In this document: positions 1-64,000 of the stretch, one piece after another
Layout of the letters: each line of letters begins with the position of its first letter
Numbering within the stretch: the first letter of the stretch is position 1
Assembly: GCA_043228905.1 (NCBI GenBank)
Contig: JBHGNT010000015.1
Span: 5,270,001 to 5,334,000, forward strand
Direction of reading: 5' to 3'
Source of the DNA: Azolla caroliniana
Lineage: Eukaryota; Plantae; Polypodiophyta
Length of the DNA: 64,000 nucleotides
Made by a program: the position numbers and the translations under genes
The notes under the pieces: model-generated
Database searches by the model: none
Told to the model about the DNA's origin: nothing
The model's input: only the letters and a program-made list of their open reading frames with translations

Positions 1-404
1 TATAATTTTTCTAGGACATGCATCCCAAACAAAAGATTGCCATGCTTGTGCATTGATGCTTAGTAAGGTGAAATAACAACTTGCAACTAATAGACAATAG
101 ATTAATAAAAGAATGCATGCGCACCCATATAACTAATTTGTGGTTGGTAACATAAATTAACTCCCAATCTTTTGTTTTAAAGTCCATAAACCCCAAATGT
201 GTTGGTTATGGACAAGGTTTTGCCTAAAGCACATTGTTATTCACAAGTCTCCTCTTTGGATAGAGCAATTCTAAACCACACCAAAGTAAACTATCACAAA
301 AAAATCAACTTGGTTTCACACTAGCGTCCAACTATATTTAATAGTAAGGGTGGGCTACCACATTGGCTAATGAGGATGCTCAAAGAGGTTCGTATGCTTG
401 TAAT

Positions 405-1064
405 CATAGATTGACACATGCGTGATATTCATGATATTCTTCATGCGCAATATTCTCAATATTCGAGAATACGAAATGGCCCCAAGAATATTAAAAAACC
501 ATTCGTTTTGCAAAATAAATATAAAATATTTATTTATTTATTTAAATAAATTTATTTCACCAAAAAAAGAACAATTATTCATTAATAGATTATAGTGTCA
601 AGAGAGTTTATAAAACTTATTTTAATTAATCAATTAATTAATTACTTTTTAAAAAACGAATATTTTTATATTTATTATACAAATATGATTAATATAAACT
701 TTGATGATATGATTAGTTTGAAGTAGTATTTTTAATGTTAAAATAAAAATATACATAAATTTTGAGGGAATAAAAAGTGAGAAATTAATGAGCCTTTATT
801 TTATTTTATTTGTTTATTAAAAATAAAACGAATACTTATAACTTATAAGTTATACATTTATTATAAAAATTTAGTACTATCAAATCCCCAAGTCCCTCTT
901 TTATTATCCCTATTTATTGTCAAGTTCCTTTTTTTTATCCTAGAAATTAAAAAAGATAGAGTTTTTATTTTTTTGAGTTAAACGAATACTTGACCACCCA
1001 TTCATATTCGTATTCGTTTGCATTTAAATGGGAAACCCGACGAATGCGAATATGTCAATCTATG
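405..1064. mobile_element. Non-autonomous hAT-type MITE (copy 1, complete)
   Basis: TIR CATAGATTGACA (405-416) / TGTCAATCTATG (1053-1064); 8-bp TSD CTTGTAAT at 397-404 and 1065-1072; AT-rich non-coding interior. Confidence 0.9.
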
Positions 1065-1131
1065 CTTGTAATCTACCAACATTAGTATAACATTGTTAAA
1101 TATTTAAGTTGTTGTCTATACATATGTTTTT

Positions 1132-2820
1132 TTTATATAAAAGATTTTCTTCAACAGTGTTAAGAATAAAACGCCCGAAGGCTACAACTTGAACCTAGTT
1201 ACCAAGGAGGTTATAACTTTTCCTATACAATGCTGTAAAATACAAGGATGTTTACATTTGTTGATATTCAAGAAAGAGTCCATGGAAGTCGATATTGCCA
1301 TTGAGGTTCTTGAGTTGACATTGTAAACAGGGGCACCTTTTTCCATAAGTGAAGAAGATTTTTCCTTTTCTTGTTCACAGTATCTAGGGAACCCTGCATA
1401 TTGTCATACTGGCCACAGACTACTGCTAGCAAGTTCTCCCATATCTCAAACAACACATCTGAGAGATGAATGCCTGGTTACATCGATATTTCCATAATGC
1501 CAATAATGTTATTGTGGTCACAATTTTCCAAATTTGGACAGATCGCACCTGCTTGCGAGGTTTTTGGAAGGGACTAACTAATATCAATCTTCTATTATGT
1601 ATTGTCATTGCCTCATGAACATCGTTTGCCTCATACAACATCAAGCCAGAGTGTAATACTCCCCACATCGCTGATCCCCATGAGAATAGGCAACCTATAT
1701 TGATTGTTAGGAATAAAGACATGACTTTCTTCCATACTTGTTGAGCAAAAGAACAAGGCCATAAGACATGCTTGCTAGTCTCTTGAGGTTCATGGCAAAA
1801 GCCACATTGCCGCAAATTGGGTGCTACATTCCCTTTCAATGAATGACCAACGGGTAGTGCCATATACACTAATAACCACCGAAAGAGAATAAATTTAGTT
1901 GGCCCCTTGAATGACCATATCCATTTCCTATAGGTTCTCAAATGCAAAGTGGAAACACCCCAATTGGTCCAATGTTTCTGAGTTGCTGGTATCATTACAT
2001 TCTGAGAGAGCTGTAATGATCTTCCAAGTTTGACTGAGTACTGAAAGAAGGGGACCTTTACGATCTTTTCCCCCAAGGAGTATGACCAAAGCCAACCCCC
2101 TGGATCCCATGTTAATCTTGCAACAAGATCTTTTGTGTATGGCCATAGGATATCACACATATGAGAAAATGATAGATAAGGATCAAGAATCCATTTCTTT
2201 CCAGTTTTAGCAACCACTCTAACTGGTGCACTTCGCAAGTCTTGTAGATAACTACAATCAAAGGTATAAGATTGCAATCTATTGTTGTCTAGGACCTCAA
2301 AATAAAAAATGCACCCATTAGGTGGAACACCTTTAACAGCCATTAATGTATCATTTGTGAAGCATCCAAACCATAGATGTTCTTGGCCAGGTTGGAAGGT
2401 TGTAAAAAACGAAGAATATGTTGCTGATAAGGTGGCCGTCATTATCTTGGCACCATGAACTGATTGTAGATGTACAAGTCGATCTTCTTGCGGCATTTGT
2501 TGAAAATGAGTCCAAGTTCTTAGAGATGCAGCTGGCCCATTATCCAATTTACCCCAAGCAAGGTGAGTACGCAGGCCCAATACTTTTCTTGCATTATCCC
2601 GAAATAGAGAATTGGCAAGCATAGGCTGATTAAGTAATGCATCCCAAGTAGAAGGTTTGTCCTATAGCAAAAATGATTTAATCACATCCCACGCTCTTAT
2701 GATTCCTAGCAAAAATCTATTGGATGCAAGATTCCTCCTTGGTGTTTTCATGTCATTCAAGAACAACCACTTTAGAGAGGGTGACCATGCTCCTCCTGTC
2801 TTAGGAGTTAACTGCATTAA
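1132..2820 (-). mobile_element. 5'-truncated L1-clade LINE
   Basis: TSD CTATACATATGTTTTT at 1116-1131 and 2821-2836; T-run (polyA on minus strand) at the left end; encodes only the ORF2 C-terminus. Confidence 0.85.
1426..2622 (-). pseudogene. LINE ORF2 C-terminal fragment (zf-RVT zinc-binding region)
   Basis: FRWLLVYMALP...CGFC...ETSKHVLWPCSFAQQVW and LWKYRCNQAF motifs typical of the plant L1 ORF2 C-terminus. Confidence 0.8.
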
Positions 2821-3399
2821 CTATACATATGTTTTTATTTCTTGTTGAGTTTAAAAGCTAAAATATATGGGGATCCCTAACTTTCTATAATAGATATATG
2901 GACTTTCATATATAACATTGTGGTTCATGATTTTGTATAGAACTATCTAATGGGATCATACATCTACTTTATCTATGTACTAGTAACATTAAATAGGATT
3001 CGAGCTCGTGGTGGTATCATCCAAATTATATGAATATTGTAACAACCATAAAAATAATTTATGCTTATTTTAGCAATAGCTTTGAATGATAAAAAATTGA
3101 TAACTAATAAGCAAGTAGAAACCTCCTTTAAGCATGTACCAAACAAAGGAAGACTAAAGATTAAGGTTGTCCAAACAAAGAGATGACAACCTGTGAAAGA
3201 CAATAGCGATAAAAGTATGATAGTACTGTATACAAGGTAGTGCACAAGAATGCATGAGGGGTGAATGTATCACCATTAGAAATGGGGACAACTTTTGGAT
3301 GTATGTTATGCATATATGCCCAAAGTTTAGGAAGACCTCATGCATAATGGATGATTGTATATTGTGCATGAAAATCGGCGCCAACGTGGAGCTTGTAAC

Positions 3400-3854
3400 T
3401 ATTATAGATCTTGGTACTAACGTAAGCTTAAGATAAGGATAATGAAAAGATAGATAGAAAGGAGAAAGAGAAAGAAGGGTACCGATCCACCCGACCACCC
3501 CCGAGCGAAGGGATCGAGACGGACTCGAGCCTCGATCGGCGTCCCATACCACCGCCGTGGCGTCGAGTCGTACCTGGTGCTGGCGCACTCGCTACAAGAG
3601 TTGACCCACCACACGAGCAGAGTCTCGATGTAGTCAAAAGATGATCAAATGAGGGTAGCTAGGCCTCTTATTTATAGCGAAACCCAAGGCCCCCAGGCAA
3701 GTTCACACTTGACCTAATGGGTTGTCTCAATCCCGAGGATTAAAAGTAATCCTCCCCTTCTTTACACTCTCATTTAACCCTCACACTTATCCACGTGTAT
3801 AGAATACTACGGTAAATTCTTACCACGGGATATTATATGGTCATGCTCGTAACA
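3400..3854 (-). repeat. 3' LTR of Gypsy A
   Basis: Direct repeat of 9963-10417; termini TGTTAC...TATAATA on the element strand. Confidence 0.95.
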
Positions 3855-6800
3855 TACTCCCCCTCTTTAAAACATTGCACTCTTGCAATGGAAAGTTAGG
3901 GAAGTTAGTTCTAAGAGTATTTTCGCGTTCCCATGTGGCATCTTTTATTGATTTATCCATCCATTTTATTTTGAATTCTCGGATTTCTTTAGTACGTAAT
4001 TTTTTTGTTTTAACATCGAGAATTCTTTCTGGTACATGTGGTTTAGAAGATAATTCTTCAGAAGTAACCAGAGTTTCAGTCGTAACTGTATTGTCGCAAG
4101 AACCTAGAAGTTCTTTTAGACGACTCACATGAAAGACTGGATGAATTCCGACACCATCGGGAAGAGCGAGACGATAGGCTGATGACCCAATGCGTTTGAG
4201 GACTATAAAAGGTCCACAAAACCGTGGGGCTAACTTAGCGCACTTACCCGTAGACAATGTCTTAGAATTGTGAGGTACACGTAAAAATACCTTCTGTCCA
4301 GGGTTGAATACACGAGGTTGCCTATGATGATCGGCATAAAAACGCGCTCTATCTTGAGCTGTTTTTATATTATCTCGTGCAATATGCAACATATCTTGCA
4401 TATCCCGAAGAAAGTTTTGCGTACTTCGCAACTCATCATGATGTATATTAACATCAATCGGGGCTCGTGGCTGAAAACCATACATCAACATAAAAGGACT
4501 ATATCCCGTTGACGTATGCTTGGAGCTGTTATAAGCAAACTCCAAAATTGGGAGATAACGTTCCCATTTTGTTGGTTTTGCACCAACGTATGCTCGAAGC
4601 ATGTCCTCAATAATTTGATTTACTCGTTCTGTCTGTCCATCGGATTGAGGATGATCCGTGGAGCTCATGCTCAACGTAGTTTCTAACTTCTTAAAGACTT
4701 GTGTCCAGAAGTCACTAGTAAACTTTGGATCTCGATCACTCACGATATCCATCGGTAACCCATAAAAACGAAACAATTCGTCAACAAATTGGTAAGCCAA
4801 TTCAGGAGCTGTTACCGTGGTTTTAGTAGCAATAAATCTGGCCATTTTAGTTAGTCGATCAACGACAACCCAGATGGCATCATGACCTTTTTGGGTGCGA
4901 GGAAGGCTAACAATAAAATCCATGGATATACTTTCCCACTTATTATTGGGAATGTCCAAGGGATGTAAAAGTCCTGCGGCTTTAAGTCGCTCGACTTTGT
5001 TAACCTGACACTGGTGACATTTAGTCACATAGCTATGTATGTCAGGACGCATCTTAGGCCAATAAAATTGAGTGGAGATGAGAACGAGTGTACGATGTAT
5101 TCCAGGGTGCCCTGCTGAGGGTGCATCATGGCATTAAAAAAGAATCCTCTTTTTGACCTCGGGTAAATCTGGAACACAAACCTTCCCATTACGGTAGAGC
5201 AAACCGTTAGCAATGTGGAAGTATTCCTTCAAGGATGTGGTGGTGTCTGTTCCAGACTCAACTCTAGCCCAGTATTTTGCGAAATAACTGTCATCAGGAT
5301 ACTTTCCTCGAAGGTGATCATAAAGATCTGATGATATTTCAGTGAAGCTAAGCGTGTTAACTTCACGGATGCGACTTAGTGCATCAGCGACAATGTTCAT
5401 GGAACCTTTACGATATCGTATGGAAAAATCAAAGTCCTGGATGAGATCAGCCCATCGTGCCTTACGACCTTTCAGGTCTTGTTGGTCACAAAAATATTTC
5501 AAGGACTCGTGGTCCGTAGTTACCACAAAGTGATTTCCATAAAGATAATGGCGCCATGTTTTGAGCGCATGTATAACTGCAAATAATTCCTTTTCTTGAA
5601 CGGTATACCGACATTGAGCAGAATCAAGTTTCTTACTCTCGAATGCTATTGGTTTACCATCTTGATACAAGACAACACCTATAGCATAATCGCTTGCATC
5701 GGTTTCAACCTCAAAAGGTTTTGAAGGATCAGGTAAAAGAAGTGAAGGAGCCTTGCAAACCAGGTCCTTGAGTTCCTTAAATGCAAGGTCTAGTGTAGCA
5801 TTCCACACAATAGGTTTTGTAGACTTACGCGTTTGACCTTTTAAAAGATCAGTAAACGGCATCGTCAATTGGGAGTAATTACGAAGAGACTTTCGCAAAA
5901 ACCCCACAAAACCAAGGAATGATCGAACTTCTCGAATATTCCGAAGAGTGGGCCAAAGCTTGATTTTCTCAATGCGAGAAGGATCAATTTCAACTCCTCG
6001 TTCGGTTATGAGATGTCCTAGATAAGTAATTGATTTCTTGAAGAACTCACATTTTGAGATCTTTGCATAAAACTGTTTGTCACGCAATGTTTGTAAAACA
6101 AAGCGGACATGTCTAGCATGTTCTTGTAATGTACGGCTATAAACTAAAATATCATCCAAGAAAATAACGACAAATTTTCCAAGTTGTTCTCGGAAAATGT
6201 CATTCATTTCTTGTTGAAAAGTAGTCGGAGCATTGGTCAAACCAAAAGGCATAACCAAAAACTCGTAATGGCCATAGCGCGTACGAAATGCCGTTTTAGG
6301 AACATCGTCCTCACTTATTCGTATTTGATGGTAGCCAGTACGGAGATCAAGTTTCGTAAAATACCGAGCTCCCTGGAGACGGTCAATTAGATCGTCAGCC
6401 CGGGGCAATGGATACGAATTCTTGATCGTCACTTTATTCAAGCGTCGGTAATTAATACACATACGCCATGTGCCCTCTTTCTTTTTAACCAAGAGAACTG
6501 GTGCACCCCATGGAGATTTACTATAACGTATATAACCCATTCGTAAATAGTCCTTGAGTTGCTTAGATACCTCATCTTCTTCGGATCGACTTAAGCGATA
6601 CGGAGGTATACTTATTGGTGCAACACCAGGTACAATATCTATACGATGGTCTATATTACGTTTAGGAGGTAACCCATCAGGTAGTTCACTTGGAAAAACA
6701 TCATGAAAATCATTTAAGATTTCATCAAGTTGTTGTTTTTCAAAATATGTTAATTGAATCGGGACATTATCGATATTGTAAACGTGAATGTCCGGATCAA

Positions 6801-8274
6801 GTACACAATAAAATAACGTAGAACAAGACAACTCGGATATTGATGGACACGAGGAAACAATCGAGAGGGATTGTTTTTTTACACATTGAATAAAATGCGT
6901 ACAATCGTTCAGTACAAAAGAAATGGAATGACGAACCCAATCAATAAATAAAGAAGAGTTTTTATTATAAAACCAGGGATAACCCAGTATTACATCGGTG
7001 GTACAAAGATTCATTACATGGAAGTCTACTTCCTCTATATAAGTATCAATAGAAATTCCTAATGAATGAATCGCCCCGTTGATGTATTATACTCTTCCAT
7101 CAGCCAAGTGCACCGTGTAGGTGTGATCACTTACGGTGGGTTGGATTCCCCATATCTGAACCAAACGATCATTCACAAAATTGTGTGAGCTTCCCGAATC
7201 AAATAAAAACTGTACGGGAGATCCATTGATATACCCGTTTGCACGTAGTAAATCATTGGGACCCAATACATAGTGAGGGAAAGAACATTGACAATTACTT
7301 AAATGATGTGTATAGACCTGAAGGACATTAGGAATCTGACCTTTATGGTCTGCAGCTTTAGCTTTGTTGTCGTGCTCTTTCCGTTGGAGCTTTCGACATT
7401 GATCTTTTGTATGACCCTTCTTTTTGCAGAATACACAAAAAGGATGTTGTCGCTTACAATCGCGATCCAGGAATTCGTTGGGTGTCTTGCGTTTCCCAAC
7501 AAATTGCGACTGCTTAGTCCCGGGCGCTTCGTTGGGTTTGTTATGGTCCTTCTTCGAAGTGCGTTGATAGCGAAGAACTATTTCAACGGCCTCTTCGAAG
7601 GATTTTGGATCCTTATCGTGCACTATCCAGTGATAGTCCGAATTGGGGATGCCATTGACAGAACAAGCTATCAACCAATTGTCCCCTTCTAGACCCGATT
7701 TTTGGATTTGGGTTCTAGCATGGTGAACATAGTCTTCTAGCGAGGAAAATTTCCTGCTAGAGAGGTTCATTAAAGCTTGTGCTGCCTCGGTTCGAGAGGG
7801 AGGTTGCAGAAATTGGCCCTTAAAAACCGTGACAAAATCTGTCCAGGTATCGGGCAATTTCCCCATAGTACGGAGGCCACGCCACCAGGTGGCGGCCTTA
7901 CCCCCGAGTTCTCGGCCGACATATGCAATCTTCGTACTATCTGGCGTGGGATAGAGCTCAAAATGAGACTCCCATCGTCCCAGCCATGTGCAGATTGCTT
8001 CTTCGGTTCTTTCCTTTTTGTCTCCGGTAAATGGCTTAACGACAAATGATGGTTCACCTTGTCGCTCATCAGGTCTATTAGTCTCACGTTGTAGACTAAT
8101 GACACGTGCCTCAAGAGCACTTTGAGATTGCCGAAGTTCGGTCATCTGTTGAGCGGTGAAACTAAGGTATTGGGTTATTTGTGCCAAATACATCTCAGTG
8201 GACATTTGTCCAGGAGGATTCCCTTGAGTTCCTTCCGCTTGAGCGGATGACATCGGGTCGTTAATTTGAGCCAT
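3841..8274 (-). pseudogene. Gag-Pol polyprotein of Gypsy A, single frame with two premature stops (~7087, ~5134)
   Basis: ORFs 7087-8274, 5134-7014 and 3841-5052 share one frame; CX2CX4HX4C knuckle, LFDSGS protease, [20 protein letters not shown] RNase H, SMDF/SDRD/DGQTE integrase, GPF motif, C-terminal chromodomain (PERILD...FKIKW...DATWE). Confidence 0.93.
3855..3868 (-). promoter_or_regulatory. Polypurine tract of Gypsy A
   Basis: AAAGAGGGGGAGTA on the minus strand abutting the 3' LTR. Confidence 0.85.
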
Positions 8275-9459
8275 TAAAGATTATTTCTGGAAAAGAAATA
8301 GGATAAGGTCAGAGATATAGTCATAACATCATGTCGTGATGTAAACATATCATGGGCGAGCATTAATCGATATCATTATCTCACGTCAATACCCCTCTAG
8401 ACGTATGAGATGAGGTTCAAGATCAGGTTACTATGGTAACACAAAGGTGTTTTAAAAACCATGGGGGTGACAAATAAATGTCTTTCCCTGATCTCTATAT
8501 CAATTTTTTCATGGTGGCTCCCCGAGGCTCAACCATGTATGTTCGCGTCATGAATAGTTTATACACGAAAAAAAATGTTAACAATAAACTATGTTTCGGT
8601 GCCCACATAAGTGGTTTCGGCTCTTTAAGTCCTATTACGAGGACCCCGAGGTGCACTTAGACCTTAAGTCTAAACATGTGTTATAGTCATATGTATCAAG
8701 GATGTTGTATGGTCTTGGTCATATTTGAACTCGAGACCTCGAGAACAAATACATTAAACACTTGAGCCAACCAAGTAAGTTGCTCTTCTCGAATGCTTAA
8801 TGTTTGATGCGTATAAGAGATATGCGAGGCAATTGATCATATATGTTTTTTTAAAAGAACATATATGTCAAGGTCCTTATTTCGCCCTCATTTACCAAAA
8901 CTATGTTGATACGTTACCTAACCTCAAGTCTCGTAATTACGATGGCATATGCCAAAGGGCAACCTAATGGTCAAGCCAAATGAGCCCTCGTTTCGTAGTA
9001 GGCTCACGTGGGCCATCACATGGTCACGTCATTACGAATGCCTCTCGTAAGAACGAGCTCATGGTGGCATCGTATCCATGTAACGAGGGGGGGATGTTGG
9101 ATACGTGCGTCATTGGAGCGACCTCACTTGAAGTGGGTCAAGCCCTACGTACTCAACATCATTTTGGCTATTCGCGTTTCTTTACGTAACGAAATCGAGG
9201 TCGTCAACGGGGTTATCAACAATAAAAAAATGTTGAAAAAGGGATGGTGACAACGCCATTCTCACAAAAATGTGAGGACGGCCACCAACATCCTTTTCCC
9301 GACAAGGACAACTTTCGATATAATCACGTAATAACGAATATACACATATGTTTACTTATCACATATATACGATCAAATACGTATATATGTGACCACATAT
9401 GCCTATATTAAACATATCGTTATATTAAATAGCCACAAATGATGTGATCGAGATACATA

Positions 9460-9715
9460 ATCGAGGTATATACCTCTACGCACATGAAACATCCACAAAT
9501 AAGAGATCATCGTAATACGCAATGGAGGTATTGACCTCTTACGCATACGAGACCAAACGCATATCGTTTACAACAAATCAAGGTATTAAACTCATACGCA
9601 AACGTAACATATGTTCGTGAACGTAATACGTAATTGAGGTATTAACCTCGTACGCATACGACACTCATCACATATTATTAATATGTCAAACGAGGTATTG
9701 ACCTCGTGCACATAT
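9460..9715. repeat. Five ~56-bp-period degenerate repeats with palindromic core GAGGTAttrACCTC in the Gypsy A leader
   Basis: Cores start at ~9463, 9525, 9580, 9636, 9692. Confidence 0.75.
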
Positions 9716-9948
9716 GTAAACGTTTTAGATAATCAATTAAAGACCACTACAACATCATTGACTTAATGAAAAAAATTACATATAAACTAAACACATGATT
9801 AGATGGGAGAAGAGAGAATAGAAAGAAAAATTATGGAAAGAGTTACCGAAGTTCTTTGTTGATCGTTGTCTGGATCAAGGCCAACCGCACAACGATCGAT
9901 CAGCATCAATCAAAAGACAAATGAAAAACAAAGAAACATTAGTACAAA

Positions 9949-9960
9949 GCTCTGATACCA
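9949..9960 (-). promoter_or_regulatory. PBS (initiator tRNA-Met) of Gypsy A
   Basis: TGGTATCAGAGC on the minus strand, 2 nt from the 5' LTR. Confidence 0.92.
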
Positions 9961-9962
9961 AA

Positions 9963-10417
9963 TATTATAGATCTTGGTACTAACGTAAGCTTAAGATAAG
10001 GATAATGAAAAGATAGATAGAAAGGAGAAAGAGAAAGAAGGGTGCCGATCCACCCGACCACCCCCGAGCGAAGGGATCGAGACGGACTCGAGCCTCGATC
10101 GGCGTCCCATACCACCGCCGTGGCGTCGAGTCGTACCTGGTGCTGGCGCGCTCGCTACAAGAGTTGACCCACCACACGAGCAGAGTCTCGATGTAGTCAA
10201 AAGATGATCAAATGAGGGTAGCTAGGCCTCTTATTTATAGCGAAACCCAAGGCCCCCAGGCAAGTTCACACTTGACCTAATGGGTTGTCTCAATCCCGAG
10301 GATTAAAAGTAATCCTCCCCTTCTTTACACTCTCATTTAACCCTCACACTTATCCACGTGTATAGAATACTACAGTAAATTCTTACCACGGGATATTATA
10401 TGGTCATGCCCGTAACA
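9963..10417 (-). repeat. 5' LTR of Gypsy A
   Basis: Direct repeat of 3400-3854; followed by TSD GTAAC. Confidence 0.95.
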
Positions 10418-11029
10418 GTAACGATTGCCACATGGATGTGTTTTTTTAATGTATATGAACCTCACAATACACTCAAAGAGATCTTTATAAACGAAAGAAA
10501 TGCCCTTCCTCTTCATCCATCACCCATCAATCTCATCTAAAGTCTATTCACTATGTTCTTCGTCGCAAGATCATGGGTTGCCTCGATATATTCATAATGG
10601 TGTTAGTCTTCTGGGAGTTTTTTTTTTCTTTGCTACTCAATCTAGTTCCCTTCTTACTTTTACGCACAATATATATACGAAACAATGTCAAAAGACCACA
10701 AAATTTTAGAAATTTTGTAGAAAACTAAAATACTTCCATAACATTGATTATCCAACACATTTGAAATTTCTATCAACATTTTAATGAAGCAAGGCATCTC
10801 ATTAGACTTTAGTGGTGATATGTTGTGTGATGATGGTTCCTTAAAATCACATTGCTATTGGTCTAGAATGGAATTCTAATTGAAAGGATAACTTGTGAAA
10901 ACTAAGCAAACACTAAGGTTTCCAACTCAAATCAATATGTCCATCGTAAGACTTTTTCCAAATTGTTGCACATTCCATTAAAGTGTACCCCCAAGTATAT
11001 ATACATACAGACACACAATAGGAGTATGT

Positions 11030-11300
11030 TGTTTTCTCTTGGTGTTAATGCATTATTAATACATACCCCATTATATGAGGATATTTTGGATGTCCAAAGT
11101 CAATTTCAAGTCATTATTTCTCAATCAAAATGTCAAAACTATTGTTATGCTAAGATGTAGTACTTGGGGATAGGCTTATAGAATATCGATGTCAAAATCA
11201 TTTGTTTTTTTAAGAAATATGTTCTTCCTATGCTTGATCTAATATGGTATACGTGAAGCAAGGGAATGAATTTATAGTGAATCCAATTGCAACAATTACT
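11030..11300 (+). mobile_element. Degenerate internal fragment of the L1 family at 11473-17223
   Basis: Aligns by eye to ~14250-14520 (NALLIHTPL..LD.QSQ..VIISQ..CQ.Y.YAKM). Confidence 0.75.
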
Positions 11301-11446
11301 TTAAATACGTGAACCAAGGGAATGAATTTATGTGCTCAGTACTTTGAAGTGTTTCTTGAACTGTAATTGTTTATGACTGTAAAGAATCGATGGTGATTCT
11401 TGTGTAGCGGAATAGACTAGAGATATGTGTTGTGAGTGTGTGTGTA

Positions 11447-11472
11447 TGAGAGAGAGAGAGAGAGAGAGAGAG
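11447..11472. repeat. (GA)n microsatellite, part of the Copia A LTR
   Basis: Direct read; continues as (GA)n at 17224 and 18252-18270. Confidence 0.9.
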
Positions 11473-11773
11473 GGAGGAAAAAACGCAAGAGTGGAGAAGG
11501 GAAGAAGAAGCGAATTTGTTTTAATTGCTGCGCTCTCTATCGGTAACGGAATTGAGCACAAAGACAAGCGTTGGAAAGCCCTCAAGTAGAACTTCATAAC
11601 GAGATATAGCAAGTTGAATTTGGCAGTTTGTACGAGAAGCAGCGATAGCAATAAGGAATCTTGTGTTGTCGGCATCCACATACTCAAAACTCATTGTGGG
11701 TCTTCGATTGCTTTCAAAATCTTCGACGTCTTGAATCGGGCGAGTTCTGATTTTCTCTCTTGTTCATGAAAAA

Positions 11774-13287
11774 TTGTTTTTATCCCGGATCGATATAATG
11801 ATGGACATAAACATGAATTCCTCACAAATTGTGGGGGATATTGATATGGAAACAATCGATCCAAAAAAGAGTAATGTGATGGTTGAATGTAATCGTGAAA
11901 GGGAAGACATTGGAAGCTCTAAGAGGTTTAAGGGAATTGAAGAAATTAATGAGAAAAAATTAACATATGCCGAAATAATACATGTAGATAAAGTTGACAA
12001 GGATCATTGTAATTGGGATAATTTATGGGGAATTGCCAATAACTTATTGTCGGATATTGTGGAAGAAAATGAAAATGCAGCGAAAGAATGCATTGAAGAG
12101 GATGTGCATGATGTGGAAGTTGATGCTAAGGCAGTTTTGCAATCATTTGATGTATTCTATAATCGTGCTGTTATATTATTTTTTACCGGCAAACTCCCAT
12201 ATGTTAATTGGATTAAACAATGGTTGAACACAATCATGTCACCAAATTGTGTTGAAAATATATATGTGGGACCATGAGGGTTTTATGATATGGTATTTCG
12301 TTCACCGGAGCATCGAAGTGCATTGTTGGGTAAAGTTCCTGTGTTTTTTGATAAACGATTGGTGCATGTTATGCAATGGTCCCCCGTAGTGGACTATCAT
12401 GCTTTGTTAAAACAAGAATGTCCTGTTTGGGTTACAGTGGATTGTAAGCATGCTTTTTTATGGCCACTTTTACCAGAGTTGGTATCTCCACATGCAAATG
12501 CTACAAATAAGTGCAGATTTTGTGTGTTATGGGATACAAGTCACAAGACGCCAGGATGGGTGCGTATGAATGCTCCTGGTATGAGAAGTCTTTGTTTTAA
12601 ACTGAAGTGGGAGACATTTGAAGGTCATTGTTTTGGATGTGGTGAATGGGGTCACTTTATGGCGGAATGCCACGGTCATTGTCCTTCAACTACAAAGGTT
12701 CCTATTGAAGGGAACGATAAGGAAGGAGTTGGGGAGAGATGTTGGTGTGTCAGATTTTGTGGATGAAGGAACATCCTAGAGCAGGTTATAAAGAGGTCTC
12801 ACTTCAAGGTTTGGGCCCTAAGAATAAGGGAATTGAATCTATGGATATGGAAAAACAAAGTTTAGTGGTTAAAGATAAGGGGAAAAAATCGTTGGATAGA
12901 GCTAGTAGTGATGTTGTTGACAAAGATTGGCATGAGGTTAAGGGCAAGTCGAAAGGGAAATCAATGAATATGCAGCGTAGTAGCTTGCCCACTACTCGTG
13001 TGACTACTTGGCAAGGTAATTCAGGAACTAGGGAGGGCCCTCGAAAAGTTCCTTGGCAACGACAATCTAGGGATAAGGGATTACCCCTTCACCTTCAATT
13101 TGTTTCATTGGGACGAGTTGTAAATTCATCGAATTCTCGAGGTTTTCATCAAGCGGGAGGACCTAAAAAAAAGATTTCGATAGACAACCTTAAGGATGTG
13201 GTGCATGAAAATCCATATGCAACATTGGAGCATGCTTTGACTAGTTTCATGACATCGGTTGCTCTAAAGGAGCAAGTGCTCCCATAA
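11774..13287 (+). pseudogene. LINE ORF1 (DUF4283-like region plus zinc knuckle), disrupted
   Basis: CPVWV motif, CFGCGEWGHFMAEC knuckle; broken into three ORFs. Confidence 0.75.
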
Positions 13288-13300
13288 CATTGTTGATTGA

Positions 13301-16300
13301 ATGAAAGTGGTAACATGGAATGTGAGAGGGGCATGTTCTCCTCATAAGAAGTATATACTATGGGAAACTTTGTTAAGTAGAGAATGGGATGTAGTATGTG
13401 CAGTTGAGCATAAGTGTCATGAGTTAGCAGGATCCATAGTGCATTTGCATGGATATTCATCATTTTATGCATGACATCTTAATAATCATTATTCAGGTGT
13501 GGTATTAATTGTGAGGGATAAGTATTATCCTCAAATGGTGCATAATGATCCTTATGGTCGGTTTTTGGTTCTAGAAATCACTTTTTTTGGCGAGGTTGTG
13601 TGGGTGGTTGGGATTTATGCCCCTAACCAAGCCACTCAGCGTATTGCATTATGGGGTTCACTCCTTCAAACCCTATCTATTGGATGCCCAAGATTACTTA
13701 TGGGCGATTTTAACATGTGTGTTGATGCATTTCAATCCACGTCTGAACATTCAATCATGGATGATCCTGAGCAACTTGCTTGGGACTCATTGGCTATGGA
13801 GGTTCTAAAGTTGGATGTTTGGACATGGTTACAAGGGAATGATCCAAGTTTTACCTTCCAATCTGCTCAACATAGACAAACATGGAGTCGGTTAGATAGA
13901 ATGTATGTGATGCACGATGATTCTTTTTTACCGACATCACTTCGTATGAACGTTTTACAAGATGTTGGAACTTCATATCACTTTCCTATTTGCTTGGAGG
14001 TGTGTAATCATGCAATTGACATGTATAAATCTTTACTTGGAAAGCCTCCACTACGCTTTAACTCTTCTCTTTTGCTTCAACCTCACTTTGATTCTCTCAT
14101 GGAGCAAATTTTGGTAAATTTTTCTCAACAAGTGAATCTTAAAGGAGTTAAAGCATGGGATATCACATTACGAAACATTAACATCATTCATCGTATGTAT
14201 GGAGTAACCAATGCTCAACGAAGAAGAGGTCTTATTCGACAATTCTCACAAGTTCTCTCTAGGTGTAATGCATTATTGATACATACACCATTAGATGAGG
14301 AGCTTTTGGATATTCAGAGTCAATTGCATGTTATCATTTCTCAGTTGCAATGCCAAAGTTATCGTTATGCTAAGATGCGACAACTTAGGGAAGGACTCAT
14401 TGATAATCAATGTCAATCTCATTTGTTTTTCCAAGCAATACATCCTACTTATGCTCGATCTAATGTGGCACATGTGAAGCAAGGGGATGAATTGATAGTG
14501 GATCCTACAACAATAATTGACATATGCCTTCATTACTTTAAGGAGTTGATTGGTCCACAATTGTTAATGATAGATGATGTGAGTAGAGCACGTCATGAGT
14601 TTTATGATGTGGTTGGATGTATTGTGCATGATCTCATTAGTCATGAATTGGATGCGGATTTCACTGAGGATGAGGTGGATGTAGTTTTAAGGCATCTTCC
14701 TAGTGGTAAGAGCCCTGGTTGGGATGACTTGACAAATGAAGTTTTTAAGAGATATTCCAAAATTTTAAAGGGGCCCTTGACTTTGATGTTTCAACAATCT
14801 TGGGATTTTGGTTGTATGCCTCAAGCTTGGAAGATTGGTCTAATTAAACTAGTTCCAAAGGTGGCATCTCATGAGTCATTTCATCAGTGGAGACCTATTT
14901 CTTTGATGGGGGGGTTGTACAAGATATTTACGAAGGTCTTGGCAAATAGATTACAAAAGTATTTGCCAAAGTTGATACACCCCGCCCAATATGGTTTTAT
15001 TGCAGGTAGAAATATATTGCATAATGTGTTGAATGTTCAAATGGCCATGGATTATGCTCGGAACACTCATCAAGAATTGATTATGGTGCAATTAGATTTG
15101 GAGAAAGCTTATGATCATGTTAATTGGTCTTTTGTTTCTGGGTTAATGCATACAATGGGCTTTGGACCTCGTATGTCTCGCCTCATATTTTTATTAGGAC
15201 AAGATGTAGTGTCTCGAGTAATGCTTAATGGGGGAGTTACATCAGATATTGCCCTCACAAGATCCGTTCGTCAAGGATGCCCTCTTAGCCCATTGTTGTT
15301 TGCTATTTTTACTCATCCTTTGTTAGTGATGCTATCAAGACTTGCAATAAATGGTGACATTGTGGGTTTACACCTTCCGTTCGGAGGGAAAATAGTAGCA
15401 CAAGCTTTGGCGGATGATTCTTTCATGTTTTTACAAGCCTCACGGGAGAATCTTGAGAAGGGGATGCTTGTATGGAATCAGTTTGCATTAGCTTCCAGAT
15501 TACATATTAATTGGAGGAAGTCTAGTCTCATATCATGCACTGAAAGGGATTTGGAATGTTTAGGATGGCAAGGATCCGTGGTGAAGAAAGGCTCTATTTT
15601 TTGACACTTGGGCTATCCATTAGGAATGAATGTTACAAATGGTCAATTGATTTAATGGATGTCTAGTAAGTTGAGGGATAAGTTCATGTATTGGAAGTCA
15701 CAATCTTGGCCATTTCATGTTCGCTTGAAGGTTGTACAATGTATTATGGAACCCATGATATTATATTACTTGCCATTATTGCCATGGACAAAGAAGGCGT
15801 TGCATTCTGTTTTGCAACCTCTTCGATATTTGTTGTGGAAGAAGAGGGATAAGATGGGAATCACATGGATTGTTTGGAATCATCTAGCAACCCCTAAGCG
15901 ATTGGGGGGGGGGGTTTGGAATATTGAACTTATCTATGCATATGATGGCTCGTAGATTTTCATTATTACAAGACATGTGTTCAAACTCACAACCATGGAT
16001 ATCTATTGTTCGATATTTCATTGAGAACAAGGGTTTAACACATGGGAGGACAACGATTAAGGCTTCATGGTGGCAATTACTGAATGGATGTATTTCACTT
16101 AGGATTCCGGGTTCTTCATGTGTTCAACACTTAGTTACCTCATGGCAAGAAGCAGTCTTGTTATGTGTATGGAAACCATCATCTAGTAGAGAGCATTGTA
16201 ACTCTTTGAAAAAAGAGTTACTTGTGTCTTCTCGGTTATTATGTTGGCCAAGAAAGGAGAGATTGCGTTCTCAATTTAATCGTTTGTTTCGTTTGGGGGT

Positions 16301-17040
16301 CAAAGAGGTGGGAGATATAGTTGAGGTTCCATCTCAAAGAATTTTGGAGTTTACTGAAGCATGACAATTATTACGCATCCCGCCTAATTATGGGTTTATT
16401 TAGCAACAACTACAGAATATTGCATTGATGCAAGGTCCCTTACCTCTACAAACAGGAGAACAACCGTGGATTGATTGGAGTTTAAGGGGTCAAACACCAT
16501 TGTTACAAGTGACTACTAATCTTTTGTATCATTGTTCCGTTGAGTCTCTTGGATGGTTATCATCTAAAGCTGAAGAAGAATGGAAAATACACAAATATGA
16601 TCATGGGTGGTGGCAGATCTTACAACGTAGTTGGCATTCTAAATTGCCACTTGTTGCAAAGGTATTCATTTGGGGAGTTTTGATCGGAGGATTGCCTTTG
16701 GGATTAGCTTTAAAGCGTTGTGGACTAGCAACGGGTACCAGCTTCTTTTGCACTGTTCAGATAGAATATGTACTCATCGATTTATACAATGTCCGCTTGT
16801 CAAATTTGGAGTTACATTTCTCAAATTTGGCAAGTTTTATCACGGAGTTATTTGACACCTAGACAATGGGTGTTTGCACAATTTACACAGGCTGACCCAA
16901 AATCAGAGATGGAGATTGTTTTCCTATTTCTGAGATATTGGGGATTGTGTCATAATTGGAACATGCGCAACGCTTTTGTATTCGATGGTAGACATGGAGT
17001 GAAAGCATATCTACGAAAGTTGAAGGGAGTACTAATGTGA
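13301..17040 (+). pseudogene. LINE ORF2 (APE endonuclease, reverse transcriptase, zf-RVT), disrupted
   Basis: Starts MKVVTWNVRG; IYAPN, GDFN, SRLDR (APE); KSPGWD, WRPISL, QYGF, LDLEKAYD, RQGCPLSP, LADD (RT); several stops and frameshifts. Confidence 0.92.
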
Positions 17041-17226
17041 CAATTTTCTTTATTGGAACAAGTGGAAATTCTTTCCTCGGTGGAGTGTTCGTCTTGCCTA
17101 TTGGCAATTCAACATGTTCCACTACCCATGTAGTGTAGTGTGTGACTATACTCCATTGTCACACGTATTGTAAGTAGTGTTTTTCACACACATTTATTAA
17201 TATAATTGTGTGTTTTCACCAAAGAG

Positions 17227-17278
<52 letters not shown>

Positions 17279-18250
17279 TATATTATTGTCTTCGGAGGTC
17301 AAATATGACCTATGAGACCAAAAATATTACATTTCACGTGATACGTGTGAAAGTGAGTAGTGACTCTCGATGTTCAAGAACTTTACCAATGAATGTTGCA
17401 ATTGAGAGTGCACATTGTGGTTGTGAGAGGAATTCATGCAAAGATTGGGCTCGATCGAAGAGATGTGGAAAGCATGGTCGAATATGATCAAAGGCAGAGC
17501 ATTGTATCAAAGTGTGATACTCAGACTCGCGAACTTGTTTAGGACAAAGTGTGCATAGCCGACCACTCTCATCACTTGTACTCCAACGCCCTGTTTCACA
17601 TCGCAATGCATGTGAGCTAAGTCGCATGGAAGCAATGGTTCGAATGGCAGATAACGGTATGGGCTCTAACATGTATGGATGTGTACGATTTCCCCATTCC
17701 GCAAAGAATATGGTTTTGTAGTTAGGTGCAACATATGTGTAGTATAATGTGTGAAGCGTGAGCCTCCACATTTGTCCCATGTCATGATACATTGGCATTG
17801 CAAAAATGCCTCATTTACAGAGGAATCTAATGATGCATCATGAAGCAAGTGTCTTGCATCCCATCTACCAAACCATTTTTCTCTATCTTGCATCCAACCG
17901 GAACACAAAATTTTTCTTTTATGCGTCTTTTGGATCTTTTTGCTTGTTTCCCACGCAATTCTAGGAAGTCGATGTGAGGGACTTTTTTGAACCTTAAGCA
18001 TGTATTCAACAACCCTTTCCATGGCCATGATCTCAATGGGAAGCGATCCCGTCTCAAGGAGCAGGAGGGTGTAGGGCGCTTGTTTCTTAACTTGTAGAAA
18101 CTTGGTAAGAAAATGCTTTTGGACATTTTCAAACTCTTTCCACATAGATTTAGGGATACTACCGGCCCATACTTCCACCCCATAGAGAAGAACCGGTGTC
18201 ACCAAAGTGTGGAAAAGATATTTCTTGAGGACCCAACACTTAATATCTCC
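17227..18250 (-). mobile_element. 5'-truncated non-L1 LINE (RTE/RTEX-like) with (TATC)n tail
   Basis: PVLLYGVEVW and RLSSHALRCETGRW...CTLC...ESEYHTLIQC motifs; (GATA)n at 17227-17278 lies directly 3' of the ORF. Confidence 0.75.
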
Positions 18251-18595
18251 AAGAGAGAGAGAGAGAGAGAAACACGAGATAGATTAGAGAGACAATAGAA
18301 TACTCAAGAAGGTGTATATTACAAAGGAGATTGATCGACTTAATTACAAAGTAGGAGGAGAGTGCTTTATATAGTCACTCTCTCTCTTCATTAACTACCG
18401 AAGCCAATGGGTCATGGGGAATGTGAAAACTCATTAGTTATGTGTCATAGAATATGATTCTATGACACATAGTTAATGTGTAGATAAGAGTGGTGACTTT
18501 TGACCTTTGAGTGCACACTCTCAAGGGTGTGTTCACACACTAGACTAGGTTGAGCTTGATTCTCAACACGGCCCCTCAAGCTCAACTTTGGTCGG

Positions 18596-21500
18596 CTACT
18601 TCAGTTGATGTCCACTTCGGCTCGTATCCGGTTCGGACGGTATCCGGTACATCCAACTCGTACTCCCCCTCAAGCTTGGCAAGTCAGGGAACGTCAATCC
18701 AAGGTCTGACATGAATTGCTGAAGCTTGTCGGCTCCTAGGGCTTTGGTGAAGATGTCGACTATCTGAAGATTCGTAGGGATATGTTGAAGGTTGACATCG
18801 CCAACTTGAACATGCTCTCGAATGAAGTGATACTGCACTTCGATATGCTTCGTGCGTGCGTGGAACACTGGGTTCCAAGCCACATAAATACTGCTCATGT
18901 TGTCGCAGTAAAGGAGAATCAGATCTTTGATGGGAATGCCCAGATCCTTTAATATCCTCTTGAGCCATACGGCTTCGCATGCAGCCACCAACGCGCCCCT
19001 GTATTTGGCCTCTATGCTCGAAAGAGCGACGGTTGGTTGCTTCTCGCTATTCTAGGAGATGGCTCCACTTCCGAGGGAGAAGAAGAAACCAGAGGTTGAT
19101 TGTTGGTCTGCTTTGTAGCCTGCCCAGTCGGCATCTATCTACCCCTCGAGTTGAATTGGCATGGCCGACTTATAGAGAATGCCATAGTCCATCGTTCCGC
19201 TCACGTATCGTAGCACTCTCTTAGCACAATCCAAATGGAAAGCTCGTGGCATTTGCATGAACTTGGCTAAGAAGGCCGACCGGATAGCTCAGGTCTAGTC
19301 CAGTGATCATGAGGTAGATAAGACTACTGATCAATTGTCGATATTGAGTCAGCTTACACTTTGTGGTGCCAGAATTGGCATCTAGTTTGAGGTTTTGGTT
19401 GAGAGGTGTTGCCAAAGACTTGCACTCAGTCATCCCGAACTTGTATAACAAGTTGAGAATGTAGTGCCGTTGCGAGATCATAATCTCGGCTGGAGTTCAA
19501 ATTACCTCGATGCCAAGGAAGTAGTGGAGCTCTTTCATGTCCGCCATCTTGAATTTGTTGGAAAGGAGGGATTTGACCTTGTTGATGTCGACTAGATGCT
19601 CACCTCCAATGACCAGATCATCCACGTATAGGATGATGATGATCGGACTTTTGGAATCGCTTCCTACATACAGAGAATTGTCGGATTTTGACATTCGGAA
19701 ACCGATTCGATGAAGATATTGTGTTATCTTCGAGTGCCAAGCACGTGGTGCTTGCTTAAGGCCGTAGAGGGGCTTCTTGAGTTGGCATATGTCTTTCGGA
19801 TGAATGTTGGATTCGAAGCCGGGTGGTTGTATCATGTACACCTCCTCTTCTAATTCACCTTGAAGAAAAGCGTTCTTGACATCCATCTGGTGGAGGTGCC
19901 ACCCTTTCACTGATGCAAGCACTATCACGGTTCGCACGGTTGTCATCTTTGCCACCGGGGCAAAGGTCTCTTCATAGTTGATGCCCTGTGTTTGTGCGTA
20001 GCCCTTTGCTATGAGTCGAGCTTTGTAGCGGTTGACAGAACCGTCGGCAGTATACTTCACTTTGTATATCCATCTGCAACCGATTGCCTTCTTGTGCGGT
20101 GAGTGAGGGACGAGATCCCATGTCTCATTCTTGCTGAGAGCTTGCATCTCCTCGTTCATTGCTTCGACCCATTGCGGATCTTTAGCGGCTTCGGCAAAGC
20201 TCTCCGGTTCTCGAACTGTTGCCACCTTCATCATAAAGGCATAGTGGTATGCCATATAATTGTTGTAGCCGAATCGGCTAATTGGATTCTTCTCTCGGGT
20301 GGAGTGACAAAGTTTCTCATTTGCCGATGTGAGTGCTTTCTCAACTCCGGGTGACCTCATAAGAGGCACATCAAAGCCATCGAACTCACTATCAAGTGAA
20401 TGAGTCGATTCGTTGCCGTCGAAGAGACTGTCTTCATATTCCGGCATTTTGGCCTTCCCTTTGTCCATCTTTGGACTTGGCCGATATGTGCTTTGGTTGC
20501 TCGGAGGCTCTTGTGGTCCGCTCAATCTGGTTGAGATCGGACTCTCTTCGAGTATTGACCTTAGTTGATCATTATCTTCTGTGTTGTCGAGGTCGTTCGT
20601 AGATGGTTCGGGAGGAGTCGGCTCGGGTTTGTACCATGATGTCGATTCGTCAAAGACGACGTCCCGACTTACACGAGTCTTCCGAGTAGAGGGGTTGAAG
20701 CACTTGTACCCCTTTTGCTCCAGTGAGTGCCCCACGAGGATGCACTTCTCTGATTTTGGGTCAAGCTTCTGCCGCTTCTCATCGGGAATGTGTACGTATG
20801 CAATGGAGCCGAATATCCTTAAATGGGATAGATCCGGCTTCTTCCTGTAGTATTTCTCGTGCGGGGTGACCTCGTGCACTCTAGATGTTGTGCACCGGTT
20901 CATGAGGTAGACGGCGGTATTTGCAGCTTCTGCCCAATATGACTTGGGCATATGCTTCTCATTTAGCATGGCCCTTGCTACTTCGAGGATGTGTTGATTC
21001 TTGCGTTCGGCTACACCGTTCTATTGTGGTGTGTGTCGGCAAGTGAATTCTTGCTGAATTCCTTCTTGTCGAAGGTATGCCGTGAACGCATCGGAGAAGT
21101 ATTCATTTCCTCCGTCTGACCGAAGACATTGACGCCCAGTTGTCTTTTCGACTTCGCTTTTGAATTTTTGGAAGTGTATAAACACTTCGCTCTTCATCCT
21201 CATGGGAAAGATCCATGTGTATCTAAAGAAGTCATCGATGAAGGTAGCATAGTACCAACATCCTCCAAATGTGGCTGTCTGTGCCGGTCCCCACACATCC
21301 AAGTGGACTACGTCCAATAGGCCTTTGCTCACGTTCCTCTCCTTCAAGAACGGGTGCCGATGTTGCTTGCTGAATTGGCATGCTTCACATACTCCTTCAA
21401 TTTCTTTCTCTTTGAAGGTCGGGAGCCCAATGACGACTCCTTTCGATTGCATCGCCTTGAGTTTGTTGAGATTGATATGGCCGATTCTCTTATGCCATAG

Positions 21501-22881
21501 CTCTATGTCGGTGTCGGATTTGAGGCCCTTTGCAAACATGGCCGATTTTACCTCGTTTGCTTCGAGGATAAACATTCAGCCTTCCCTTCAACCACCAACA
21601 ATTAGTCGGCCTTCCTTCTCGATGAAGCAACCTCCTTGGTTGAATCGAACTTGCATCCCTTGCTCCACAATTTAGCCGACTGAGACCAAATTCTTCGTTA
21701 TGGTGGGTACATATAAGACATTTTTTATACAAGTTTGTTCATCTTCTTTCCCGAATGGGACATTGCCGACATGCCAAATCGGATGAGTGGTGTTGTCTCC
21801 GGTCTCAACATAACTGGGTCGATCCGGCTCTCGAAGGTCTTTGAACCATTCTTGATGGGATGTCATATGGTTCGAAGCACCGGATTTGACGAACCATACA
21901 TCTTCCGCCAAGCATTAGTCGAAGTAGAGGCCAACATAGAATTTGCTCTATGTGTCATTACAAGCATTCCGCCATGATCTTCATAGTCGGAGTTGGTGGC
22001 ATAATTGGTGAGTTGTCGGCTTGTGGAAGCCGACTTGCGCTTCTTCTTTCGGCACTCTTCTTCATGGTGGCTGATTTTTCCGCAATAACCGCATTCGATC
22101 GAGGTTTGTTGGCTCGGACCGGAATGGAAGCTCCCCCTTCTTCCGAAGGTTCCTTGATGGCTTCCGTTTTGTTGCCGAAATTGGGAGTTGTTGTCATAAG
22201 TCGAACCTCGTCCGCTTCATCCTTGGCCGAATCGACCTCTTGCTCGGTCGCGTCCTCTTCCTCCATTCGAATGTGTGTAGAGCATGTAGCCATCCTAGGT
22301 GTTGCTCCTTGTTCGAACATGGTTTTCTTCAACCAACAACATGGATTGAAGATCAAAGAAAGAGGGAGAATTCTCCCTTGCTAGGACGATGGTTCTCATC
22401 GAGCCGAACCGTGGTGCAAGGCCGCTGAGGCATATTTGCACCATTTCGTCATCCTCCACATTGACTCTTATTGAGCTGAGTGATTCACAAAGCTCCTTGA
22501 TCCTCAAGGTGTAGCTTGTGATGGACATGTCCCGTTGGATGTTTTCAACTCTTGGCGGAGTTGAAGCTTCCTCGTGATCGTGTTGGCGGCGAAAATCTTT
22601 CGTAGATTTTCCCATGCTTCCTTCGGTGTCTCGGCTTCTCAAATGTACCCGAGCATGTGGTCGTGAACGCATGTCGCCAAGCAATACATTACTTGACTCG
22701 CCACTTGCTCCCATGTTGAGTAGTTGGCGTCTCCCGGGTCGGGTTGGTTTTCTTGTGCTCCCTTGATGTAACCCCAATAACCTTGGCCAACAAGGTATTG
22801 GTGCATCTTCTACTCCCAAGATGCGAAGTTGTTTCGGTCCAACTTCTCGATAGGTAGAGCGCTCCCCATTTGAGTATTCAT
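18596..22881 (-). pseudogene. Copia A gag-pol polyprotein (degenerate)
   Basis: EKLDRNNF gag start, WFV.SGASNHMT protease, LWHKRIGH/CEAC, RSDGGNEY integrase, QMDVKNAFL/YVDD RT, CDNMSSI...HARTKHIEV RNase H; IN precedes RT. Confidence 0.92.
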
Positions 22882-22928
22882 GGTGTTCGATGTAGATTTT
22901 CTTCTTCTTCTTCTCTCTTGAATACGAG

Positions 22929-23384
22929 TGTTACCGATTAGGAACACGGTCTGCGGTCAGTCCTTCGACCTAGACCTCCAAGTGATTGTGGAACAACGAA
23001 TGGGGCGTCTATGCGTAATGCGTAGGGGAATGTTCCCCGCAACCTATCAGTGTATAAGGGAGACGGCTACAACCGACTCCTTAGCAATGGTTACACTTAC
23101 ATTCTTACACACTCAGGTATTCCAGACACAATAGATTTAGCCGTAGCTATACACAAACTTTCAGAGAAGATAGAATTCTATTACGATATGCTTCTTTACA
23201 TTCCAAAATACACGCTCCCTCTATTAGAGGTTTTCTGTCCTTTATATACGCAGGGTCTATTTAGCCGTTCACGCTTCTTGCGTGAACCGTTACATGCGTT
23301 ATGATCTTATATTATTTCTTATTCCTACGCTCTTGTTCATCGGTTACTATTCCGATATACAATACCTGGCATGCTTGTGGGACA
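22929..23384 (-). repeat. 3' LTR of Gypsy B (inner boundary approximate)
   Basis: Repeat of 32474-32930; TG...CA termini. Confidence 0.8.
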
Positions 23385-25172
23385 GTGCCCTGGCACGTCG
23401 GATCCCGTTAATCTTCTTCCAAAATGGCCCGGATGTTTGGCTCTGCTACGGTGTCCGCGTCCGGAGGCGATGTAGGGCCCGTAGGTGCATCGTGGTGTGG
23501 CTCCCCTGTTTGGTCGGAATGGTTGCTCCCGGTGTCGCAGTCGTCGTGTGTGGGTGGTTCGGGTACGATGGGCTCTTCTTGAGCTAGTGGGTTGGGCTCC
23601 GCTGTCGTCGTGCTTGCGGTCGGCCGCGACTTTGTCTCAATCGTTACTTCCTTCGTGGTGTCGGCCGTCTTTGTACATTCCGGGGAGTGGGGCTGCGATT
23701 CCGCCTGGCCCGCACCGTTCTCCGCGTGGTCCGTCGATAGCGTGGGCTCCTGCGGATGGAGCTCGTATTGGGCAGCGGTTTCGCTATCTGGAACTATGGG
23801 GGACTCCGCTCGTCGGTCCGCATTGTTCACCATCGTTGTAATTTGTGATGATCTAGCCTGAGGTTCCTCTTCTTCGGCCGTGCCCGGAATTGGCGTTGTG
23901 CTGGATTTCTCATTTGTTCGCGTGTTGCCGGCTTGTGTGATCTGGTGAAATAGCTCCTCCTGGCTTTCACCAAAATCATCTAAGAGCTGCGCGAGTTCTT
24001 CGGAATGTTGGTACGTTAGCGCACGATAGTCTTGCGCTAGGTCCTCGAGTACGGTCGCAATGCTCTCCTCATTTAGTTTATAGAAACCTCGGCCGTCTTT
24101 TCGCCGGTTCTCCCAGTCCGCACGATACGCGTGCAATTCCGCTGCTTGGGTTGCCCACGCCATCCATCCTTTGTCCAACGCCGTTTTCAATTGCGCTGTG
24201 AACCTCTCCTGATTTGTTTGGAGAAGGATACGCACGTTGTCTGTGATGGCCTAGCAATGGCTGTGTGCGTCCTCCATCGACTTCTGGAGGTTTGCAATTT
24301 CTTGCTGCCTAACTGTCACCGCTTCTTCGTACGTGGCCTTCAGACCCGCCCACAGTTGGGATTCCTTTGCATGTTGTTCTTCTAATTTCCCCATTTCATT
24401 GTTTAGGCGGATTTCGAGCTGATGCCTTCTTTCCTGTTCGACCACCAGCTGCTCGTCGAACCATACCTTCTTTTTCTCTAATAAGACCCGGAGTCCCGCC
24501 ATTGCCGCCTCCGATTTCTTCGCTTCATCCCGTAATTGGGCGTTTTCGTCTTTTGTCCGGATGTGCTGAGCTACCTCCGTAGCGAGTTTCTCTTCAAGGG
24601 TTTTTACTGCCTTCTGGCTGTTAGCCCGTATCTCCTTTTCTCTGTCTGAGGATTGGCGCAATTCAGCTCGAAGGTGGTCAATTTCTGATTCCGCTAGTTG
24701 CACGACCCTTTTCGCTTTTGAGGCGATGGTGGTCTGAGCCTCAATTTCTTCCTTCAAAGCGTCGATGGCGTGGTTTGGTGGCGGAGTTGCGTGTTGCGCC
24801 GTAGTTGCGTTAGCTTCCAACTCCGTGATGCGTTCGTTGGCATTTTGCAGCTCGGCTTGGGTCATTTTCACCTTCTTCCAGACATTCTTATTTTTAATGG
24901 CCATCTCTTTGGCGCTCGTGCTGACTTTTGCCAGTTCCCGATGGACTTCGACTAGGGCCGTGTTTAATGGGGGTAGCTCCATCCCCACTCAGTGTACCTC
25001 GGCGTTCCTTTGTCTGCCGACCCTGGCTAGCCGGTCCTCATCGTCGCTCTCGATCATCTGGTGCTCCGCGTGCTCCTCGGCCATTCGTTGGGAGGCTTTT
25101 ATCTATTGTGTTGCCAGGAATTCCATGACCTCAAAAGAGGTTCCGAATTGTAAGAGGGCGCTGAACTCATGG

Positions 25173-25627
25173 TGTTACGGGCATGACCATATAATATCCC
25201 GTGGTAAGAATTTACCGTAGTATTCTATACACGTGGATAAGTGTGAGGGTTAAACGAGAGTGTAAAGAAGGGGAGGATTACTTTTAATCCTCGGGATTGA
25301 GACAACCCATTAGGTCAAGTGTGAACTTGCCTGGGGGCCTTGGGTATCGCTATAAATAAGAGGCCTAGCTACCCTCATTGGATCATCTTTTGACTACATC
25401 GAGACTCTGCTCTTGTGGTGGGTGAACTCTTGTAGCGAGCGCGCCAGCACCAGGTACGACTCGACGCCATTGCGGTGGTATGGGACGCCGATCGAGGCTC
25501 GAGTCCGTCTCGATCCCTTCGCTCGGGGGTGGTCGGGTGGATCGGCACCCTTCTTTCTCTTTCTCCTTTCTATCTATCATTTCTTTATCCTTATCTTAAG
25601 CTTACGTTAGTATTTAGATCTATAATA
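25173..25627 (+). mobile_element. Solo LTR of the Gypsy A family
   Basis: 455-bp reverse-complement match to 3400-3854; TSD CATGG at 25168-25172 and 25628-25632. Confidence 0.95.
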
Positions 25628-26614
25628 CATGGGCCGTATTCGAGATATCTAGTTATGCCAAAACCTCGCTTTCCGTCGTCAATACGGCTTTCCCTCGTTG
25701 GGACTGGGTCGTAATGATCGGCCGAGGCTCCCGGATGATTTCGAAGGTGGTATTGGGCTCCGTAGCTGCAGAGCCATCGCCTTCGGTCGTTGTCTCTACC
25801 ACCGTGGGGACGTCTTTGACCAATCCCTGCTCATCTTTCCTGTCCAATCTACGTCGTTTCGGTCTGGGGCTATCCTGCCATGTTTCGGTGTCTGGCTCTG
25901 GGGTTGCTGCCACAGAACGTGCAGATTGTTCCTCATGCATTGTCCTTGTGTCCGGCTGGGCGGGAGGTGTTGTCCTTGTGTCTGGCTGGGCGAGTTGGGG
26001 TTCCTCTTCCCACTCTGGGCCGCTAACTATGCTAACCTGCGCTTCGCGGATCGTGGTGGGGGCGTGGGTCGGCTGGGCTGTGGTGCCGGTAGGCCTCGGG
26101 GTGGGAATAGTACCGTAAGGTACTGTTGTATGATCGGCTTGAGCTTTTTGCCTGCCTGATACGCATGCAGGCCTTCCCTTAACGCTGGCCCTATGATGAC
26201 CCCCCAATCGACCGCACACCCTTCAACGGTATCGATAGTGATGCCCGCCTTCTGCTTGGGCATCCCATATGCGTTGACATGTACGCAGCCGACCTCTAAC
26301 AGGAACTTGGCAACTTCACGAAAGAAGGGATCCAGGATCTGCTTCGTTCTATAGGCCTTGGTGGAGGAGGAATATGGCCCGAAATATCGCTGCAGCGCCT
26401 CTGCAGGAGGGATTTCGAAATGCCTTTCGCCTAGCGATGACAGGTCCAACTTTTTTCGGATGGAAGAGTTGGTGACCGTGTCGATGTTAAGCTTCCTGGC
26501 GATGTCCATGGCATCTGGGTGTGGGGGTGCCTTTGCGACCCGGATGTACCCATCCAGGTGTTTCTCCACGAGCCATCGGCGTAAGGCAGTAGAGATGAAG
26601 ATCGGCATCGCTAG

Positions 26615-26761
26615 TGTTACGGGCATGACCATTTAATATCCTGTGGTGAGAATTTACCATAGCCTTCTTCACACTCTCGTTTAACCCTCACACTTATCCA
26701 CGTGTATAGAATACTACGGTAAATTCTCACCACGGGATATTAAATGGTCATGCCCGTAACA
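26615..26761. mobile_element. 147-bp fold-back insert made of two inverted Gypsy A-family LTR 5' ends
   Basis: TGTTACGGGCATGACC...GGTCATGCCCGTAACA; TSD GCTAG at 26610-26614 and 26762-26766. Confidence 0.9.
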
Positions 26762-27030
26762 GCTAGAGTAGGTTCGTGGGAAGGAGATTGGTGGTTGCGG
26801 TGGGCTGGAGCTCTGTGATAGGATGGAGGAGAAGGTGAGGGGGACGAGCGATGGGAGCACTGATAGTTAGAAGGTGGGTTTCTATTTTGTGTAGAAGATC
26901 TTCTATTTCCTTCTTTTTGTGGCTTAGGGTTCATTGGGCGGTGATCCATCGTGGTGCCGCGTAGTCCTTTTAATAGTCGCTATCTTTTTTTTTTTTTTTC
27001 TGTAACGGTTATATACAACCTATTTTTACA

Positions 27031-30000
27031 TTATGGTACAAGTGGGGCCGTCCCTTTACGCCGCGGGTTCTTCGGCACTGTCCTGTTTGGCGGTGAATGG
27101 GTTAGGTGGCGTAGGGCCCAGGTAAGGTTTAAGGCGAAACCCATTCACCTTTTGCCATACTACTTCCCCGGCCAGCGTACCTAGTTGGAACGTGCCTTGT
27201 TCCGCTCCAATTATCCAGTATGGGCCGGTCTAGCGGAATCGTAACTTCCTCGGCATATGGCCCATGCGGGTTTGGAAAACCAGCACCGCTCGACCGACGA
27301 CGAACTCCTTTTCCCTTGCGTTTCGATGTCGATCCACAAACGCTTTACGCCGTCGCTGTTCCTGCTCCAACACAACCATGCTGTGTACGAGGTTTCCCCC
27401 GAGTTCGAGTAGCTGGTGGAGCCATACCTCCTCCGACTTGGCTTCCGATAGTCGGTCCCGTACCTGAATCCACAAACTAGGTACCTGAAATTCGACCAGC
27501 ATCACAACCACCAACCCAAACGCTAGTTGAAACGGTGTTGACTGTATGCTTGTTTTGTAGCTGGTTCTGTACGCCCATAACGCACTCTGTAATTTGGTAT
27601 CCTAGTCCGTTCTATTTTCATTGACAATTTTCTTCAAGATGGTCTGCAATGTCTTGCTGGTGGATTTTGCTAACCCATTCGGTTGTGGATAATATGGCGT
27701 ACTCTTCTTATGGACTACGATGTAATGATGTGTTAGTTCCCGAACCACCGTATTGAGAAAGTGACTCCCTTGGTCACTGATGAGCTCAATCGGACAGCCG
27801 AACCGGCACTAGATGTGCTCGTAAAGGAATCTGGCTGTGACGGCCGTTGTATTTTCTCGTAGTGCCTTTGCTTCTACCCACTTGGTGCAGTAATCCGTAG
27901 CTACCAATATGTATTTATTGCTCATACGGGCTGCCGTTGGTGTGAAGGGGCCACGAAATCCAATCCCCACTTTTGGAAGGGGTCTAGCGGTAATACGGGC
28001 TGGTGTGGCATCCTTGCGCCCTCCATGGGCTGGCCCATCCGTTGACACAAATCACACTTTCTACAATACTCGGATGCGTCCTTCTACGTTGTTGGCCACC
28101 ATAAGCCCGCCTGCCATATCTTCCGGGCTGTAACGTCGCCCGCGTAATGGCCGCCTGCCGTGCCATAGTGCGCCTCCCATAAAACTGCTTCTTTCTCATC
28201 TTGACGTACCCCACGTTGCCAAATGCCGTCACTGCCTTTGTGATATAAAACTCCTTCTACGAGGCAGAAGTTACGGCTTCGAACGGCTAGTTGTTTCTTC
28301 TCGTCCGTGCGTAATTGTGGTGGAGGCAGTCCTATAGTCAAAAGGTATGTCATTTCCATAAGCCACCGGTCTAGAAAGGTCGATTCCGTTCTTTCTGCTA
28401 GTGCTGCTACCCGCAGGACGTCGGCGTCCGGAAAATCGTCATCATCTTTCTGTACTGTTTCTCCATTCTCGAGTCTGCTCAAAAAATCTGCCACCGCGTG
28501 TTGCATCCCTGGTCGGTGCTGGATTACGAAATTGAATTCTTGGAGCAACAACATCCATCGCGCCAATTTCCCCATTAGGGCTTGTTTCTCCACCAAATAC
28601 AGTAGTGCCGAATGATCCACGTGGAACGTGAATTTCCTCCCTAGTAAATAATGCCGAAATTGATTGATGCTATAGATCATCCCTAGCGCCTCCCGCTCCG
28701 TTGTGGAATAGTTACACTCTGTTGTTAATAATTTGCGACTAGCGTAGTACACTGGCCGGTACCAGTTTGGTTCAATGAGCTGCATTAGTGCACTTCCTAT
28801 TGCTATGTCCGAGGCGTCGACGAACACGTGGAATGGCTTCACCCAAACTAGTGGTTGTATGATGGGGGCCTGTGTGAGCATTATCTTAAGTGCCTCATAG
28901 GCCTTGTCCTCCGTTGTTGTCCATTGGAAGGGAGTCCAATGTACGACAACATGTAACGGCGTGGTGAAGTCCGCCAAATATCGTATCATCCGACTATGCC
29001 ACCGTATTTGTCCTAAAAACCGGTCGAGTGATTTCGCGTTTGTCAGAGTTTTGGCTTGCGTAATCGCGGAGATTTTGTTCAGATCGACCACTTTTCCCTC
29101 CTTGTTGACTATATGGCCCAGGAGAGTCCCGCTGGTCACGCTGAAGGCACATTTTGCGGGATTCAGACTTAAGCGTGCGGTGCGGCAACGTTCCAGGAAC
29201 AGTTGCAAGTGCGTAAAATGGTCTATTGTTCTCCCATATACTGCAAAGTCATCTAAAACAACATGCATGAACGCCAGAATGTATTCCCCAAAGATCTCCG
29301 TAATTGTCCGTTGAAATGTTGTCGGCGCCGTTTTTAGCCCGAACATCATGACGGCTACCACATAGACTCCCCAGTCCGTGACAAATGTCGTCTTTTCTTG
29401 GTCCTCGGGATGCATGCGTACCTGGTTATACCCACTGAAGCCATCTAAAAAATTGTACATCTCATGTCCTGCGACGACGTCCAATACGCTATCGGTGAAG
29501 GGTAAAGGGAATGCGTCCGTAATGGTTATGACATTTAATTTTCGGTAATCCACGCATACCCGTATTTTGCCGTTTTTCTTTGGAACGACCACTATTGGGC
29601 TTAACCAGGTGGCTTGTTTAACTGGCCGTATGAACCCCGCCTTCAGGAGTTTGTCAATTTCTTCTTTTACGCGGGTCGCATAGTTTGGGTTCATGCGGTA
29701 GCAGCGCTGCTGGATGGGTTTTGCGTTGGTTGCTAAATTGATCTTATGCTGATAGAACTTGGGATCTAACCCCTTCATGTCCTTGTGAGCCCAAGCGAAC
29801 ATATGTTTATATTTCGTGAGTAGTGTGATCATCGTGTTTCTCTAGTCCGGCCTTAATTTCTTTGCGATGGAGAGGAAACGGGGTTCCAACTCCGTACCCA
29901 CATTTACTTCTTCCAGGGCGGAGGCGGTGACTCATCGTGAAATTTCCATTTCCCTTTTGAATGCGGCCCGTGCTCTGCTGAGTTCCAATATGGAATCTGG

Positions 30001-32451
30001 GTTTGGTTCGTAAGCCTCGTTGTGGAAAATAGTGGCCGTGGCATATTCTGCCGTGGTTGCGATGATGTCGATTTCGAACAACGGAATGATCCGTGGGTGC
30101 TCATCTAGGTATGCCTCTAATTCTGCATTCTCCACCCCAGCCAACATATTTATATCTTCTACGTATAATGGTGTTATACCCTTGGGTTGTGGTGTGCTTC
30201 CTTCCGTAGGTACGCGAACCTTGGTGCGTCCGTGTCGGAAACTGATACACTTGTGTTGCCAGCTCTACTTGATATTTGCTGCCCGAAGCCATGGTCTGCC
30301 CAGAAGCACTAGGTACGCCCCTAGGGCGTCCAAGGCGAGGACAACCGTCGAGATGTCAAAGCGATGTCCGCCCATGATAATGCCTATCTTGCGAATTAAC
30401 CCCAATGGTCGTACTGAACGGGTATCTGCCATTTGGAGCCAGAATGGGCAAGCCTCCCATTCTGAGATGCCTAATTGCTTGCAAGTTTTCGCACTAATTA
30501 CATTGACGCCTGAGCCGCCATCAATTACGCATCCAAGAATTTCTTGTCTGTGTAATATTAATGTAATAGCCGGGTTGTGGTGATCCACTCCAAGCGGGTC
30601 GTCGCTAACGTCTGTAAGGTTTGTAGCGACGCTCACCCCAGGTATGCCTGTCACCCGTTCTTCCATGGTCTGGCGGAAGCGTGGGACTAGCTGAAACAAC
30701 TTCTCCATGGTTAACATTATCTCACAGCCCGCTAATGCTTGCCAAATGGGGTCCGGGACCGGTCCTTCGTCTTCTACTTGCTCCCTCGCATTCGCGGACT
30801 CCTTCCGCATGCGCTCTGTATTGGTCGCGTTTGCTTTTTCCACCCATGCCTAGGTTTGTCGTCATATCTCATCTTGCGTAGCCCAATAAGCCGTTTTTGT
30901 TTGTTGGCGCGTCGTGACTTGCTGCACTTCCGCGGTAATCGTGATGACGGCGGGCCCCTTGCCCTTGCGTGCTAGGCATTGCGTGGCATAATGTCCAGGC
31001 TCCTGACAAATAAAACAATGGATACTTGATTCACCCTTCTCGATTCCTGGTGGTGTGTGCCGATCCCCTTCTGCGACTTGCTCCTCCTGGTCCGGCCTGG
31101 TTTGTCGGAACACATGCGGTGGTTGCCGTTGGTCTCGTCGTGGTTCTTGGTGTCTCTCATCTCCCGAGCTTTCGTCGTAACGCCGGTGATCTCGATATTG
31201 CCGTGGCTTCCCACGATAACCATTGAAGCTGCCACGTTTGTTTGCCGGCCGGTGATTCTCATAGCGCCGGCCCCCTTTAGCATAACTCGGATGTCCACGA
31301 TAATCCTCATCCTCTGGTTCATCTTCCTCAGAATCGTTGTGATTTCGGCGATTCCGGTGGTGCCGGTCGTCCCGTGGGTTGCGATCCATATACCGTGGTC
31401 GGTCTTCTTGCCTCCTTTGTTCAGTATGGCGTGGGGGACACTGTGTGTCCATGCTGCGGACTGTGGGAGCGGCTCTGTTCAACATATTGTATTCGCATTG
31501 TTCGACTGTGTGAGCCTTTGAGTGGCAGATTGGGTAGTGGATTCGCATGTTGCACTCCACTGCAGAATGCCCCAAGTTCAAGCAAATCGTGCACTGGATT
31601 ACTTGACGAAACTGGCGTTCCTCGTCCTGGGGTAATGCTTTTCGTAAGGAGGAGATAGAAAAACTTTCCTCCTCCTCGTCCAACTTGACCTGTAACGCTC
31701 GTTGAATGACCATATTTTCCGTTTCCCCTTTCACGCTATTGTTGTTGAGCGTTGCCCGGATGGGTCGGCGTAATGCTGCCAGAATTGTCTCTCGAGCCTC
31801 GTCCTCTGTGGTGCTCCGTTCTAGTTTCCGTCGTAAATTTTGGAAACGTAAGCTAAAGTCTGCAATCGTCTCGGTTGGCAGTTGCTTAATCGTGTAGAAC
31901 TGTCCGAGGATTTCGCATTGTGGAACCCTCCGATGGAAGAACCGCAAGAAAGTGGACTGCAACTGATCGAAGGTCGTGATTGCTGGTAAATCCATCTGTG
32001 AATGCCAAAACGCCGCTCGCCCATCCAATGTTAACCCGAACTCCGTCATTTTCGACTGGTGCGCTACCGCCTCCGAAAGGCTCTGTGCCATGTGGTTCGC
32101 ATTTTAGACATTAAGGAACATACGAATATGGGTTGTGGCGTCGGTTTCGCCGTTAAAGCAGGGATAGGCAAAGGCCATGCTGGGGGCTACGACGGGTCGG
32201 GAAAGACCAAATGATGGCTGTGGTGAGCGTGCTCCTCACGTATTGTCGAGGTGTTTGGAGAGCGAAGAATCACCTTTGTAATCACGACAGGTAGGACTGA
32301 GGTCGCTGAGGTCCTCTGCCTGGCTTCTACCATGCGCGGTCCTCTGCCTGGCGTGTGACGGACCTTGTGATTGGCCGGTCTTGTCATGTTGGTTCTCTGG
32401 GGTGTCTGCGGCTAAACATCCATTCGTCGTTGCTCTTCTGTGAGAAGACAC
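27031..32451 (-). pseudogene. Gypsy B gag-pol (degenerate)
   Basis: Three CCHC-type knuckles, VIDGGSGVN protease, MMFGLKTAP/VLDD RT, VDASDIAIG RNase H, TDYCTKWVEA integrase. Confidence 0.88.
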
Positions 32452-32473
32452 AGATCACCAAGAGTGCCAAAAT

Positions 32474-32930
32474 TGTTACTGATTAGGAACACGGTCTGCG
32501 GTCAGTCCTTCGACCTAGAATTCCAAGTGATTGTGGAACAACGAATGGGGCGTCTATGCGTAATGCGTAGGGGAATGTTCCCCATAACCTATCAACGTAT
32601 AAGGGAGATGGCTACAACCGACTCCTTAGCAATGGTTACACTTACGTTCTTACATGCTCAGTATTCCAGACACACAATAGATTTAGCCGTACCTATACAC
32701 AGACTTTCAGAGAAGATAGAATTCTATTACGATACGCTTCTTTACATTCCAAAATACACGCTCCCTCTATCAGAGGTTTTCTGCCCTTTATATACGCAGG
32801 GTCTATTTAGCCGTTCACGCTTCCTGCGTGAACCGTTACATGCGTTATGATCTTATATTATTTCTTATTCCTACGCTCTTGTCCATTGGTTACTATTCCG
32901 GCGGACAACACCTGGCACGCCTCTGGGACA
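32474..32930 (-). repeat. 5' LTR of Gypsy B
   Basis: Repeat of 22929-23384; adjacent to the PBS. Confidence 0.82.
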
Positions 32931-33240
32931 GTGCCCTAGCACGTTGAACCCATCTCGTTAATCTTCTTCCAAAATGGCCCGGATGTTTGGCTCTGCTACG
33001 GTGTCCGCGTCCGGAGGCGACGTAGGGCCCGTAGGTGCATCCTGGTGTGGCTCCCCTGTTTGGTTGGAATGGTTGCTCCCGGTGTCGCAGTCATCCTGTG
33101 TGGGCGGTCCGGGTACGGTGGGCTCTTCTTGAGCTAGTGGGTTGGGCTCCGCCGTCGTCGTGCTTGCGGTCGGCTGCGGCTCTGTGTCAATCGTTACTTC
33201 CTCCGTGGTGTCGACCATCTTTGTACGTTCCGGGGAGTGG
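32931..33240 (-). mobile_element. Remnant 3' internal region of a tandem second Gypsy B copy
   Basis: Duplicates 23385-23690 (…AEPNIRAILEED*). Confidence 0.85.
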
Positions 33241-33987
33241 TGTTAATTTACATGCTGTTCGGCTAAATTTTGAATCGGGGTTGGTTGAGTCGGCTTGGTC
33301 GCTCCTCTAGTCCTTCGGCCCTTCGGCTCTTTTAGACCTGGTGCTCGATTCCGGCTCTTCTCTTGCTACCTTTGATTCAACTTTCCAGCTCTCCTCAGCT
33401 TGTTGTTGTAGTCCCATCTGTCTCCTTAGTGTTCCAAAGTGGTGATCTGGGCGCGGTTTCGTCACACAATCTACAATGTTCTCCTTTGTATCAACCTTCC
33501 AGACTTTGATCTTTTTATCAGTGACAAGCTCATGTATATGGTGATACCTCACCTCAATATGTTTCCTCATGGCATGATAAACTAGATTCTGAATGAGGTG
33601 GATTGCGCTATGTGAGTCACAATATAGAGTTAGAGTGGGATGGTCGAATCATCTCTTGGCCGAAAAATCGACTGATAGTTGTTGCATCCAAATTGCTTCT
33701 TTTGCTACCTTCAACGCAACAATGTACTCCGCCTCTGTGATGGAGAGTGCCATGTACATTCTTGGAGTTTTGACCTCCGTAGGTGAAGATGTAGCCTGAT
33801 GTCGATTTCCAATTGTCAGGGTTGTTGTCATAGTCAGAATCAGTGAAACCTCAACTTTGGTCGGATAGTTAGATCTAAAAGTCAGTTGTAAGTTCTTGGT
33901 TCCGCAAAGATACTGGAATATGTGTTTAACAACTTCCCAGTGTTTCTTTCCGGGATTAGAATTGTAGCGCATGGTGACGCTTACAAC
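33241..33987 (-). pseudogene. Old Copia RT-end/RNase H fragment (Copia G)
   Basis: SNPGKKHWEVVKHI, ALSITEAEYIV, KHIEVRYHHI, ENIVDCVTKP. Confidence 0.85.
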
Positions 33988-34231
33988 CATAGATTGACAC
34001 ATGCGTGATATTCTTGATATTCTCCATGCATGATACTCGCAATATTCGAGAATACAAAATGGCCCTAAGAATATTATAAAACCATTCGTTTCGCAAAATA
34101 AATATACAAATAAATAAATAAATAATTTTTTTAAAATAGATAGATTTAATTCACTACAAAAAAACAATCATTCATTAATAGATTAAAAAAATATGATTCG
34201 TATTTACTGTCCTTTATCACTAGTGTCAAAT
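33988..34231. mobile_element. hAT-type MITE copy 2, 5' part
   Basis: Starts with TIR CATAGATTGACA and aligns to 405-600. Confidence 0.9.
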
Positions 34232-34639
34232 TGTTGAGAGTCGAACTCAACTTCCCATAGTAATAGGTTTCACACTAGCTTATGGTCATACCAATCTAGT
34301 TTTGTAAATAGTAGAAAGGGCACTTGCCCTAGTTTAGTTGGTATTTAAACCAACCCCTTGTAACTTAGTTACGGTTGGAAGTATTTTGGTTAATGTAATA
34401 TACAATCTTTTATCTCTGTCTTAAGCTCTCTCTCTCTCTCTCTCTCTCTGTGTTTTGCCTTACGTGCATACACACACACACACACACACACAATTATCTT
34501 CCGCTGCATTACACCACCAACTCCATTTATTTACATGGTATCAGAGCATGTGGTTGCTTAATCGAATCTATTCAACTGTGTTGTGGTACACGCTGACGAT
34601 CAACAGAACCGGCTCATCAACAGAGAAGAAATCGACATA

Positions 34640-37363
34640 ATGAACACTCAGATGGGAAGCGCTCTTCCTACAGAGAAGCTTGACAGAACGAACTTCGCAT
34701 CTTGAGAATACAAGATGCATCAATACCTTGTCGGACAAGGTTATTGGAGCTACATTGAAGGAGCTCACGAAACTCAACCCAACCCAACACACGCCGACTA
34801 TTCTGCTTGGGTGCAGGCCGCAAGCCGTGTGTTGGATTGCCTTGCATCATGCATTCATGATCATATGCTTGGCTATATTCGAGATTCGAAAACACTGAAA
34901 GAAGCTTGGGGAAACCTCAAGAAGATTTTTGCGGCCAACACGGCTGCACGAAAGCTCCAACTTCAACAGGAGCTAAATAACATGCAATAGAGGGACATGT
35001 CAATCACAGGCTATACCTTAAAGATCAAGGGGTTGCGCTATGCCCTCGGTTCGATTAATGTTGTAATCGACGATGAGGAGATGGTGCAAATATGCCTCGG
35101 CGGCTTAACACCCCGATTTGGCTCGATTAGATCGACCATCCTTGCAAGGGAGAACCCTCCTTCATTTTTCGATCTCCAATCAATATTGTTGGTTCAGGAA
35201 AATCACGCCCGACAAAGGAGCAACGCACCAGAAGGTCATATGCTCTACTCCCAGTCAGATGATAGAAGAAATTTTGGTTGTGGAAATAGAGGTTGATTCG
35301 AACAAGGCCGTAATGGTCGGCAGCCTCAAGCGCGTAACTCCCACCAATGGCAAGCGGACAGGAACGACCCTAGAGAGTTTGGCAGAAGGGGGAGTCATCA
35401 CGCTGGACCAAGCAATCGTAATACCCCGATCGAATGCGGGTACTGTGGAAAACACAACCACTATGAAGAGGAGTGCCAGAAAAAGGTACGAGACTCGGCT
35501 TCAACTAGCCGATAGCTCACGAACTACGCATCGAATTCCGATTACGACAATCGTAGGGGAATGTTCACGAATTCCACATCGAATGTTTACAAATTACGCC
35601 TTGAATTCCGACTATGGCGACCGTGGCAGAATGTTCGTAATGAGGCACGAAGCACACTCAATGTCCGCACAGGCCTCAACTGGCGCCTCCGCCTCAAATA
35701 ACGTATGGTTTGTTGACCCGGGAGCATCCAACCACATGACTTCTCATGAAGATTGGTTTCAGGAATTACGAAAACTTGAACAACCCGGATATGTTGAGAC
35801 AGGCGATGACACGACTCATCCAATACAACATATCGGGAATGTCCCATTTGGAAATAATGGCAAACAAACCTATCTCAAGAACGTACTGCTTGTCCCTACC
35901 GTCACGAAAACCTGGTCTCGGTCAGCCAGATTGTCGAACAAGGAATGCAGGTACGATTCATCAATGATGGGTGCTTTATCGAAAGAGGAGATCAAGTCGT
36001 AGCTCACGGCCGTATGTTTGTCCTCGAATCGAACAAGGTAAAATTGGCCATGTTTGCAAAGGGCCTCAAAGTCGAAACTGACCTAAACTTGTGGCACAAG
36101 AGAATTGGTCACATCAATCTCCAAAAGCTTCAAAACATGAAATCGAAAGGAATTGTAATCGGACTGCCGAACTTTACCGCGACGGAGATTACATGCATAT
36201 GCGAGGCGTGCCAGTTCAGAAAAGCAACGCCGACATCCATTCCCGAAAGAGCAGAATGTGAGCAAAGGGATCCTGGATATCGTGCATTGAGATGTATAGG
36301 GACCGGCTTAGATAAGCACACTTGGCAGATGCTGATATTACGTCACGTTCATCGAAGACTTCTTCAGGCACACCTAGATCTACTCGGTGAGACAGAAGAG
36401 CGAAGTGTCCAGACACTTCTAGAGGTTCAAGGCCAAAGTCGAAAAAACTACGGGTCAGCACGTACGCTGCCTTTGATCGGATAGAGGCAAAGAATACTTT
36501 TCGGATGATTTTACAACGTATCTCCGAAAGGAAGGAATCTAACGAAAATTCTCATGCCGTCACACACCTCAGCAGAACGGTGTAGCTGAGCGTAAAAACC
36601 GGCACATAGTAGAAGTTGCACGAGCTATGATGAATGAGAATAACCTGTCAAAATCGTATTGAGCAAAAGTGGCGAACACGGTCGTATACTTCATGAATAG
36701 GTGCAAAACCTTGGGAGTACACGACGTAACTCCTCATGAAAAGTTCTTTGGAAAGAAGCCGGACTTATCGCTTACGTACATATTCCCGACGATACACGAC
36801 AAAAGCTCGACCCAAAGTCGGAGAAATGTATCCTCCTAGGATACTCACTCGAACAGAAGGGGTATAAATGCTACAACCCATCTACCCGAAAAGCTCGAAC
36901 AAGTTGAAACATAGTCTTCGACGAGTCCGCATCTTGGTATGCACCAGAAACAACTTCGACTTTGACTCTGCTCGACCCGGAATCCGCTGAAATGGAGATA
37001 GAAGACGAAGATCGGCTCACACGCATGTTCGAAGAAAGCCCGATTATGACATGGCTTAGTGGACCACTAGAGCCCCCGAGTGACCAAAGCACATTTCGAT
37101 CGAGTCCGAAACTCGACAAAGGGAAGGCCAAGATGTCCGAATATGAAGATCCAATCGACAACGCATCGACTCACTCCCTGGACAGTGAGTTCGAAGGCCT
37201 AGACATCCCACTTATCTGGATAGATGGAGCGAAGAAAGCCTTAGTATCCGCAAACGAGAAACTCCGCCGATCGACCCATGAAAAGAACCCTGTAAGATGT
37301 TTCGGCTACAACGATTATATGGCGTACCATTACGCCTTCATGATGAAGGTAGCATCAGTACGG
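34640..37363 (+). pseudogene. Copia B gag-protease-integrase (many stops)
   Basis: MNTQMGSALPTEKLDR, WFVDPGASNHMT, LWHKRIGHINL; homologous to Copia A. Confidence 0.88.
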
Positions 37364-38062
37364 TGTCGCGTTGTTACGCGCGCTTGCGTGTAGAACGAGG
37401 CGGGACCACCGGGGCCTTGGACCAAGAAATAGCTGAGAAGGAGGGGAACGTAAACGCAACAGACGCACTTGCACGCACACGGACGCGGGGCACACAGGAA
37501 TCACAGTGCATCAACACAGCAAAACGAGACGACTAGAAGTCTGGGTATATGAACACCTATGTATATTAATTTGTATGTGTATATCAAGACGGTTACAACT
37601 AACAGGCTGGCAAGGCGAACGCCGACACCTGTTTACTCACACGTAGAAGAGTGAGATGGAGACTCTACCAGAAGCACACGGGCGTTCCACGAAGCAGAGT
37701 CAGCCTCCCGAAAACTTGCGCCTAGCGAATATAAAGAAAGAAGGAGGAGAAGAGCTCGGTCCCAGTCCGACAACACTTCGTCCTCCACAAAAAAAAAACC
37801 GATCCCCCCTTTCATTCCTCTCCCTCTCTTTTATAGCCCAAGGAGGGAGGCTGTTATCATTCGTTATATCATATTAATTCTCTGTCCTTTCGGACAGAGA
37901 TACACCTCGATTCTCTCCCTATTGAATGCGTGCTACCTAGGATTTCACCTCAGCCGACTTGTACCTACCTACTTACTATACAACGAAAGTGTGCTCACAT
38001 GTAAGGGCCGGTTTACACACGCTAAATTCGGTTTCCGCCTAGGGACGGTTTTCTTCACGACA
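37364..38062 (-). repeat. 3' LTR of Gypsy C
   Basis: Repeat of 53384-54081; TGTCG...CGACA. Confidence 0.93.
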
Positions 38063-38921
38063 TCCGCCCCCACCTAACCGCGCATCCACCGGTATGCGCC
38101 AAAATTGGGCTCTTGCCGGAGAAAACCGGTCCACGCTTTACTCCTCGCCTTTCGGATCGTCATCCGCCTCGGACCGTCCGTCGTCGCCGTCCATGATTTC
38201 CAGATCCGGCTCACACTCGTGTCGTTTCTTAAATGCTTTGACCCTCTTCCCCGCTACTGGTATTGCCATCCTCGTACCGTCGAACTCCGTACGATGGTAG
38301 GTCCCGTTGTCGTTGGCGCCTGTCACCGCGTAAGGCCCGAACAACCTCCTTGCAAACTTTCGCTGTCGTGCCTTTCGGCTCCGGATCGTTTCGTGAGTCG
38401 GGTGGAAACCGCTGGGGTTTTGGACTAGGAAGAGGAGAGTTTTAAGGCTAATAAGAATATAAATATGTTGTAAGAAAGAGTTATAGCAAACTCGTGAATC
38501 CCACGAGTGTATTGTATTTGATTAATCAATATGAATATAAGAATATAAATTTGGGTTGAAAGAGAATGATATAGAATCCTCGTGAATCCCACGAGTATAG
38601 TTTATTAATTGGTGTTTTTTAGAAACATATCCAGTTTCCAAGTATTTCACACACAATTACATTGTGCTCCCCATCCTTATGTAGTGATGAGGAAGTCTTA
38701 GTAATCCATGCTTTTTCTCTAACTATAGACCCCATGCTTTTCCTATAGATAGACTATATGCTTTATCTAAAGTGATCATGCTTTTTTCTAACTTGTGCGA
38801 TTTTTATCATGCACGCTAGATGTGTATGTGTAGCTTTTTCTTTTGTTATGCGTTTTTCTAATGTTTATCCTAGCGTGAATTTACCTTTCTATGTGGGACA
38901 TCTATGCTTTAACACTAATGA

Positions 38922-39010
38922 AATGCTAGTGTAATGGTAAGACATTACATTATTAACATGGAGGTGCAAGGTTCGAATCTTGCCCTATGCATGTTCCATT
39001 TATTTTGCTA
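38922..39010 (+). ncRNA. tRNA-like Pol III cassette (A box, B box, T-run) in the element D 3' LTR
   Basis: A box TAGTGTAATGG 38927-38937; B box GGTTCGAATC 38970-38979 in hairpin GCAAG..CTTGC; TTTT runs downstream. Confidence 0.55.
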
Positions 39011-39090
39011 TTTTCTTCTATTTCTTCATTTTTTATTGAATCTAATACTATATACGTTTTTCACGTAGTGTACAAAATACACTACGACAC

Positions 39091-41112
39091 TCACCCCCTC
39101 CAAACCCGCACATCCTCCGGTATGTGCCGAAGTTGTTGGTGTTTGTTAGTCTCCTCCGTCCGGTCTCTACCCGATTGGTTTCGTTGCCGGCTCGTAGTAC
39201 CCTCGACTTCTCTTGTTATGTTGACTTTGTCTCTCCATTTGGAGCACATCCATTCTTTCCACCCGAACCATTGTCGACATCCGATCCACCATAGTCTTCG
39301 TTCGCTTTTTGCATGGCCCGCTTGGTCCTTGTCATCCGCGGTAGTATCTTTTCTTGCCCTCTTTCTTTTCTTCATCAATCTCGACTTCTTTTCGGATTTT
39401 CGGCTTAGTCGGATTAGCTTACTTCCGATTCGGTCTCGTCGGATCGTCTTTCGTTTAGTTCGGCTTCCTTTCCGATTTGTATTCGGTCGATCCGGACTCG
39501 GTCGATCGGTTTTTACCGATTCAGTGCTCTTTCGGGTCGGTTTCTTTTCTTTTCTTTTCGTCCGGATTTGCTTTCTTTTCTTCGTTTTCACCTGCCTTGT
39601 CCGGTTCGACTTTCGGCACTTCTTTCCGTTGTTCGCCACGTAGGTCCTCCGATATGTGCTCGTTGTTCGGTCCTCGTGTGGTTGTAATGCATGCTTCTTT
39701 TCTCGCCGTAGCGCGTGCTTCTTTATTCGCCATAACACGCGTTTCTTTATTCGCCGTAGAGCGTGCTCTGTATTACGCGCTTCTCCCGTCGTAGACCCGA
39801 CCTCCGCATTGTCGCACTTTCTTTTAGATTGGAATTTCGGATGGATCATTTTCCATCCGAACCGACTTCCGACTTTACCTTCCTCGCCGCCATCTCCCGT
39901 CTCTCCAGTCTCACGTTGGTTCTCGGACACAACCGCCGAAGTCTCTAGATATTGTTGGCATGAATCCTCGGTATTACCTTCTTTCGTAGTTTCACCCTTA
40001 GCATTCTTCTCGGCTATCTCTTCATCGTATTCGTCGGCTTCGACATTCGTTTTCTCTCCGCCACCTTCCGTCTCTTCGGTCTCACGTTGCCTTTCGATCG
40101 CAACCGCCGGAGTCTCTGGAATCAGTGGTGGGGAAGTCTCGATATGGCAATCCGCCATTGATTCGTCCATAGCCACCTCCGATTCGATTTCGTCTTTTAT
40201 GGCTACCTCCTTAATCACATCCGCTTCACACTCTTTATCTGCATCAATTATGCAAACATCTATTATGCTTACCCCTTTTTGACCCGATGTCTCGGGCACT
40301 TGTATCCCGAAATTTCCTTCTACACTTGAATTATCGGCCTTATCCTTCGCCATCGTTCTTTCACAAGACGAGTGGGTGTCTTGTTCCACTCTTTCTCCCG
40401 TGGTACCATCATGTTGTATTTCGGCCTTCATATTGGCTTCATCGTTTTTCCTCAATCGACCATCCTTCATGGGCCATGTCGTTGTTGACGAGATTCTCAG
40501 CTTCCTTTCATCATGTCTTCGGCATACCCTTTCGACTTTAGCCCAATCCTCGGTAAGACCATTCGCACCGTCATCGTCTTCGAGTTCAATCCCGATGTCC
40601 TTCCTTTCTTTCCGATCAATCGATCTTACGAACATTAGGACTTTATCCTCTCCCACCAATCGTTGTTCCCGCTCCGAGAGTCGAGCAAAACGATGCTCGA
40701 ACTCTAGGAATGCTTGTGTTGCACTTCGGTGGGTCTTCTCCGATGCCACCCATTCATCGAACTCTCGCCGATCTCGTCCCTTCGGTCTATCGTAATCATA
40801 TGCCTCTCGTAAAGCTTCTTCGAATGACCCCCATGTCGAGTTTTGTTGCCGTATCTTGTGGATTCTCTCTTGTAGCTCATCCGTGGCCACCCGATTGAAG
40901 GATGTCACTTGCAATCCTTCCGGTATCCCACATCGTATCATCTCCGCCTTGTAGTCACGTAGATAGCATGACACATCATTTCCGTTGAATTGTCCGTTTC
41001 GTTGTACGAGCCGCTTTACTACCGCCGTGATCTCCGACATCGCTTGTTGTTCTTGTAGCATCCGTTCGAACATCATCATCATCATGTTCATCGCCTCTTG
41101 TTGATTCTCCAT
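39091..41112 (-). CDS. Gag-like protein with long acidic then basic C-terminal extension (~673 aa from first ATG)
   Basis: Uninterrupted ORF; N-terminus aligns by eye with Gypsy C gag (F.G.D...YL..Y.AEM...IPE; VL.FV..D; DGLT.DWA.V.RVC). Confidence 0.85.
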   Translation of the reverse strand: MENQQEAMNMMMMMFERMLQEQQAMSEITAVVKRLVQRNGQFNGNDVSCYLRDYKAEMIRCGIPEGLQVTSFNRVATDELQERIHKIRQQNSTWGSFEEALREAYDYDRPKGRDRREFDEWVASEKTHRSATQAFLEFEHRFARLSEREQRLVGEDKVLMFVRSIDRKERKDIGIELEDDDGANGLTEDWAKVERVCRRHDERKLRISSTTTWPMKDGRLRKNDEANMKAEIQHDGTTGERVEQDTHSSCERTMAKDKADNSSVEGNFGIQVPETSGQKGVSIIDVCIIDADKECEADVIKEVAIKDEIESEVAMDESMADCHIETSPPLIPETPAVAIERQRETEETEGGGEKTNVEADEYDEEIAEKNAKGETTKEGNTEDSCQQYLETSAVVSENQRETGETGDGGEEGKVGSRFGWKMIHPKFQSKRKCDNAEVGSTTGEARNTEHALRRIKKRVLWRIKKHALRREKKHALQPHEDRTTSTYRRTYVANNGKKCRKSNRTRQVKTKKRKQIRTKRKEKKPTRKSTESVKTDRPSPDRPNTNRKGSRTKRKTIRRDRIGSKLIRLSRKSEKKSRLMKKRKRARKDTTADDKDQAGHAKSERRLWWIGCRQWFGWKEWMCSKWRDKVNITREVEGTTSRQRNQSGRDRTEETNKHQQLRHIPEDVRVWRG

Positions 41113-41128
41113 CTCCTTGCCACCCGCC

Positions 41129-41146
41129 TTCACGTCGGGTTCACCA
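41129..41146 (-). promoter_or_regulatory. PBS complementary to tRNA-Trp
   Basis: Plus strand reads TTCACGTCGGGTTCACCA, matching from memory the 3' 18 nt of plant cytosolic tRNA-Trp. Confidence 0.85.
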
Positions 41147-41708
41147 ACTGTGTCGTGCCTTTCGGCTCCGGATCGTTTCGTGAGTCGGGTGGAAACCGCT
41201 GGGGTTTTGGACTAGGAAGAGGAGAGTTTTAAGGCTAATAAGAATATAAATATGTTGTAAGAAAGAGTTATAGCAAACTCGTGAATCCCACGAGTGTATT
41301 GTATTTGATTAATCAATATGAATATAAGAATATAAATTTGGGTTGAAAGAGAATGATATAGAATCCTCGTGAATCCCACGAGTATAGTTTATTAATTGGT
41401 GTTTTTTAGAAACATATCCAGTTTCCAAGTATTTCACACACAATTACATTGTGCTCCCCATCCTTATGTAGTGATGAGGAAGTCTTAGTAATCCATGCTT
41501 TTTCTCTAACTATAGACCCCATGCTTTTCCTATAGATAGACTATATGCTTTATCTAAAGTGATCATGCTTTTTTCTAACTTGTGCGATTTTTATCATGCA
41601 CGCTAGATGTGTATGTGTAGCTTTTTCTTTTGTTATGCGTTTTTCTAATGTTTATCCTAGCGTGAATTTACCTTTCTATGTGGGACATCTATGCTTTAAC
41701 ACTAATGA

Positions 41709-41797
41709 AATGCTAGTGTAATGGTAAGACATTACATTATTAACATGGAGGTGCAAGGTTCGAATCTTGCCCTATGCATGTTCCATTTATTTTGCTA
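41709..41797 (+). ncRNA. Second copy of the tRNA-like Pol III cassette (element D 5' LTR)
   Basis: Same sequence as 38922-39010. Confidence 0.55.
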
Positions 41798-41880
41798 TTT
41801 TCTTCTATTTCTTCATTTTTTATTGAATCTAATACTATATACGTTTTTCACGTAGTGTACAAAATACACTACGACATCGC

Positions 41881-44763
41881 GTTGCCCTGTGTTGGTTGTC
41901 GAGGCTGCTGTCATACACTAGGACCCAGTCGCCTTCCTCGATTTTCTTCGGTCGCAGTCAGTGAGTCCGGTCAAATCTCCCTTTGTTCTTGAACCTTGCC
42001 AACCGAAGCTTCTCCGCGGGTCTTTCCACGTCCTCCGGTCTCCGCTCGAGTTGTCGAATCCGTGCCGCCAGCAGCTCCTCTCGGCTCATCTCATCTCTCC
42101 AGTCCATCGTGGCCCATGAGGAGATCGTTCGCTCCGTCGGCATGATCAGCTTTTGTCTGTACATATGCTCTGCCGGCATGAACCCGGTTAACGAACTGTG
42201 CGTAGTTCGGTCCGCCCATAAGGCATAAGGTAGCAGTCGTGACCAGTTCCCGACTTGGCCCCAGCACGCCCGTACTAGCGCTTTGACTATTGGCCCATGT
42301 CCGCGCTCCACCTTCACATTAGCCTCCGGATTGTACGCTGTGGTGAGCGAGAGTTTGACCCCTAGCCGGTCAAACAACTCTTCGGCCTCTTGCGCGTCCA
42401 ACTCTCCGCGGTCAGCCACGATCTTCCCTACGCTCCCGTACCGACATATCACGTCCTCGAATAGGAACCAGCACACATCCGCGGTCGTTTTGTTCTGCAG
42501 TGCTCGGCCTTAAACCTGGTTCGTCAGATCCTCCCGAGCCAGCACCAGATACCGCATCTGTCCTACCCCCATCGGCATTGTCACCAAATCCACCATCCAT
42601 TTGAAGTGGGTGGTCGGCGGGTAAGTTGGGTGGAGCTCGTCCCAGTGTCGGACTATGGAGTGCATTTGACAGCTTTCGCAAGTTTTCATGAACCGATGCA
42701 CGTCCCGGTACAGTCCCGGCCACCAATACTTTCCCTTTAGCTTCTCAAACGTGGCCCATGTCCCACGGTGTTTGGCCCAGGGACTCTCGTGGTATGCCGA
42801 CAATAACTCTTCTTGCTCCTCTTTCTTTGCCACCACTCGAAGCGGGACGCCGTCCCTTTTCTTCGGGTGCTTCCATATGTACCCGTCTCGTAGGAAGAAT
42901 CGATACGCTTTCTTCCGGATCCTGTTGGTCTCTTCCTTCGTCCACACCGCGTCCGGTATCATTGTTCTTAGGAACTCGCCGATCTGGAGCCACTCCCCGT
43001 CATAATTGCTCTCGTCGAAGTCGTTAAGCGCCGGAGTGCTTCCCTTTCCGGTTGTTACATAAGCCGCCTCGAAGAAGTCTACGTCGACTTCCTCGTCCTC
43101 TTAAACCATGTCGTCCTTGTTTTCAAACCTTGCTCTTGAGAGCATGTCGGCCATGGCGTTGTCTTTTCCAGAAATGTGTCGTATCTCCGGATTCAGGGAC
43201 TTGATGTATGCTATCCACCTGAGCATCGCCAGGTCCGGTGTCGCGCATCCGGAAACCATGCCGTCTCGATTATTACCTTTGTCCTGATCAGGTAGTCTTT
43301 ATCGGCCTTCACCGCCGAAACGATACCCCAGAGTTCGCGTTTAACCTGGGCGTATCCTTGTTGTCGCTCACTGAGGACCTTCGCGCCGAACTGGATGGGG
43401 AACCTCGTGCCAACGTCATCCTCTTGGTTAATCACCCATCCGATCCTGGTCAGGCTCGTATCTACGGTTACGTAAATCGGAGTGTCTCTACCGTAGACAA
43501 CCTTTCAGAGCGTCGGTGCCGTGGAAAGTGCTTCCTTCATCTTTCGGACTAATTCCATATGCTCGTCTCCCCATTCGAATTTACGCCCTTTCTTCAGCAA
43601 CCCATACAGTGGTTGCGCGATGTGGGCGTAATGCAGGATCTAGATATGCTAGAACGCGCATGCTCCCAAGAACCTCCGAACCTCCGTAACCGAATTGCAA
43701 TCATGCTTCATCGCGGAGATGGCTTCCACCTTGGCCGGAGACGGTTTCCTACTGTACGGCCCGCATAGGTGTCCGACAACCATGATCTTTGATTGCCTGA
43801 AGGCCGATTTTTCCCCGGAGAAGGTGAGCCTCGCGCCTTCTAGTCTCTGCAACACCTTCTCGCAATCATCGATGTGAGTCGCCACGAAATTCCGGCATCC
43901 ATCCGGTCCGATTGTCTTGTCCCTTTCCTCCAACAGGCATCCCCTGATCGAGATGTCGTCTAAGAATGGCATGGTGATGTTCACCATGTGAGCCACCGAG
44001 TTCGTCCCTCCTTGCGGTAGGGTACACATCCGCACTAGGCCGAGAGGAGTCCGCATCGTCGTAATGTCCCTGCTCTCCATGGCTAGTTGAAACTGATCGT
44101 ACCCTGAGTACAGATCACCGATAGAGTAAATCGACCTTCCGACGAAGGCCTCCGCGAACTCGTCTATGGTCGGTCCGATTCCTGTATTCCGAATGGTCAC
44201 CTTGTTGATCGGCTGCAGGTCTTGAATAAAGCGCAGCATGCCGTTCTTCTTTGGCACCGTAAACCACCGATTCGAATACGGGGCACTCGACGGTTCGAGG
44301 ATGCCCATCTCCACCTTTTGCTGCAGGAGCTCCATCAACTTTGGGATGTGAGCTCTCGGCACCGGTTTCGGCTTGAGATTCCACGGTACATGCGGTACCG
44401 TGAAGATCACCATCGGTTCGACAATTGTCGGGTCTACGCACCCGATCTCCTCTAGTGAGAATGTGAAAGCCTTCCTGTGCCTCCCGAGCATTCTCCGAAA
44501 CCGGTCCTCCTCCGGCAGTAGAAATCCGCCCCCACCGACCTTGAGCTCCCGTAGCGTTATGTCGGTGAATCGGTGCCCTATGCCAGCCGGGTTCCGTAAA
44601 CTTGGGTCCGACGCGACCCCTTTTATCCGCTCTTTGCTGCCCTCCGGCAAGGGTGCCGCGACTGACCTCACCTTCCGGTCCACAGTCTTGTACTTTGTAT
44701 CCACGCGGGCCATTCGACCCGATCCAATCCTTTCCCCGAAGTCCGCGATGACTTCGTATATTC
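41881..44763 (-). pseudogene. Gypsy C pol (RT-RH-IN), degenerate
   Basis: LRFIQDLQPIN, DLYSGYDQF, LPQGGTNS, FLDD; integrase ADRGE, YNPEAN.KVERGH; tail at 38138-38363. Confidence 0.88.
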
Positions 44764-44817
44764 TGTTGGGAGATAGGTCCCTCCGGATGGGAAGGGAGAT
44801 AGGCCGAGGCCGAAACC

Positions 44818-45028
44818 GTATGAGGAGTACCCGGCTATGGAGAGCCGGATGATGCAGACCCGGTGAGAACCGGATGAGTACCCGGCTACAGAGAGCCGGA
44901 TGGTGCAGACCCGGTGAGAACCGGATGAGGAGTACCCGGCTTCGGAGAGCCGGATGGTGCAGACCCGGCGAGGACCGGATGAGGAGTACCCGGCTACGGA
45001 GAGCCGGATGGTGCAGACCCGGTGAGGA
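44818..45028 (+). repeat. 54-bp tandem repeat in Copia E U3 (4 units here, 5 in LTR2, 3 in LTR3)
   Basis: Unit CGGATGAGGAGTACCCGGCTACGGAGAGCCGGATGGTGCAGACCCGGYGAGRAC. Confidence 0.9.
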
Positions 45029-45527
45029 ATGCTCACCGGATGAAGAGACATATTCGTAAATATGTTTCTGAGAGTCCATCGAGGCTATATTTGTAAATAG
45101 CCGAAAAGTCATATTAGTATAAATATGACTTAGGGCAAACTTTTAATTACTGTTGTTGTTGTTATTCTTGTTGGTGCAAGAATAGAGTGAGCGCGTAACA
45201 GTGTACACAGAGAGAGAGAGAGAGCAAGAGGTCGTTGCCTCTGTTGTAACCGCCGCCTGTGGCGAGGATCGTGAGCACGAGGTCGTTGCCTCCGTGAACT
45301 CACTGTTGTACATACTCACATAGTGATAGTTTGCAGCCTGTGGGTTGCCGTGGTTTTTCCCTCTTTGGGTTTTCCACGTAAACATCCCGTGTACTGTTCT
45401 CCTCTTTGTGTCGTGCTTTCATTTCCGGTTTTCTGTGCATGAATCTAAGCTTGGTTGCGGCCGAGCATTGCGTACAGGGGAGCGTACTGTTCTTGACAAG
45501 TGGTATCAGAGAGAAACGACACAGAAA

Positions 45528-48500
45528 ATGGACGAATCGTTTGGCGGCATGTTCAAACTCACCGGCTCCAACTATTCAGTGTGGAAGTCGAAGATGAGGG
45601 ACATGCTCATGGTTAAAGACCTCTGGTTGCCGGTTCAAATCGGGGACAAGAGACCGGACAAAATCAACGTCGCGATATGGGAGGTGATGCACATGAAGAC
45701 AACGACGTACATACGTTGCTTCATCGACATGAGCCTGTACAACAACTTCAATGAAGAGAGCAAGGCTCATGAGCTCTGGGAGAAGATCGGCATAATGTTT
45801 CAGAACAAAAATGTTGTTAATCAGGTTTCGGTATTCCGGAAGTTAGTAAGACTCCGGTACCAAGATGGCTCCAGCATGGCGAAGCACATGAATGCCTTCC
45901 AGGGGCTGATCCACCAGGCAACTTCATTGGAAGTACCTCTCGCCGATGAGGTACTAGCGCTACTCCTGCTCGGTTCCCTCCCGGATAGCTGGGAGACGTT
46001 GGTTGTCACTTTGGGCAACGCCGGGCCGGAAGGAAAACGGTTATCCCTAGCAAGAGTGAAGTCGAGCTTGCTAGATGAGAAGGCGCGTCGGAAAGATAAG
46101 GATACGAACTCTGACTCCAAAGCGCTCCTTACCGAATCGGAACGCGGAAGACATAGAAACCGTAGTCCCCAGAACCGGGAGAAGTCGGGGACACGGTCAA
46201 AGTCAAGGGGGAGGCCTACTTGCTTCTATTGCGGCAAGCCGGGACACTTCCAGAAGAACTGTCGGCACTTCCGTAAAGACAAGGAAACCGACGGCACCGA
46301 TTCAAAGCGGACACCGGACCGGAACGGTAAAGACCGCAGCGGACCGGACCGGAAGGGAATGACAGCAATCGCGGCAAGTGAAGAGGAGTTGATGCTCATC
46401 ATCGAGGAGAGTGAGATAAACCTTGCCGGCAACGAGATGACCTGGGTGGTAGACTCCGGAGCGTCATTCCACCTTACCCCGGACCGGAAATGCTTCTCAT
46501 CCTACTCAGCCGGTGATCACGGCTGTGTCCGGATGGGGAATGAAGGTACATGCCGAATTGTCGGCATAGGAGATGTGTGGTTGTCGACACCAACCGGATG
46601 CAAGTTGCTGCTGCGGGATGTCCGACACGTTCCGGAGGTTCGACTCAACCTGATATCAGCCGGTCGGCTAGATGATGAGGGCTACACGGGTAGCATCCGG
46701 AACGGTGTCATGAAGTTCAGCAAAGGGAGCCTGATTGTGGCTCGGGCCCGGAAGGTAAACACATTGTACCTGATGAATGCCCGGTTATGCCCGGAAGAAG
46801 TGAACGTGGCATCCAACACTACCGGTGAGCTATGGCACAAGAGGCTGTGTCATATGAGCGAGAAGGGGATGAAGAGGCTTGCAGACGACAACCTCATTCC
46901 AGTGAAGAACGTGCACTTAGAGAAGTGCACTGATTGTCTGGCCGGTAAGCAGAACCGGACCTCCTTCCGACCAAGGTCACCGATGACACGTAATGCACCA
47001 CTGGAGTTGGTGCATACGGATGTGTGTCAAGTAGACACGAAGTGACATGCCGGAGCGCAGTACTTCGTGACGTTCATAGATGACCACAGCCGGAATCTGT
47101 GGGCCACACCGTTGAAGACGAAGGATCAGGTGTTATCTGTCTTCAAAGAGCTCCACGCGAGAGTGGAAAGAGAAACCGGCCGGAAGTTGAAGGTGGTTCG
47201 AGCAGATAACGGAGGAGAATACCGGGGGTAGTTCGGGGAATACTGCCGCTCGAAGGGAATCCGGCTCGAATTTACCGTGCCGAAGACGCCGGAACTAAAC
47301 GGACTGGCCGAGAGGATGAACTGGACGATAATGGAGAGGGTCCGGAGTATGCTAGCGCATGCAAAACTACCCAAGAAGTTTTGGGTTGAGGCACTGTCAA
47401 CGGCCACATATGTGATAAATAGATCACCCTCAGTACCCTTGGACGGAGACACGCCACAGAGAGTGTGGACCGGTAAGGAAGTATCCTACCGGCATCTGAA
47501 GGTGTTCGGGTGTCTCGCGTACGTGCATGTAGCTAAGGACCGGAGAGGAAAGTTAGATCCAAAGACCCGGCCATGCATATTCCTCGGTTACAGTGACGAC
47601 GAGTTGGTCGACAAGAAGGTATTCCGGAGTCGAGATATTATCTTCATGGAGAACAAGACGCTCGCCGACTCAGAGTCGGAGAAGAAGATAATGAACTCCG
47701 AGTCGACCGGTAAGGATCGACTCTACGATGAGCAGACCCAACCGCCAAGAGACCGGTTAGCACTCGAGGGACCAGACGGTTACGGTGAGGATACCGAACG
47801 GGCTGAAGAAGAAGTAGAGGAAGCTAAAACCGGAACCGGCCAAGACCCCGAATCGGATTCGGATGAAGAGCAGATGGATGAGCCGGTCACCGAAGCCCAG
47901 AGACGGAGATATCCTCTCAGAGAGAGAAGGGCCCCCCGGAGATTTCCGGATGCAGAGCATGTTCTGCTGACTGATGAGGGGGAGCCGGAAAGCTTCGAAG
48001 AGGCGAAGGAAGACACCCACAGCCGAAAATGGTTAAGTGCCATGCAGGATGAGATGGATTCCCTGCATGAGAACCATACGTATGAATTGGTGGAGTTGCC
48101 GAAACGAAAGCGGGCACTCCGAAACAAGTGGGTGTACAAGTTGAAACCGGGAGCTGTCGGCAACCCCCCGAGAAACAAAGCCAGGATCGTGGTGAAGGGG
48201 TTCCAGCAGAAGAAGGGCGTGGACTTCGACGAGATATTTTCCCCGGTAGTAAAGATGACCTCCATCCGGACAGTGCTGAGTATAGCGGCAAGCATGGACC
48301 TCGAGGTAGAGCAGCTAGACGTGAAAACGGCATTCCTTCACGGTGATCTCGTAGAAGAGATCTACATGCAGCAAACGGAAGGATTCGTGGAGAAAGGGAA
48401 GGAGCACCTGGTTTGCCGGTTGAAGAAGAGGCTCTACGGGTTAAAGCAGGCCCCCCGGCAATGGTACCGGAAGTTCGACTCCTTCATGACCGATCAAGGG

Positions 48501-49553
48501 TACCACAAGACGCAAGCCGATCACTGCGTGTTTGTGAAGAAGTTTGAAGGAGGTGACTTCCTGATACTCCTTCTGTACGTGGACGACATGTTGATCGTCG
48601 GACGGGACCAAGTCAAAATACGGATGCTGAAGAAGGCTCTCAACCGGACCTTCTCAATGAAAGACTTGGGTCCGGCAAGACAGATGATGGGGATGCACAT
48701 CATTCGGGACCGGTCAGCGAAGCAATTATGGCTATCACAGGAGAAGTACGTGACAAAGGTGCTTCACCGGTTCAACATGTCAGATGCGAAACCGGTCGGA
48801 TCGACACTTCCGGCAAACTGCAAGCTATCCGGTAAGCAAAGCCAGAAGACGAAAGCAGAGAAGGCGGATATGATGAAGATTCCATATGCCTCTGCCGTCG
48901 GGAGCTTGATGTACGCAATGGTTTGTACCCGACCGGACATAGGATACGCAGTCGGAGTGGTGAGCCTGTTTATGAGCAATCCCGGCAAGGAGCACTGGAA
49001 CACAGTCAAATGGATACTCCGGTATTTGAAGGGCACTTCAAATATGTGTCTCCGATTCGGCTCCGAAAAACCTCAACTTGACGGTTTCACCGATTCGGAC
49101 ATGTCGGCTGATGTGGATACCAGCCGGTCTACATCCGGGTATGTAATGACATATGTAGGGGGAGCTGTTTCGTGGCAGTCGAGGCTGCAGAAGACGGTTG
49201 GATTGTCAACCACAGAGGCGGAGTACATGGCAGCTGTGGAAGCCGGCAAGGAAATATTATGGATGAAGGACTTCATCAGAGAGCTCAGTATCCGGCAAGA
49301 TGAATATCGACTTTATTGTGACAGTCAAAGTGCAATCCATCTTGCTAAGAATGCGGCCTACCATTCCTGGACGAAGCATATCCAGCGAAGATATCACTGG
49401 ATCCGGGAAAGAGTAGATGACCAGGAGTTCGCACTGACGAAGATCCACACGGCCGAGAACGGGTCAGATATGCTGACCAAAGTGCTAATACCCGACAAGC
49501 TAGATGCATGCCGAAAGAGGATCGGACTAGTAAGACACCCCATGCCGGAGTGA
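45528..49553 (+). pseudogene. Copia E gag-pol, one frame with two premature stops (~47043, ~47229)
   Basis: CFYCGKPGHFQKNC, WVVDSGASFH, LWHKRLCH, QLDVKTAFLHG, YVDDML, TKHIQRRYHWIR. Confidence 0.93.
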
Positions 49554-49973
49554 AGGGGGAGTTTGTTGGGAGACAGGTCCCTTCGGATGGGAAGGGACAT
49601 AGGCTGAGGCCAAAACCGTATGAGGAGTACCCGGCTACGAAGAGCCGGATGATGCAGACCCAGTGAGAACCGGATGAGGAGTACCCGGCTACAGAGAGCC
49701 GGATGATGCAGACCCGGTGAGAACCAGATGAGGATTACCCGGCTTCGGAGAGCCGGATGGTGCAAACCTGGCGAGGACCGGATGAGGAGTACCCGGCTAC
49801 GGAGAGCCGGATGGTGGAGACCCGGCGAGGACCGGATGAGGAGTACCCGGCTACAGAGAGCCGGATGGTGCAGACCCGGTGAGGAATGCTCACCGGATGA
49901 AGAGACATATTCGTAAATATGTTTCTGAGAGTCCATCGAGACTATATTTGTAAATAGCCGAAAAGTCATATTA

Positions 49974-50266
49974 CCTGTGCCTCCCGAGCATTCTCCGAAA
50001 CCGGTCCTCCTCCTCCGGCAGTAGAAATCCGCCCCCACCGACCTTGAGCTCCCGTAGCGTTATGTCGGTGAACCGGTGCCCTATGCCAGCCGGGTTCCGT
50101 AAACTTGGGTCCGACGCGACCCCTTTTATCTGCTCCTTGCTGCCCTCCGGCAAGGGTGTCGCGACTGACCTCACCTTCCGGTCCACAGTCTTGTACTTTG
50201 TATCCATGCGGGCCGTCCGACCCGACCCAATCCTTTCCCCGAAGTCCGCGATGAGTTCGTATATTC
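49974..50266 (-). repeat. Diverged duplicate of the Gypsy C segment 44474-44763
   Basis: Aligns by eye with several substitutions and a 3-bp indel. Confidence 0.9.
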
Positions 50267-50956
50267 TGTTGGGAGATAGGTCCCTCTGGATGGGAAGGGA
50301 GATAGGCCGAGGCCGAAACCGTATGAGGAGTACCCGGCTACGGAGAGCCGGATGATGCAGACCCGGTGAGAACCGGATGAGGAGTACCCGGCTTCGGAGA
50401 GCCGGATGGTGCAGACCCGGCGAGGACCGGATGAGGAGTACCCGGCTACGGAAGAGCCGGATGGTGCAGACCCGGTGAGGAATGCTCACCGGATGAAGAG
50501 ACATATTCGTAAATATGTTTTTGAGAGTCCATCGAGGCTATATTTGTAAATAGCCGAAAAGTCATATTAGTATAAATATGACTTAGGGCAAACTTTTAAT
50601 TACTGTTGTTGTTGTTATTCTTGTTGGTGCAAGAATAGAGTGAGCGCTTAACAGTGTACACAGAGAGAGAGAGAGAGCAAGAGGTCGTTGCCTCTGTTGT
50701 AACCGCCGCCTGTGGTGAGGATCGTGAGCACGAGGTCATTGCCTCCGTGAACTCACTGTTGTACATACTAACATAGTGATAGTTTGCAACCTGTGGGCTT
50801 CCGTGGTTTTTCCCTCTTTGGGTTTTCCACGTAAACATCCCGTGTACTCTTCTCCTCTTTGTGTCGTGCTTTCATTTCCGGTTTTCTATGCATGAATCTA
50901 AGCTTGGTTGCGGCCAAGCATTGCGTATAGGGGAGCGTACAGTTCTCGACATATTC

Positions 50957-53360
50957 CCATCAAACTAACCGGCACGGTCTGGTGTTCTCTAAGGTCTTCA
51001 TTGATCACCTTTCGTAACTCGCCCAAGGTGTCGTCAAAAGAGACCGCCTCCACGGCGCCGTTGATTTCTTCGTCGGGGGAGAGGACTCCGCATCCCCTGA
51101 GCCGCTACTCCGCCCTCTTCCTTTCCTGGCCGCTTACACCAGTTATAGTACAACCCCCACTGTCGGAGAACCAAAATTTCCTCCCTATGGTACAGGTCTT
51201 CTTCCCTACTGTACACTTGTGGGGTTTTTCCGGGGTGTCCGGACTATCGCGGCCCCACACGTTGATAGCTGTCTCTAAAAATCCCCTCAGGTTTCGCCTC
51301 CGAGGGTCTCGCGGTTACGCTCATGGTTCGGTCGCACCGTCAGGAACTGGACCGAGTGACGCCCGTCCTGGCTCTTGACTCTTGCATAGGCCGAACCGTT
51401 GTCCTGCACCTTGGTCTCCATCCGTGCCGCCGTGATGTATGGTTCTCCTAGTATAACCAGATGTGAGGACGTCCCTTGCACGAAGAAGTGTTGGTCGATC
51501 TTGATATCACCAATTTTCACCCGTACATTTGTGCAGGCTCCATGTAGTTCTTCCGTGGCGCGCGTTGTTGCCCGTATTTTCCAGCCATGTTTGGTGTTGA
51601 TCGGCCATTTTCCCCCTTTGTAGAAGTCCATGGACATCAAGTTGATTTCTGAACCGTGGTCCACCAACGCCACCACCGGCTCCTGGACATCCCCGATCTT
51701 AATAGGGGTCTCTGTGGTCGCTCTGGCCCAGTGCGGCCTCGAATAGTGGCTCTCCGCCAACTCGTCTTCTAGCGCCATGTCCTCTATGTGCGTCGTTCGC
51801 ACTTCCACCGGCTTCTCCAGGTCTAGCCCTGTCGACAGCCTCTTCCTCTTCACCAAGTCTACGATGGAGTCGTGGAACTCCTTCTTGGCGATCCCAAGCA
51901 CCTACCTCAGCGACAGCTCCACTTTGCTGTCGAGGATAGGTTCCTCCAGGACCTTTCGCAGATCCGTGGTCCTTTCGATTTCCATGCTCAACCGGTACCC
52001 GGCCTTCTTGGCTTTATCTGGTGCGCCGGTCGCACGGGCCTCATTCTACCGTTGACCAAATCGGGTCTCGTACCGTTGCGAGGGCCCAGCACCTTTGGTT
52101 TTACCTACTCGCTTGTCTTCCACCAGAGCCTCGTAGTTCTGGCATGCAGCTTCAACGAAGCCCGTCTTCTCTTCGACCGGGTCACTCCACCCGGTTAGCT
52201 CCCGGACCCGTTTTTCCACGCGGTCCACTTCTTCTTTCCTTAACCGTGCGCCGGCAAGGCCTTCCAGCATCAGCGGCCAGAATCCGGCTTCGTCCGTCTT
52301 CCGGGCCTCACCACCTCCGACCCGGATCCCTGCCGACGCCGAGTAGTGGACGGTCTCCGCGTGGCAAGCCGCCGCTTCTTCCATCAGCCGTTTCATACCC
52401 CCTCGTCCGACATTCAGGTTCAGGGCCCTTCGGGTCTTGCTAGCGTGCACCCGACCGTTCCATAGGTACACCACGTTGGCTCTCATTGCCTCGGCGAAGT
52501 CCCCGCAGTCCCTCCGGACGTGGCCGACCGCGTCGCACCACAAACACTAGTTTCCAGCTAGAGGCCTTCGATCACGGGCCTGTTCGCTGCCGTCCCTCCG
52601 TGCTTGTGCAATTTGGAGGTCCTTTACCATCCCAGTCAGCTCCTCTAGAGCTGCTCCTCCGCTCGAGCCTCTGACCATGCCGGTCGAAGTCGATCTGGTC
52701 TCGAGCCAGTCTCGGGTCACTTCCTTTATCGACCCACTCTCGCCGTTTGTCAAAACGGCCACAAACTCTCTTCACTACGGCCCAGTCGGCCGTCAGCCCG
52801 TCATCAGTCTCCAGCAGGAGACCCACCTGCTCTCGGTTCCTCGCATCCACCAACTTAACGAACAACAGGACGCGGCTCGTGTCTAGTACGGTCCGGTCGA
52901 GTGCCGAAAGACGCGCGAAGCGTTCTTCAAACTCCCGGAGGAGCACTGACGCGTTTCTCCCCTTTTCGGGGGTCTCTACCCATTCCATGAAATCCCGTTT
53001 CGAGAGCCGAAGCGCGTCATCAAGCCCGTCTTTTTCGAGGAGCCGACCTTCAAACTCTTCCCAGGTCCGGCTCTCAGCCCGTACCTCGAGCACCTTCGCA
53101 TGGATGCCCGATATTGCCACTCGCGGGAAACCGGTCAGTCGCCTCTCTTCCGGAATGTCTCTCATTACCATCTCGGCCCAGTAGGCCTCCAAATAGCTCG
53201 TAGCGTCCTTCCCACCGAACCGGCCTATCGTGCTGACAACCGCTTCAATGGCCCTATCGAGGGTGTCTGCACCTTCGCGCGCACTCACTATCCGATCCAC
53301 AGCCGAAGCCATGGCTTCTGCGAGATCCGACCCCTTCATCTTTCTATTCCTCTGCCGCAT
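50957..53360 (-). pseudogene. Gypsy C gag-protease and start of pol, degenerate
   Basis: C.WCD..GH.RRDC knuckle, ALVDHGSEINLM protease. Confidence 0.87.
51218..51284 (-). promoter_or_regulatory. Putative -1 ribosomal frameshift signal (Gypsy C)
   Basis: GGATTTT-TAG, then stems GCTATC/GATAGT and TGTGGGG/CCCCACA. Confidence 0.7.
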
Positions 53361-53383
53361 GTTCACGCCGGGTTCACCAAATA

Positions 53384-54081
53384 TGTCGCGTTGTTACGTG
53401 CGCGTGCGTGTAGAAAGAGGCGGGACCACCGGGGCCTTGGACCGAGAAATAGCTGAGAAGGAGGGGAACGGGAAGGCAACAGACGCACTTGCACGCACAC
53501 GGACGCGGGGCACACAGGAATCACAGTGCATCAACACAGCAAAACGAGACGACTAGAAGTCTGAGTATATGAACACGTATGTATATTAATTTGTATGTGT
53601 ATATCAAGACGGTTACAACTAACAGGCCGGCAAGGCGAACGTCGACGCCTGTTCACTCACACGTAGAAGAGCGAGATGGAGACTCTGCCGGAAGCACACG
53701 GGCAACCCACGAAGCAGAGTCAGCCTCCCGAAAACCTGCACCCAGCGAATATAGAGAAAGAAGGAGGAGAAGAGCTCGGTCCCAGTCTGACAGCACTTCG
53801 TCCTCCACAAAAAAAAACCGATCCCCCCTTTCATTCCTCTCCCTCTCTTTTATTGCCCAAGGAGGGAGGCCGTTATCATTTGTTACATCATATTAATTCT
53901 TTGTCCTTTCGGACAGAGATACACCTCGATTCTCTCCCTATTGAATGCGTGCTACCGAGGATTTCACCTCAGCCGACTTGTACCTACCTACTTACTATAC
54001 AACGAAAGTGTGCTCACGTGTAAGGGGCGGTTTACACACGCTAAATTCGGTTTCCGCCTAGGGACGGTTTTCTTCACGACA
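53384..54081 (-). repeat. 5' LTR of Gypsy C
   Basis: Repeat of 37364-38062; adjacent to the Trp PBS. Confidence 0.93.
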
Positions 54082-55317
54082 ACGGGAGCTGGAGACGCTT
54101 TCCGAAGCCGTAAAGGATCCGCAATGGATCGATGCAATGAATGAGGAAATGGAACGTTATGCAAAAACGAGACATGGGTTCTCTTCCCTCACACTCCGCA
54201 CAAGAAAGCGATTGGTTGTCGATGGATTTACAAAGTGAAACACAATGCCGACACCTCCATAAATCGCTTTAAAGCACGGCTTGTTGCGAAAGGATACACG
54301 CAAACGCACGACGTAGACTACGAAGAGACTTTTGCCCCGGTGGCAAAGATGACAATTGTGCGGACCGTAATTGCAATTGCGGCAGCAAAAGGGTGGTACC
54401 TCCACCAGATGGACGTCAAGAACGCCATTCTTCAAGGATAATTGGAAGAGGAGGTGTACATGATCCAACCACCCGGTTTTGAATCGCGCAATCATCCAAA
54501 CACCGTGTGCTGACCCAAGAAGCCTCTCTACAGCCTCAAAGAAGCACCACGTTGTCGAGGTATTCCTCGCGGATGCGTGGAATGAGGCGGGACCTCGGGG
54601 GTCCTGTACCGAAGAGCAAGAGAGAAAGGAGAAGAGACCCACTACGTGCGAGAGTAGATTCATAGGGACACGGCCCTTCGACACAAAGAAGCGAGTGGGA
54701 CAGTGACACAGAGAGACACGAATGTATGTATGTATTAACAAAGACAAACAACAAAACACGAAGTCGGTTACAACCGAACAGGCCGGCGAACAGATGCCGA
54801 TACCTGTTCGTAAACGCACAGAGATGAAGGAGTAGGTTGGAGGTGCTGCCGGAAGCACTCGGGCATTCCTCAGAGCAGCGCGAGCCTCCCGAAACCTGCA
54901 CAGAAGGAAGCTATGGAGTTTGTGAACCAGAGAGAGAGAAGCCTTCGCACCCAAACCGACAGCACTTCGTCCTCGACTCTCCGCGATCCCTTTCTCCTCC
55001 TTGTCTCCCTCCTTTTATAGGCAAGGAAGGAGCCGTTTCCCATTTACTTCCTACCTACCGAATCTGCCCGCCTAGGATCTCCTATGTACAACATAAGGCG
55101 CACGTGCATGAAGAGCCGGTTCCTACGCTCTGGTGCACCGATTCCGCTTGTGGACGGTTTTCTTCACGACATCCACCCCCACCTAACCGTGCATCCACCA
55201 GCATGCGCCAAATCGAGTTGGGACGGAGAAAACCGGTCCAGCCTTTATTCCCCACTCATCGGTTCTTCTTCGGTTTTGGATCGTCCGTCGTCCCGGTCCA
55301 GGTTATCCGGATCCGGC

Positions 55318-58300
55318 TCATCGTCGTGACGCTTGTACCATGTAAGGCCCGAACCACCTTCTTGCGAACTTCCGTGTCGCTCGGTGCTGGTTGTCGAGGC
55401 TGCTGTCGTAGACTAGCACCCAGTCGCCTTCCTCGATCTTCTTCGGTCGGAGCCGGTGCGTCCGGTCGAACCGGGCTTTGTTCCTCGTCCTGGCCACCCG
55501 AAGCTTTTCCGCAACCTGCTCCACGTCCTCCGGTCTCCGCTCGAGCTGTCGTATGCGCGCCGTCAACAGTTCCTCCCGGCTCATCTCGTCTCTCCAGTCC
55601 ACGGTTGCCCATGAGGAGACCGTACGTTCGATCGGCATGATCGGCTTCTGCCCAAACATGAGCTCTGCCGGCATGAATCCGGTTACCGAACTGTGCGTAG
55701 TCTGGTCAGCCCACAACGCGTAAGGCAGTAGCCGCGGCCAGTTCCCGACTTGACCTCCGCATGCCTGAACTAACGCCTTGACAATCGGTCCATGTCTGCG
55801 CTCCACCTTTCCATTCGCCTCCGGATTGTACGCAGTGGTAAGCGAGAGCTTGACTCCTAGCCGGTCGAACAGCTCTTCGGCTTCTTCGGCGTCCAACTCC
55901 CGGCGATCAGCCACGATCTTCCCGACGCACCCGTACCGGCATATCACGTCCTCGATCAGGAACCGACATACGGCTGCGGTCGTTTTGTTCTGAAGGGCTC
56001 GGCCTTCTACCTGGTTCGTTAGGTCTTTCCGAGCCAAGACTAGATACCGCATCTGTCCTACTCCCATCGGCATCGTCACCAGATCTACCATCCATTTGAA
56101 GTGGATGGTCGGAGGGTACGTAGGGTGAAGCTTGTCCCGATGTCGGACTATGGAGTGCATCTGACAGCTCTCGCAAGTTGTCACGAACTGATGCACGTCC
56201 CGGTACAGTCCCGGCCACCAGTACTTCCCCTTTATCTTCTCGAACGTGGCCCACGTTCCACGGTGTCCAGCCCAAGGGCTGTCGTGGTAGGCCGTCAGCA
56301 GCTCTTCCTGTTCTTCCTTCATCGCCACCACCCGGAGCGGGACGTCGTCCCTCTTCTTCGGGTGCTTCCATAAGTGTCCGTCCTGGAGGAAGAATCGGTA
56401 TGCTTTCTTCCGGATCCGGTTGGCCTCATCCCTCGTCCATGACGCATCCGGCGTCATTGTCCTCAGAAACCCACTGATCTGCAGCCACTCGCCGTCGTAC
56501 TTGCTCTCGTCGAAGCCGTTAAGTGCCGGAGTGCTCGCCCCATCGGTCGTCACGTACGCCGCCTCGAAGAAGTCCACGCCGACTTCTTCGTCCTCCGAAA
56601 CCATGCCGCCCTCGTCATCAAACCTCGCCCTCGAAAGCATGTCGGCCATGGCATTGTCCTTTCCGGAAATGTGTCGTATCTCCGGGTCCAGGGACTTGAT
56701 GTACGCTATCCACCTGAGCATCGCCAGGTCCGGTGTCGCGCATACGGAAACCATGCCGAGAATCGGCAGGCAATCCGTCTCGATAATCACTTCTGTCCCG
56801 ATCAGGTAGTCTTTGTCTGCCTTTACCGCCGAAACGATACCCCAGAGTTCGCGTTTAACCTAGGCGTACCCTCGCTGTCGCTCACTGAGGACCTTAGCGC
56901 CGAATCGGATCGGGAACCGGGTGTCGTCCTCATCTTCTTGGTTGACGACCCATCCGATCCCGGTCAGGCTCGTATCCACCGTTATGTATACCGGGGTACC
57001 CTTCTCGTAGACAGCCTTCCGGAGCGCCGGTGCTGCCGCAAGAGCTTCCTTCAGCTTCCGGACCGACTCCGTGTGCTCGTCTCGCCACTCGAATCTTTGC
57101 CCCTTCTTCAGCAACCCGTATAGTGGCTCCGCAACGTGGGCGTAATGCGGGATCCATATGTGGCAGAACGCACATGCCCCCAGGAACCTCCGAACTTCCG
57201 TAACCGAGCTACAGTCGGTCTTCATCACGGAGATGGCTTCTACCTTTGCCGGAGACGGCTTCCGGCCATATGGTCCACATAGATGCCCGACCACCAGGAT
57301 TTCTGATTGCCCGAAGGCCGATTTCTCCCCAGAGAAGGTGAGCCTCGCATCCTCTAGCCTTTGTAGCACCTTCTCGCAGTCGTCGATGTGTGTTGCTACG
57401 AATCGCCGGCATCCGTCCGCCTGAGTGTCTCGTCCTTCTCTTCCACCGGGCACCCCTTGATGGGGATGTCGTCTAGAAACGGCATGGTGATGTTCGGGAT
57501 GCAATCCCTCAGTACTTTGTTCATTGCATTCACCATGTGGGCCACCGAGTTGGTCCCTCCTTGTGGCAGGGTACACATTCGCACTAGGCCGAGGGGGGTT
57601 CGCATCGTCGTAATGTCTCTGCTCTCCACGGCTAGCTGGAACTGGTCGTACCCCGAGTACAGATCACCGACCGAGTAAATCGACCTTCCGGCGAAGGCCT
57701 CCGCGAACTCGTCTATGGTCGATCCGATTCCTGCGTTCCGAATGGTCACTCTGTTGACCGGCTGCAGGTCCTGAATGAAGCGCAATGTTCCGTTTTTCTT
57801 TGGTACGGTAAACCATCGGTTCGAGTATGGCGCACTCGACGGTTCGAGAATACCCATATCGACTTTCTGCCTCAGCAGCCCCATCAACTCCGGGATATGA
57901 GCTCTTGGTACCGGAATCGGCTTGAGATTCCACGGCACATGCGGTACTGTGAATATCACCATCGGCTCCACGATTGTCGGGTCTACGCACCCAATTTCTT
58001 CCGGCGAGAATGCGAAGGCTTTCCTGGGCCTTCCGAGCATTTTCCGAAACCGGTCTTCCTCCGCCGACAGTAGGAACCCGCCCCCACCGATCCTGAGCTC
58101 CCGGAGCGTCCCGTCGGTGAAGGTGTGTCCTATGCAGGCCGGGTCTCGTAAACTGGGGTCCGACGCCACCCCTCTGATTCGGGACTCACTGCCCTCCGGC
58201 AAGGGTGCTGCGACCTTCCGGTCCACAGTCTTGTACTTCGTGCTAACTCGGACCGTCTGATCCGACCCGAGCCCCTGACTGAAGTTCGCGATGACTTCAT

Positions 58301-60413
58301 ACATCTCTTCGGAACATACCGGTATCGTCCGGTCTTCATTAAGGTCTTCTCCGGCTACCTTCCTTAGCATTCCCAAGGTGTCGTCGAAGGAGACCGCCTC
58401 CACGGCTCCGCTGATTTCCTCGTCCGGCCGAGAACTCCGCACACTCGAAGTCGCACTTCCGCCCTTGTCTTTTCTCGGCCGACGATGCCGACTATCATAC
58501 ACCCTCCATTGTTGGAGAAGCAAAATTTCCTACCTATCGTACAGTCGTGGGGTCTTTTCCGAGTGTCCGGGCTGTCTCGGCCCCACGCCTTGGCAGCCCT
58601 CTCTAAAAATCCTCCCGGCTCTCGCCACCGAGGGATTCGCGGTTTCTCTCGTGGTTCGGCCGCACTGTCAGAAATTGCACCGAATGGCGCCCGTCCTGGC
58701 TTTTGACCCTCGCGTAGGCCGAACCGTTGTCCAGCACCTTGGTCTCCATTCTCGCCGCCGTGATGTATGGTTCCCCTAATATGACCGGATGCGAGGACGT
58801 CTCCTGTATGAAGAAGTGCTGGTCAATCTCGACGTCGCCGATCTTGACTCGCACGTTCGGGCAGGCCCCGTGCAGTTCCTCGGTGGCGCGCGTCACCGCC
58901 CGTATCTTCCACCCGTGCTTGGTGTTGATCGGCCACTTTCCCTTCTTATAGAAGTCCATGGACATCAGGTTTATTTCCGAACCGTGGTCCACCAATGCCA
59001 CCGGTTCCTGAACATCTCCGATCTTTACCGGGGTCTCCGTGGTCGCTCGGGCCCAGTGCGGCCTTGAATAGTGGCTCTCCGCCCACTCATCTTTCAGCGC
59101 CATGTCGTCGATGTGCGTCGTCCGCACGTCCACCAGTCTTTTTGGTTCTGTCTCCATCGACAGCCTCTTTCGTTTCACCAGGTCCGCAATGGAGTCGTGG
59201 AACTCCTTTGCGATCCCTAGCACCTCTCGCAATGACAGCTCCACTTTGTTGTCGAGGATCCGTTCTTCTAGGACCTTTCGTAGGTCCGTAGTCCTTTCTA
59301 TTTCCGTCCCCAGTCGGTATCCGCCCTTCCTGGGGTTATCTTGCGCGCTGGACCCACCGGCATCGTTCCGTCGTTGCCCGAATCGGGTCTCGTACCGTTG
59401 TGAGGGCCCGGCCACTCCGGCTTTCCCCACTCGTTTGTCTTCTACCAGAACCTCGTAGTTCCGGCAGGCGGCTTCTACGAAGCCCGTCTTCTCCTCGACC
59501 GGATCGCTCCACCTGGTTATTTCCCGGACTCGTCTCTCAGCGCGGTCCGTTTCATCTTTCCTTAGTCGTGCGCCGGCAAGACCTTCCAGCATTGCCGACC
59601 AGAATCCGTCTTTGCCCTCTGTTCGGGCCTCGCTGCCCCCGACCCGAATTCCGGCCGACGCCGAGTAGTGGATGGCCTCTACGTGTCGGGCCGCTGCCTC
59701 TTCCATCAGTCTCTTCATACCTCCTCGCCCGTCATTTCGGTTCAGGGCCCTCCTGGTGTCGCCGGCGTTCACCCGGCCTTCCCATAGGTACACCACCCGG
59801 TTCCTCAACGCCTCTGCGAAATCGTCGCAGTCCTTCCGAATGTGGCAGACCTCGTCGCACCACATGCACCTGTTCCCCGCTGCCGGCCGTCGGTCACGAG
59901 CCGGTTCGCCGCCTTCCCTTCGAGTCTGGGCGATCTGGAGATCCTTTATCGCCCGCGTCAACTCCTCCAACGCTGCTCCTCCGGACGAGCCATTGACCAT
60001 GCCGGTCGAAGCCTGACCGGTTTCGAGCCATTCCCGGGTTTCTTCCCTTCGCACTTGCGGTGCCGGTTCAAGCCTCCTTGCCGTGACAGAGCCCGCACCG
60101 GCTGCCCCGTTGTCAGCCCATTCTCGCTGTTTATCGAAACGGCCACAGACTCTCTTAACCGCTGCCCAGTCGGTTGTCAACCCGTCCTCGGTTTCCAGCA
60201 AGGAGCCGACTTGGTCCCGGTCCTGCTCATCCACCGACTTGACGAACAGTAGGACCCGGCTCGTATCCAGAACGGTTCGGTCAAGCGTCGAAAGGTGCGC
60301 AAAGCGTTCTTCGAACTCCCGGAGGAGTGTCGTCGCGTTTCTTCCCTTGCTGAGGGCCTCCACCCATTCCATGAAGTCTCGTTTCGAAAGCCGGAGCGCG
60401 TCGTCCAGCCCGA
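55318..60413 (-). pseudogene. Gypsy F gag-PR and pol, degenerate
   Basis: CMWCDEVCHIRKDC, ALVDHGSE, PFLDDIP, integrase core ORF 55318-56790. Confidence 0.9.
58546..58612 (-). promoter_or_regulatory. Putative -1 ribosomal frameshift signal (Gypsy F)
   Basis: GGATTTT-TAG, then stems GGGCTG/CAGCCC and CGTGGGG/CCCCACG. Confidence 0.7.
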
Positions 60414-60610
60414 ACAAATATTTTTATATTTATTATAGAAATACATAATTTTAGTGTGAAGTCCCATTTTTAATGTCAGATAAAAATATCCATAAATTTT
60501 GGGAAATGCAAAAGTGAGGAATTAATGAACCTTTATTTTATTTTATTCATTTATTAAAAATAAAACAAATATTTTTACATTTACTATAAAAATTTATTAG
60601 TGTCAAGTCC
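60414..60610. mobile_element. hAT-type MITE, internal/3' part (probably the rest of copy 2)
   Basis: Aligns to ~655-890 of copy 1 in the same orientation; right TIR not seen. Confidence 0.8.
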
Positions 60611-61149
60611 AATCTTGGGCAAAATCTCGACTCCCAAGAACTGTGTCAACATTCTGGTTAGGTTGGGACTTTTGCCGGCCAAGGTGGGAGAGCTGGAACT
60701 AATTCCGGTTCATATTTTTGTAACTGGCTATTTATGCTTCTTTTTTTAAGAAAAATGTTTAAAAAAATGTTTTTCCCTCTTTCACTATGTTTCCCCCCTG
60801 TTTCCCCACTCTCGAATCCCTCATTTTCCTTGTTCCCCCTATTCCCCTACTCTCGAATCCCTCTTTTTCTCCTATTTTCTCTCTCTTTTCTTGTGTCTGT
60901 ATTACCTCTTCACAAATAATGTACTCATTGAAGGAGTAGTGAAATTTGGGAAATTCGGTCCTACCAGGAAGAAAGTAAGTCATTTTATTCAATCAATTCT
61001 ATTTTTCCTTTAAACCTTCCCTTATTCTTGTTATGTAACTAGAAATATTTTTTGTTTTTATCTTCATTATGAATCAATTTTTTGGGTTTTTTCTTATCAT
61101 CATAATGAATTTTTTGGTAAATGTACTCAAGGTTTTAGAGTTTTTATTG

Positions 61150-61795
61150 TCGATGCGACAACTTGCTAACAAAGACAGGAAATTGGAAGCAACAATTTGT
61201 GGGACAGGATTATATGTTGAATAATATGTGCTAGGATTATTTAAAAGCATGAACCACATGATTATGTACTGCTTCACACCATCATTTCTAACTGTTGTTG
61301 GAGAAGATGAATTCATCTCTTCTAGTTTAGCAAGAACTGAAATTAGTTGGCCAGATGATGGAGATGGAATACTTCTATCATGTAATGTAGATATATGTAT
61401 CGTGCTCCAATTGGTTATTGCCCACATGCAATAGATCTTTTGTGCAGTTAATATGGACACTAATTTAATATGTTGTCTCTTTGTCAACAACATAACTATG
61501 TGGGACACAATGCCATCTGTTTGTACTCATGTTGTGGAGATTATGAGATGTTTGATAGCCTTCCGATCTATGTAAATGCAAAAGGAGCCCCCAACTCATC
61601 AAACCATTAGAGGTATGTTTTCATGTTTGCCTTAATGTGGCTAATTCATTTGTGTGTTAAACTCCAAGCAATTTGCACATACATCTCAACTATGGGGTGC
61701 TTTGTTTCTTTCATCTCATGCACCTTTGTGGGTTAATAATAATGCAGGAAGAGATTGATGATGAGATAGATGAATATGTGGATGTTCATAAAAGG
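61150..61795 (+). pseudogene. Possible degenerate spliced coding remnant, unknown product
   Basis: Donor-like AG|GTATG ~61613, acceptor ATGCAG ~61747, donor AG|GTAATG ~61795; reading frames broken. Confidence 0.25.
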
Positions 61796-64000
61796 TAATG
61801 CCTAGAAAGTGAAATTTTAATTTTGCTTGTTCAAAATCATTCTTTTAAAGAACGCCTTAATTTAAAAAACAAGTTCTTTTGGGGAAGATAAATTGAATTT
61901 AAGGATTTTTTTATCTATTGATTTGAACGAGAGCAGAACTAGAGACATTGTTTCTTTTGTATCACCAACGAGATCTACATTAGCTACTAGGCTCTTGAGT
62001 TTGACTAGAGTGAGTATCATATCATTCTCCTATCTAGCTTTCTTTTGTTTATTTCACTTGTAGATGGTGTATATGTAGAGATATGAACACTTAAGTTCAG
62101 TTCATTCCATTTCATGACAGTCACTAATCAATTCCACATACTGAACATGTTTCACTTTGGGTCCTTGTAGGTCATATTTTGTCCTCTAAGAGCAATAATA
62201 AAATATGTTTTCTGTGTCCATTGCATATGACACTATTCTTTTATTGGCAATGTTGGTGGTGGCTCAAAGCTATATAAAAGTATGGTTTGTTCCTTTTTTG
62301 CATTGCAGAGCTCAATGAATTCACAAAGCCAGAAATTGTTGATAGACAACCCAGATAAGGCCGAGAAAAAATTGATAGGCCTAAACAACCATTATTGGAA
62401 TAATAGCTTTTCAATCATTCTGATTTTGAGTAAGAACATGCAACAACCTTCTTACTGTTTTGGGGGTTATTTCCCCCTCACATTTAATTTTGTGTACCAC
62501 ATTAAATGATGACTTGATTTTGGCGCTTCTTCCTCATCGTGTCTCCTCTTCCTTTATCCAACTGAGCTTGTCTCAAACTCGAAAACTCTGCATCTCAGGT
62601 ATTCACTGCATGCCTATGTCCCCATCATTTTGATAACTTTGCTTCAATCATCTTCCCAATCTATTTTGAAGCACTGGTTTCCCCATCCTCTCCTTCCCTC
62701 AGTATGTCTCTTCACTTTCTGTACAATGGCCTCAGTGTTGATTAGAGCTATGGTTTATGGCATAGGTTATATCACAACACTTATTTAGGCTTTAGTATTT
62801 AGAGTTTATCCGAAAACTCATCTATGTTTTTGCTATGGTTTATTAAGTATGTTTATGCAGTATGATGTATTAAGCACTTGTTTTGATTACTTAGGTGTTG
62901 AAATAACAAAAAATTAGGTGCACTTGACAAAATCTAGAAATAAAAAGTTCCATATGTATAACCTAATGTTTTTGGTGTGAATAAATAAATTTACAACATG
63001 TGTTTTCTTTGTCTGATAGATTTCTTTTCACCATGTTATTGCTTTCATATTTTTCACTAAAGTTCATGAGCTTGTTGAAATCTTGCCTCCCGAAACATCA
63101 TTCCCATATAACAAATATCATATTACTAATTAGTATTGTTCTAATCCCTCATCATATTCCCAATTTCAAATTCAAAATCTTACTACTGAGTTATGTCTTT
63201 CCCTTATATATGCAAAGTTGTGAATCACTTTGATTGTTTAAACTGGTTGTTTTGATTCATAGATTTTGTTCCATATTGTGGGATCATGTTCAATATGTAT
63301 GCTTATCCAAAAAATTGATTGTTTAGGGTTTAGCGGAGCTACTCTTCATGCCATTTATGTGATTTGTTCATGGACTTTTTAACCATAATGCCACTCGCTT
63401 CTTTAGCTCCTCCTATCTCCAATGTGAAGCTTCGACAAACATGCAACGCTTGTTCGGCCATAGAAGGTAAACATGAACCCTTATTGCATGTTCATTTTCC
63501 TTCATCCATTTCATCATAGTCTAACTTAAATGATGGTTGTCTTGCTTAAAAAATCATTGTTTTGGTAAAGGAATATATGAGTGTCAATGGTAGTCGCCAA
63601 TGAGAGTGAGTTGTCATGTAGCACATCTATGTTTGAAAGGAGCAAGAGATGGGTGGTTCTTCACATAGTCTGTTATCTACTAGAAATAATTAAGAGATTT
63701 AGGTTGGAGGATCATAGGGATATTATCTCTAGAGTAACAAATATTAATGTTTGAATGAAGACAGGGAGAATATTACGTTTAGTGACCAATGTGTTTCAGA
63801 GGAGATTGTAGAGTCTATGAAGTTATCCCTAGACTTAGTGAAAGGGGTAGAGAGCAGAGATAAGCTTGGTGCAAAGAGAGCAACCCTTCACTCTCATGGT
63901 TGTAAACGGGGCAAGAAAAATAAAATATAGTGATACTAAAGTTGCCTTAGCCCTTGGTATTCAAAGAAGGAACTTGAGGAACCATCGCACAAATATACAA

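Follow-up and report, generated by a model that had tools for sequence, protein, structure and literature searches.

Insertions with two inverted U3 ends in a Ty3/gypsy LTR family of Azolla caroliniana

Insertions bordered on both sides by the inverted U3 end of the same LTR are a real and recurrent class in the genome of Azolla caroliniana. They are specific to one Ty3/gypsy family, here called family A, and are probably by-products of integrase, not a new mobile element. The class is restricted to U3 and, of the three families compared (A, B and C), to family A. One copy lies in the window, that is, in the whole stretch of 64,000 nucleotides analysed, within an older retroelement.

The insertion at 26615-26761 and its parent family

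The earlier note had described a 147-bp TG..CA element in which LTR bases 1-48 are joined to the inverted LTR bases 1-99 between two copies of GCTAG. This was confirmed, and the parts are as follows:

26610..26614, plus strand: left copy of the 5-bp TSD (GCTAG); the empty site skips 152 bp, with five shared letters
26615..26662, plus strand: short arm, LTR (U3) bases 1-48, the putative fold-back copy; 2/48 differences from the long arm
26663..26761, minus strand: long arm, LTR (U3) bases 1-99, the putative aborted plus strand; 96/99 identical to the solo LTR
26663..26674, minus strand: LTR bases 88-99, 3' side of an imperfect candidate priming stem, pairing with LTR bases 49-60 in the fold-back register
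26702..26713, minus strand: LTR bases 49-60, 5' side of this stem
26762..26766, plus strand: right copy of the TSD (GCTAG)

On the minus strand, the region 26615-26761 reads as LTR 1-99 and then, in reverse complement, LTR 1-48. Segments were called with our own jumping alignment (chosen penalty), which assigns every one of the 147 bases to U3 1-99. The terminal repeats are inverted, and there is no U5, primer site or purine tract. The end present on both sides is U3, as it adjoins the polypurine tract in the full-length parent at 3400-10417, where the opposite LTR end (U5) precedes the primer site. The GCTAG copies at 26610-26614 and 26762-26766 form a direct, not inverted, repeat, and thus copying did not run into the host flank. 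The long arm differs from the solo LTR of the window (25173-25627) at three of 99 sites. Both differences between the arms are CpG transitions, and both arms carry T19 and G34, which are absent from the three LTRs of the window.

The element is not a solo LTR, since it has U3 at both ends and no single U3-to-U5 LTR. Nor is it a TRIM, as the terminal repeats are inverted, not direct, and it lacks an internal region carrying a primer site and a purine tract. The form of a MITE does fit: the element is short and non-coding, with terminal inverted repeats and a TSD. The argument that two U3 ends are beyond the reach of solo-LTR recombination holds, and the direct GCTAG TSD and exact LTR termini support the reading of the element as a probable integrase product with two U3 ends. 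We infer the role of integrase as its maker from these scars.

Contigs of three of the four runs compared (X1, X3, X4) join 26609 to 26762, dropping 152 bp; these may be paralogous host copies instead of the window allele. The same insertion with the same flanks and other alleles is present in contig C1286 (locus L002). No contig listed for X1, X3, X4 and X6 runs across the window junction, and as palindromes break short-read contigs, this is no evidence either way. When contigs of X1, X3, X4 and X17 were compared with the solo LTR, no opposite-strand joint of U3 was seen among the best 15 of 48 matches listed.

The parent family and the host element are represented in the window by the following features:

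3400..10417, minus strand: full-length family A parent, Ty3/gypsy, with gag, protease, RT, RNase H, integrase and chromodomain; TSD GTAAC
9963-10417 and 3400-3854, minus strand: LTRs of this parent, differing at 4/455 sites
3857..3868, minus strand: polypurine tract of the parent, 2 bases before the U3 start
9949..9960, minus strand: primer-binding site of the parent, 2 bases after the U5 end
25173..25627, plus strand: solo LTR of the parent family, 455 bp, the reference LTR; TSD CATGG, ends TG..TA
22929..33240, minus strand: host, an older Ty3/gypsy element carrying the mini-element and the solo LTR; limits provisional

The primer-binding site at 9949..9960 is presumably of the initiator-Met tRNA type. 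Pfam matches of the parent follow the order gag-protease-RT-RNase H-integrase, with a Chromo match at E 2.8e-07; judged by domain order and chromodomain, it is a predicted Ty3/gypsy chromovirus. A search for relatives yielded no close relative named to a clade (among Reina, Tekay, Galadriel, CRM and Tcn1). In the host element, the matching LTR parts are 93% alike; RT and RNase H were found at 28084-29841 and gag at 30862-32103.

The U5 ends of 49 sampled family A LTRs are TA in 39 cases, CA in six, and other or uncalled in four. The predominance of TA was noted at window positions 3400, 9963 and 25627 and among the loci L020-L030 and L114-L173. Solo copies with TA ends have exact TSDs, and hence the TA ends were integrated.

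A family B copy with identical 726-bp LTRs lies at 38364-41876. Its open frame of 706 codons (39091-41211) has no Pfam match, and regularly spaced arrays of this family occur at G000:C3:11.23 Mb and C5:13.23 Mb. Another open frame, at 58603-60423 within a nested retroelement, matches DUF4100.

A genome-wide class of U3-U3 insertions

A DNA search of the 523-Mb genome produced 19 near-full-length matches on many contigs. The census relied on exact patterns, namely two inward-facing U3 motifs separated by gaps of 1-96, 97-130 and 131-400 bases. It gave 61, 26 and 32 matches, respectively, and 0 in the reversed-pattern control; some loci match more than once. Of 101 loci analysed, 96 were retained after removal of duplicates (L038, L039), loci with no end pair (L017, L049) and the site of the window itself (L002). 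Outside these counts are 11 pattern matches and five small-contig look-alikes.

A perfect 5-bp TSD flanks 64 of the 96 loci (0.2 with shuffled flanks), and at least four of the five TSD letters agree at 84 (2.1 with shuffled flanks). Thus the search for other inverted LTR-end pairs with TSDs, proposed in the earlier note, recovered the same build at 84/96 loci. The 84 TSD-supported elements are 80-571 bp long, fall into 74 layouts, and retain the TG..CA termini in 76 cases. Manual inspection added perfect TSDs at L112, L122, L175, L177 and L179. At L122 (1076-1525) there is a 450-bp U3-U3 element with a perfect TSD that the exact pattern missed, and so the census is a lower bound. Two U3-U3 minis about 100 bp apart, each with its own perfect TSD, were observed at L094 (593-797 and 900-1078). 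The long candidates L174 and L176 were rejected, as inspection showed other structures.

The 119 pair matches compare with 3012 genome copies of the U3 motif. On contig C1, five of the first 30 U3 motif matches fall in three U3-U3 elements. The U5 motif, which is narrower than the U3 motif, has 509 copies and one inverted pair; this pair, at L046, is an internal fold-back not bounded by U5, and no true U5-U5 element was found among the 509 copies. The genome pattern search for U3 followed by inverted U5 within 400 bp returned only the L177 locus again. No inverted U3 pairs were found among 3800 U3 motif copies of family C or among 460 motif copies of family B.

The layouts range from simple to composite. 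Only two segments are present in 46 of the 84 elements, including the window copy, and three or more in the other 38. Where a composite shows a fold-back module, the shorter (3') arm of this module lies on the host side in 16/19 cases (p 0.004), and the other end of the module starts at LTR bases 1-15 in 13/19. The partner of the module is a second hairpin in L092, L113 and L070, and a plain U3 arm in L004, L033 and L097. One perfect TSD encloses L009 (1501-2508), which carries a fold-back module on one side and, on the opposite side, the U5 end of a normal 3' LTR. The 6.3-kb U3-U3 insertion L179:1027-7355 (G000:C18), 99% identical and with a perfect TSD, holds nearly the whole element as two blocks in opposite orientation and ends in a module of the 89 type. 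Other long forms are L177, with an arm reaching base 627, beyond the primer site, L175 (1.47 kb), and L104, with a captured internal piece. L178 has a fold-back module, and its TSD does not match.

Host flank was clearly copied in one of the 84 elements, L084; three other single 10-mer matches resemble chance or LTR variants. The local duplication at L084 (593-770) takes in the TSD and flank, and thus this copy was rearranged by the host, either as it inserted or later. A U3 restart, with a piece from base 3 following a short first run, was seen in the normal-polarity LTRs of L161 and L162.

Junction positions and origin of the copies

The terminal arms are short (median 60 bases); of 168 arms, 152 reach no further than base 120. 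In the genome search, a single match has sequence beyond the primer site and an inverted U3 no more than 400 bp away. Strand-switch junctions, of which 84 were scored, are concentrated at a few registers: 147 (24), 88/89 (15) and 120 (7). These hot spots are self-complementary, with a mean junction score of 4.83 vs 2.98 for random positions (maximum 3.45 in 5000 draws); if each register is counted once, the score is 3.44 vs 2.98 (p 0.005). The window element belongs to register 147 and switches strand at base 99, the last good pair being two bases earlier; LTR 88-99 against 49-60 gives eight Watson-Crick, two G-T and two mismatched positions. Retention of a mispaired 3' end would suit a non-proofreading polymerase. 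The seven cases of register 120 form a perfect palindrome centred on CACGTG. The rearranged insertions L150, L175, L177 and L040 share a breakpoint at LTR base 112, where the loop of a tight hairpin (bases 101-120) has its edge.

The z-scores for folding of the U3 start are -1.6 to -2.1 for family A, -3.4 for family B and about +1 for family C, and U3 folding as the sole cause was rejected, since the U3 of family B folds more strongly, yet gives no pairs among its 460 motif copies. A weak (TA) U5 end was rejected as a necessary cause, as minis also come from a U3 variant whose two sampled LTRs end in CA.

The elements look as if each was built anew and not copied from one another as in a self-copying MITE family, given 74 layouts among 84 elements, junctions at self-complementary registers of U3, arms that track different subfamilies, and the uniqueness of the window junction. 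Divergence between the two arms of an element is 4.6% (4347 sites), as compared with 6.9% (minimum 5.9% in 1000 shuffles) between arms of different elements; of 150 transitions, 87 fall at CG. Arms within an element share subfamily variants, these variants change from element to element, and several are found in ordinary LTRs. In L015 and L109, the two arms disagree at subfamily-marking sites. The commonest form, of 147 bp, has six identical layouts. On a tree of 12 elements of the 147 type among 49 ordinary LTRs, there are 10 label changes vs a shuffled mean of 10.1, and the AU test for a single 147-type clade, based on 92 columns only, gives p 0.067, which is no formal rejection. The 26-base junction word of the window element occurs in one of 97 elements. 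As to the uniqueness raised in the earlier note, the class is thus not unique (84/96 loci), and the exact junction of the window copy is.

Formation, related systems and significance

On balance, we consider it probable that this is a recurrent class in which aborted plus-strand DNA folds into a hairpin and integrase inserts the hairpin together with a second DNA end, each insertion being built anew. Plus-strand synthesis by RT would begin at the polypurine tract and break off after about 60-120 bases. As the junction positions suggest, the 3' end of this strand would pair with an imperfect palindrome in U3 and copy back to base 1, and the product would be a hairpin with a single perfect U3 end. 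In the part of PMC5371799 considered here, Ty3 is described as recycling its purine-tract primer while displaced dead-end plus strands pile up. A dead-end plus strand that starts exactly at U3 would, by fold-back at a palindrome, yield such a one-ended hairpin. A 5-bp duplication needs two ends, and hence a second end is required beside the hairpin; the scars show that two ends were put in 5 bp apart. Another molecule would supply the second end: a further hairpin, an unfolded piece of U3, or a longer cDNA. Insertion of a hairpin by its 3' end, together with such an end, fits the 16/19 facing bias and the variety of partners (hairpin, U3 arm, U5, long cDNA). Host repair would then copy through the hairpin and join the inner ends, by annealing of the shared U3 start in the simple forms with two arms, to which the window copy belongs, and by end joining with few bases lost in composites. 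The products have no primer site, purine tract, promoter or R region, and so are predicted to be dead ends, unable to copy themselves. Against this account, the 46 two-segment elements of 84, including the window copy, fit its rivals equally well, 3/19 modules face the other way, L178 has no matching TSD, and family B folds well and gives none; the TA-type U5 end is unnecessary. The broader statement, that the family routinely makes plus-strand hairpins which, inserted with the end of another molecule, spread two-headed inverted repeats of U3 over the genome, some hundred of them or more, is tentative, and we hold it somewhat doubtful.

Everything could also happen within the particle. RT would make a linear double-stranded U3-U3 molecule, by hairpin re-priming or by cross-priming of two aborted plus strands at the same palindromes, and integrase would insert this one molecule. 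This is possible and, in our view, rather unlikely. It covers the simple forms (all 46 of them), along with the junction hot spots and the variants that the arms share, and agrees with the origin of the inserted pieces from the element itself, host flank being clear only in L084. The CACGTG palindrome suits two annealing strands more than a loopless hairpin, and primer recycling is documented for Ty3 in the portion of PMC5371799 used. However, if the molecule is symmetric and has two ends, neither the 16/19 facing bias nor inner trimming at bases 1-15 is explained, and the U3-hairpin plus U5 layout of L009 is not made in one pass. Moreover, a duplex of only 80-150 bp would resist the bending needed to bring both its ends into one complex. 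Alternatively, integrase could take the U3 ends of separate cDNAs, with tails trimmed and joined at inverted microhomologies, or with collapse of a long palindrome. The same simple layout and hot spots would result, longer forms exist (L177, L175, L179, L104), and host enzymes can process a viral end missed by integrase, as reported in the part of PMC5041404 drawn on. Still, we find this route improbable: it needs three pieces per composite and predicts no facing bias. Random trimming of 7-kb tails should often pass the primer site, whereas one match does; the 400-bp limit on the gap, however, biases the search towards short forms. Such a process should also affect family C, with 0 pairs among 3800 motif copies.

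The suggestion of a MITE-like family multiplying by itself was not supported by the genome comparison. Spread from a single LTR-end origin, by integrase or by a Ginger-like transposase, could account for the terminal inverted repeats, small size, TG..CA termini and modal 147-bp form, agrees with the AU value, and is favoured by the Gypsy-like ends and integrase that Ginger transposons own (PMC2836005, in part). On the other hand, a uniform founder-derived family does not match the 74 layouts, the junction found in 1/97 elements, arms marked by many LTR subfamilies, or the lack of tree clustering, where the 147 type is scattered among ordinary LTRs (the AU test alone stays at p 0.067); the modal size corresponds to the best nearby self-pairing register. 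This reading is largely refuted for the class as a whole, and we rate it as very improbable. Fold-back chimeras are a known artefact of assemblies and libraries, and no run contig listed crosses the window junction. However, the distinct flanks with matching TSDs at 84 loci, the empty sites, the second contig with other alleles, and arm decay biased to CG make an artefact from fold-back reads barely conceivable. The insertion of a hairpin with the end of another molecule is the reading that we retain.

Solo LTRs and TRIMs resemble the minis in being small and LTR-derived, with a 5-bp TSD and a TG start, but they run from U3 to U5 or have direct repeats, whereas the minis have inverted U3 at both ends and no primer site or purine tract. 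A family-wide U3-U3 insertion class was not found described in the literature covered, which was partial and left supplements aside (TRIM Table S3 may hold more inverted arrays). The closest case in print, as far as the cited parts of the papers go, is the type C tandem array of maize Zma-SMART, two inverted TRIMs in one TSD (PMC4717578). It shares with the minis the inverted retroelement ends within a single 5-bp duplication; however, it is one example of two whole TRIMs, with no mechanism given in the part drawn on, whereas the minis have truncated U3, no internal region, at least 84 loci and hot spots. In the part considered of PMC5041404, one-ended integrations of HIV-1 and ASLV resemble the minis in that integrase and host repair share the job and that viral DNA is truncated or joined to further viral DNA in either orientation. 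They have one junction made by host enzymes and a long duplication or deletion, whereas both junctions of the minis are exact and 5 bp apart.

Dead-end plus-strand strong-stop DNA of Ty3, a by-product of reverse transcription (PMC5371799), and autointegration inversion circles of SISYPHUS, by-products of particle integrase (PMC7197481), are likely substrates for minis, to judge from the sections used; they are non-integrated or circular, whereas minis are folded back and chromosomal. As excerpted, integrase-free insertions of Tf1 lead to direct tandems (PMC11042837), and inverted tandems in Drosophila were interpreted as double insertions (PMC5932611). Ginger/TDD transposons and MITEs likewise have terminal inverted repeats starting with TGT, with 5-bp TSDs in TDD-4/5, and Ginger elements have Gypsy-like ends able to act as terminal inverted repeats, according to the part of PMC2836005 cited. 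These are fixed families with their own transposase, whereas the minis are heterogeneous and follow their parent LTRs.

Folded as RNA, the window hairpin reaches -93.5 kcal/mol (z -17), as expected of any inverted repeat. It is a plausible candidate source of siRNA against family A, and the host element around it could read through it. Mu killer, an inverted duplication of a transposon end, is a related case. Together with proposed LTR hairpin triggers (PMC11624286, in part), it shares with the minis an inverted transposon end and potential hairpin RNA against the family; it derives from a DNA transposon and was shown to silence, whereas the minis are abundant and their silencing is only hypothetical. 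For Arabidopsis EVD, close inverted LTR pairs were sought and none found, with one nested antisense insertion, in the part of the same paper used here.

The usual view is that an LTR element inserts as a single cDNA, bounded by U3 on one side and U5 on the other. A visible share of family A U3 ends departs from this (119 pair matches vs 3012 motif copies), while an equally abundant family has none. The U3-U3 set is a fossil record of RT stall and fold-back sites, and annotation tools are likely to label such insertions as MITEs or to overlook them. Two questions become testable: does integrase, in cells, join ends that belong to different molecules, and what is the origin of the hairpin RNA that first silences a new LTR family? 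If the two-molecule hairpin reading is true, the class would be evidence that concerted integration of two molecules takes place in vivo. It would also represent an inherent path towards killer-type silencing loci directed against the family's own U3, and a natural conversion of LTR to TIR, a possible seed of Ginger-like elements.

Follow-up and report, generated by a model that had tools for sequence, protein, structure and literature searches.

An LTR retrotransposon that encodes a Gag and no polymerase raises the question of whose enzymes move it. The element considered here, 3,513 bp long and lying on the minus strand at 38364..41876 of the window (the whole 64,000-nt stretch of Azolla caroliniana DNA that was analysed), is a TR-GAG-type satellite of Phygy-type elements. 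Our main reading, to which we give a probability of roughly 0.7, is that this gag-only element, likely present in many copies, borrows the Pol of a Phygy-type family by entering mixed particles, having gained a block of sequence by recombination.

Architecture and insertion site

The two LTRs, of 726 bp each, align with 0 mismatches; because they are identical the element is young, and it was recently inserted. Its junctions read TTCGC/TGTCG and CGACA/TCGCG (the slash marking the boundary), enclosing the element in a 4-bp target site duplication (TSD), TCGC. In the minus-strand orientation, four spacer nucleotides separate the 5′ LTR from TGGTGAACCCGACGTGA, the primer binding site (PBS), which we take to be of the tRNA-Trp type, and a polypurine tract (PPT) stands directly 5′ of the 3′ LTR. 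The 2,061-bp interior is open in one frame, with a single stop inside the PPT, against 38 stops in each of the other two frames, and its GC content is 49% vs 34% in the LTR. The first 35 nt of the LTR tip have a mean identity of 0.91 to three related LTRs. No Pfam family matched the 673-aa ORF at E 0.01, hence no PR, RT, RH or INT domain, and neither a zinc knuckle nor a protease motif is present in it.

An earlier note, made from this sequence alone, had described the matching LTRs, the TSD, PBS and PPT, the single ORF running between the latter two, the absence of protease, RT and integrase and the young age, all of which we recovered, with TSD, PBS and PPT at the expected junctions. It had also described the AT-rich LTR interior as unlike that of two Gypsy elements of the window, C and F, and blastn indeed finds no match between this interior and their LTRs. 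The claim that this is the only intact large ORF here stands for a complete element ORF, but not for stop-to-stop stretches, which reach 773 and 709 aa in other elements. Absent from that account is that the element is nested inside C (Table 1), which is old and broken and measures ~7.46 kb without its two inserts; the F of this window is likewise broken and older.

Table 1. Positions of the element's features and of its host element in the window
Feature	Position	Strand	Remark
Host element C, Phygy-like Gypsy	37364..54081	-	LTRs 95%, TSD ACGG; element inserted within
TSD, left copy, TCGC	38360..38363	.	Read from sequence; fits NCGN (Phygy TSD 4 bp NCGN)
3′ LTR, 726 bp	38364..39089	-	Same as 5′ LTR
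tRNA-like A box to B box cassette, U3 of 3′ LTR	38927..38979	+	Textbook A/B pattern; antisense to element
Hairpin-forming inverted repeat at U3 tip	39061..39086; second copy 41848-41873	-	Sequence
PPT	39090..39101	-	ORF stop codon inside (39091-39093); PPT side resembles C and F
Single ORF, 673 aa	39091..41112	-	Capsid, charged tail, Trp-rich motif; without zinc knuckle, protease, Pol
Trp-rich motif, residues 603-630	39223..39306	-	Common only to Pol-less relatives
Basic tail, residues 421-600	39313..39852	-	37% Lys+Arg, net +50
Acidic tail, residues 208-420	39853..40491	-	25% Asp+Glu, net -31, degenerate repeats
Capsid C-lobe, residues 108-207	40492..40791	-	Putative old Pol-less lineage
Capsid N-lobe, residues 1-107	40792..41112	-	Residues 1 to ~94 match autonomous P0058/P0012 family
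4-nt spacer and PBS	41129..41150	-	Presumably tRNA-Trp type
5′ LTR	41151..41876	-	
tRNA-like A/B cassette, 5′ LTR copy	41714..41766	+	Textbook A/B pattern
TSD, right copy, TCGC	41877..41880	.	

Capsid, charged tail and Trp-rich end

The Gag capsid takes up only ~205 of the 673 residues. By tblastn within the window, it is matched only by the gag of C (35.6% over 194 aa) and of F (43% over 90 aa), in line with the similarity noticed before. Its predicted model has a two-lobed fold (pLDDT 90.8), whose best structural matches are the dArc1, Arc, Copia, PNMA2 and Ty3 capsids (Z 8.5-9.5), the Foldseek E-values not being significant (best 0.083). Over residues 1-105, identity is 80/105 to P0058 and 74-80/105 across the P0058/P0051/P0012 family, against 31/105 to C and 25-39/105 to the Pol-less P0004/5/213; over residues 112-205, the Pol-less proteins reach 65-68/94, against 40/94 for C and 37/94 for P0058. 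Because the affinity switches near the capsid linker, at residue ~95, the capsid appears to be a mosaic, combining the N-lobe of an autonomous Gag-protease family with the C-lobe of an old Pol-less lineage. The lobe trees agree with this switch (support 97/98 and 100/99), as does the AU test for the N-lobe (p 0.007) and, at the borderline, for the C-lobe (p 0.051), noting that the relatives were assembled from short reads and that some of them may be chimeras. Among 95 candidates, all C-lobe matches (8/8) are without knuckle and protease, and no autonomous Gag found has a counterpart of the C-lobe and tail. The capsid frame is kept open under purifying selection, with dN/dS of 0.35 (N-lobe) and 0.24 (C-lobe) against 0.7-1.3 in shifted frames, values that come from 2-3 loci, every dN/dS pair including the element's own branch. 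Both the mosaic and the absence of a zinc knuckle had been missed by the earlier note.

Behind the capsid lies a tail of ~390 residues, acidic and then basic, which, like its Trp-rich end, had gone unnoticed. Its dN/dS is 0.6-0.8 overall (0.70 in the acidic part, ~0.6 in the basic part), with large indels, and the acidic tail holds 3 stops in 1092 aligned codons vs 39 and 45 in shifted frames; the reading frame of the tail thus looks maintained though nearly neutral. Among 214 stored proteins, many of which are fragments too short for both motif classes, the Trp motif occurs in 34 and a knuckle or protease motif in 21, with no protein having both. The dN/dS of the Trp motif is 0.23, or 0.38-0.54 once the seven search-pattern codons are removed. 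With a dS of 0.18-0.25 against 0.36-0.43, the motif is also poor in synonymous change, so that the nucleic acid itself may bear some of the constraint.

A stronger form of this idea is that the 90 nt coding for the motif are a cis-acting RNA or DNA signal (packaging, dimerisation, strand transfer), the tail being filler left open so that translation reaches the PPT (e.g., avoiding nonsense-mediated decay). This segment is the best-conserved DNA of the interior (85-94%), 11 nt of it are complementary to U5, and the near-neutral rates and large indels of the tail would suit filler. Nevertheless, we consider such a signal rather unlikely: non-synonymous changes in the motif are still rarer than synonymous ones, its distinct-variant ratio is 0.40 vs 0.78 for the acidic tail, dN/dS in shifted frames is 2.1 and 1.1 (the pattern codons being counted), the motif, which lies at positions 348-707, never leaves the Gag frame, and P0011/P0212 are still Trp-rich despite an altered motif sequence. 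We keep to a peptide, which would plausibly bind membranes. No PDB sequence match, Pfam family or usable Atlas match was found for the motif, nor, in a weak search, a homologue among proteins >1178 aa. A transmembrane helix was rejected (maximum Kyte-Doolittle 0.73). The 11-nt stretch complementary to U5 shows no covariation. With the Argonaute-hook idea in mind, only two Gly-Trp pairs and one Trp-Gly were seen in the ORF.

The probable helper and the proposed mode of mobilisation

The helper is likely the autonomous Phygy-type Gag-protease family P0058/P0051/P0012, because this family matches the U5, spacer, PBS and N-lobe of the element. The gene calls of P0051/P0057 extend upstream through a U5 and PBS translation almost identical to the element's, that of autonomous P0051 implying the same spacer and PBS. 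The family is known from Gag-protease proteins alone, from which its autonomy and activity are deduced; searches for its pol and remaining LTR in viral_contigs and genome_contigs found nothing, and a metagenome scan gave no autonomous element among 15 loci listed of 575 matched stretches.

We propose that Pol II would transcribe the element from its 5′ LTR and that one Gag would be translated, unprocessed or processed by the helper. Protease, reverse transcriptase and integrase would likely come from the autonomous Phygy-type helper, whose U5 end, primer site and N-lobe were likely acquired through recombination. The matching N-lobe could permit co-assembly of the element's Gag with the helper's Gag-Pol, with which mixed particles are likely to be entered; a modelled complex of the element and P0058 capsids, for which alignments were not used, scored 0.19. 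The basic tail may bind RNA, probably the element's own, in place of the missing zinc knuckle, and the Trp-rich end may attach to the membrane surface at the assembly site. The 4-bp NCGN duplication would be made by the helper's integrase. In their accessible text, the TR-GAG papers leave open why Gag is kept and how particles with Pol are entered (PMC4350172; PMC8704663). The sharp breakpoint near the capsid linker offers a testable answer, namely that U5, PBS and N-lobe must match the helper. For work on co-assembly, nature provides a graded set in the helper family, the sister families with an N-lobe only, and the young intact copy.

A more far-reaching version, which we put forward tentatively and regard as unlikely, is that an old satellite lineage rebuilt its Gag (capsid, acidic/basic tether and a membrane-seeking Trp peptide replacing nucleocapsid and protease) and tracks the active helper by swapping the U5-PBS-N-lobe block, as a specialised partner rather than a mere parasite. 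Phage satellites, which match their helper's capsid, can be likened to this swap. If true, mixed particles would be anchored to membranes by the Trp peptide, an ability missing from autonomous elements.

Alternatively, Gag might not be the element's carrier, but hamper the capsid of the helper, much as Ty1 p22 does, or supply capsid cooperatively (like Sabrina/WHAM), the RNA riding in helper particles. The sister sub-families P0002/3/6/7 and L001, which keep N-lobe and tail only and should be unable to build a capsid alone, would fit this idea, as would the missing zinc knuckle and the 26 of 32 differences to P0001 that fall in residues 1-115, the host-exposed part in Ty3 according to the accessible text of PMC6525542. 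It is nonetheless quite unlikely, as both lobes of the element's copy are under purifying selection, an element blocking its own helper should amplify poorly, and the N-lobe variation among assembled relatives may reflect assembly chimerism. Ty1 p22, a partial capsid protein from a retrotransposon family that bears on the N-lobe-only sisters, is a C-terminal half and derives from the autonomous element itself, as described in the accessible text of PMC4599808.

The earlier note had instead named C and F as the nearest helpers, which is probably wrong. That C/F-type elements serve the element, the P0058-type N-lobe being incidental, is very unlikely. They do share TGTCG..CGACA termini, as had been observed, a presumably Trp-type PBS and an NCGN TSD with the element; blastn joins them over the tip and PPT (52 nt at 79%) and the PBS (27 nt at 89%), the C-lobe clade is weakly sister to C/F (81/73), and C-type sequence is abundant in the read runs. 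But the Gag of C is only 35% identical to the element's, what the LTRs have in common is limited to 5-6 terminal bases and leaves out U5, there is a one-base difference in the PBS and a different spacer, both elements are broken and older in the window, and it is the P0058 family that fits U5, spacer, PBS and N-lobe. C/F appear to keep a weaker, older link to the element, seen on the PPT side and in the C-lobe (40/94 vs 37/94). Nevertheless, the broader proposal of dependence on a presumably Trp-primed Gypsy with a 4-bp TSD is supported by the TSD and the NCGN flanks.

Copies and comparison with known elements

In three read runs, near-identical contigs (0-2 mismatches) have depths of 1178 (X1), 7097-8562 (X2) and 1721-2511 (X3), i.e., some 1,000-8,500, and diverged pieces, among the matches listed, mostly 8-63 (exceptions 5379 in X2; X18), depth of contigs not being a copy number. 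The exact LTR-tip contig has depths of 3686, 19427 and 8917, 2.3-5 times the interior; with LTR depth more than twice that of the interior, some of it may stem from solo LTRs or from an autonomous element, so far unseen, that has the same LTR. Loose ends behind the LTR tip read ACGG and GCGT, and NCGN directly follows the related 3′ LTR ends in 4/4 cases. Three other assemblies contain the same 673-aa ORF, residues 116-673 showing 6 differences, and its cluster has five members. From the deep near-identical contigs and other NCGN flanks, this is likely a high-copy family rather than a one-off. That the element is a single deletion derivative, or that its LTRs are identical only because the assembly collapsed them, is exceedingly improbable: the exact insertion junction is bridged by no contig among the matches listed, but the recurring ORF, deep contigs, other flanks, intact TSD, PBS and PPT junctions and a C-lobe and tail foreign to the autonomous Gags found all oppose it. 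Empty-site contigs were set aside as a sign of insertion polymorphism, since C itself is multi-copy.

The placement among TR-GAG elements made in the earlier note fits the LTRs, PBS, PPT, TSD, length and gag-only ORF. As in the TR-GAG elements (Chaparro et al., 2015; PMC4350172), transposition of one of which is reported in the accessible text of PMC8704663, the order is LTR-PBS-single gag ORF-PPT-LTR, with many copies, no Pol and a length within the 4 kb limit given in the accessible text of PMC4350172. The single ORF resembles Gag (35% to C gag, 80/105 to P0058, capsid fold; no Pfam family), and at least two copies at different sites are indicated by the cluster of five, the depth and the other flanks. 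The TR-GAG of coffee has a 5-bp TSD, which is set by the helper's integrase and is not among the selection filters in the accessible text of PMC4350172; because its own TSD is 4 bp (NCGN), we place the element in the structural class as a variant, outside any coffee family. It also differs from coffee TR-GAG1, which has a zinc knuckle, and from TR-GAG elements in its apparently mosaic capsid, in a tail, not part of Gag and Trp-rich at its end, that fills two thirds of the ORF, and in a Gag invisible to Pfam, so that annotation likely overlooks high-copy families of this kind.

The TSDs of the element (TCGC) and of C (ACGG), the 4/4 related loci and the two loose-end consensuses are all NCGN, the PBS is presumably of the Trp type, and the Gag is related to Gag-protease proteins of elements with such features. 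Phygy, a non-chromovirus Gypsy lineage, has a 4-bp NCGN TSD (100%) and a tRNA-Trp PBS (81%), according to the accessible text of Neumann et al. (2019; PMC6317226). In contrast to Phygy elements, with a full polyprotein and 7.7-10 kb, the element has gag only and 3.5 kb; it would be a dependent of such elements, not a member by RT phylogeny. The helper switches of wheat Sabrina/WHAM-Wilma and Angela (Wicker et al., 2021; PMC9744471) are similar in their old semi-autonomous Gag-keeping lineage, in a PBS and termini common with the helper, in switching via helper LTR sequence and in novel ORFs of variants. However, the swapped block here extends into coding sequence, stopping close to the capsid linker, and, whereas the Sabrina_SA-type carries a Gag and protease ORF, the element is without protease and has its novel part fused behind the capsid. 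Our literature search, with subscription journals and Repbase outside it, found no description of the element family or the Trp motif.

The U3 also carries a tRNA-like cassette, absent from the earlier note, whose textbook A/B-box pattern was matched by 0/5000 shuffles. Rfam and default ARAGORN were both negative for it, and a working tRNA or known RNA was rejected, as ARAGORN calls one only under relaxed settings. Similar A/B boxes, no longer like those of a working tRNA, occur in the LTRs of the non-autonomous Helenus/Cassandra (TRIMp3; Kojima, 2024; PMC10886601). In contrast to Helenus, a short TRIM without coding capacity that has its template RNA made from a Pol III promoter, the element is coding and 3.5 kb long, and its cassette is antisense to the element transcript and therefore cannot produce genomic RNA. 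Among related LTRs, the A/B boxes are recognisable in L003/L008 and L007 and degenerate in L001.

Anatomy, age and copies of the gag-only element

The gag-only element is real, and its anatomy is that proposed in the earlier note: two 726-bp LTRs that align without mismatch, a 4-bp TSD (TCGC), a PBS 4 nt behind the 5' LTR, which we take to be of the tRNA-Trp type, a PPT, and one uninterrupted 673-codon ORF that starts just past the PBS and stops within the PPT, the other two frames of the interior holding 38 stops each. The claimed lack of protease, RT and integrase also holds, as Pfam gave no match in the ORF, though it detected Pol domains in neighbouring elements of the window. The gag frame extends open 33 codons upstream (41113-41211) through the PBS and U5, as in the autonomous P0010, P0051 and P0057. 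If 0.9-1.3e-8 substitutions accumulate per site and year (the host's own rate may differ), 0/726 LTR differences bound the age below about 0.2 My, in agreement with the youth first ascribed to it; element C, an older Gypsy copy, would be 2-3 My old.

Features of the window and of the 673-aa protein
Feature	Position	Strand	Remarks
Gag-only element	38364-41876	minus	LTR pair, TSD, PBS, ORF, PPT
A-box/B-box cassette in U3	38927-38979 and 41714-41766	antisense to element	A/B pattern search
Twin 17-nt LTR palindromes	38491-38507 and 38579-38595 (and +2787)		conserved among related LTRs
Acidic block	residues 208-420		net -31
Basic block	residues 421-600		net +50
Trp-rich motif	residues 603-630		
Element C (Gypsy)	37364-54081		LTRs 95% alike; TSD ACGG; contains gag-only element within its 3' end
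Copia inside element C	44764-50503		TSD TATTC; LTRs with arrays of 54-nt repeats, copy number differing between them
Three-level nest	34631-54552		Copia split by element C, which contains gag-only element and second Copia
Chromodomain Gypsy	3397-10417		presumably Tcn1-like; LTRs 98.9% identical; gag-pol single frame, two stops
Its solo LTR; head-to-head fragment	25173-25632; 26607-26769		
AT-rich short dispersed repeat	396-592 / 33979-34185		
AT-rich short dispersed repeat	655-887 / 60413-60610		cuts off element F at 60412
LINE remnant	11735-16862		endonuclease and RT domains

A single copy, or an artefact of assembly collapse, which the earlier note had named as refuting cases, is unlikely in view of deep near-identical contigs, other NCGN flanks and the same ORF elsewhere. 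The sequence is present in 20 of the 24 listed runs (all DNA, by record or guess), with at least half of its words in 14. Interior contigs at 0-2 mismatches reach depths of 1178, 7097-8562 and 1721-2511 in runs X1, X2 and X3, and the exact LTR-tip contig 3686, 19427 and 8917 in the three runs, while most of the diverged pieces listed lie at 8-63; contig depth is itself not a copy number, and the depth ratio suggests near-identical copies on the order of a hundred. Loose ends past the LTR tip start with ACGG and GCGT, and NCGN directly follows related 3' LTR ends in 4/4 cases (CG accounts for 5% of all dinucleotides across the window). An ORF of identical length occurs in three other assemblies, residues 116-673 differing at 6 positions.

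The capsid mosaic and the proposed helper

Residues 1-207 are predicted to adopt a retrotransposon capsid fold of two lobes joined by a linker at 108-111 (pLDDT 90.8), with the dArc1, Arc, Copia and PNMA2 capsids as best structural matches (Z 8.5-9.5); the same folds and Ty3 rank first in Foldseek, at a best E of 0.083, short of significance. In residues 1-105, identity is 80/105 to P0058 (an autonomous Gag-protease protein), 31/105 to element C and 25-39/105 to the Pol-less P0004, P0005 and P0213; in residues 112-205, the values are 37/94, 40/94 and 65-68/94, respectively. By hand count, with the Pol-less side permitted a match to either of two sequences, diagnostic sites favour the autonomous family by 46 vs 2 through residue 93, and the Pol-less lineage by 61 vs 4 from residue 96. 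Separate N-lobe and C-lobe trees (34 and 35 of 39 rows kept, those without an alignable lobe left out) recover both groupings, supported at 97/98 and 100/99. AU tests on 19 rows rejected the unity of the N-lobe with the Pol-less group (p 0.007) but were only borderline against that of the C-lobe with the autonomous group (p 0.051). The gene calls of P0051 and P0057 begin upstream, translating the U5 end, spacer and PBS almost as in the gag-only element, and therefore the shared block is U5-PBS-leader-N-lobe. Of 95 candidates, eight matched the C-lobe, and none of the eight has a knuckle or protease.

Judging from these N-lobe and U5-PBS similarities, the helper is likely the presumably autonomous P0058-type family, known here from its Gag-protease proteins, rather than the broken Gypsy elements C and F, as formerly proposed. 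Elements C and F keep an older link of 52 nt at 79% beside the PPT.

The mosaic is older than this burst, as P0063 and the metagenome locus L015 (82% DNA identity spanning the junction) show. Within the youngest sub-family, differences fall in residues 1-115 (40768-41112) in 26/32 cases vs P0001, 14/20 vs P0017 and 27/33 vs P0018, reflecting either repeated N-lobe exchange or assembly chimerism. Sister families retain N-lobe and tail only, the C-lobe being lost exactly at the linker in P0002, P0003, P0006, P0007 and L001:1103-2830, with the Trp motif mostly still in frame; these are candidate helper-binding or interfering proteins.

Tail, lineage and selection

A zinc knuckle is absent from the 673-aa protein. 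The whole-protein search gave 14 matches among 7996 scored candidates; knuckle and protease are both missing from 12, and the other two are autonomous Gag-protease proteins. Among 214 proteins collected, many of them fragments, the Trp motif occurs in 34 and a knuckle or protease motif in 21, with no protein carrying both. A profile search at E 0.001 retrieved 516 proteins, and of the 150 listed most are fragments. With related LTRs ~70% alike, the Pol-less lineage is old and diversified.

The dN/dS on gag suggested earlier was computed against the 15 metagenome loci listed of 575 pattern matches, in non-independent pairs that have one branch in common: pooled values in the capsid are 0.35 (N-lobe, 2 loci) and 0.24 (C-lobe, 3 loci), and in the tail 0.70 (acidic block) and 0.61 (basic block). 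The acidic block holds 3 stops in 1092 aligned codons vs 39/1004 and 45/991 in shifted frames. The Trp motif gives 0.23, the loci having been found by 7 of its own codons, and 0.38-0.54 without these (dS 0.18-0.25). It is constrained, probably mostly as a peptide, because its frame is kept across relatives (positions 348-707) and P0011 and P0212 retain Trp-richness with an altered sequence; a nucleic-acid role may also exist. On the Wimley-White scale, residues 607-626 are predicted at -8.3 kcal/mol for the membrane interface vs +2.2 in the second-best window, without a predicted transmembrane helix. The Atlas, proteins > 1178 aa (a weak search), PDB sequences and Pfam turned up no known relatives of this motif.

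Proposed transposition and LTR features

By TSD and PBS (assuming tRNA-Trp), the gag-only element and element C both appear to fit the Phygy profile. The co-occurrence of a chromodomain Gypsy with Phygy-like elements in the window suggests a non-seed plant as host. Of 186 Phygy elements, 100% are reported with a 4-bp NCGN TSD and 81% with a tRNA-Trp PBS (Neumann et al. 2019, PMC6317226). Beyond the observed anatomy, mosaic and selection, we propose that the 5' LTR likely yields one RNA, that the Gag would join helper Gag-Pol particles via the matched N-lobe, the basic tail probably substituting for nucleocapsid, and that helper RT likely works from the common primer site and PPT before helper integrase inserts the element at NCGN. 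Template switching within mixed particles would account for the N-lobe swap. Alternatively, host pressure instead of helper matching could drive the swap, since the N-lobe of Ty3 is described as the divergent, cytosol-exposed part of the capsid (PMC6525542).

Gag-only LTR elements have been described as TR-GAGs (PMC4350172), transposition is reported for one (PMC8704663), the class limits are considered blurred (PMC13570524), and helper switching through LTR transfer is reported in wheat (PMC9744471). The TR-GAG-type assignment made at first reading is borne out by the LTR pair, PBS, PPT, single ORF and absence of Pol domains by Pfam. In literature mostly outside subscription journals and Repbase, we found no Phygy-dependent gag-only family, capsid-lobe swap or such tail.

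The A/B-box cassettes are the sole pattern matches in the window (0/5000 shuffles). The boxes are recognisable in L007 and in the near-identical L003 and L008, degenerate in the 3' LTR of L001 and absent from its shortened 5' LTR, and unrecognisable in the interrupted L004. The box arms show 0.71-0.75 identity to three relatives, whereas the stretch separating the arms reaches 0.46 and the remaining U3 0.52. Helenus is likewise described with tRNA-like A/B boxes in its LTR (PMC10886601), although the cassette orientation is opposite here. Our guess is an old SINE head retained as a TFIIIC boundary. The twin palindromes are possible factor-binding sites or RNA hairpins. Beside a gag-only-family fragment, L011 (coverage 111) carries divergent long ORFs at 510-3200 (897 aa) and 3721-5439 (573 aa), which by eye resemble transposase and suggest a DNA transposon.

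What the first reader, a model, noticed from the sequence alone, without database searches (positions are those of the whole stretch)
38922..39010. tRNA-like Pol III promoter cassette built into both LTRs of element D
Seen: A box TAGTGTAATGG and B box GGTTCGAATC start 43 nt apart (tRNA-like spacing), with a T-arm-like hairpin and T-run terminators. The cassette lies in U3, antisense to gag, and is repeated at 41709-41797. Known: Cassandra TRIMs carry 5S-derived Pol III promoters in their LTRs, and TFIIIC-bound B boxes can act as chromatin barriers. Inference: a tRNA-type analogue that could make a small antisense RNA or shield the LTR promoter inside heterochromatin. It could also be a captured SINE.
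Basis: partly seen in the sequence, partly recalled or inferred. Interest (0 to 1): 0.8.

Follow-up and report, generated by a model that had tools for sequence, protein, structure and literature searches.

The report
Conserved backwards tRNA promoter in LTRs
A group of plant jumping genes, including fully coding members, keeps a worn tRNA gene facing backwards near the outer end of each terminal repeat; its two promoter boxes stay conserved while the DNA around them has diverged, so it likely recruits the tRNA transcription machinery and would help shield the element's own promoter from silencing.

Summary
Both identical 726-bp LTRs of a young, gag-only, Phygy-like Gypsy element carry a tRNA-type A box and B box 43 nt apart in U3, antisense to the element. 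It is not a tRNA: there is no cloverleaf and Rfam gives 13.4 bits.

Among 27 U3 regions of gag-anchored relatives, 14 carry the same antisense cassette, including elements with open gag-pol frames. One is partial and 11 lack it. One carries a different, tRNA-iMet-like cassette in the sense direction.

Against relatives with 56-61% gag identity, box sites are 93% identical, the spacer 29-47%, and the flanks near shuffled level. No RNA covariation was found.

Best reading (0.45): a selected TFIIIC/Pol III site that likely protects the LTR's Pol II promoter. Binding and transcription are untested.

Against: 26-28% of laid depth has lost the B-box C56, non-box bases are equally conserved, and many lineages lack the cassette.

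tRNA-derived LTR sequences are known (Helenus, short non-coding elements). An antisense one conserved in autonomous plant elements was not found in my searches. The scan noted similar cassettes in other genomes (e1-9852194, e1-10420520).

The parts
38364..41876 (-). Element D: 3513-bp non-autonomous Phygy-like Ty3/gypsy element, nested in another gypsy element
   Evidence: Identical LTRs, TSD, PBS, PPT, one ORF without RT or integrase; host element LTRs 37364-38062 and 53384-54081
38364..39089 (-). 3' LTR, 726 bp (TG...CA)
41151..41876 (-). 5' LTR, 726 bp, 0 mismatches to the 3' LTR
38360..38363 (.). Left target-site duplication TCGC (NCGN type)
   Evidence: the right copy is 41877-41880
41877..41880 (.). 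Right target-site duplication TCGC
41129..41146 (-). Primer-binding site, complementary to a CCA-ending tRNA 3' end (Trp by recall; Phygy use Trp in 81% of cases)
   Evidence: shared by most gag-anchored loci
39090..39106 (-). Polypurine tract next to the 3' LTR
39091..41112 (-). 673-aa ORF; the N-terminal ~215 aa are gag-like (52-56% to proteins including two with DUF4100); no Pfam hit, no RT or integrase
38927..38983 (+). tRNA-derived cassette in U3 of the 3' LTR (tRNA positions 8-63), antisense to the element
38927..38937 (+). A box
   Evidence: 7 of 7 informative positions
38970..38980 (+). B box (CpG at 38974-38975)
   Evidence: (9 of 10 positions)
39003..39006 (+). First T4 run, candidate Pol III terminator, 12 nt after the tRNA position-73 equivalent
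41714..41793 (+). Same cassette and T4 run in the 5' LTR (A box 41714, B box 41757)
38675..38684 (-). TATA-like motif, inferred Pol II promoter of the LTR (5' LTR copy 41462-41471), about 240 nt inward of the A box and pointing away from the cassette
   Evidence: motif match with 2 mismatches to a recalled plant-LTR TATA motif; local depth peak at 38664-38688
39064..39086 (.). Hairpin at the U3 terminus

Best explanation
The cassette is a tRNA-like A box/B box pair that is conserved across diverged LTR families and likely acts on the DNA as a TFIIIC/Pol III site that would keep the outer U3 region open and shield the LTR's Pol II promoter from heterochromatin. Shown: the anatomy, the antisense orientation, the presence in elements with open gag-pol frames, the conservation of boxes and spacing against a diverged spacer and flanks, and the loss of the cloverleaf. 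Inferred: origin from a tRNA gene or SINE head captured once in an ancestral LTR and then copied by normal LTR regeneration; purifying selection on source elements; binding of TFIIIC, which would place TFIIIB between the cassette and the TATA-like motif; at most a short (about 90-nt) antisense RNA ending at the T-run. The barrier role is the least secure step. It rests on position (between flanking host DNA and the promoter in the 5' LTR), on a second cassette of opposite orientation in a sister lineage, and on known TFIIIC barrier activity in yeast and mammals.
For: (1) 14 of 27 true U3 segments carry the antisense cassette, with the A box 136-267 nt from the LTR end. (2) It occurs in L019 and L006, which have open gag (712, 702 aa) and pol (1241, 1168+ aa; RT, RNase H, integrase) frames. 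(3) Window versus L023, L017 and L006: gag 56-61% aa identity, four-fold sites 0.41-0.49 (37-40 sites), 15 box sites chosen from the tRNA consensus 0.93, spacer 0.29-0.47, flanks 0.58-0.62 against shuffled 0.53-0.59. (4) The A-to-B distance is identical in 15 of 16 distinct copies and one base longer in one. (5) The cloverleaf is not kept (47.6% of cells paired, no better than slid controls). The T-arm-side hairpin pairs in 78.9% of cells but shows no covariation beyond shuffles (63 of 500 reach the score), which favours a DNA motif over an RNA structure. (6) In 4 DNA runs labelled as 3 organisms, summed contig depth peaks on the cassette (X1: 498,629 at 38964-38988 against 69,625 at 38889-38913 and 30,869 at 39014-39038), and none of the 40 listed substitutions falls in 38927-38995 (86 rows not shown). 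(7) All 7 young or high-coverage sequences keep B-box C56; two changed G57 to A, which the consensus allows. (8) L021/L024 (tandem copies with integrase and protease hits) carry a different cassette in the same U3 zone in the sense direction: score 16 of 17, 5 of 3000 shuffles, T6 four bases downstream, aligning to the tRNA-Met of L033 with z 9.1. (9) TFIIIC-bound tRNA genes and ETC sites are heterochromatin barriers (PMC12409998, passages).
Against: No binding or transcript data. B-box C56-to-T reaches 28% (X1) and 26% (X14) of laid depth, twice the tolerated G57-to-A (13% in both). This fits CpG decay in old copies but could equally be a successful box-dead subfamily. Only 3 of 9 low-coverage copies keep C56, and the contrast with high-coverage contigs is expected anyway because collapsed contigs average out decay. 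Non-box bases (TAAG, TGGAGGT) are as conserved as the boxes, and the 5' half of the A box is not (G10 column identity 0.36). No CAA motif in 16 of 16 copies. The T-run at +12 holds for 7 of 16 copies and is not fixed in the L012/L014/L026 group. 11 of 27 U3s lack any cassette, including a pol-encoding family (L016/L018) and the high-coverage L069, so it is dispensable for the superfamily. Distribution on the gag tree is patchy (three clades), so U3 swapping has probably occurred and gag divergence may overstate the cassette's age. The pairs are not independent. The sense cassette rests on one family (2 near-identical contigs) found among about 13 LTRs screened.
Confidence: 0.45

Rival explanations
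1. The sequence is under selection but not through Pol III: it serves as a Pol II enhancer or transcription-factor site in U3, or as a hairpin in the 3' end of the genomic RNA (packaging, strand transfer, or pairing with a tRNA, as proposed for the tRNA-like stretch of HIV-1 U3).
For: Non-box bases are equally conserved. The T-arm-side helix pairs in 78.9% of cells against 35-50% for whole-structure slid controls, and the element-sense strand also folds well (z -4.0). L061 and L066 keep the flanking ACGTGGAGGT motif and a stem while the loop has changed. In genomic RNA the cassette is anti-tRNA, as in HIV-1 (PMC9757044, one discussion passage and reference titles).
Against: No covariation beyond shuffles. 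The cassette's T-stem and acceptor 3' strand do not match the primer tRNA end read from the element's own PBS. Conservation includes the A-box GG and the exact A-B distance across a diverged spacer, which a hairpin does not need. A sense-oriented cassette exists in a sister family.
Confidence: 0.2
2. The functional product is a short Pol III antisense RNA of about 90 nt, which pairs with the U3 of the genomic RNA to limit the element's own activity or is cut into small RNAs, as in the foamy-virus U3 cassettes.
For: A complete A-B-T4 unit is present. A T-run at the same +12 offset follows a variable 8-nt stretch in most group A copies (T fraction 0.73-0.91; identity 0.72 against 0.42). The window copy folds as a two-hairpin dumbbell. 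Precedent in SFV U3 (PMC3993851, passages).
Against: The first hairpin is not conserved (consensus fold has 4 pairs). The spacer sequence is free. The T-run is not fixed in group B, and the strand is T-rich throughout. The sense cassette of L021 would make a different RNA.
Confidence: 0.15
3. A passenger: a tRNA pseudogene or SINE head was inserted into one LTR and spread among families by recent U3 recombination, with no function.
For: Patchy distribution on the gag tree and many successful lineages without it. Heavy C56 loss. L028 has a U3 deletion that removes the region. An earlier scan note reached this verdict for a similar backwards relic in another genome (e1-9852194; not tested here).
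Against: Within the 57-nt cassette itself the spacer is near saturation (0.29-0.47) while box sites are 0.93; recent transfer would keep both alike. A hypermutable CpG is retained or changed only to the tolerated base in 7 of 7 young or high-coverage sequences.
Confidence: 0.17
4. A Cassandra- or Helenus-type promoter that transcribes the element's genomic RNA by Pol III.
For: A tRNA-derived sequence with conserved boxes in both LTRs of an element lacking RT.
Against: The cassette is antisense, points outward and meets T4 within 25 nt of the B box. The element is 3.5 kb with a 673-aa ORF, and pol-encoding relatives carry the same cassette. Even the sense cassette of L021 is followed at once by T6.
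Confidence: 0.03

Closest known systems
Helenus / TRIMp3 (Kojima 2024, PMC10886601; read parts 1-4 of 6 of the text, the figure legends and tables, and two supplement passages)
   Same: tRNA-derived sequence inside LTRs, conserved around boxes A and B, not a functional tRNA, canonical PBS and PPT; proposed origin by SINE or tRNA insertion into an LTR.
   Different: Helenus are non-coding TRIMs of 311-1263 bp. The LTR sequences visible in the supplement passages carry the tRNA in the sense direction, and the paper expects autonomous partners not to share long LTR sequence. Here the LTRs are 480-840 bp, the cassette is antisense in U3, and carriers include a 3.5-kb gag-only element and gag-pol elements. 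The paper's only plant family is in Selaginella (120-bp LTR, 5-bp TSD). It mentions that 'not a few' Repbase LTRs contain tRNA-like sequence but analysed only TRIMs.
Cassandra (PMC7215508, passages; also described in PMC10886601)
   Same: Pol III promoter sequence from a small-RNA gene in the LTRs of plant elements.
   Different: 5S-derived (type 1 promoter), a TRIM, and it drives the element's own RNA.
Phygy clade of non-chromovirus Ty3/gypsy (Neumann et al. 2019, PMC6317226; passages and one supplement table row)
   Same: 4-bp NCGN TSD, tRNA-Trp-type PBS, polyprotein filling the internal region in the autonomous relatives.
   Different: Described from Physcomitrella patens at 7.7-10 kb; no LTR tRNA cassette is mentioned in the passages seen. 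RT phylogeny against the reference set was not run.
Foamy-virus U3 Pol III miRNA cassettes (PMC3993851, passages; PMC7693620, listing and abstract start)
   Same: Pol III units inside U3 of an autonomous retroelement; the window copy folds as two hairpins.
   Different: Those make demonstrated miRNAs from hairpin precursors. Here the hairpins are not conserved, the unit is tRNA-shaped and antisense, and no RNA is shown.
tRNA-Lys3-like stretch in HIV-1 U3-R (seen only as a passage and reference titles in PMC9757044)
   Same: tRNA-related sequence in U3, near the 3' end of the genomic RNA.
   Different: It is proposed to pair with the element's own primer tRNA. The cassette here does not match the primer tRNA end read from the PBS.
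tDNA and ETC (TFIIIC) heterochromatin barriers (PMC12409998, passages)
   Same: The proposed mode of action.
   Different: Shown in yeasts and mammals at host loci. The passages read give no plant or retrotransposon-borne case.

Membership tests
Helenus / TRIMp3 | tRNA-derived sequence in the LTRs with conserved A and B boxes | tested here: met
Helenus / TRIMp3 | Short (up to about 1.3 kb), non-coding TRIM | tested here: not met
   3513 bp with a 673-aa ORF; relatives with gag-pol
Helenus / TRIMp3 | Promoter oriented to transcribe the element | tested here: not met
   Antisense in 14 of 14 full matches; Helenus examples seen are sense
Type-2 (tRNA-type) Pol III promoter | A box and B box at tRNA spacing | tested here: met
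   16 of 17 informative positions, 43 nt, 3 of 3000 shuffles
Type-2 (tRNA-type) Pol III promoter | Downstream poly(T) terminator | tested here: inconclusive
   T4 at +12 in 7 of 16 copies, within +19 in 12 of 16, but the strand is T-rich
Type-2 (tRNA-type) Pol III promoter | Upstream CAA and AT-rich/TATA-like region (weaker outside angiosperms; PMC13578239, passages) | tested here: inconclusive
   CAA in 0 of 16; AT fraction 0.56-0.94 on an AT-rich background
Type-2 (tRNA-type) Pol III promoter | TFIIIC/Pol III binding and transcription | not testable with these tools
   No ChIP or stranded RNA data available
Functional tRNA gene | Cloverleaf with acceptor and anticodon stems; Rfam or ARAGORN call | tested here: not met
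tRNA-derived SINE | Free-standing copies with body, tail and own TSD | tested here: inconclusive
   All profile hits in 79 gag-anchored loci and the window have LTR-like context. Loose ends in DNA runs are LTR-like and about 1% runs on unlike sequence. The loci are biased to gag neighbours and no genome was held.
Phygy (Ty3/gypsy non-chromovirus) | 4-bp NCGN target-site duplication | tested here: met
   TCGC; 11 of 16 flanks of relatives are NCGN; reference
Phygy (Ty3/gypsy non-chromovirus) | tRNA-Trp PBS | tested here: inconclusive
   CCA-ending PBS present and shared; its naming as Trp is recalled, no tRNA-Trp gene was held for comparison
Phygy (Ty3/gypsy non-chromovirus) | RT/RH/INT phylogenetic placement in the Phygy clade | not tested
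   Reference sequences not on hand; element D has no RT
Foamy-virus-type Pol III dumbbell pri-miRNA | Conserved double hairpin yielding small RNAs | tested here: not met
   Double hairpin only in the window copy; not in the alignment consensus

The most novel reading that the evidence does not exclude
Autonomous plant Gypsy lineages have repeatedly captured tRNA genes, in either orientation, as portable TFIIIC/Pol III chromatin barriers at the outer edge of U3, a cis-acting anti-silencing device that lets them stay active when nested in heterochromatin.
Probability: 0.33. Interest if true: 0.82.

Novelty: new variant of a known kind. Interest (0 to 1): 0.62.

Why it matters
Known small-RNA-derived LTR promoters (Cassandra, Helenus, Ajax) are read as engines for short non-coding parasites. 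A tRNA promoter kept backwards in long, Pol II-type LTRs of coding elements cannot do that job, so it needs another explanation. If it is a TFIIIC barrier, it would show how retrotransposons can stay active in nests of silenced repeats without encoding an anti-silencing protein. It would also give a natural, high-copy test system for tDNA insulation in plants, for which the review passages I read list only yeast and animal evidence. Sister lineages with and without the cassette, and old copies that have lost C56, supply built-in controls.

Tried and rejected
No whole genome was held, so no genome-wide SINE search or copy-by-copy rate test was possible.

ARAGORN on the window and Rfam on 5.5 kb gave nothing. 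The L021 cassette gave no tRNA hit in Rfam at E up to 10.

Viral contigs: 0 matches to a cassette pattern and no gag relative.

Expression: no RNA holder was listed. Two runs only guessed to be RNA gave 5 and 1 low-depth contigs that run from the cassette into LTR flanks. This is uninformative either way.

B-box array in L001 (six near-matches) first looked like a replacement for the cassette. It was rejected: that stretch is the U5 end of a reverse-oriented element, not L001's U3. L001 and the doubtful L008 segment were therefore dropped from the 29 segments scored, leaving 27.

HIV-like pairing with the primer tRNA: the cassette's 3' part does not match the PBS-derived tRNA end. The full tRNA was not available.

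Isotype of origin for the antisense cassette is not identified: z 3.9-4.8 against the tRNA-Met of L033 (generic box similarity) and -0.6 to 2.6 against the tRNA-Phe of L007.

Landing-pad idea (lead from e1-10420520): only one insertion touches a cassette (L039, inside the spacer), so there is no support.

The 31-column 'core' identity is circular and is not used.

Rows left out: the 16-row alignment omits hits under 45 bits (L066 twice, L039) and identical duplicates. The gag tree used 45 rows (matches of 95 aa or more from labelled loci), not all 79 loci. L034 was left out of the downstream T analysis.

Literature searches for a prior description (text search of PMC11656987) returned Helenus/Ajax and Cassandra only. 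Subscription papers and Repbase entries are not covered, bioRxiv supplements were closed, and I saw only two passages of the Helenus supplement.

Full report
WHAT IS THERE. The finding lies in a window packed with nested retroelements. Element D spans 38364-41876 on the - strand. It has two 726-bp LTRs with no mismatch, a 4-bp TSD TCGC, a CCA-type PBS four bases from the 5' LTR, a PPT next to the 3' LTR, and one 673-aa ORF. The ORF has no Pfam hit, but its first ~215 residues are 52-56% identical to proteins that include two DUF4100-bearing ones and match the gag of a neighbouring gypsy element. RT and integrase are absent, so D is a young non-autonomous element. A 4-bp NCGN TSD and a Trp-type PBS are the marks of the Phygy clade (PMC6317226); 11 of 16 flanks of relatives are NCGN. 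The host is therefore likely a non-seed plant. This is inference; earlier scan notes say fern, which I did not test.

THE OBSERVATION. The A box (38927) and B box (38970) are there, 43 nt apart, antisense to the element and 110-163 nt inside the U3 end, about 240 nt outward of a TATA-like motif. Chance is unlikely: 11 of 5000 and 3 of 3000 shuffles under two scoring schemes. The Rfam tRNA model aligns positions 8-63 with one insertion but at only 13.4 bits, ARAGORN finds nothing, and the sequence folds as two hairpins. It is a tRNA relic, not a tRNA.

RELATIVES. A gag-anchored scan, independent of the cassette, gave 79 loci (103 matches, best 80 kept). They come from one series of assemblies and probably one host. 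An iterated profile found the cassette in LTRs whose other parts barely align. I scored 29 LTR segments and dropped two that are not true U3 ends (L001, shown to be the U5 end of a reversed element; L008, doubtful start). Of the 27 left, 14 carry the antisense cassette, 1 a partial one (L066), 1 a different sense cassette (L021), and 11 none, including the host element in the window. Carriers include L019 and L006, with open gag and pol frames holding RT, RNase H and integrase. On a gag tree of 45 rows the carriers fall in three clades, interleaved with non-carriers, so gain, loss or U3 exchange has occurred. Near-identical LTR sequence is held by DNA runs labelled as at least three organisms.

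CONSERVATION. In 16 distinct copies, column identity is 0.77 over the B box, 0.76 over the variable loop and 5' T-stem, 0.62 over the A box (0.88 at A14, G18, G19; 0.36 at G10), 0.53 over the anticodon-arm region and 0.37-0.43 in ungapped flanks. The A-B distance is the same in 15 of 16. Between the window copy and L023, L017 and L006 (gag 56-61%, four-fold sites 0.41-0.49), 15 box sites fixed in advance from the tRNA consensus are 0.93 identical. The spacer is 0.29-0.47 and aligned flanks are 0.58-0.62 against shuffled 0.53-0.59. These pairs are not independent and gag and U3 may have recombined. The contrast inside the cassette does not depend on the gag yardstick. Laying four DNA runs on the LTR shows a depth peak on the cassette comparable to that at the LTR end, with none of the 40 listed substitutions inside 38927-38995 (86 rows hidden; depth is not copy number). 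The cloverleaf is not conserved, and the extended T-arm hairpin shows no covariation beyond shuffles.

RESULTS AGAINST. At the B-box CpG, C56-to-T makes up 26-28% of laid depth and the tolerated G57-to-A 13%. All 7 young or high-coverage sequences keep C56, against 3 of 9 low-coverage ones (the coverage split was chosen after seeing the data). That fits decay after insertion but does not exclude a thriving box-dead subfamily. Transcription-associated C-to-T change on the non-template strand (recalled; PMC6130373 seen only as a listing) could also explain the skew, but one site cannot show it. Non-box bases are as conserved as the boxes. CAA is absent in 16 of 16. The T-run sits at +12 in 7 of 16 and is not fixed in the second subgroup. 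Abundant and pol-encoding lineages without a cassette exist (L069; L016/L018).

A SECOND CAPTURE. L021/L024 carry, 141 nt inside U3, an A/B pair in the sense direction (16 of 17; 5 of 3000 shuffles) followed by T6, with the LTR's T-run bias also flipped (9 sense against 4 antisense). It aligns nearly ungapped to a real tRNA-Met from L033 (z 9.1, 0 of 2000 shuffles; initiator type by recall), much better than to the window cassette (z 3.8). This suggests an independent capture in the same zone and an orientation-independent role. It is one family, and Rfam did not call it.

HOW IT LIKELY WORKS. An antisense unit that meets a T-run within 25 nt of its B box cannot make genomic RNA. What is conserved is what TFIIIC reads: two boxes at fixed distance (PMC13578239, passages). 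I therefore favour a DNA-level role (0.45). TFIIIC, and probably TFIIIB and Pol III, would occupy the outer U3, which in the 5' LTR lies between host heterochromatin and the Pol II promoter, acting as barrier or chromatin opener as tDNAs and ETC sites do in yeast and mammals (PMC12409998, passages). Rivals: a non-Pol III enhancer or RNA hairpin (0.20), a passenger spread by recombination (0.17), a functional antisense small RNA (0.15), and a TRIMp3-type genomic promoter (0.03). Binding, transcription and barrier activity are all untested.

COMPARISON AND NOVELTY. tRNA-derived LTR sequences are published as Helenus (PMC10886601), so the idea is not new. D fails Helenus membership on size, coding capacity and orientation. 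Pol III units in U3 are known from foamy viruses, and a tRNA-like U3 stretch from HIV-1; neither mechanism is supported here. Searches found no description of an antisense tRNA cassette conserved in autonomous plant gypsy LTRs; Kojima notes unanalysed tRNA-like hits in non-TRIM LTRs. The scan's own notes hold similar anatomies in other genomes (e1-9852194, e1-10420520) and none for this sequence. Verdict: new variant of a known kind, interest 0.62.

Noticed in passing
L021:1819-1873 (+), and L024: A second, tRNA-Met(i)-like A/B cassette in U3, in the sense direction, with T6 right behind it, in a sister family with integrase and protease hits.
   Followed up: partly
window 39064-39086 and the first 45 nt of most related LTRs: A hairpin at the very start of U3 is kept across families with different stem sequences, next to the PPT; it may serve plus-strand priming or integration. 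Covariation not counted.
   Followed up: no
window 38451-38518 and 38537-38606: A duplicated ~70-nt unit in the R region, each with a palindromic hairpin (CTCGTG...CACGAG), also seen in relatives.
   Followed up: no
L033:744-815 and 1046-1117; insertion at 1342: A tandem array of tRNA-Met genes (about 300-nt period) with a Phygy-like element inserted in it; the flank of L025 resembles the sequence just downstream of these genes. Possible tRNA-adjacent targeting, or only the NCGN preference.
   Followed up: no
L061:~540-590 (-) and L066:751-804 (+): Relics that keep the ACGTGGAGGT motif and a stem but have a different loop in place of the B box.
   Followed up: partly
L001:500-710: An array of ~17-nt repeats with B-box-like cores (2 exact, 6 within one mismatch) in the R/U5 part of a reverse-oriented related element.
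   Followed up: partly
L012, L021, L024, L026, L053, L069: Tandem LTR-internal-LTR-internal arrangements sharing one LTR; L026 has two different LTR variants around one internal region (recombinant or assembly chimera).
   Followed up: no
window 39091-40400 (-): The C-terminal part of D's ORF is an acidic stretch followed by a very basic (K/R-rich) one, unrelated to protease or RT, and kept open in several relatives (P0001, P0010); possibly a new nucleic-acid-binding or decoy domain.
   Followed up: no
window 37364-54081: The host gypsy element holds both D (in its 3' internal region) and a Copia element (44474-50951); it is itself flanked by other nested elements.
   Followed up: no

What the first reader, a model, noticed from the sequence alone, without database searches (positions are those of the whole stretch)
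58546..58612. -1 frameshift site with a covarying pseudoknot, placed after the protease
Seen in both F (here) and C (51218-51284): the gag-protease frame closes at G GAT TTT TAG (C has an extra upstream stop, probably a later mutation). It is followed by stem 1 (GGGCTG/CAGCCC in F, GCTATC/GATAGT in C) and stem 2 (CGTGGGG/CCCCACG in F, TGTGGGG/CCCCACA in C), with compensatory changes in both. The -1 frame keeps WGRDSPDT..PH.CT..IGRKF.FS..GGC, and in C it runs (one stop) into PDEEINGAVEAV of pol; F needs a 1-bp indel. Known: GGAUUUU is a functional slippery heptamer in dianthoviruses, and Gag-PR/Pol partition is alpharetrovirus-like. Most plant Gypsy elements use one ORF.
Basis: partly seen in the sequence, partly recalled or inferred. 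Interest (0 to 1): 0.78.

Follow-up and report, generated by a model that had tools for sequence, protein, structure and literature searches.

The report
Ribosome-slip switch in plant jumping genes
A lineage of jumping genes from mosses, liverworts and ferns keeps a virus-style signal, a slippery stretch followed by a knotted RNA fold, that likely makes ribosomes step back one base to produce the copying enzymes, and one young branch keeps the same knot one base closer, where it would drive a rare two-base slip.

Summary
Confirmed and extended. The site is the gag-protease/pol junction of a Ty3/gypsy element with the marks of the Phygy lineage (4-bp NCGN target duplication, tRNA-Trp primer site). 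Pol lies in the -1 frame in 27 of 30 and 24 of 30 genomic relatives of copies F and C, and in 59 of 62 callable metagenome loci; one broken copy is in frame. Across 30 diverged families a G_G(A/G/U)U_UUY heptamer ends the protease frame. Six bases on, stem 1 covaries beyond a tree-aware null, and stem 2 is supported more moderately. No start codon opens pol. Programmed -1 frameshifting is the best reading (0.88) but was not measured. New here: a young sister clade has G_GUU_UUU (the arterivirus -2 site), a 5-base spacer, the same pseudoknot and an intact, conserved pol in the -2/+1 frame. This looks like a natural switch from -1 to -2 frameshifting (0.6). Neither signal was found in the papers I could search.

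The parts
58603..60423 (-). Copy F gag-protease ORF (5' end missing), ending ...REDF-stop; contains DUF4100
58975..58992 (-). Protease active-site motif VDHGSE (retropepsin fold; D-H-G rather than D-T/S-G)
58606..58612 (-). Slippery heptamer G_GAU_UUU, copy F
58600..58605 (-). Six-base spacer beginning with the gag-protease stop UAG
58592..58599 (-). Stem 1, 5' strand (+13 to +20)
58588..58591 (-). Weaker upper extension of stem 1, 5' side (+21 to +24); partner 58577-58580
58581..58587 (-). Stem 2, 5' strand (loop of stem 1)
58569..58576 (-). Stem 1, 3' strand (+36 to +43)
58546..58552 (-). Stem 2, 3' strand, after a 16-base loop
55321..58612 (-). Copy F pol (linker, RT, RNase H, integrase), opening in the -1 frame; broken in this copy near 58425, 57420 and 56860
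54553..55183 (-). Copy F polypurine tract (55172-55183) and 3' LTR (54553-55171), followed by ACGT
51218..51284 (-). Copy C heptamer, stop and pseudoknot (decayed at +13, +14, +25)
53363..54081 (-). Copy C 5' LTR (53384-54081) and tRNA-Trp primer-binding site (53363-53379)
37364..38062 (-). Copy C 3' LTR, 95% identical to its 5' LTR; target duplication CCGT/CCGT; the element is interrupted by nested insertions

Best explanation
This is likely a programmed -1 ribosomal frameshift signal of a Phygy-type Ty3/gypsy retrotransposon: the gag-protease frame ends at G_GAU_UUU-stop, pol opens in the -1 frame without a start codon, and a conserved two-stem RNA fold six bases downstream is predicted to stall ribosomes so that a minority slip back one base and make Gag-protease-Pol. 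Shown: the frames, the heptamer, the spacer, covariation of stem 1 and, less strongly, stem 2. Inferred: that the fold forms as an H-type pseudoknot (8-12 bp stem 1, 5-8 bp stem 2, 11-16 nt last loop), that Asp and Phe tRNAs slip in tandem, and that the result is an excess of Gag-protease over RT, RNase H and integrase.
For: Frames: pol is -1 in 27 of 30 F-family and 24 of 30 C-family loci (best-scoring hits, not a random sample), in 25 of 30 loci from a further genome search and in 59 of 62 callable metagenome loci. Protein ends: 69 of 120 listed homologues end in DF, GF or NF and 29 more end five residues after DF or GF. Heptamer: all 65 metagenome loci whose protease frame ran to its usual end carry GG[A/G/T]TTT[T/C]; in 8 others the frame broke earlier. 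Of 30 non-redundant families, 23 have GGATTTT, while in the same ORFs G precedes 27% of Asp codons, 64% of Asp codons are GAT and 46% of Phe codons are TTT. Pol frame: open for 119-156 codons from the heptamer to the conserved KYK motif in 28 of 30 families, with 4-25 stops in each other frame; no ATG between the last upstream stop and the site in 28 of 28. Stem 1: 95.7% of cells paired, 6 of 8 pairs with double changes; best of 1188 registers; 9 shared changes on the tree against 2.9 +/- 1.5, 0 of 1000 simulations reached it. Stem 2: own-tail score 500 against 413 +/- 14, 0 of 20000 permutations; sister-pair swaps 7 better, 1 worse, 7 tied, p 0.035, control register 3:6:6. G_GA as XXX and 5-9 nt spacers are known for -1 sites (PMC5009743, passages).
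Against: No frameshift assay, ribosome profile or peptide. The region also codes in the pol frame, so part of its conservation is protein-level. Stem 1's covariation rests on few events (2-3 changes in the best columns; 3 of 8 pairs share none). Stem 2 is mostly GGGG/CCCC, its register was chosen per sequence, and its tree-aware test is marginal (p 0.035). The upper part of stem 1 is paired in only 57% of cells. Single-sequence folds of F and C are not unusually stable, and no pseudoknot-folding program was available. Public gene models in Physcomitrium and Riccia join the frames by skipping this region.
Confidence: 0.88

Rival explanations
1. Splicing removes the stop and joins gag-protease to pol, as in Ogre elements.
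For: Ogre has an intron between GAG-PROT and RT (PMC6317226, passage). Of 12 long fused homologues, all are eukaryotic gene models; the 4 whose junction my script located skip the site, as do several Physcomitrium models.
Against: The stretch that would be intronic is stop-free in the pol frame in 28 of 30 families. In most of six pairs it changes most at third codon positions. The models skip different lengths. The only conserved upstream GT dinucleotides are Val codons with varying context. Splicing would not explain the heptamer or the fixed spacer.
Confidence: 0.04
2. Frameshifting happens at the heptamer, but the stimulator is only the stem-1 hairpin; stem 2 is a by-product of G- and C-rich codons or serves packaging.
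For: Stem 2's tree-aware support is marginal; plant-virus G_GAU_UUU sites use bulged stem-loops with distant partners (PMC5009743, passage).
Against: Stem 2 keeps pairing when the loop departs from GGGG (GCGAGA/TCTCGC, GCAGGGA/TCCTTGC, ATGAGGGT/ACCCTCAT, CAAGG/CCTTG) and in different codon registers.
Confidence: 0.1
3. Pol is made separately, by reinitiation, internal initiation or a subgenomic RNA.
For: Bianca and Ogre keep two separated ORFs. In the -2/+1 sister clade both families have a pol-frame ATG 6-15 bases upstream of the site.
Against: No such ATG in 28 of 28 -1 families, and the first downstream Met is not conserved (codon 3 to 111). In the sister clade's frame the same ATG occurs by chance in 8 of 28 -1 families, from Asp/Asn-Asp codons, and no UGGGA motif lies within 100 bases upstream in the two sister families.
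Confidence: 0.04
4. The frame difference is decay of a single-ORF element, or polymerase slippage on the U run.
For: Both window copies are broken.
Against: The same offset and heptamer occur in 30 families and in copies with long intact ORFs; the run is only 4-5 U.
Confidence: 0.02

Closest known systems
Phygy lineage of non-chromovirus Ty3/gypsy elements (Neumann et al. 2019, PMC6317226; passages and supplement 5 read)
   Same: 4-bp NCGN target duplication, tRNA-Trp primer site, short element filled by the polyprotein, homologues in Physcomitrium patens.
   Different: [quoted passage not shown] Homologues here reach Riccia, Adiantum and Calypogeia. The F family is about 7.0 kb, below the listed 7.7-10.0 kb.
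-1 frameshift sites of dianthoviruses and umbraviruses (PEMV-2 G_GAU_UUU; PMC5009743, passages)
   Same: Same heptamer, nearby stop, plant ribosomes.
   Different: Those use a bulged stem-loop pairing with a partner about 4 kb away; here a compact local pseudoknot is predicted.
Rous sarcoma virus gag-pol frameshift (PMC5009743, passages; protease at the end of Gag and the tRNA-Trp primer are recalled, from no call)
   Same: -1 shift after Gag-protease, pseudoknot stimulator.
   Different: This is a gypsy retrotransposon without env; the heptamer and fold differ. Analogy, not kinship.
Arterivirus nsp2TF -2/-1 frameshift (PMC4937337 and PMC6675879, passages)
   Same: The sister clade has G_GUU_UUU, full A-site re-pairing in both shifted frames and an early stop in the -1 frame.
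   Different: Arteriviruses need a C-rich motif 9-10 bases away plus nsp1-beta and PCBP, and make an accessory protein; here an RNA pseudoknot 5 bases away would gate the essential polymerase.
Ogre and Retand GAG-PROT / RT-RH-INT partition; Tcn1 and Selgy overlapping GAG / PROT frames (PMC6317226, supplement 5)
   Same: Plant gypsy lineages with two ORFs exist, some split after the protease.
   Different: Ogre and Retand are split by an intron, a spacer or an in-frame stop; Tcn1 and Selgy overlap before the protease, and that table gives neither frame nor signal.

Membership tests
Phygy (Ty3/gypsy, non-chromovirus) | 4-bp target duplication NCGN | tested here: met
   18 of 20 fetched copies had both ends; the 5' flank is NCGN in 18 of 18, identical on both sides in 13, one base off in 4, unresolved in 1. 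Copy C: CCGT/CCGT.
Phygy (Ty3/gypsy, non-chromovirus) | Primer-binding site for tRNA-Trp | tested here: met
   Site present in 18 of 20 copies; complementary to host genes called tRNA-Trp(CCA) in 6 of 6 loci scanned.
Phygy (Ty3/gypsy, non-chromovirus) | Order PR-RT-RH-INT with no chromodomain | tested here: met
   RT, RNase H and integrase in that order in copy F, no Chromo hit. An archaeal RNase H domain was not looked for separately.
Phygy (Ty3/gypsy, non-chromovirus) | Length 7.7-10.0 kb | tested here: inconclusive
   Sister family 7.9-8.0 kb (8 of 8); F family mostly 6.7-7.2 kb.
Phygy (Ty3/gypsy, non-chromovirus) | Clusters with reference Phygy RT-RH-INT sequences | not testable with these tools
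   The reference FASTA and element table were too large to read. Homologues are named in P. patens.
Canonical -1 programmed frameshift signal | X_XXY_YYZ heptamer in the zero frame | tested here: met
   G_GAU_UUU/C in 25, G_GGU_UUU in 2, G_GUU_UUC in 1 of 28 -1 families; G_GA and G_GU are accepted XXX variants.
Canonical -1 programmed frameshift signal | 3' RNA structure 5-9 bases downstream | tested here: met
   Stem 1 starts 6 bases after the heptamer in an ungapped alignment of 32 rows and covaries; stem 2 is supported more weakly.
Canonical -1 programmed frameshift signal | Downstream ORF in the -1 frame without its own start | tested here: met
Canonical -1 programmed frameshift signal | Measured frameshifting that depends on site and structure | not testable with these tools
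   Needs a reporter assay, ribosome profiling or mass spectrometry.
Arterivirus-type -2 frameshift (sister clade only) | G_GUU_UUU site with the downstream ORF in the -2 frame | tested here: met
   28 of 30 genomic loci carry the site; RT motifs are in the -2/+1 frame in 16 of 19.
Arterivirus-type -2 frameshift (sister clade only) | C-rich motif 9-10 bases downstream bound by viral and host proteins | tested here: not met
   A pseudoknot begins 5 bases after the site instead. It may work like the arterivirus signal but is not one.
Alpharetrovirus | Retroviral pol and an env gene | tested here: not met
   Pol runs to within about 140 bases of the polypurine tract and 3' LTR, leaving no room for env; the nearest solved protease by sequence is Ty3's.

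The most novel reading that the evidence does not exclude
One retrotransposon lineage of seedless plants uses a pseudoknot-driven -1 frameshift between Gag-protease and Pol, and a recently active branch has switched to -2 frameshifting by changing the site from G_GAU_UUU to G_GUU_UUU and moving the same pseudoknot one base closer. This would be a natural, RNA-structure-driven -2 frameshift that gates an essential polymerase, and a natural test of the mRNA-tension model of shift direction.
Probability: 0.6. Interest if true: 0.86.

Novelty: new variant of a known kind. Interest (0 to 1): 0.74.

Why it matters
A 2016 review states that the plant LTR elements then known with separate gag and pol frames were all +1 (PMC5009743, passage citing a 2003 survey), and a 2017 paper says many plant retroelements are single-ORF and do not recode (PMC5580714, passage). 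A conserved -1 signal with a compact pseudoknot fills the 'not determined' entry for Phygy and gives a short host-genome cassette for studying frameshifting on plant ribosomes. It also explains why gene predictors invent introns here. The sister clade offers matched natural -1 and -2 versions of one fold, differing by the heptamer and one spacer base. That is the change Lin et al. 2012 (PMC3458567, abstract) found to favour -2 shifts in engineered RNAs.

Tried and rejected
No RNA holder listed; laying contigs of four small-share runs on F gave nothing usable on expression or splicing, and the RNA-guess runs did not cover the sister junction. Viral-contig scans found no relative. Rfam: no match up to E 10 over 361 bases. 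A third stem in the last loop, tempting in F and C, is not conserved: 3 of 31 loops fold at all, weakly. The first tree had the window row out of frame and was rebuilt. A pattern count of the sister site found nothing because its upstream half was a guess. A fungal range could not be shown: a distant homologue resembles Basidiomycota protease clusters in the Atlas, but its sequence search gave only 2 unnamed hits, and no fungal DNA was seen. Literature: ten searches listed no paper describing this signal. Gao et al. 2003 was not held, so I know it only through two citing passages. Neumann's element table and FASTA were unreadable and may bear on novelty and on Phygy membership. Earlier scan notes held nothing on this lineage.

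Full report
What is there. The finding lies on the - strand at the junction of two ORFs of an LTR retrotransposon. Copy F has a 606-codon frame (60423-58603, 5' end lost) with DUF4100, then RT, RNase H and integrase. The last domain of the first ORF is a retropepsin: 20 of 25 relatives hit Asp_protease_2 at E up to 1, though the window's own row did not. The profile's only PDB hit is Ty3 Gag-Pol (E 0.034), and the model (pLDDT 63) matches Ddi1 and retroviral proteases. The frame ends G GAT TTT TAG. Copy C shows the same at 51284. Both window copies are broken.

Lineage. Of 20 fetched genomic copies, 18 had both LTR ends; all 18 have an NCGN flank and 13 a perfect 4-bp duplication. Eighteen of 20 carry a primer site complementary to host tRNA-Trp. 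These are the marks listed for Phygy, whose ORF organisation the same table gives as not determined (PMC6317226, supplement 5). Named homologues come from Physcomitrium patens, Riccia sorocarpa, Adiantum nelumboides and Calypogeia fissa. That the host here is a seedless plant is my inference. Placement by tree with reference sequences was not possible.

Frames. Pol is in the -1 frame in 27 of 30 loci nearest to F and 24 of 30 nearest to C; 8 are +1 and 1, with a deletion in the fold, is in frame. A metagenome scan kept the best 80 of 176 loci. Seven lacked a usable protease tail and 11 lacked pol; of the other 62, 59 are -1, 3 are +1/-2 and none is in frame. Of 120 listed protein homologues (of 240 found), 69 end in DF, GF or NF and 29 end five residues after DF or GF. 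A search for longer, fused forms gave 12 proteins, all eukaryotic gene models; the four whose junction I located skip the site.

Slippery site. All 65 metagenome loci whose protease frame ran to its usual end carry GG[A/G/T]TTT[T/C] there; 8 broke earlier and were not scored. After dropping two short contigs and near-duplicates, 30 families remained: GGATTTT 23, GGATTTC 2, GGGTTTT 2, GGTTTTC 1, GGTTTTT 2. Background codon use in the same ORFs would give G-GAT-TTT only about 8% of the time at an Asp-Phe pair (0.27 x 0.64 x 0.46); the families are related, so this is not a p-value. The pol frame has a stop 1-38 codons upstream of the site and is open for 119-156 codons downstream to the conserved KYK motif in 28 of 30 families. 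None of the 28 -1 families has an ATG in the upstream stretch.

The fold. The first 46 bases align without gaps. Stem 1 (+13..20 with +36..43) is the best of 1188 eight-pair registers. It is 95.7% paired with double changes in 6 of 8 pairs, including G-C to U-A transversions; slid controls give 25-45%. On a protease tree that excludes the site, its columns share 9 changes against 2.9 +/- 1.5 in 1000 simulations (maximum 7), and the two top APC-corrected column pairs of 630 are stem-1 pairs. The events are few, and three pairs share none. An upper extension (+21..24 with +32..35) is 57% paired with covariation; where it forms, the shape approaches a long stem 1, a 1-2 base first loop and a 6-bp stem 2. 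Stem 2 pairs the loop with a tract 11-16 bases past stem 1. Each family's own tail fits better than permuted tails (500 against 413 +/- 14), and sister swaps go 7:1 with 7 ties (p 0.035; control 3:6:6).

Mechanism. Shown: frames, heptamer, spacer, pairing. Inferred: the fold stalls the ribosome with GAU and UUU in the P and A sites, both tRNAs slip back one base, and a minority of ribosomes make Gag-protease-Pol while the rest stop at the next codon. G_GA is an accepted imperfect XXX in dianthoviruses and umbraviruses, and spacers of 5-9 bases are typical (PMC5009743, passages). Splicing, separate initiation and decay fit worse. Nothing here measures frameshifting.

The sister clade. Two metagenome families (L114, L119; 77% identical), sisters on the tree with 100/99 support, end the protease frame CAG GTT TTT (G/T)AC TAG. 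They keep both stems (stem 2 of 8 bp) but 5 bases from the heptamer, and pol is open for over 800 codons only in the -2/+1 frame; the -1 frame stops within 2-7 codons. The family is abundant in this genome. Loci picked by a pol stretch 1.5 kb downstream show the site in 28 of 30, with one variant and one interrupted. RT motifs are in the -2/+1 frame in 16 of 19; the other 3 have later indels. Eight full-length copies have LTRs 99.5-100% identical and a pol frame open for 1154 codons. A contig from another run spans the site without gaps. Pol of L114 and L119 is 82% identical in protein, with 39% third-position and 8% second-position differences, so it is under selection and must be expressed. 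G_GUU_UUU is the arterivirus -2/-1 site, with full A-site and limited P-site re-pairing (PMC6675879, passages). Shorter spacers favour -2 in wheat germ (PMC4937337, passage) and with pseudoknots (PMC3458567, abstract). One -1 family, L132, already has G_GUU_UUC with a 6-base spacer. Against: both sister families have a pol-frame ATG just upstream, although such ATGs arise by chance in 8 of 28 other families; a +1 shift re-pairs well in L119 (UUU_U) but poorly in the commoner UUU_G form; and only one origin is documented. I put -2 frameshifting at 0.6.

Novelty. The mechanism is textbook; its occurrence after the protease in a plant gypsy lineage, and the -2 branch, were not in the papers listed by ten searches. 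The library lacks most subscription papers, Gao et al. 2003 was not held, and Repbase-type reports were not searchable. Tcn1 and Selgy already have overlapping ORFs before the protease, so two-frame gypsy elements in seedless plants are not unprecedented. Papers seen: PMC5009743, PMC5580714, PMC4937337, PMC6675879, PMC7466625 and PMC6911290 as passages; PMC6317226 as passages plus supplement 5; PMC3458567 as abstract. Verdict: real, a new variant of a known kind, interest 0.74.

Noticed in passing
G000, e.g. loci L141-L190 and L233-L240; metagenome loci L114, L119: Young, high-copy sister family with G_GUU_UUU, a 5-base spacer, the same pseudoknot and pol in the -2/+1 frame; candidate natural -2 frameshift.
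   Followed up: yes
window 38364-41876, - strand: A 3.5-kb element nested in copy C, with identical 726-bp LTRs, GCGA/GCGA duplication and the same tRNA-Trp primer site. Its single 706-codon frame has a gag N-terminus related to this lineage (35% over 194 aa) and a long acidic then basic tail, with no Pfam hit and no pol: likely a recent non-autonomous, gag-only partner.
   Followed up: partly
window 58975-58992 and alignment A2: The protease motif is D-H-G in nearly all families (24 of 25 rows), not the usual D-T/S-G (the usual form is recalled).
   Followed up: no
window 44474-50951: Copy C is interrupted by a Copia element (45330-49553, + strand) flanked by short tandem repeats, and about 1 kb around the insertion is duplicated at 92%.
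   Followed up: no
G000:C8:17796786-17823371 and G000:C16:4989495-5105657: Dense arrays of matches to the tRNA-Trp 3' end (62 genome-wide; about 1.2-kb spacing on C8); six other matches were confirmed as tRNA-Trp genes. This is the primer of this retrotransposon lineage.
   Followed up: partly
protein P0286 (Calypogeia fissa): A distant gag-protease homologue ends in KVFY, like the sister clade's QVFD/QVFY; possibly an independent -2 origin, DNA not seen.
   Followed up: partly
proteins P0170-P0181, P0043, P0059, P0097, P0117: Public gene models in Riccia and Physcomitrium bridge the frameshift with predicted introns of varying length, likely annotation artefacts.
   Followed up: partly
window 3841-8280, - strand: A chromodomain-bearing gypsy element with gag, protease, RT, RNase H and integrase in one frame, broken by in-frame stops.
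   Followed up: no
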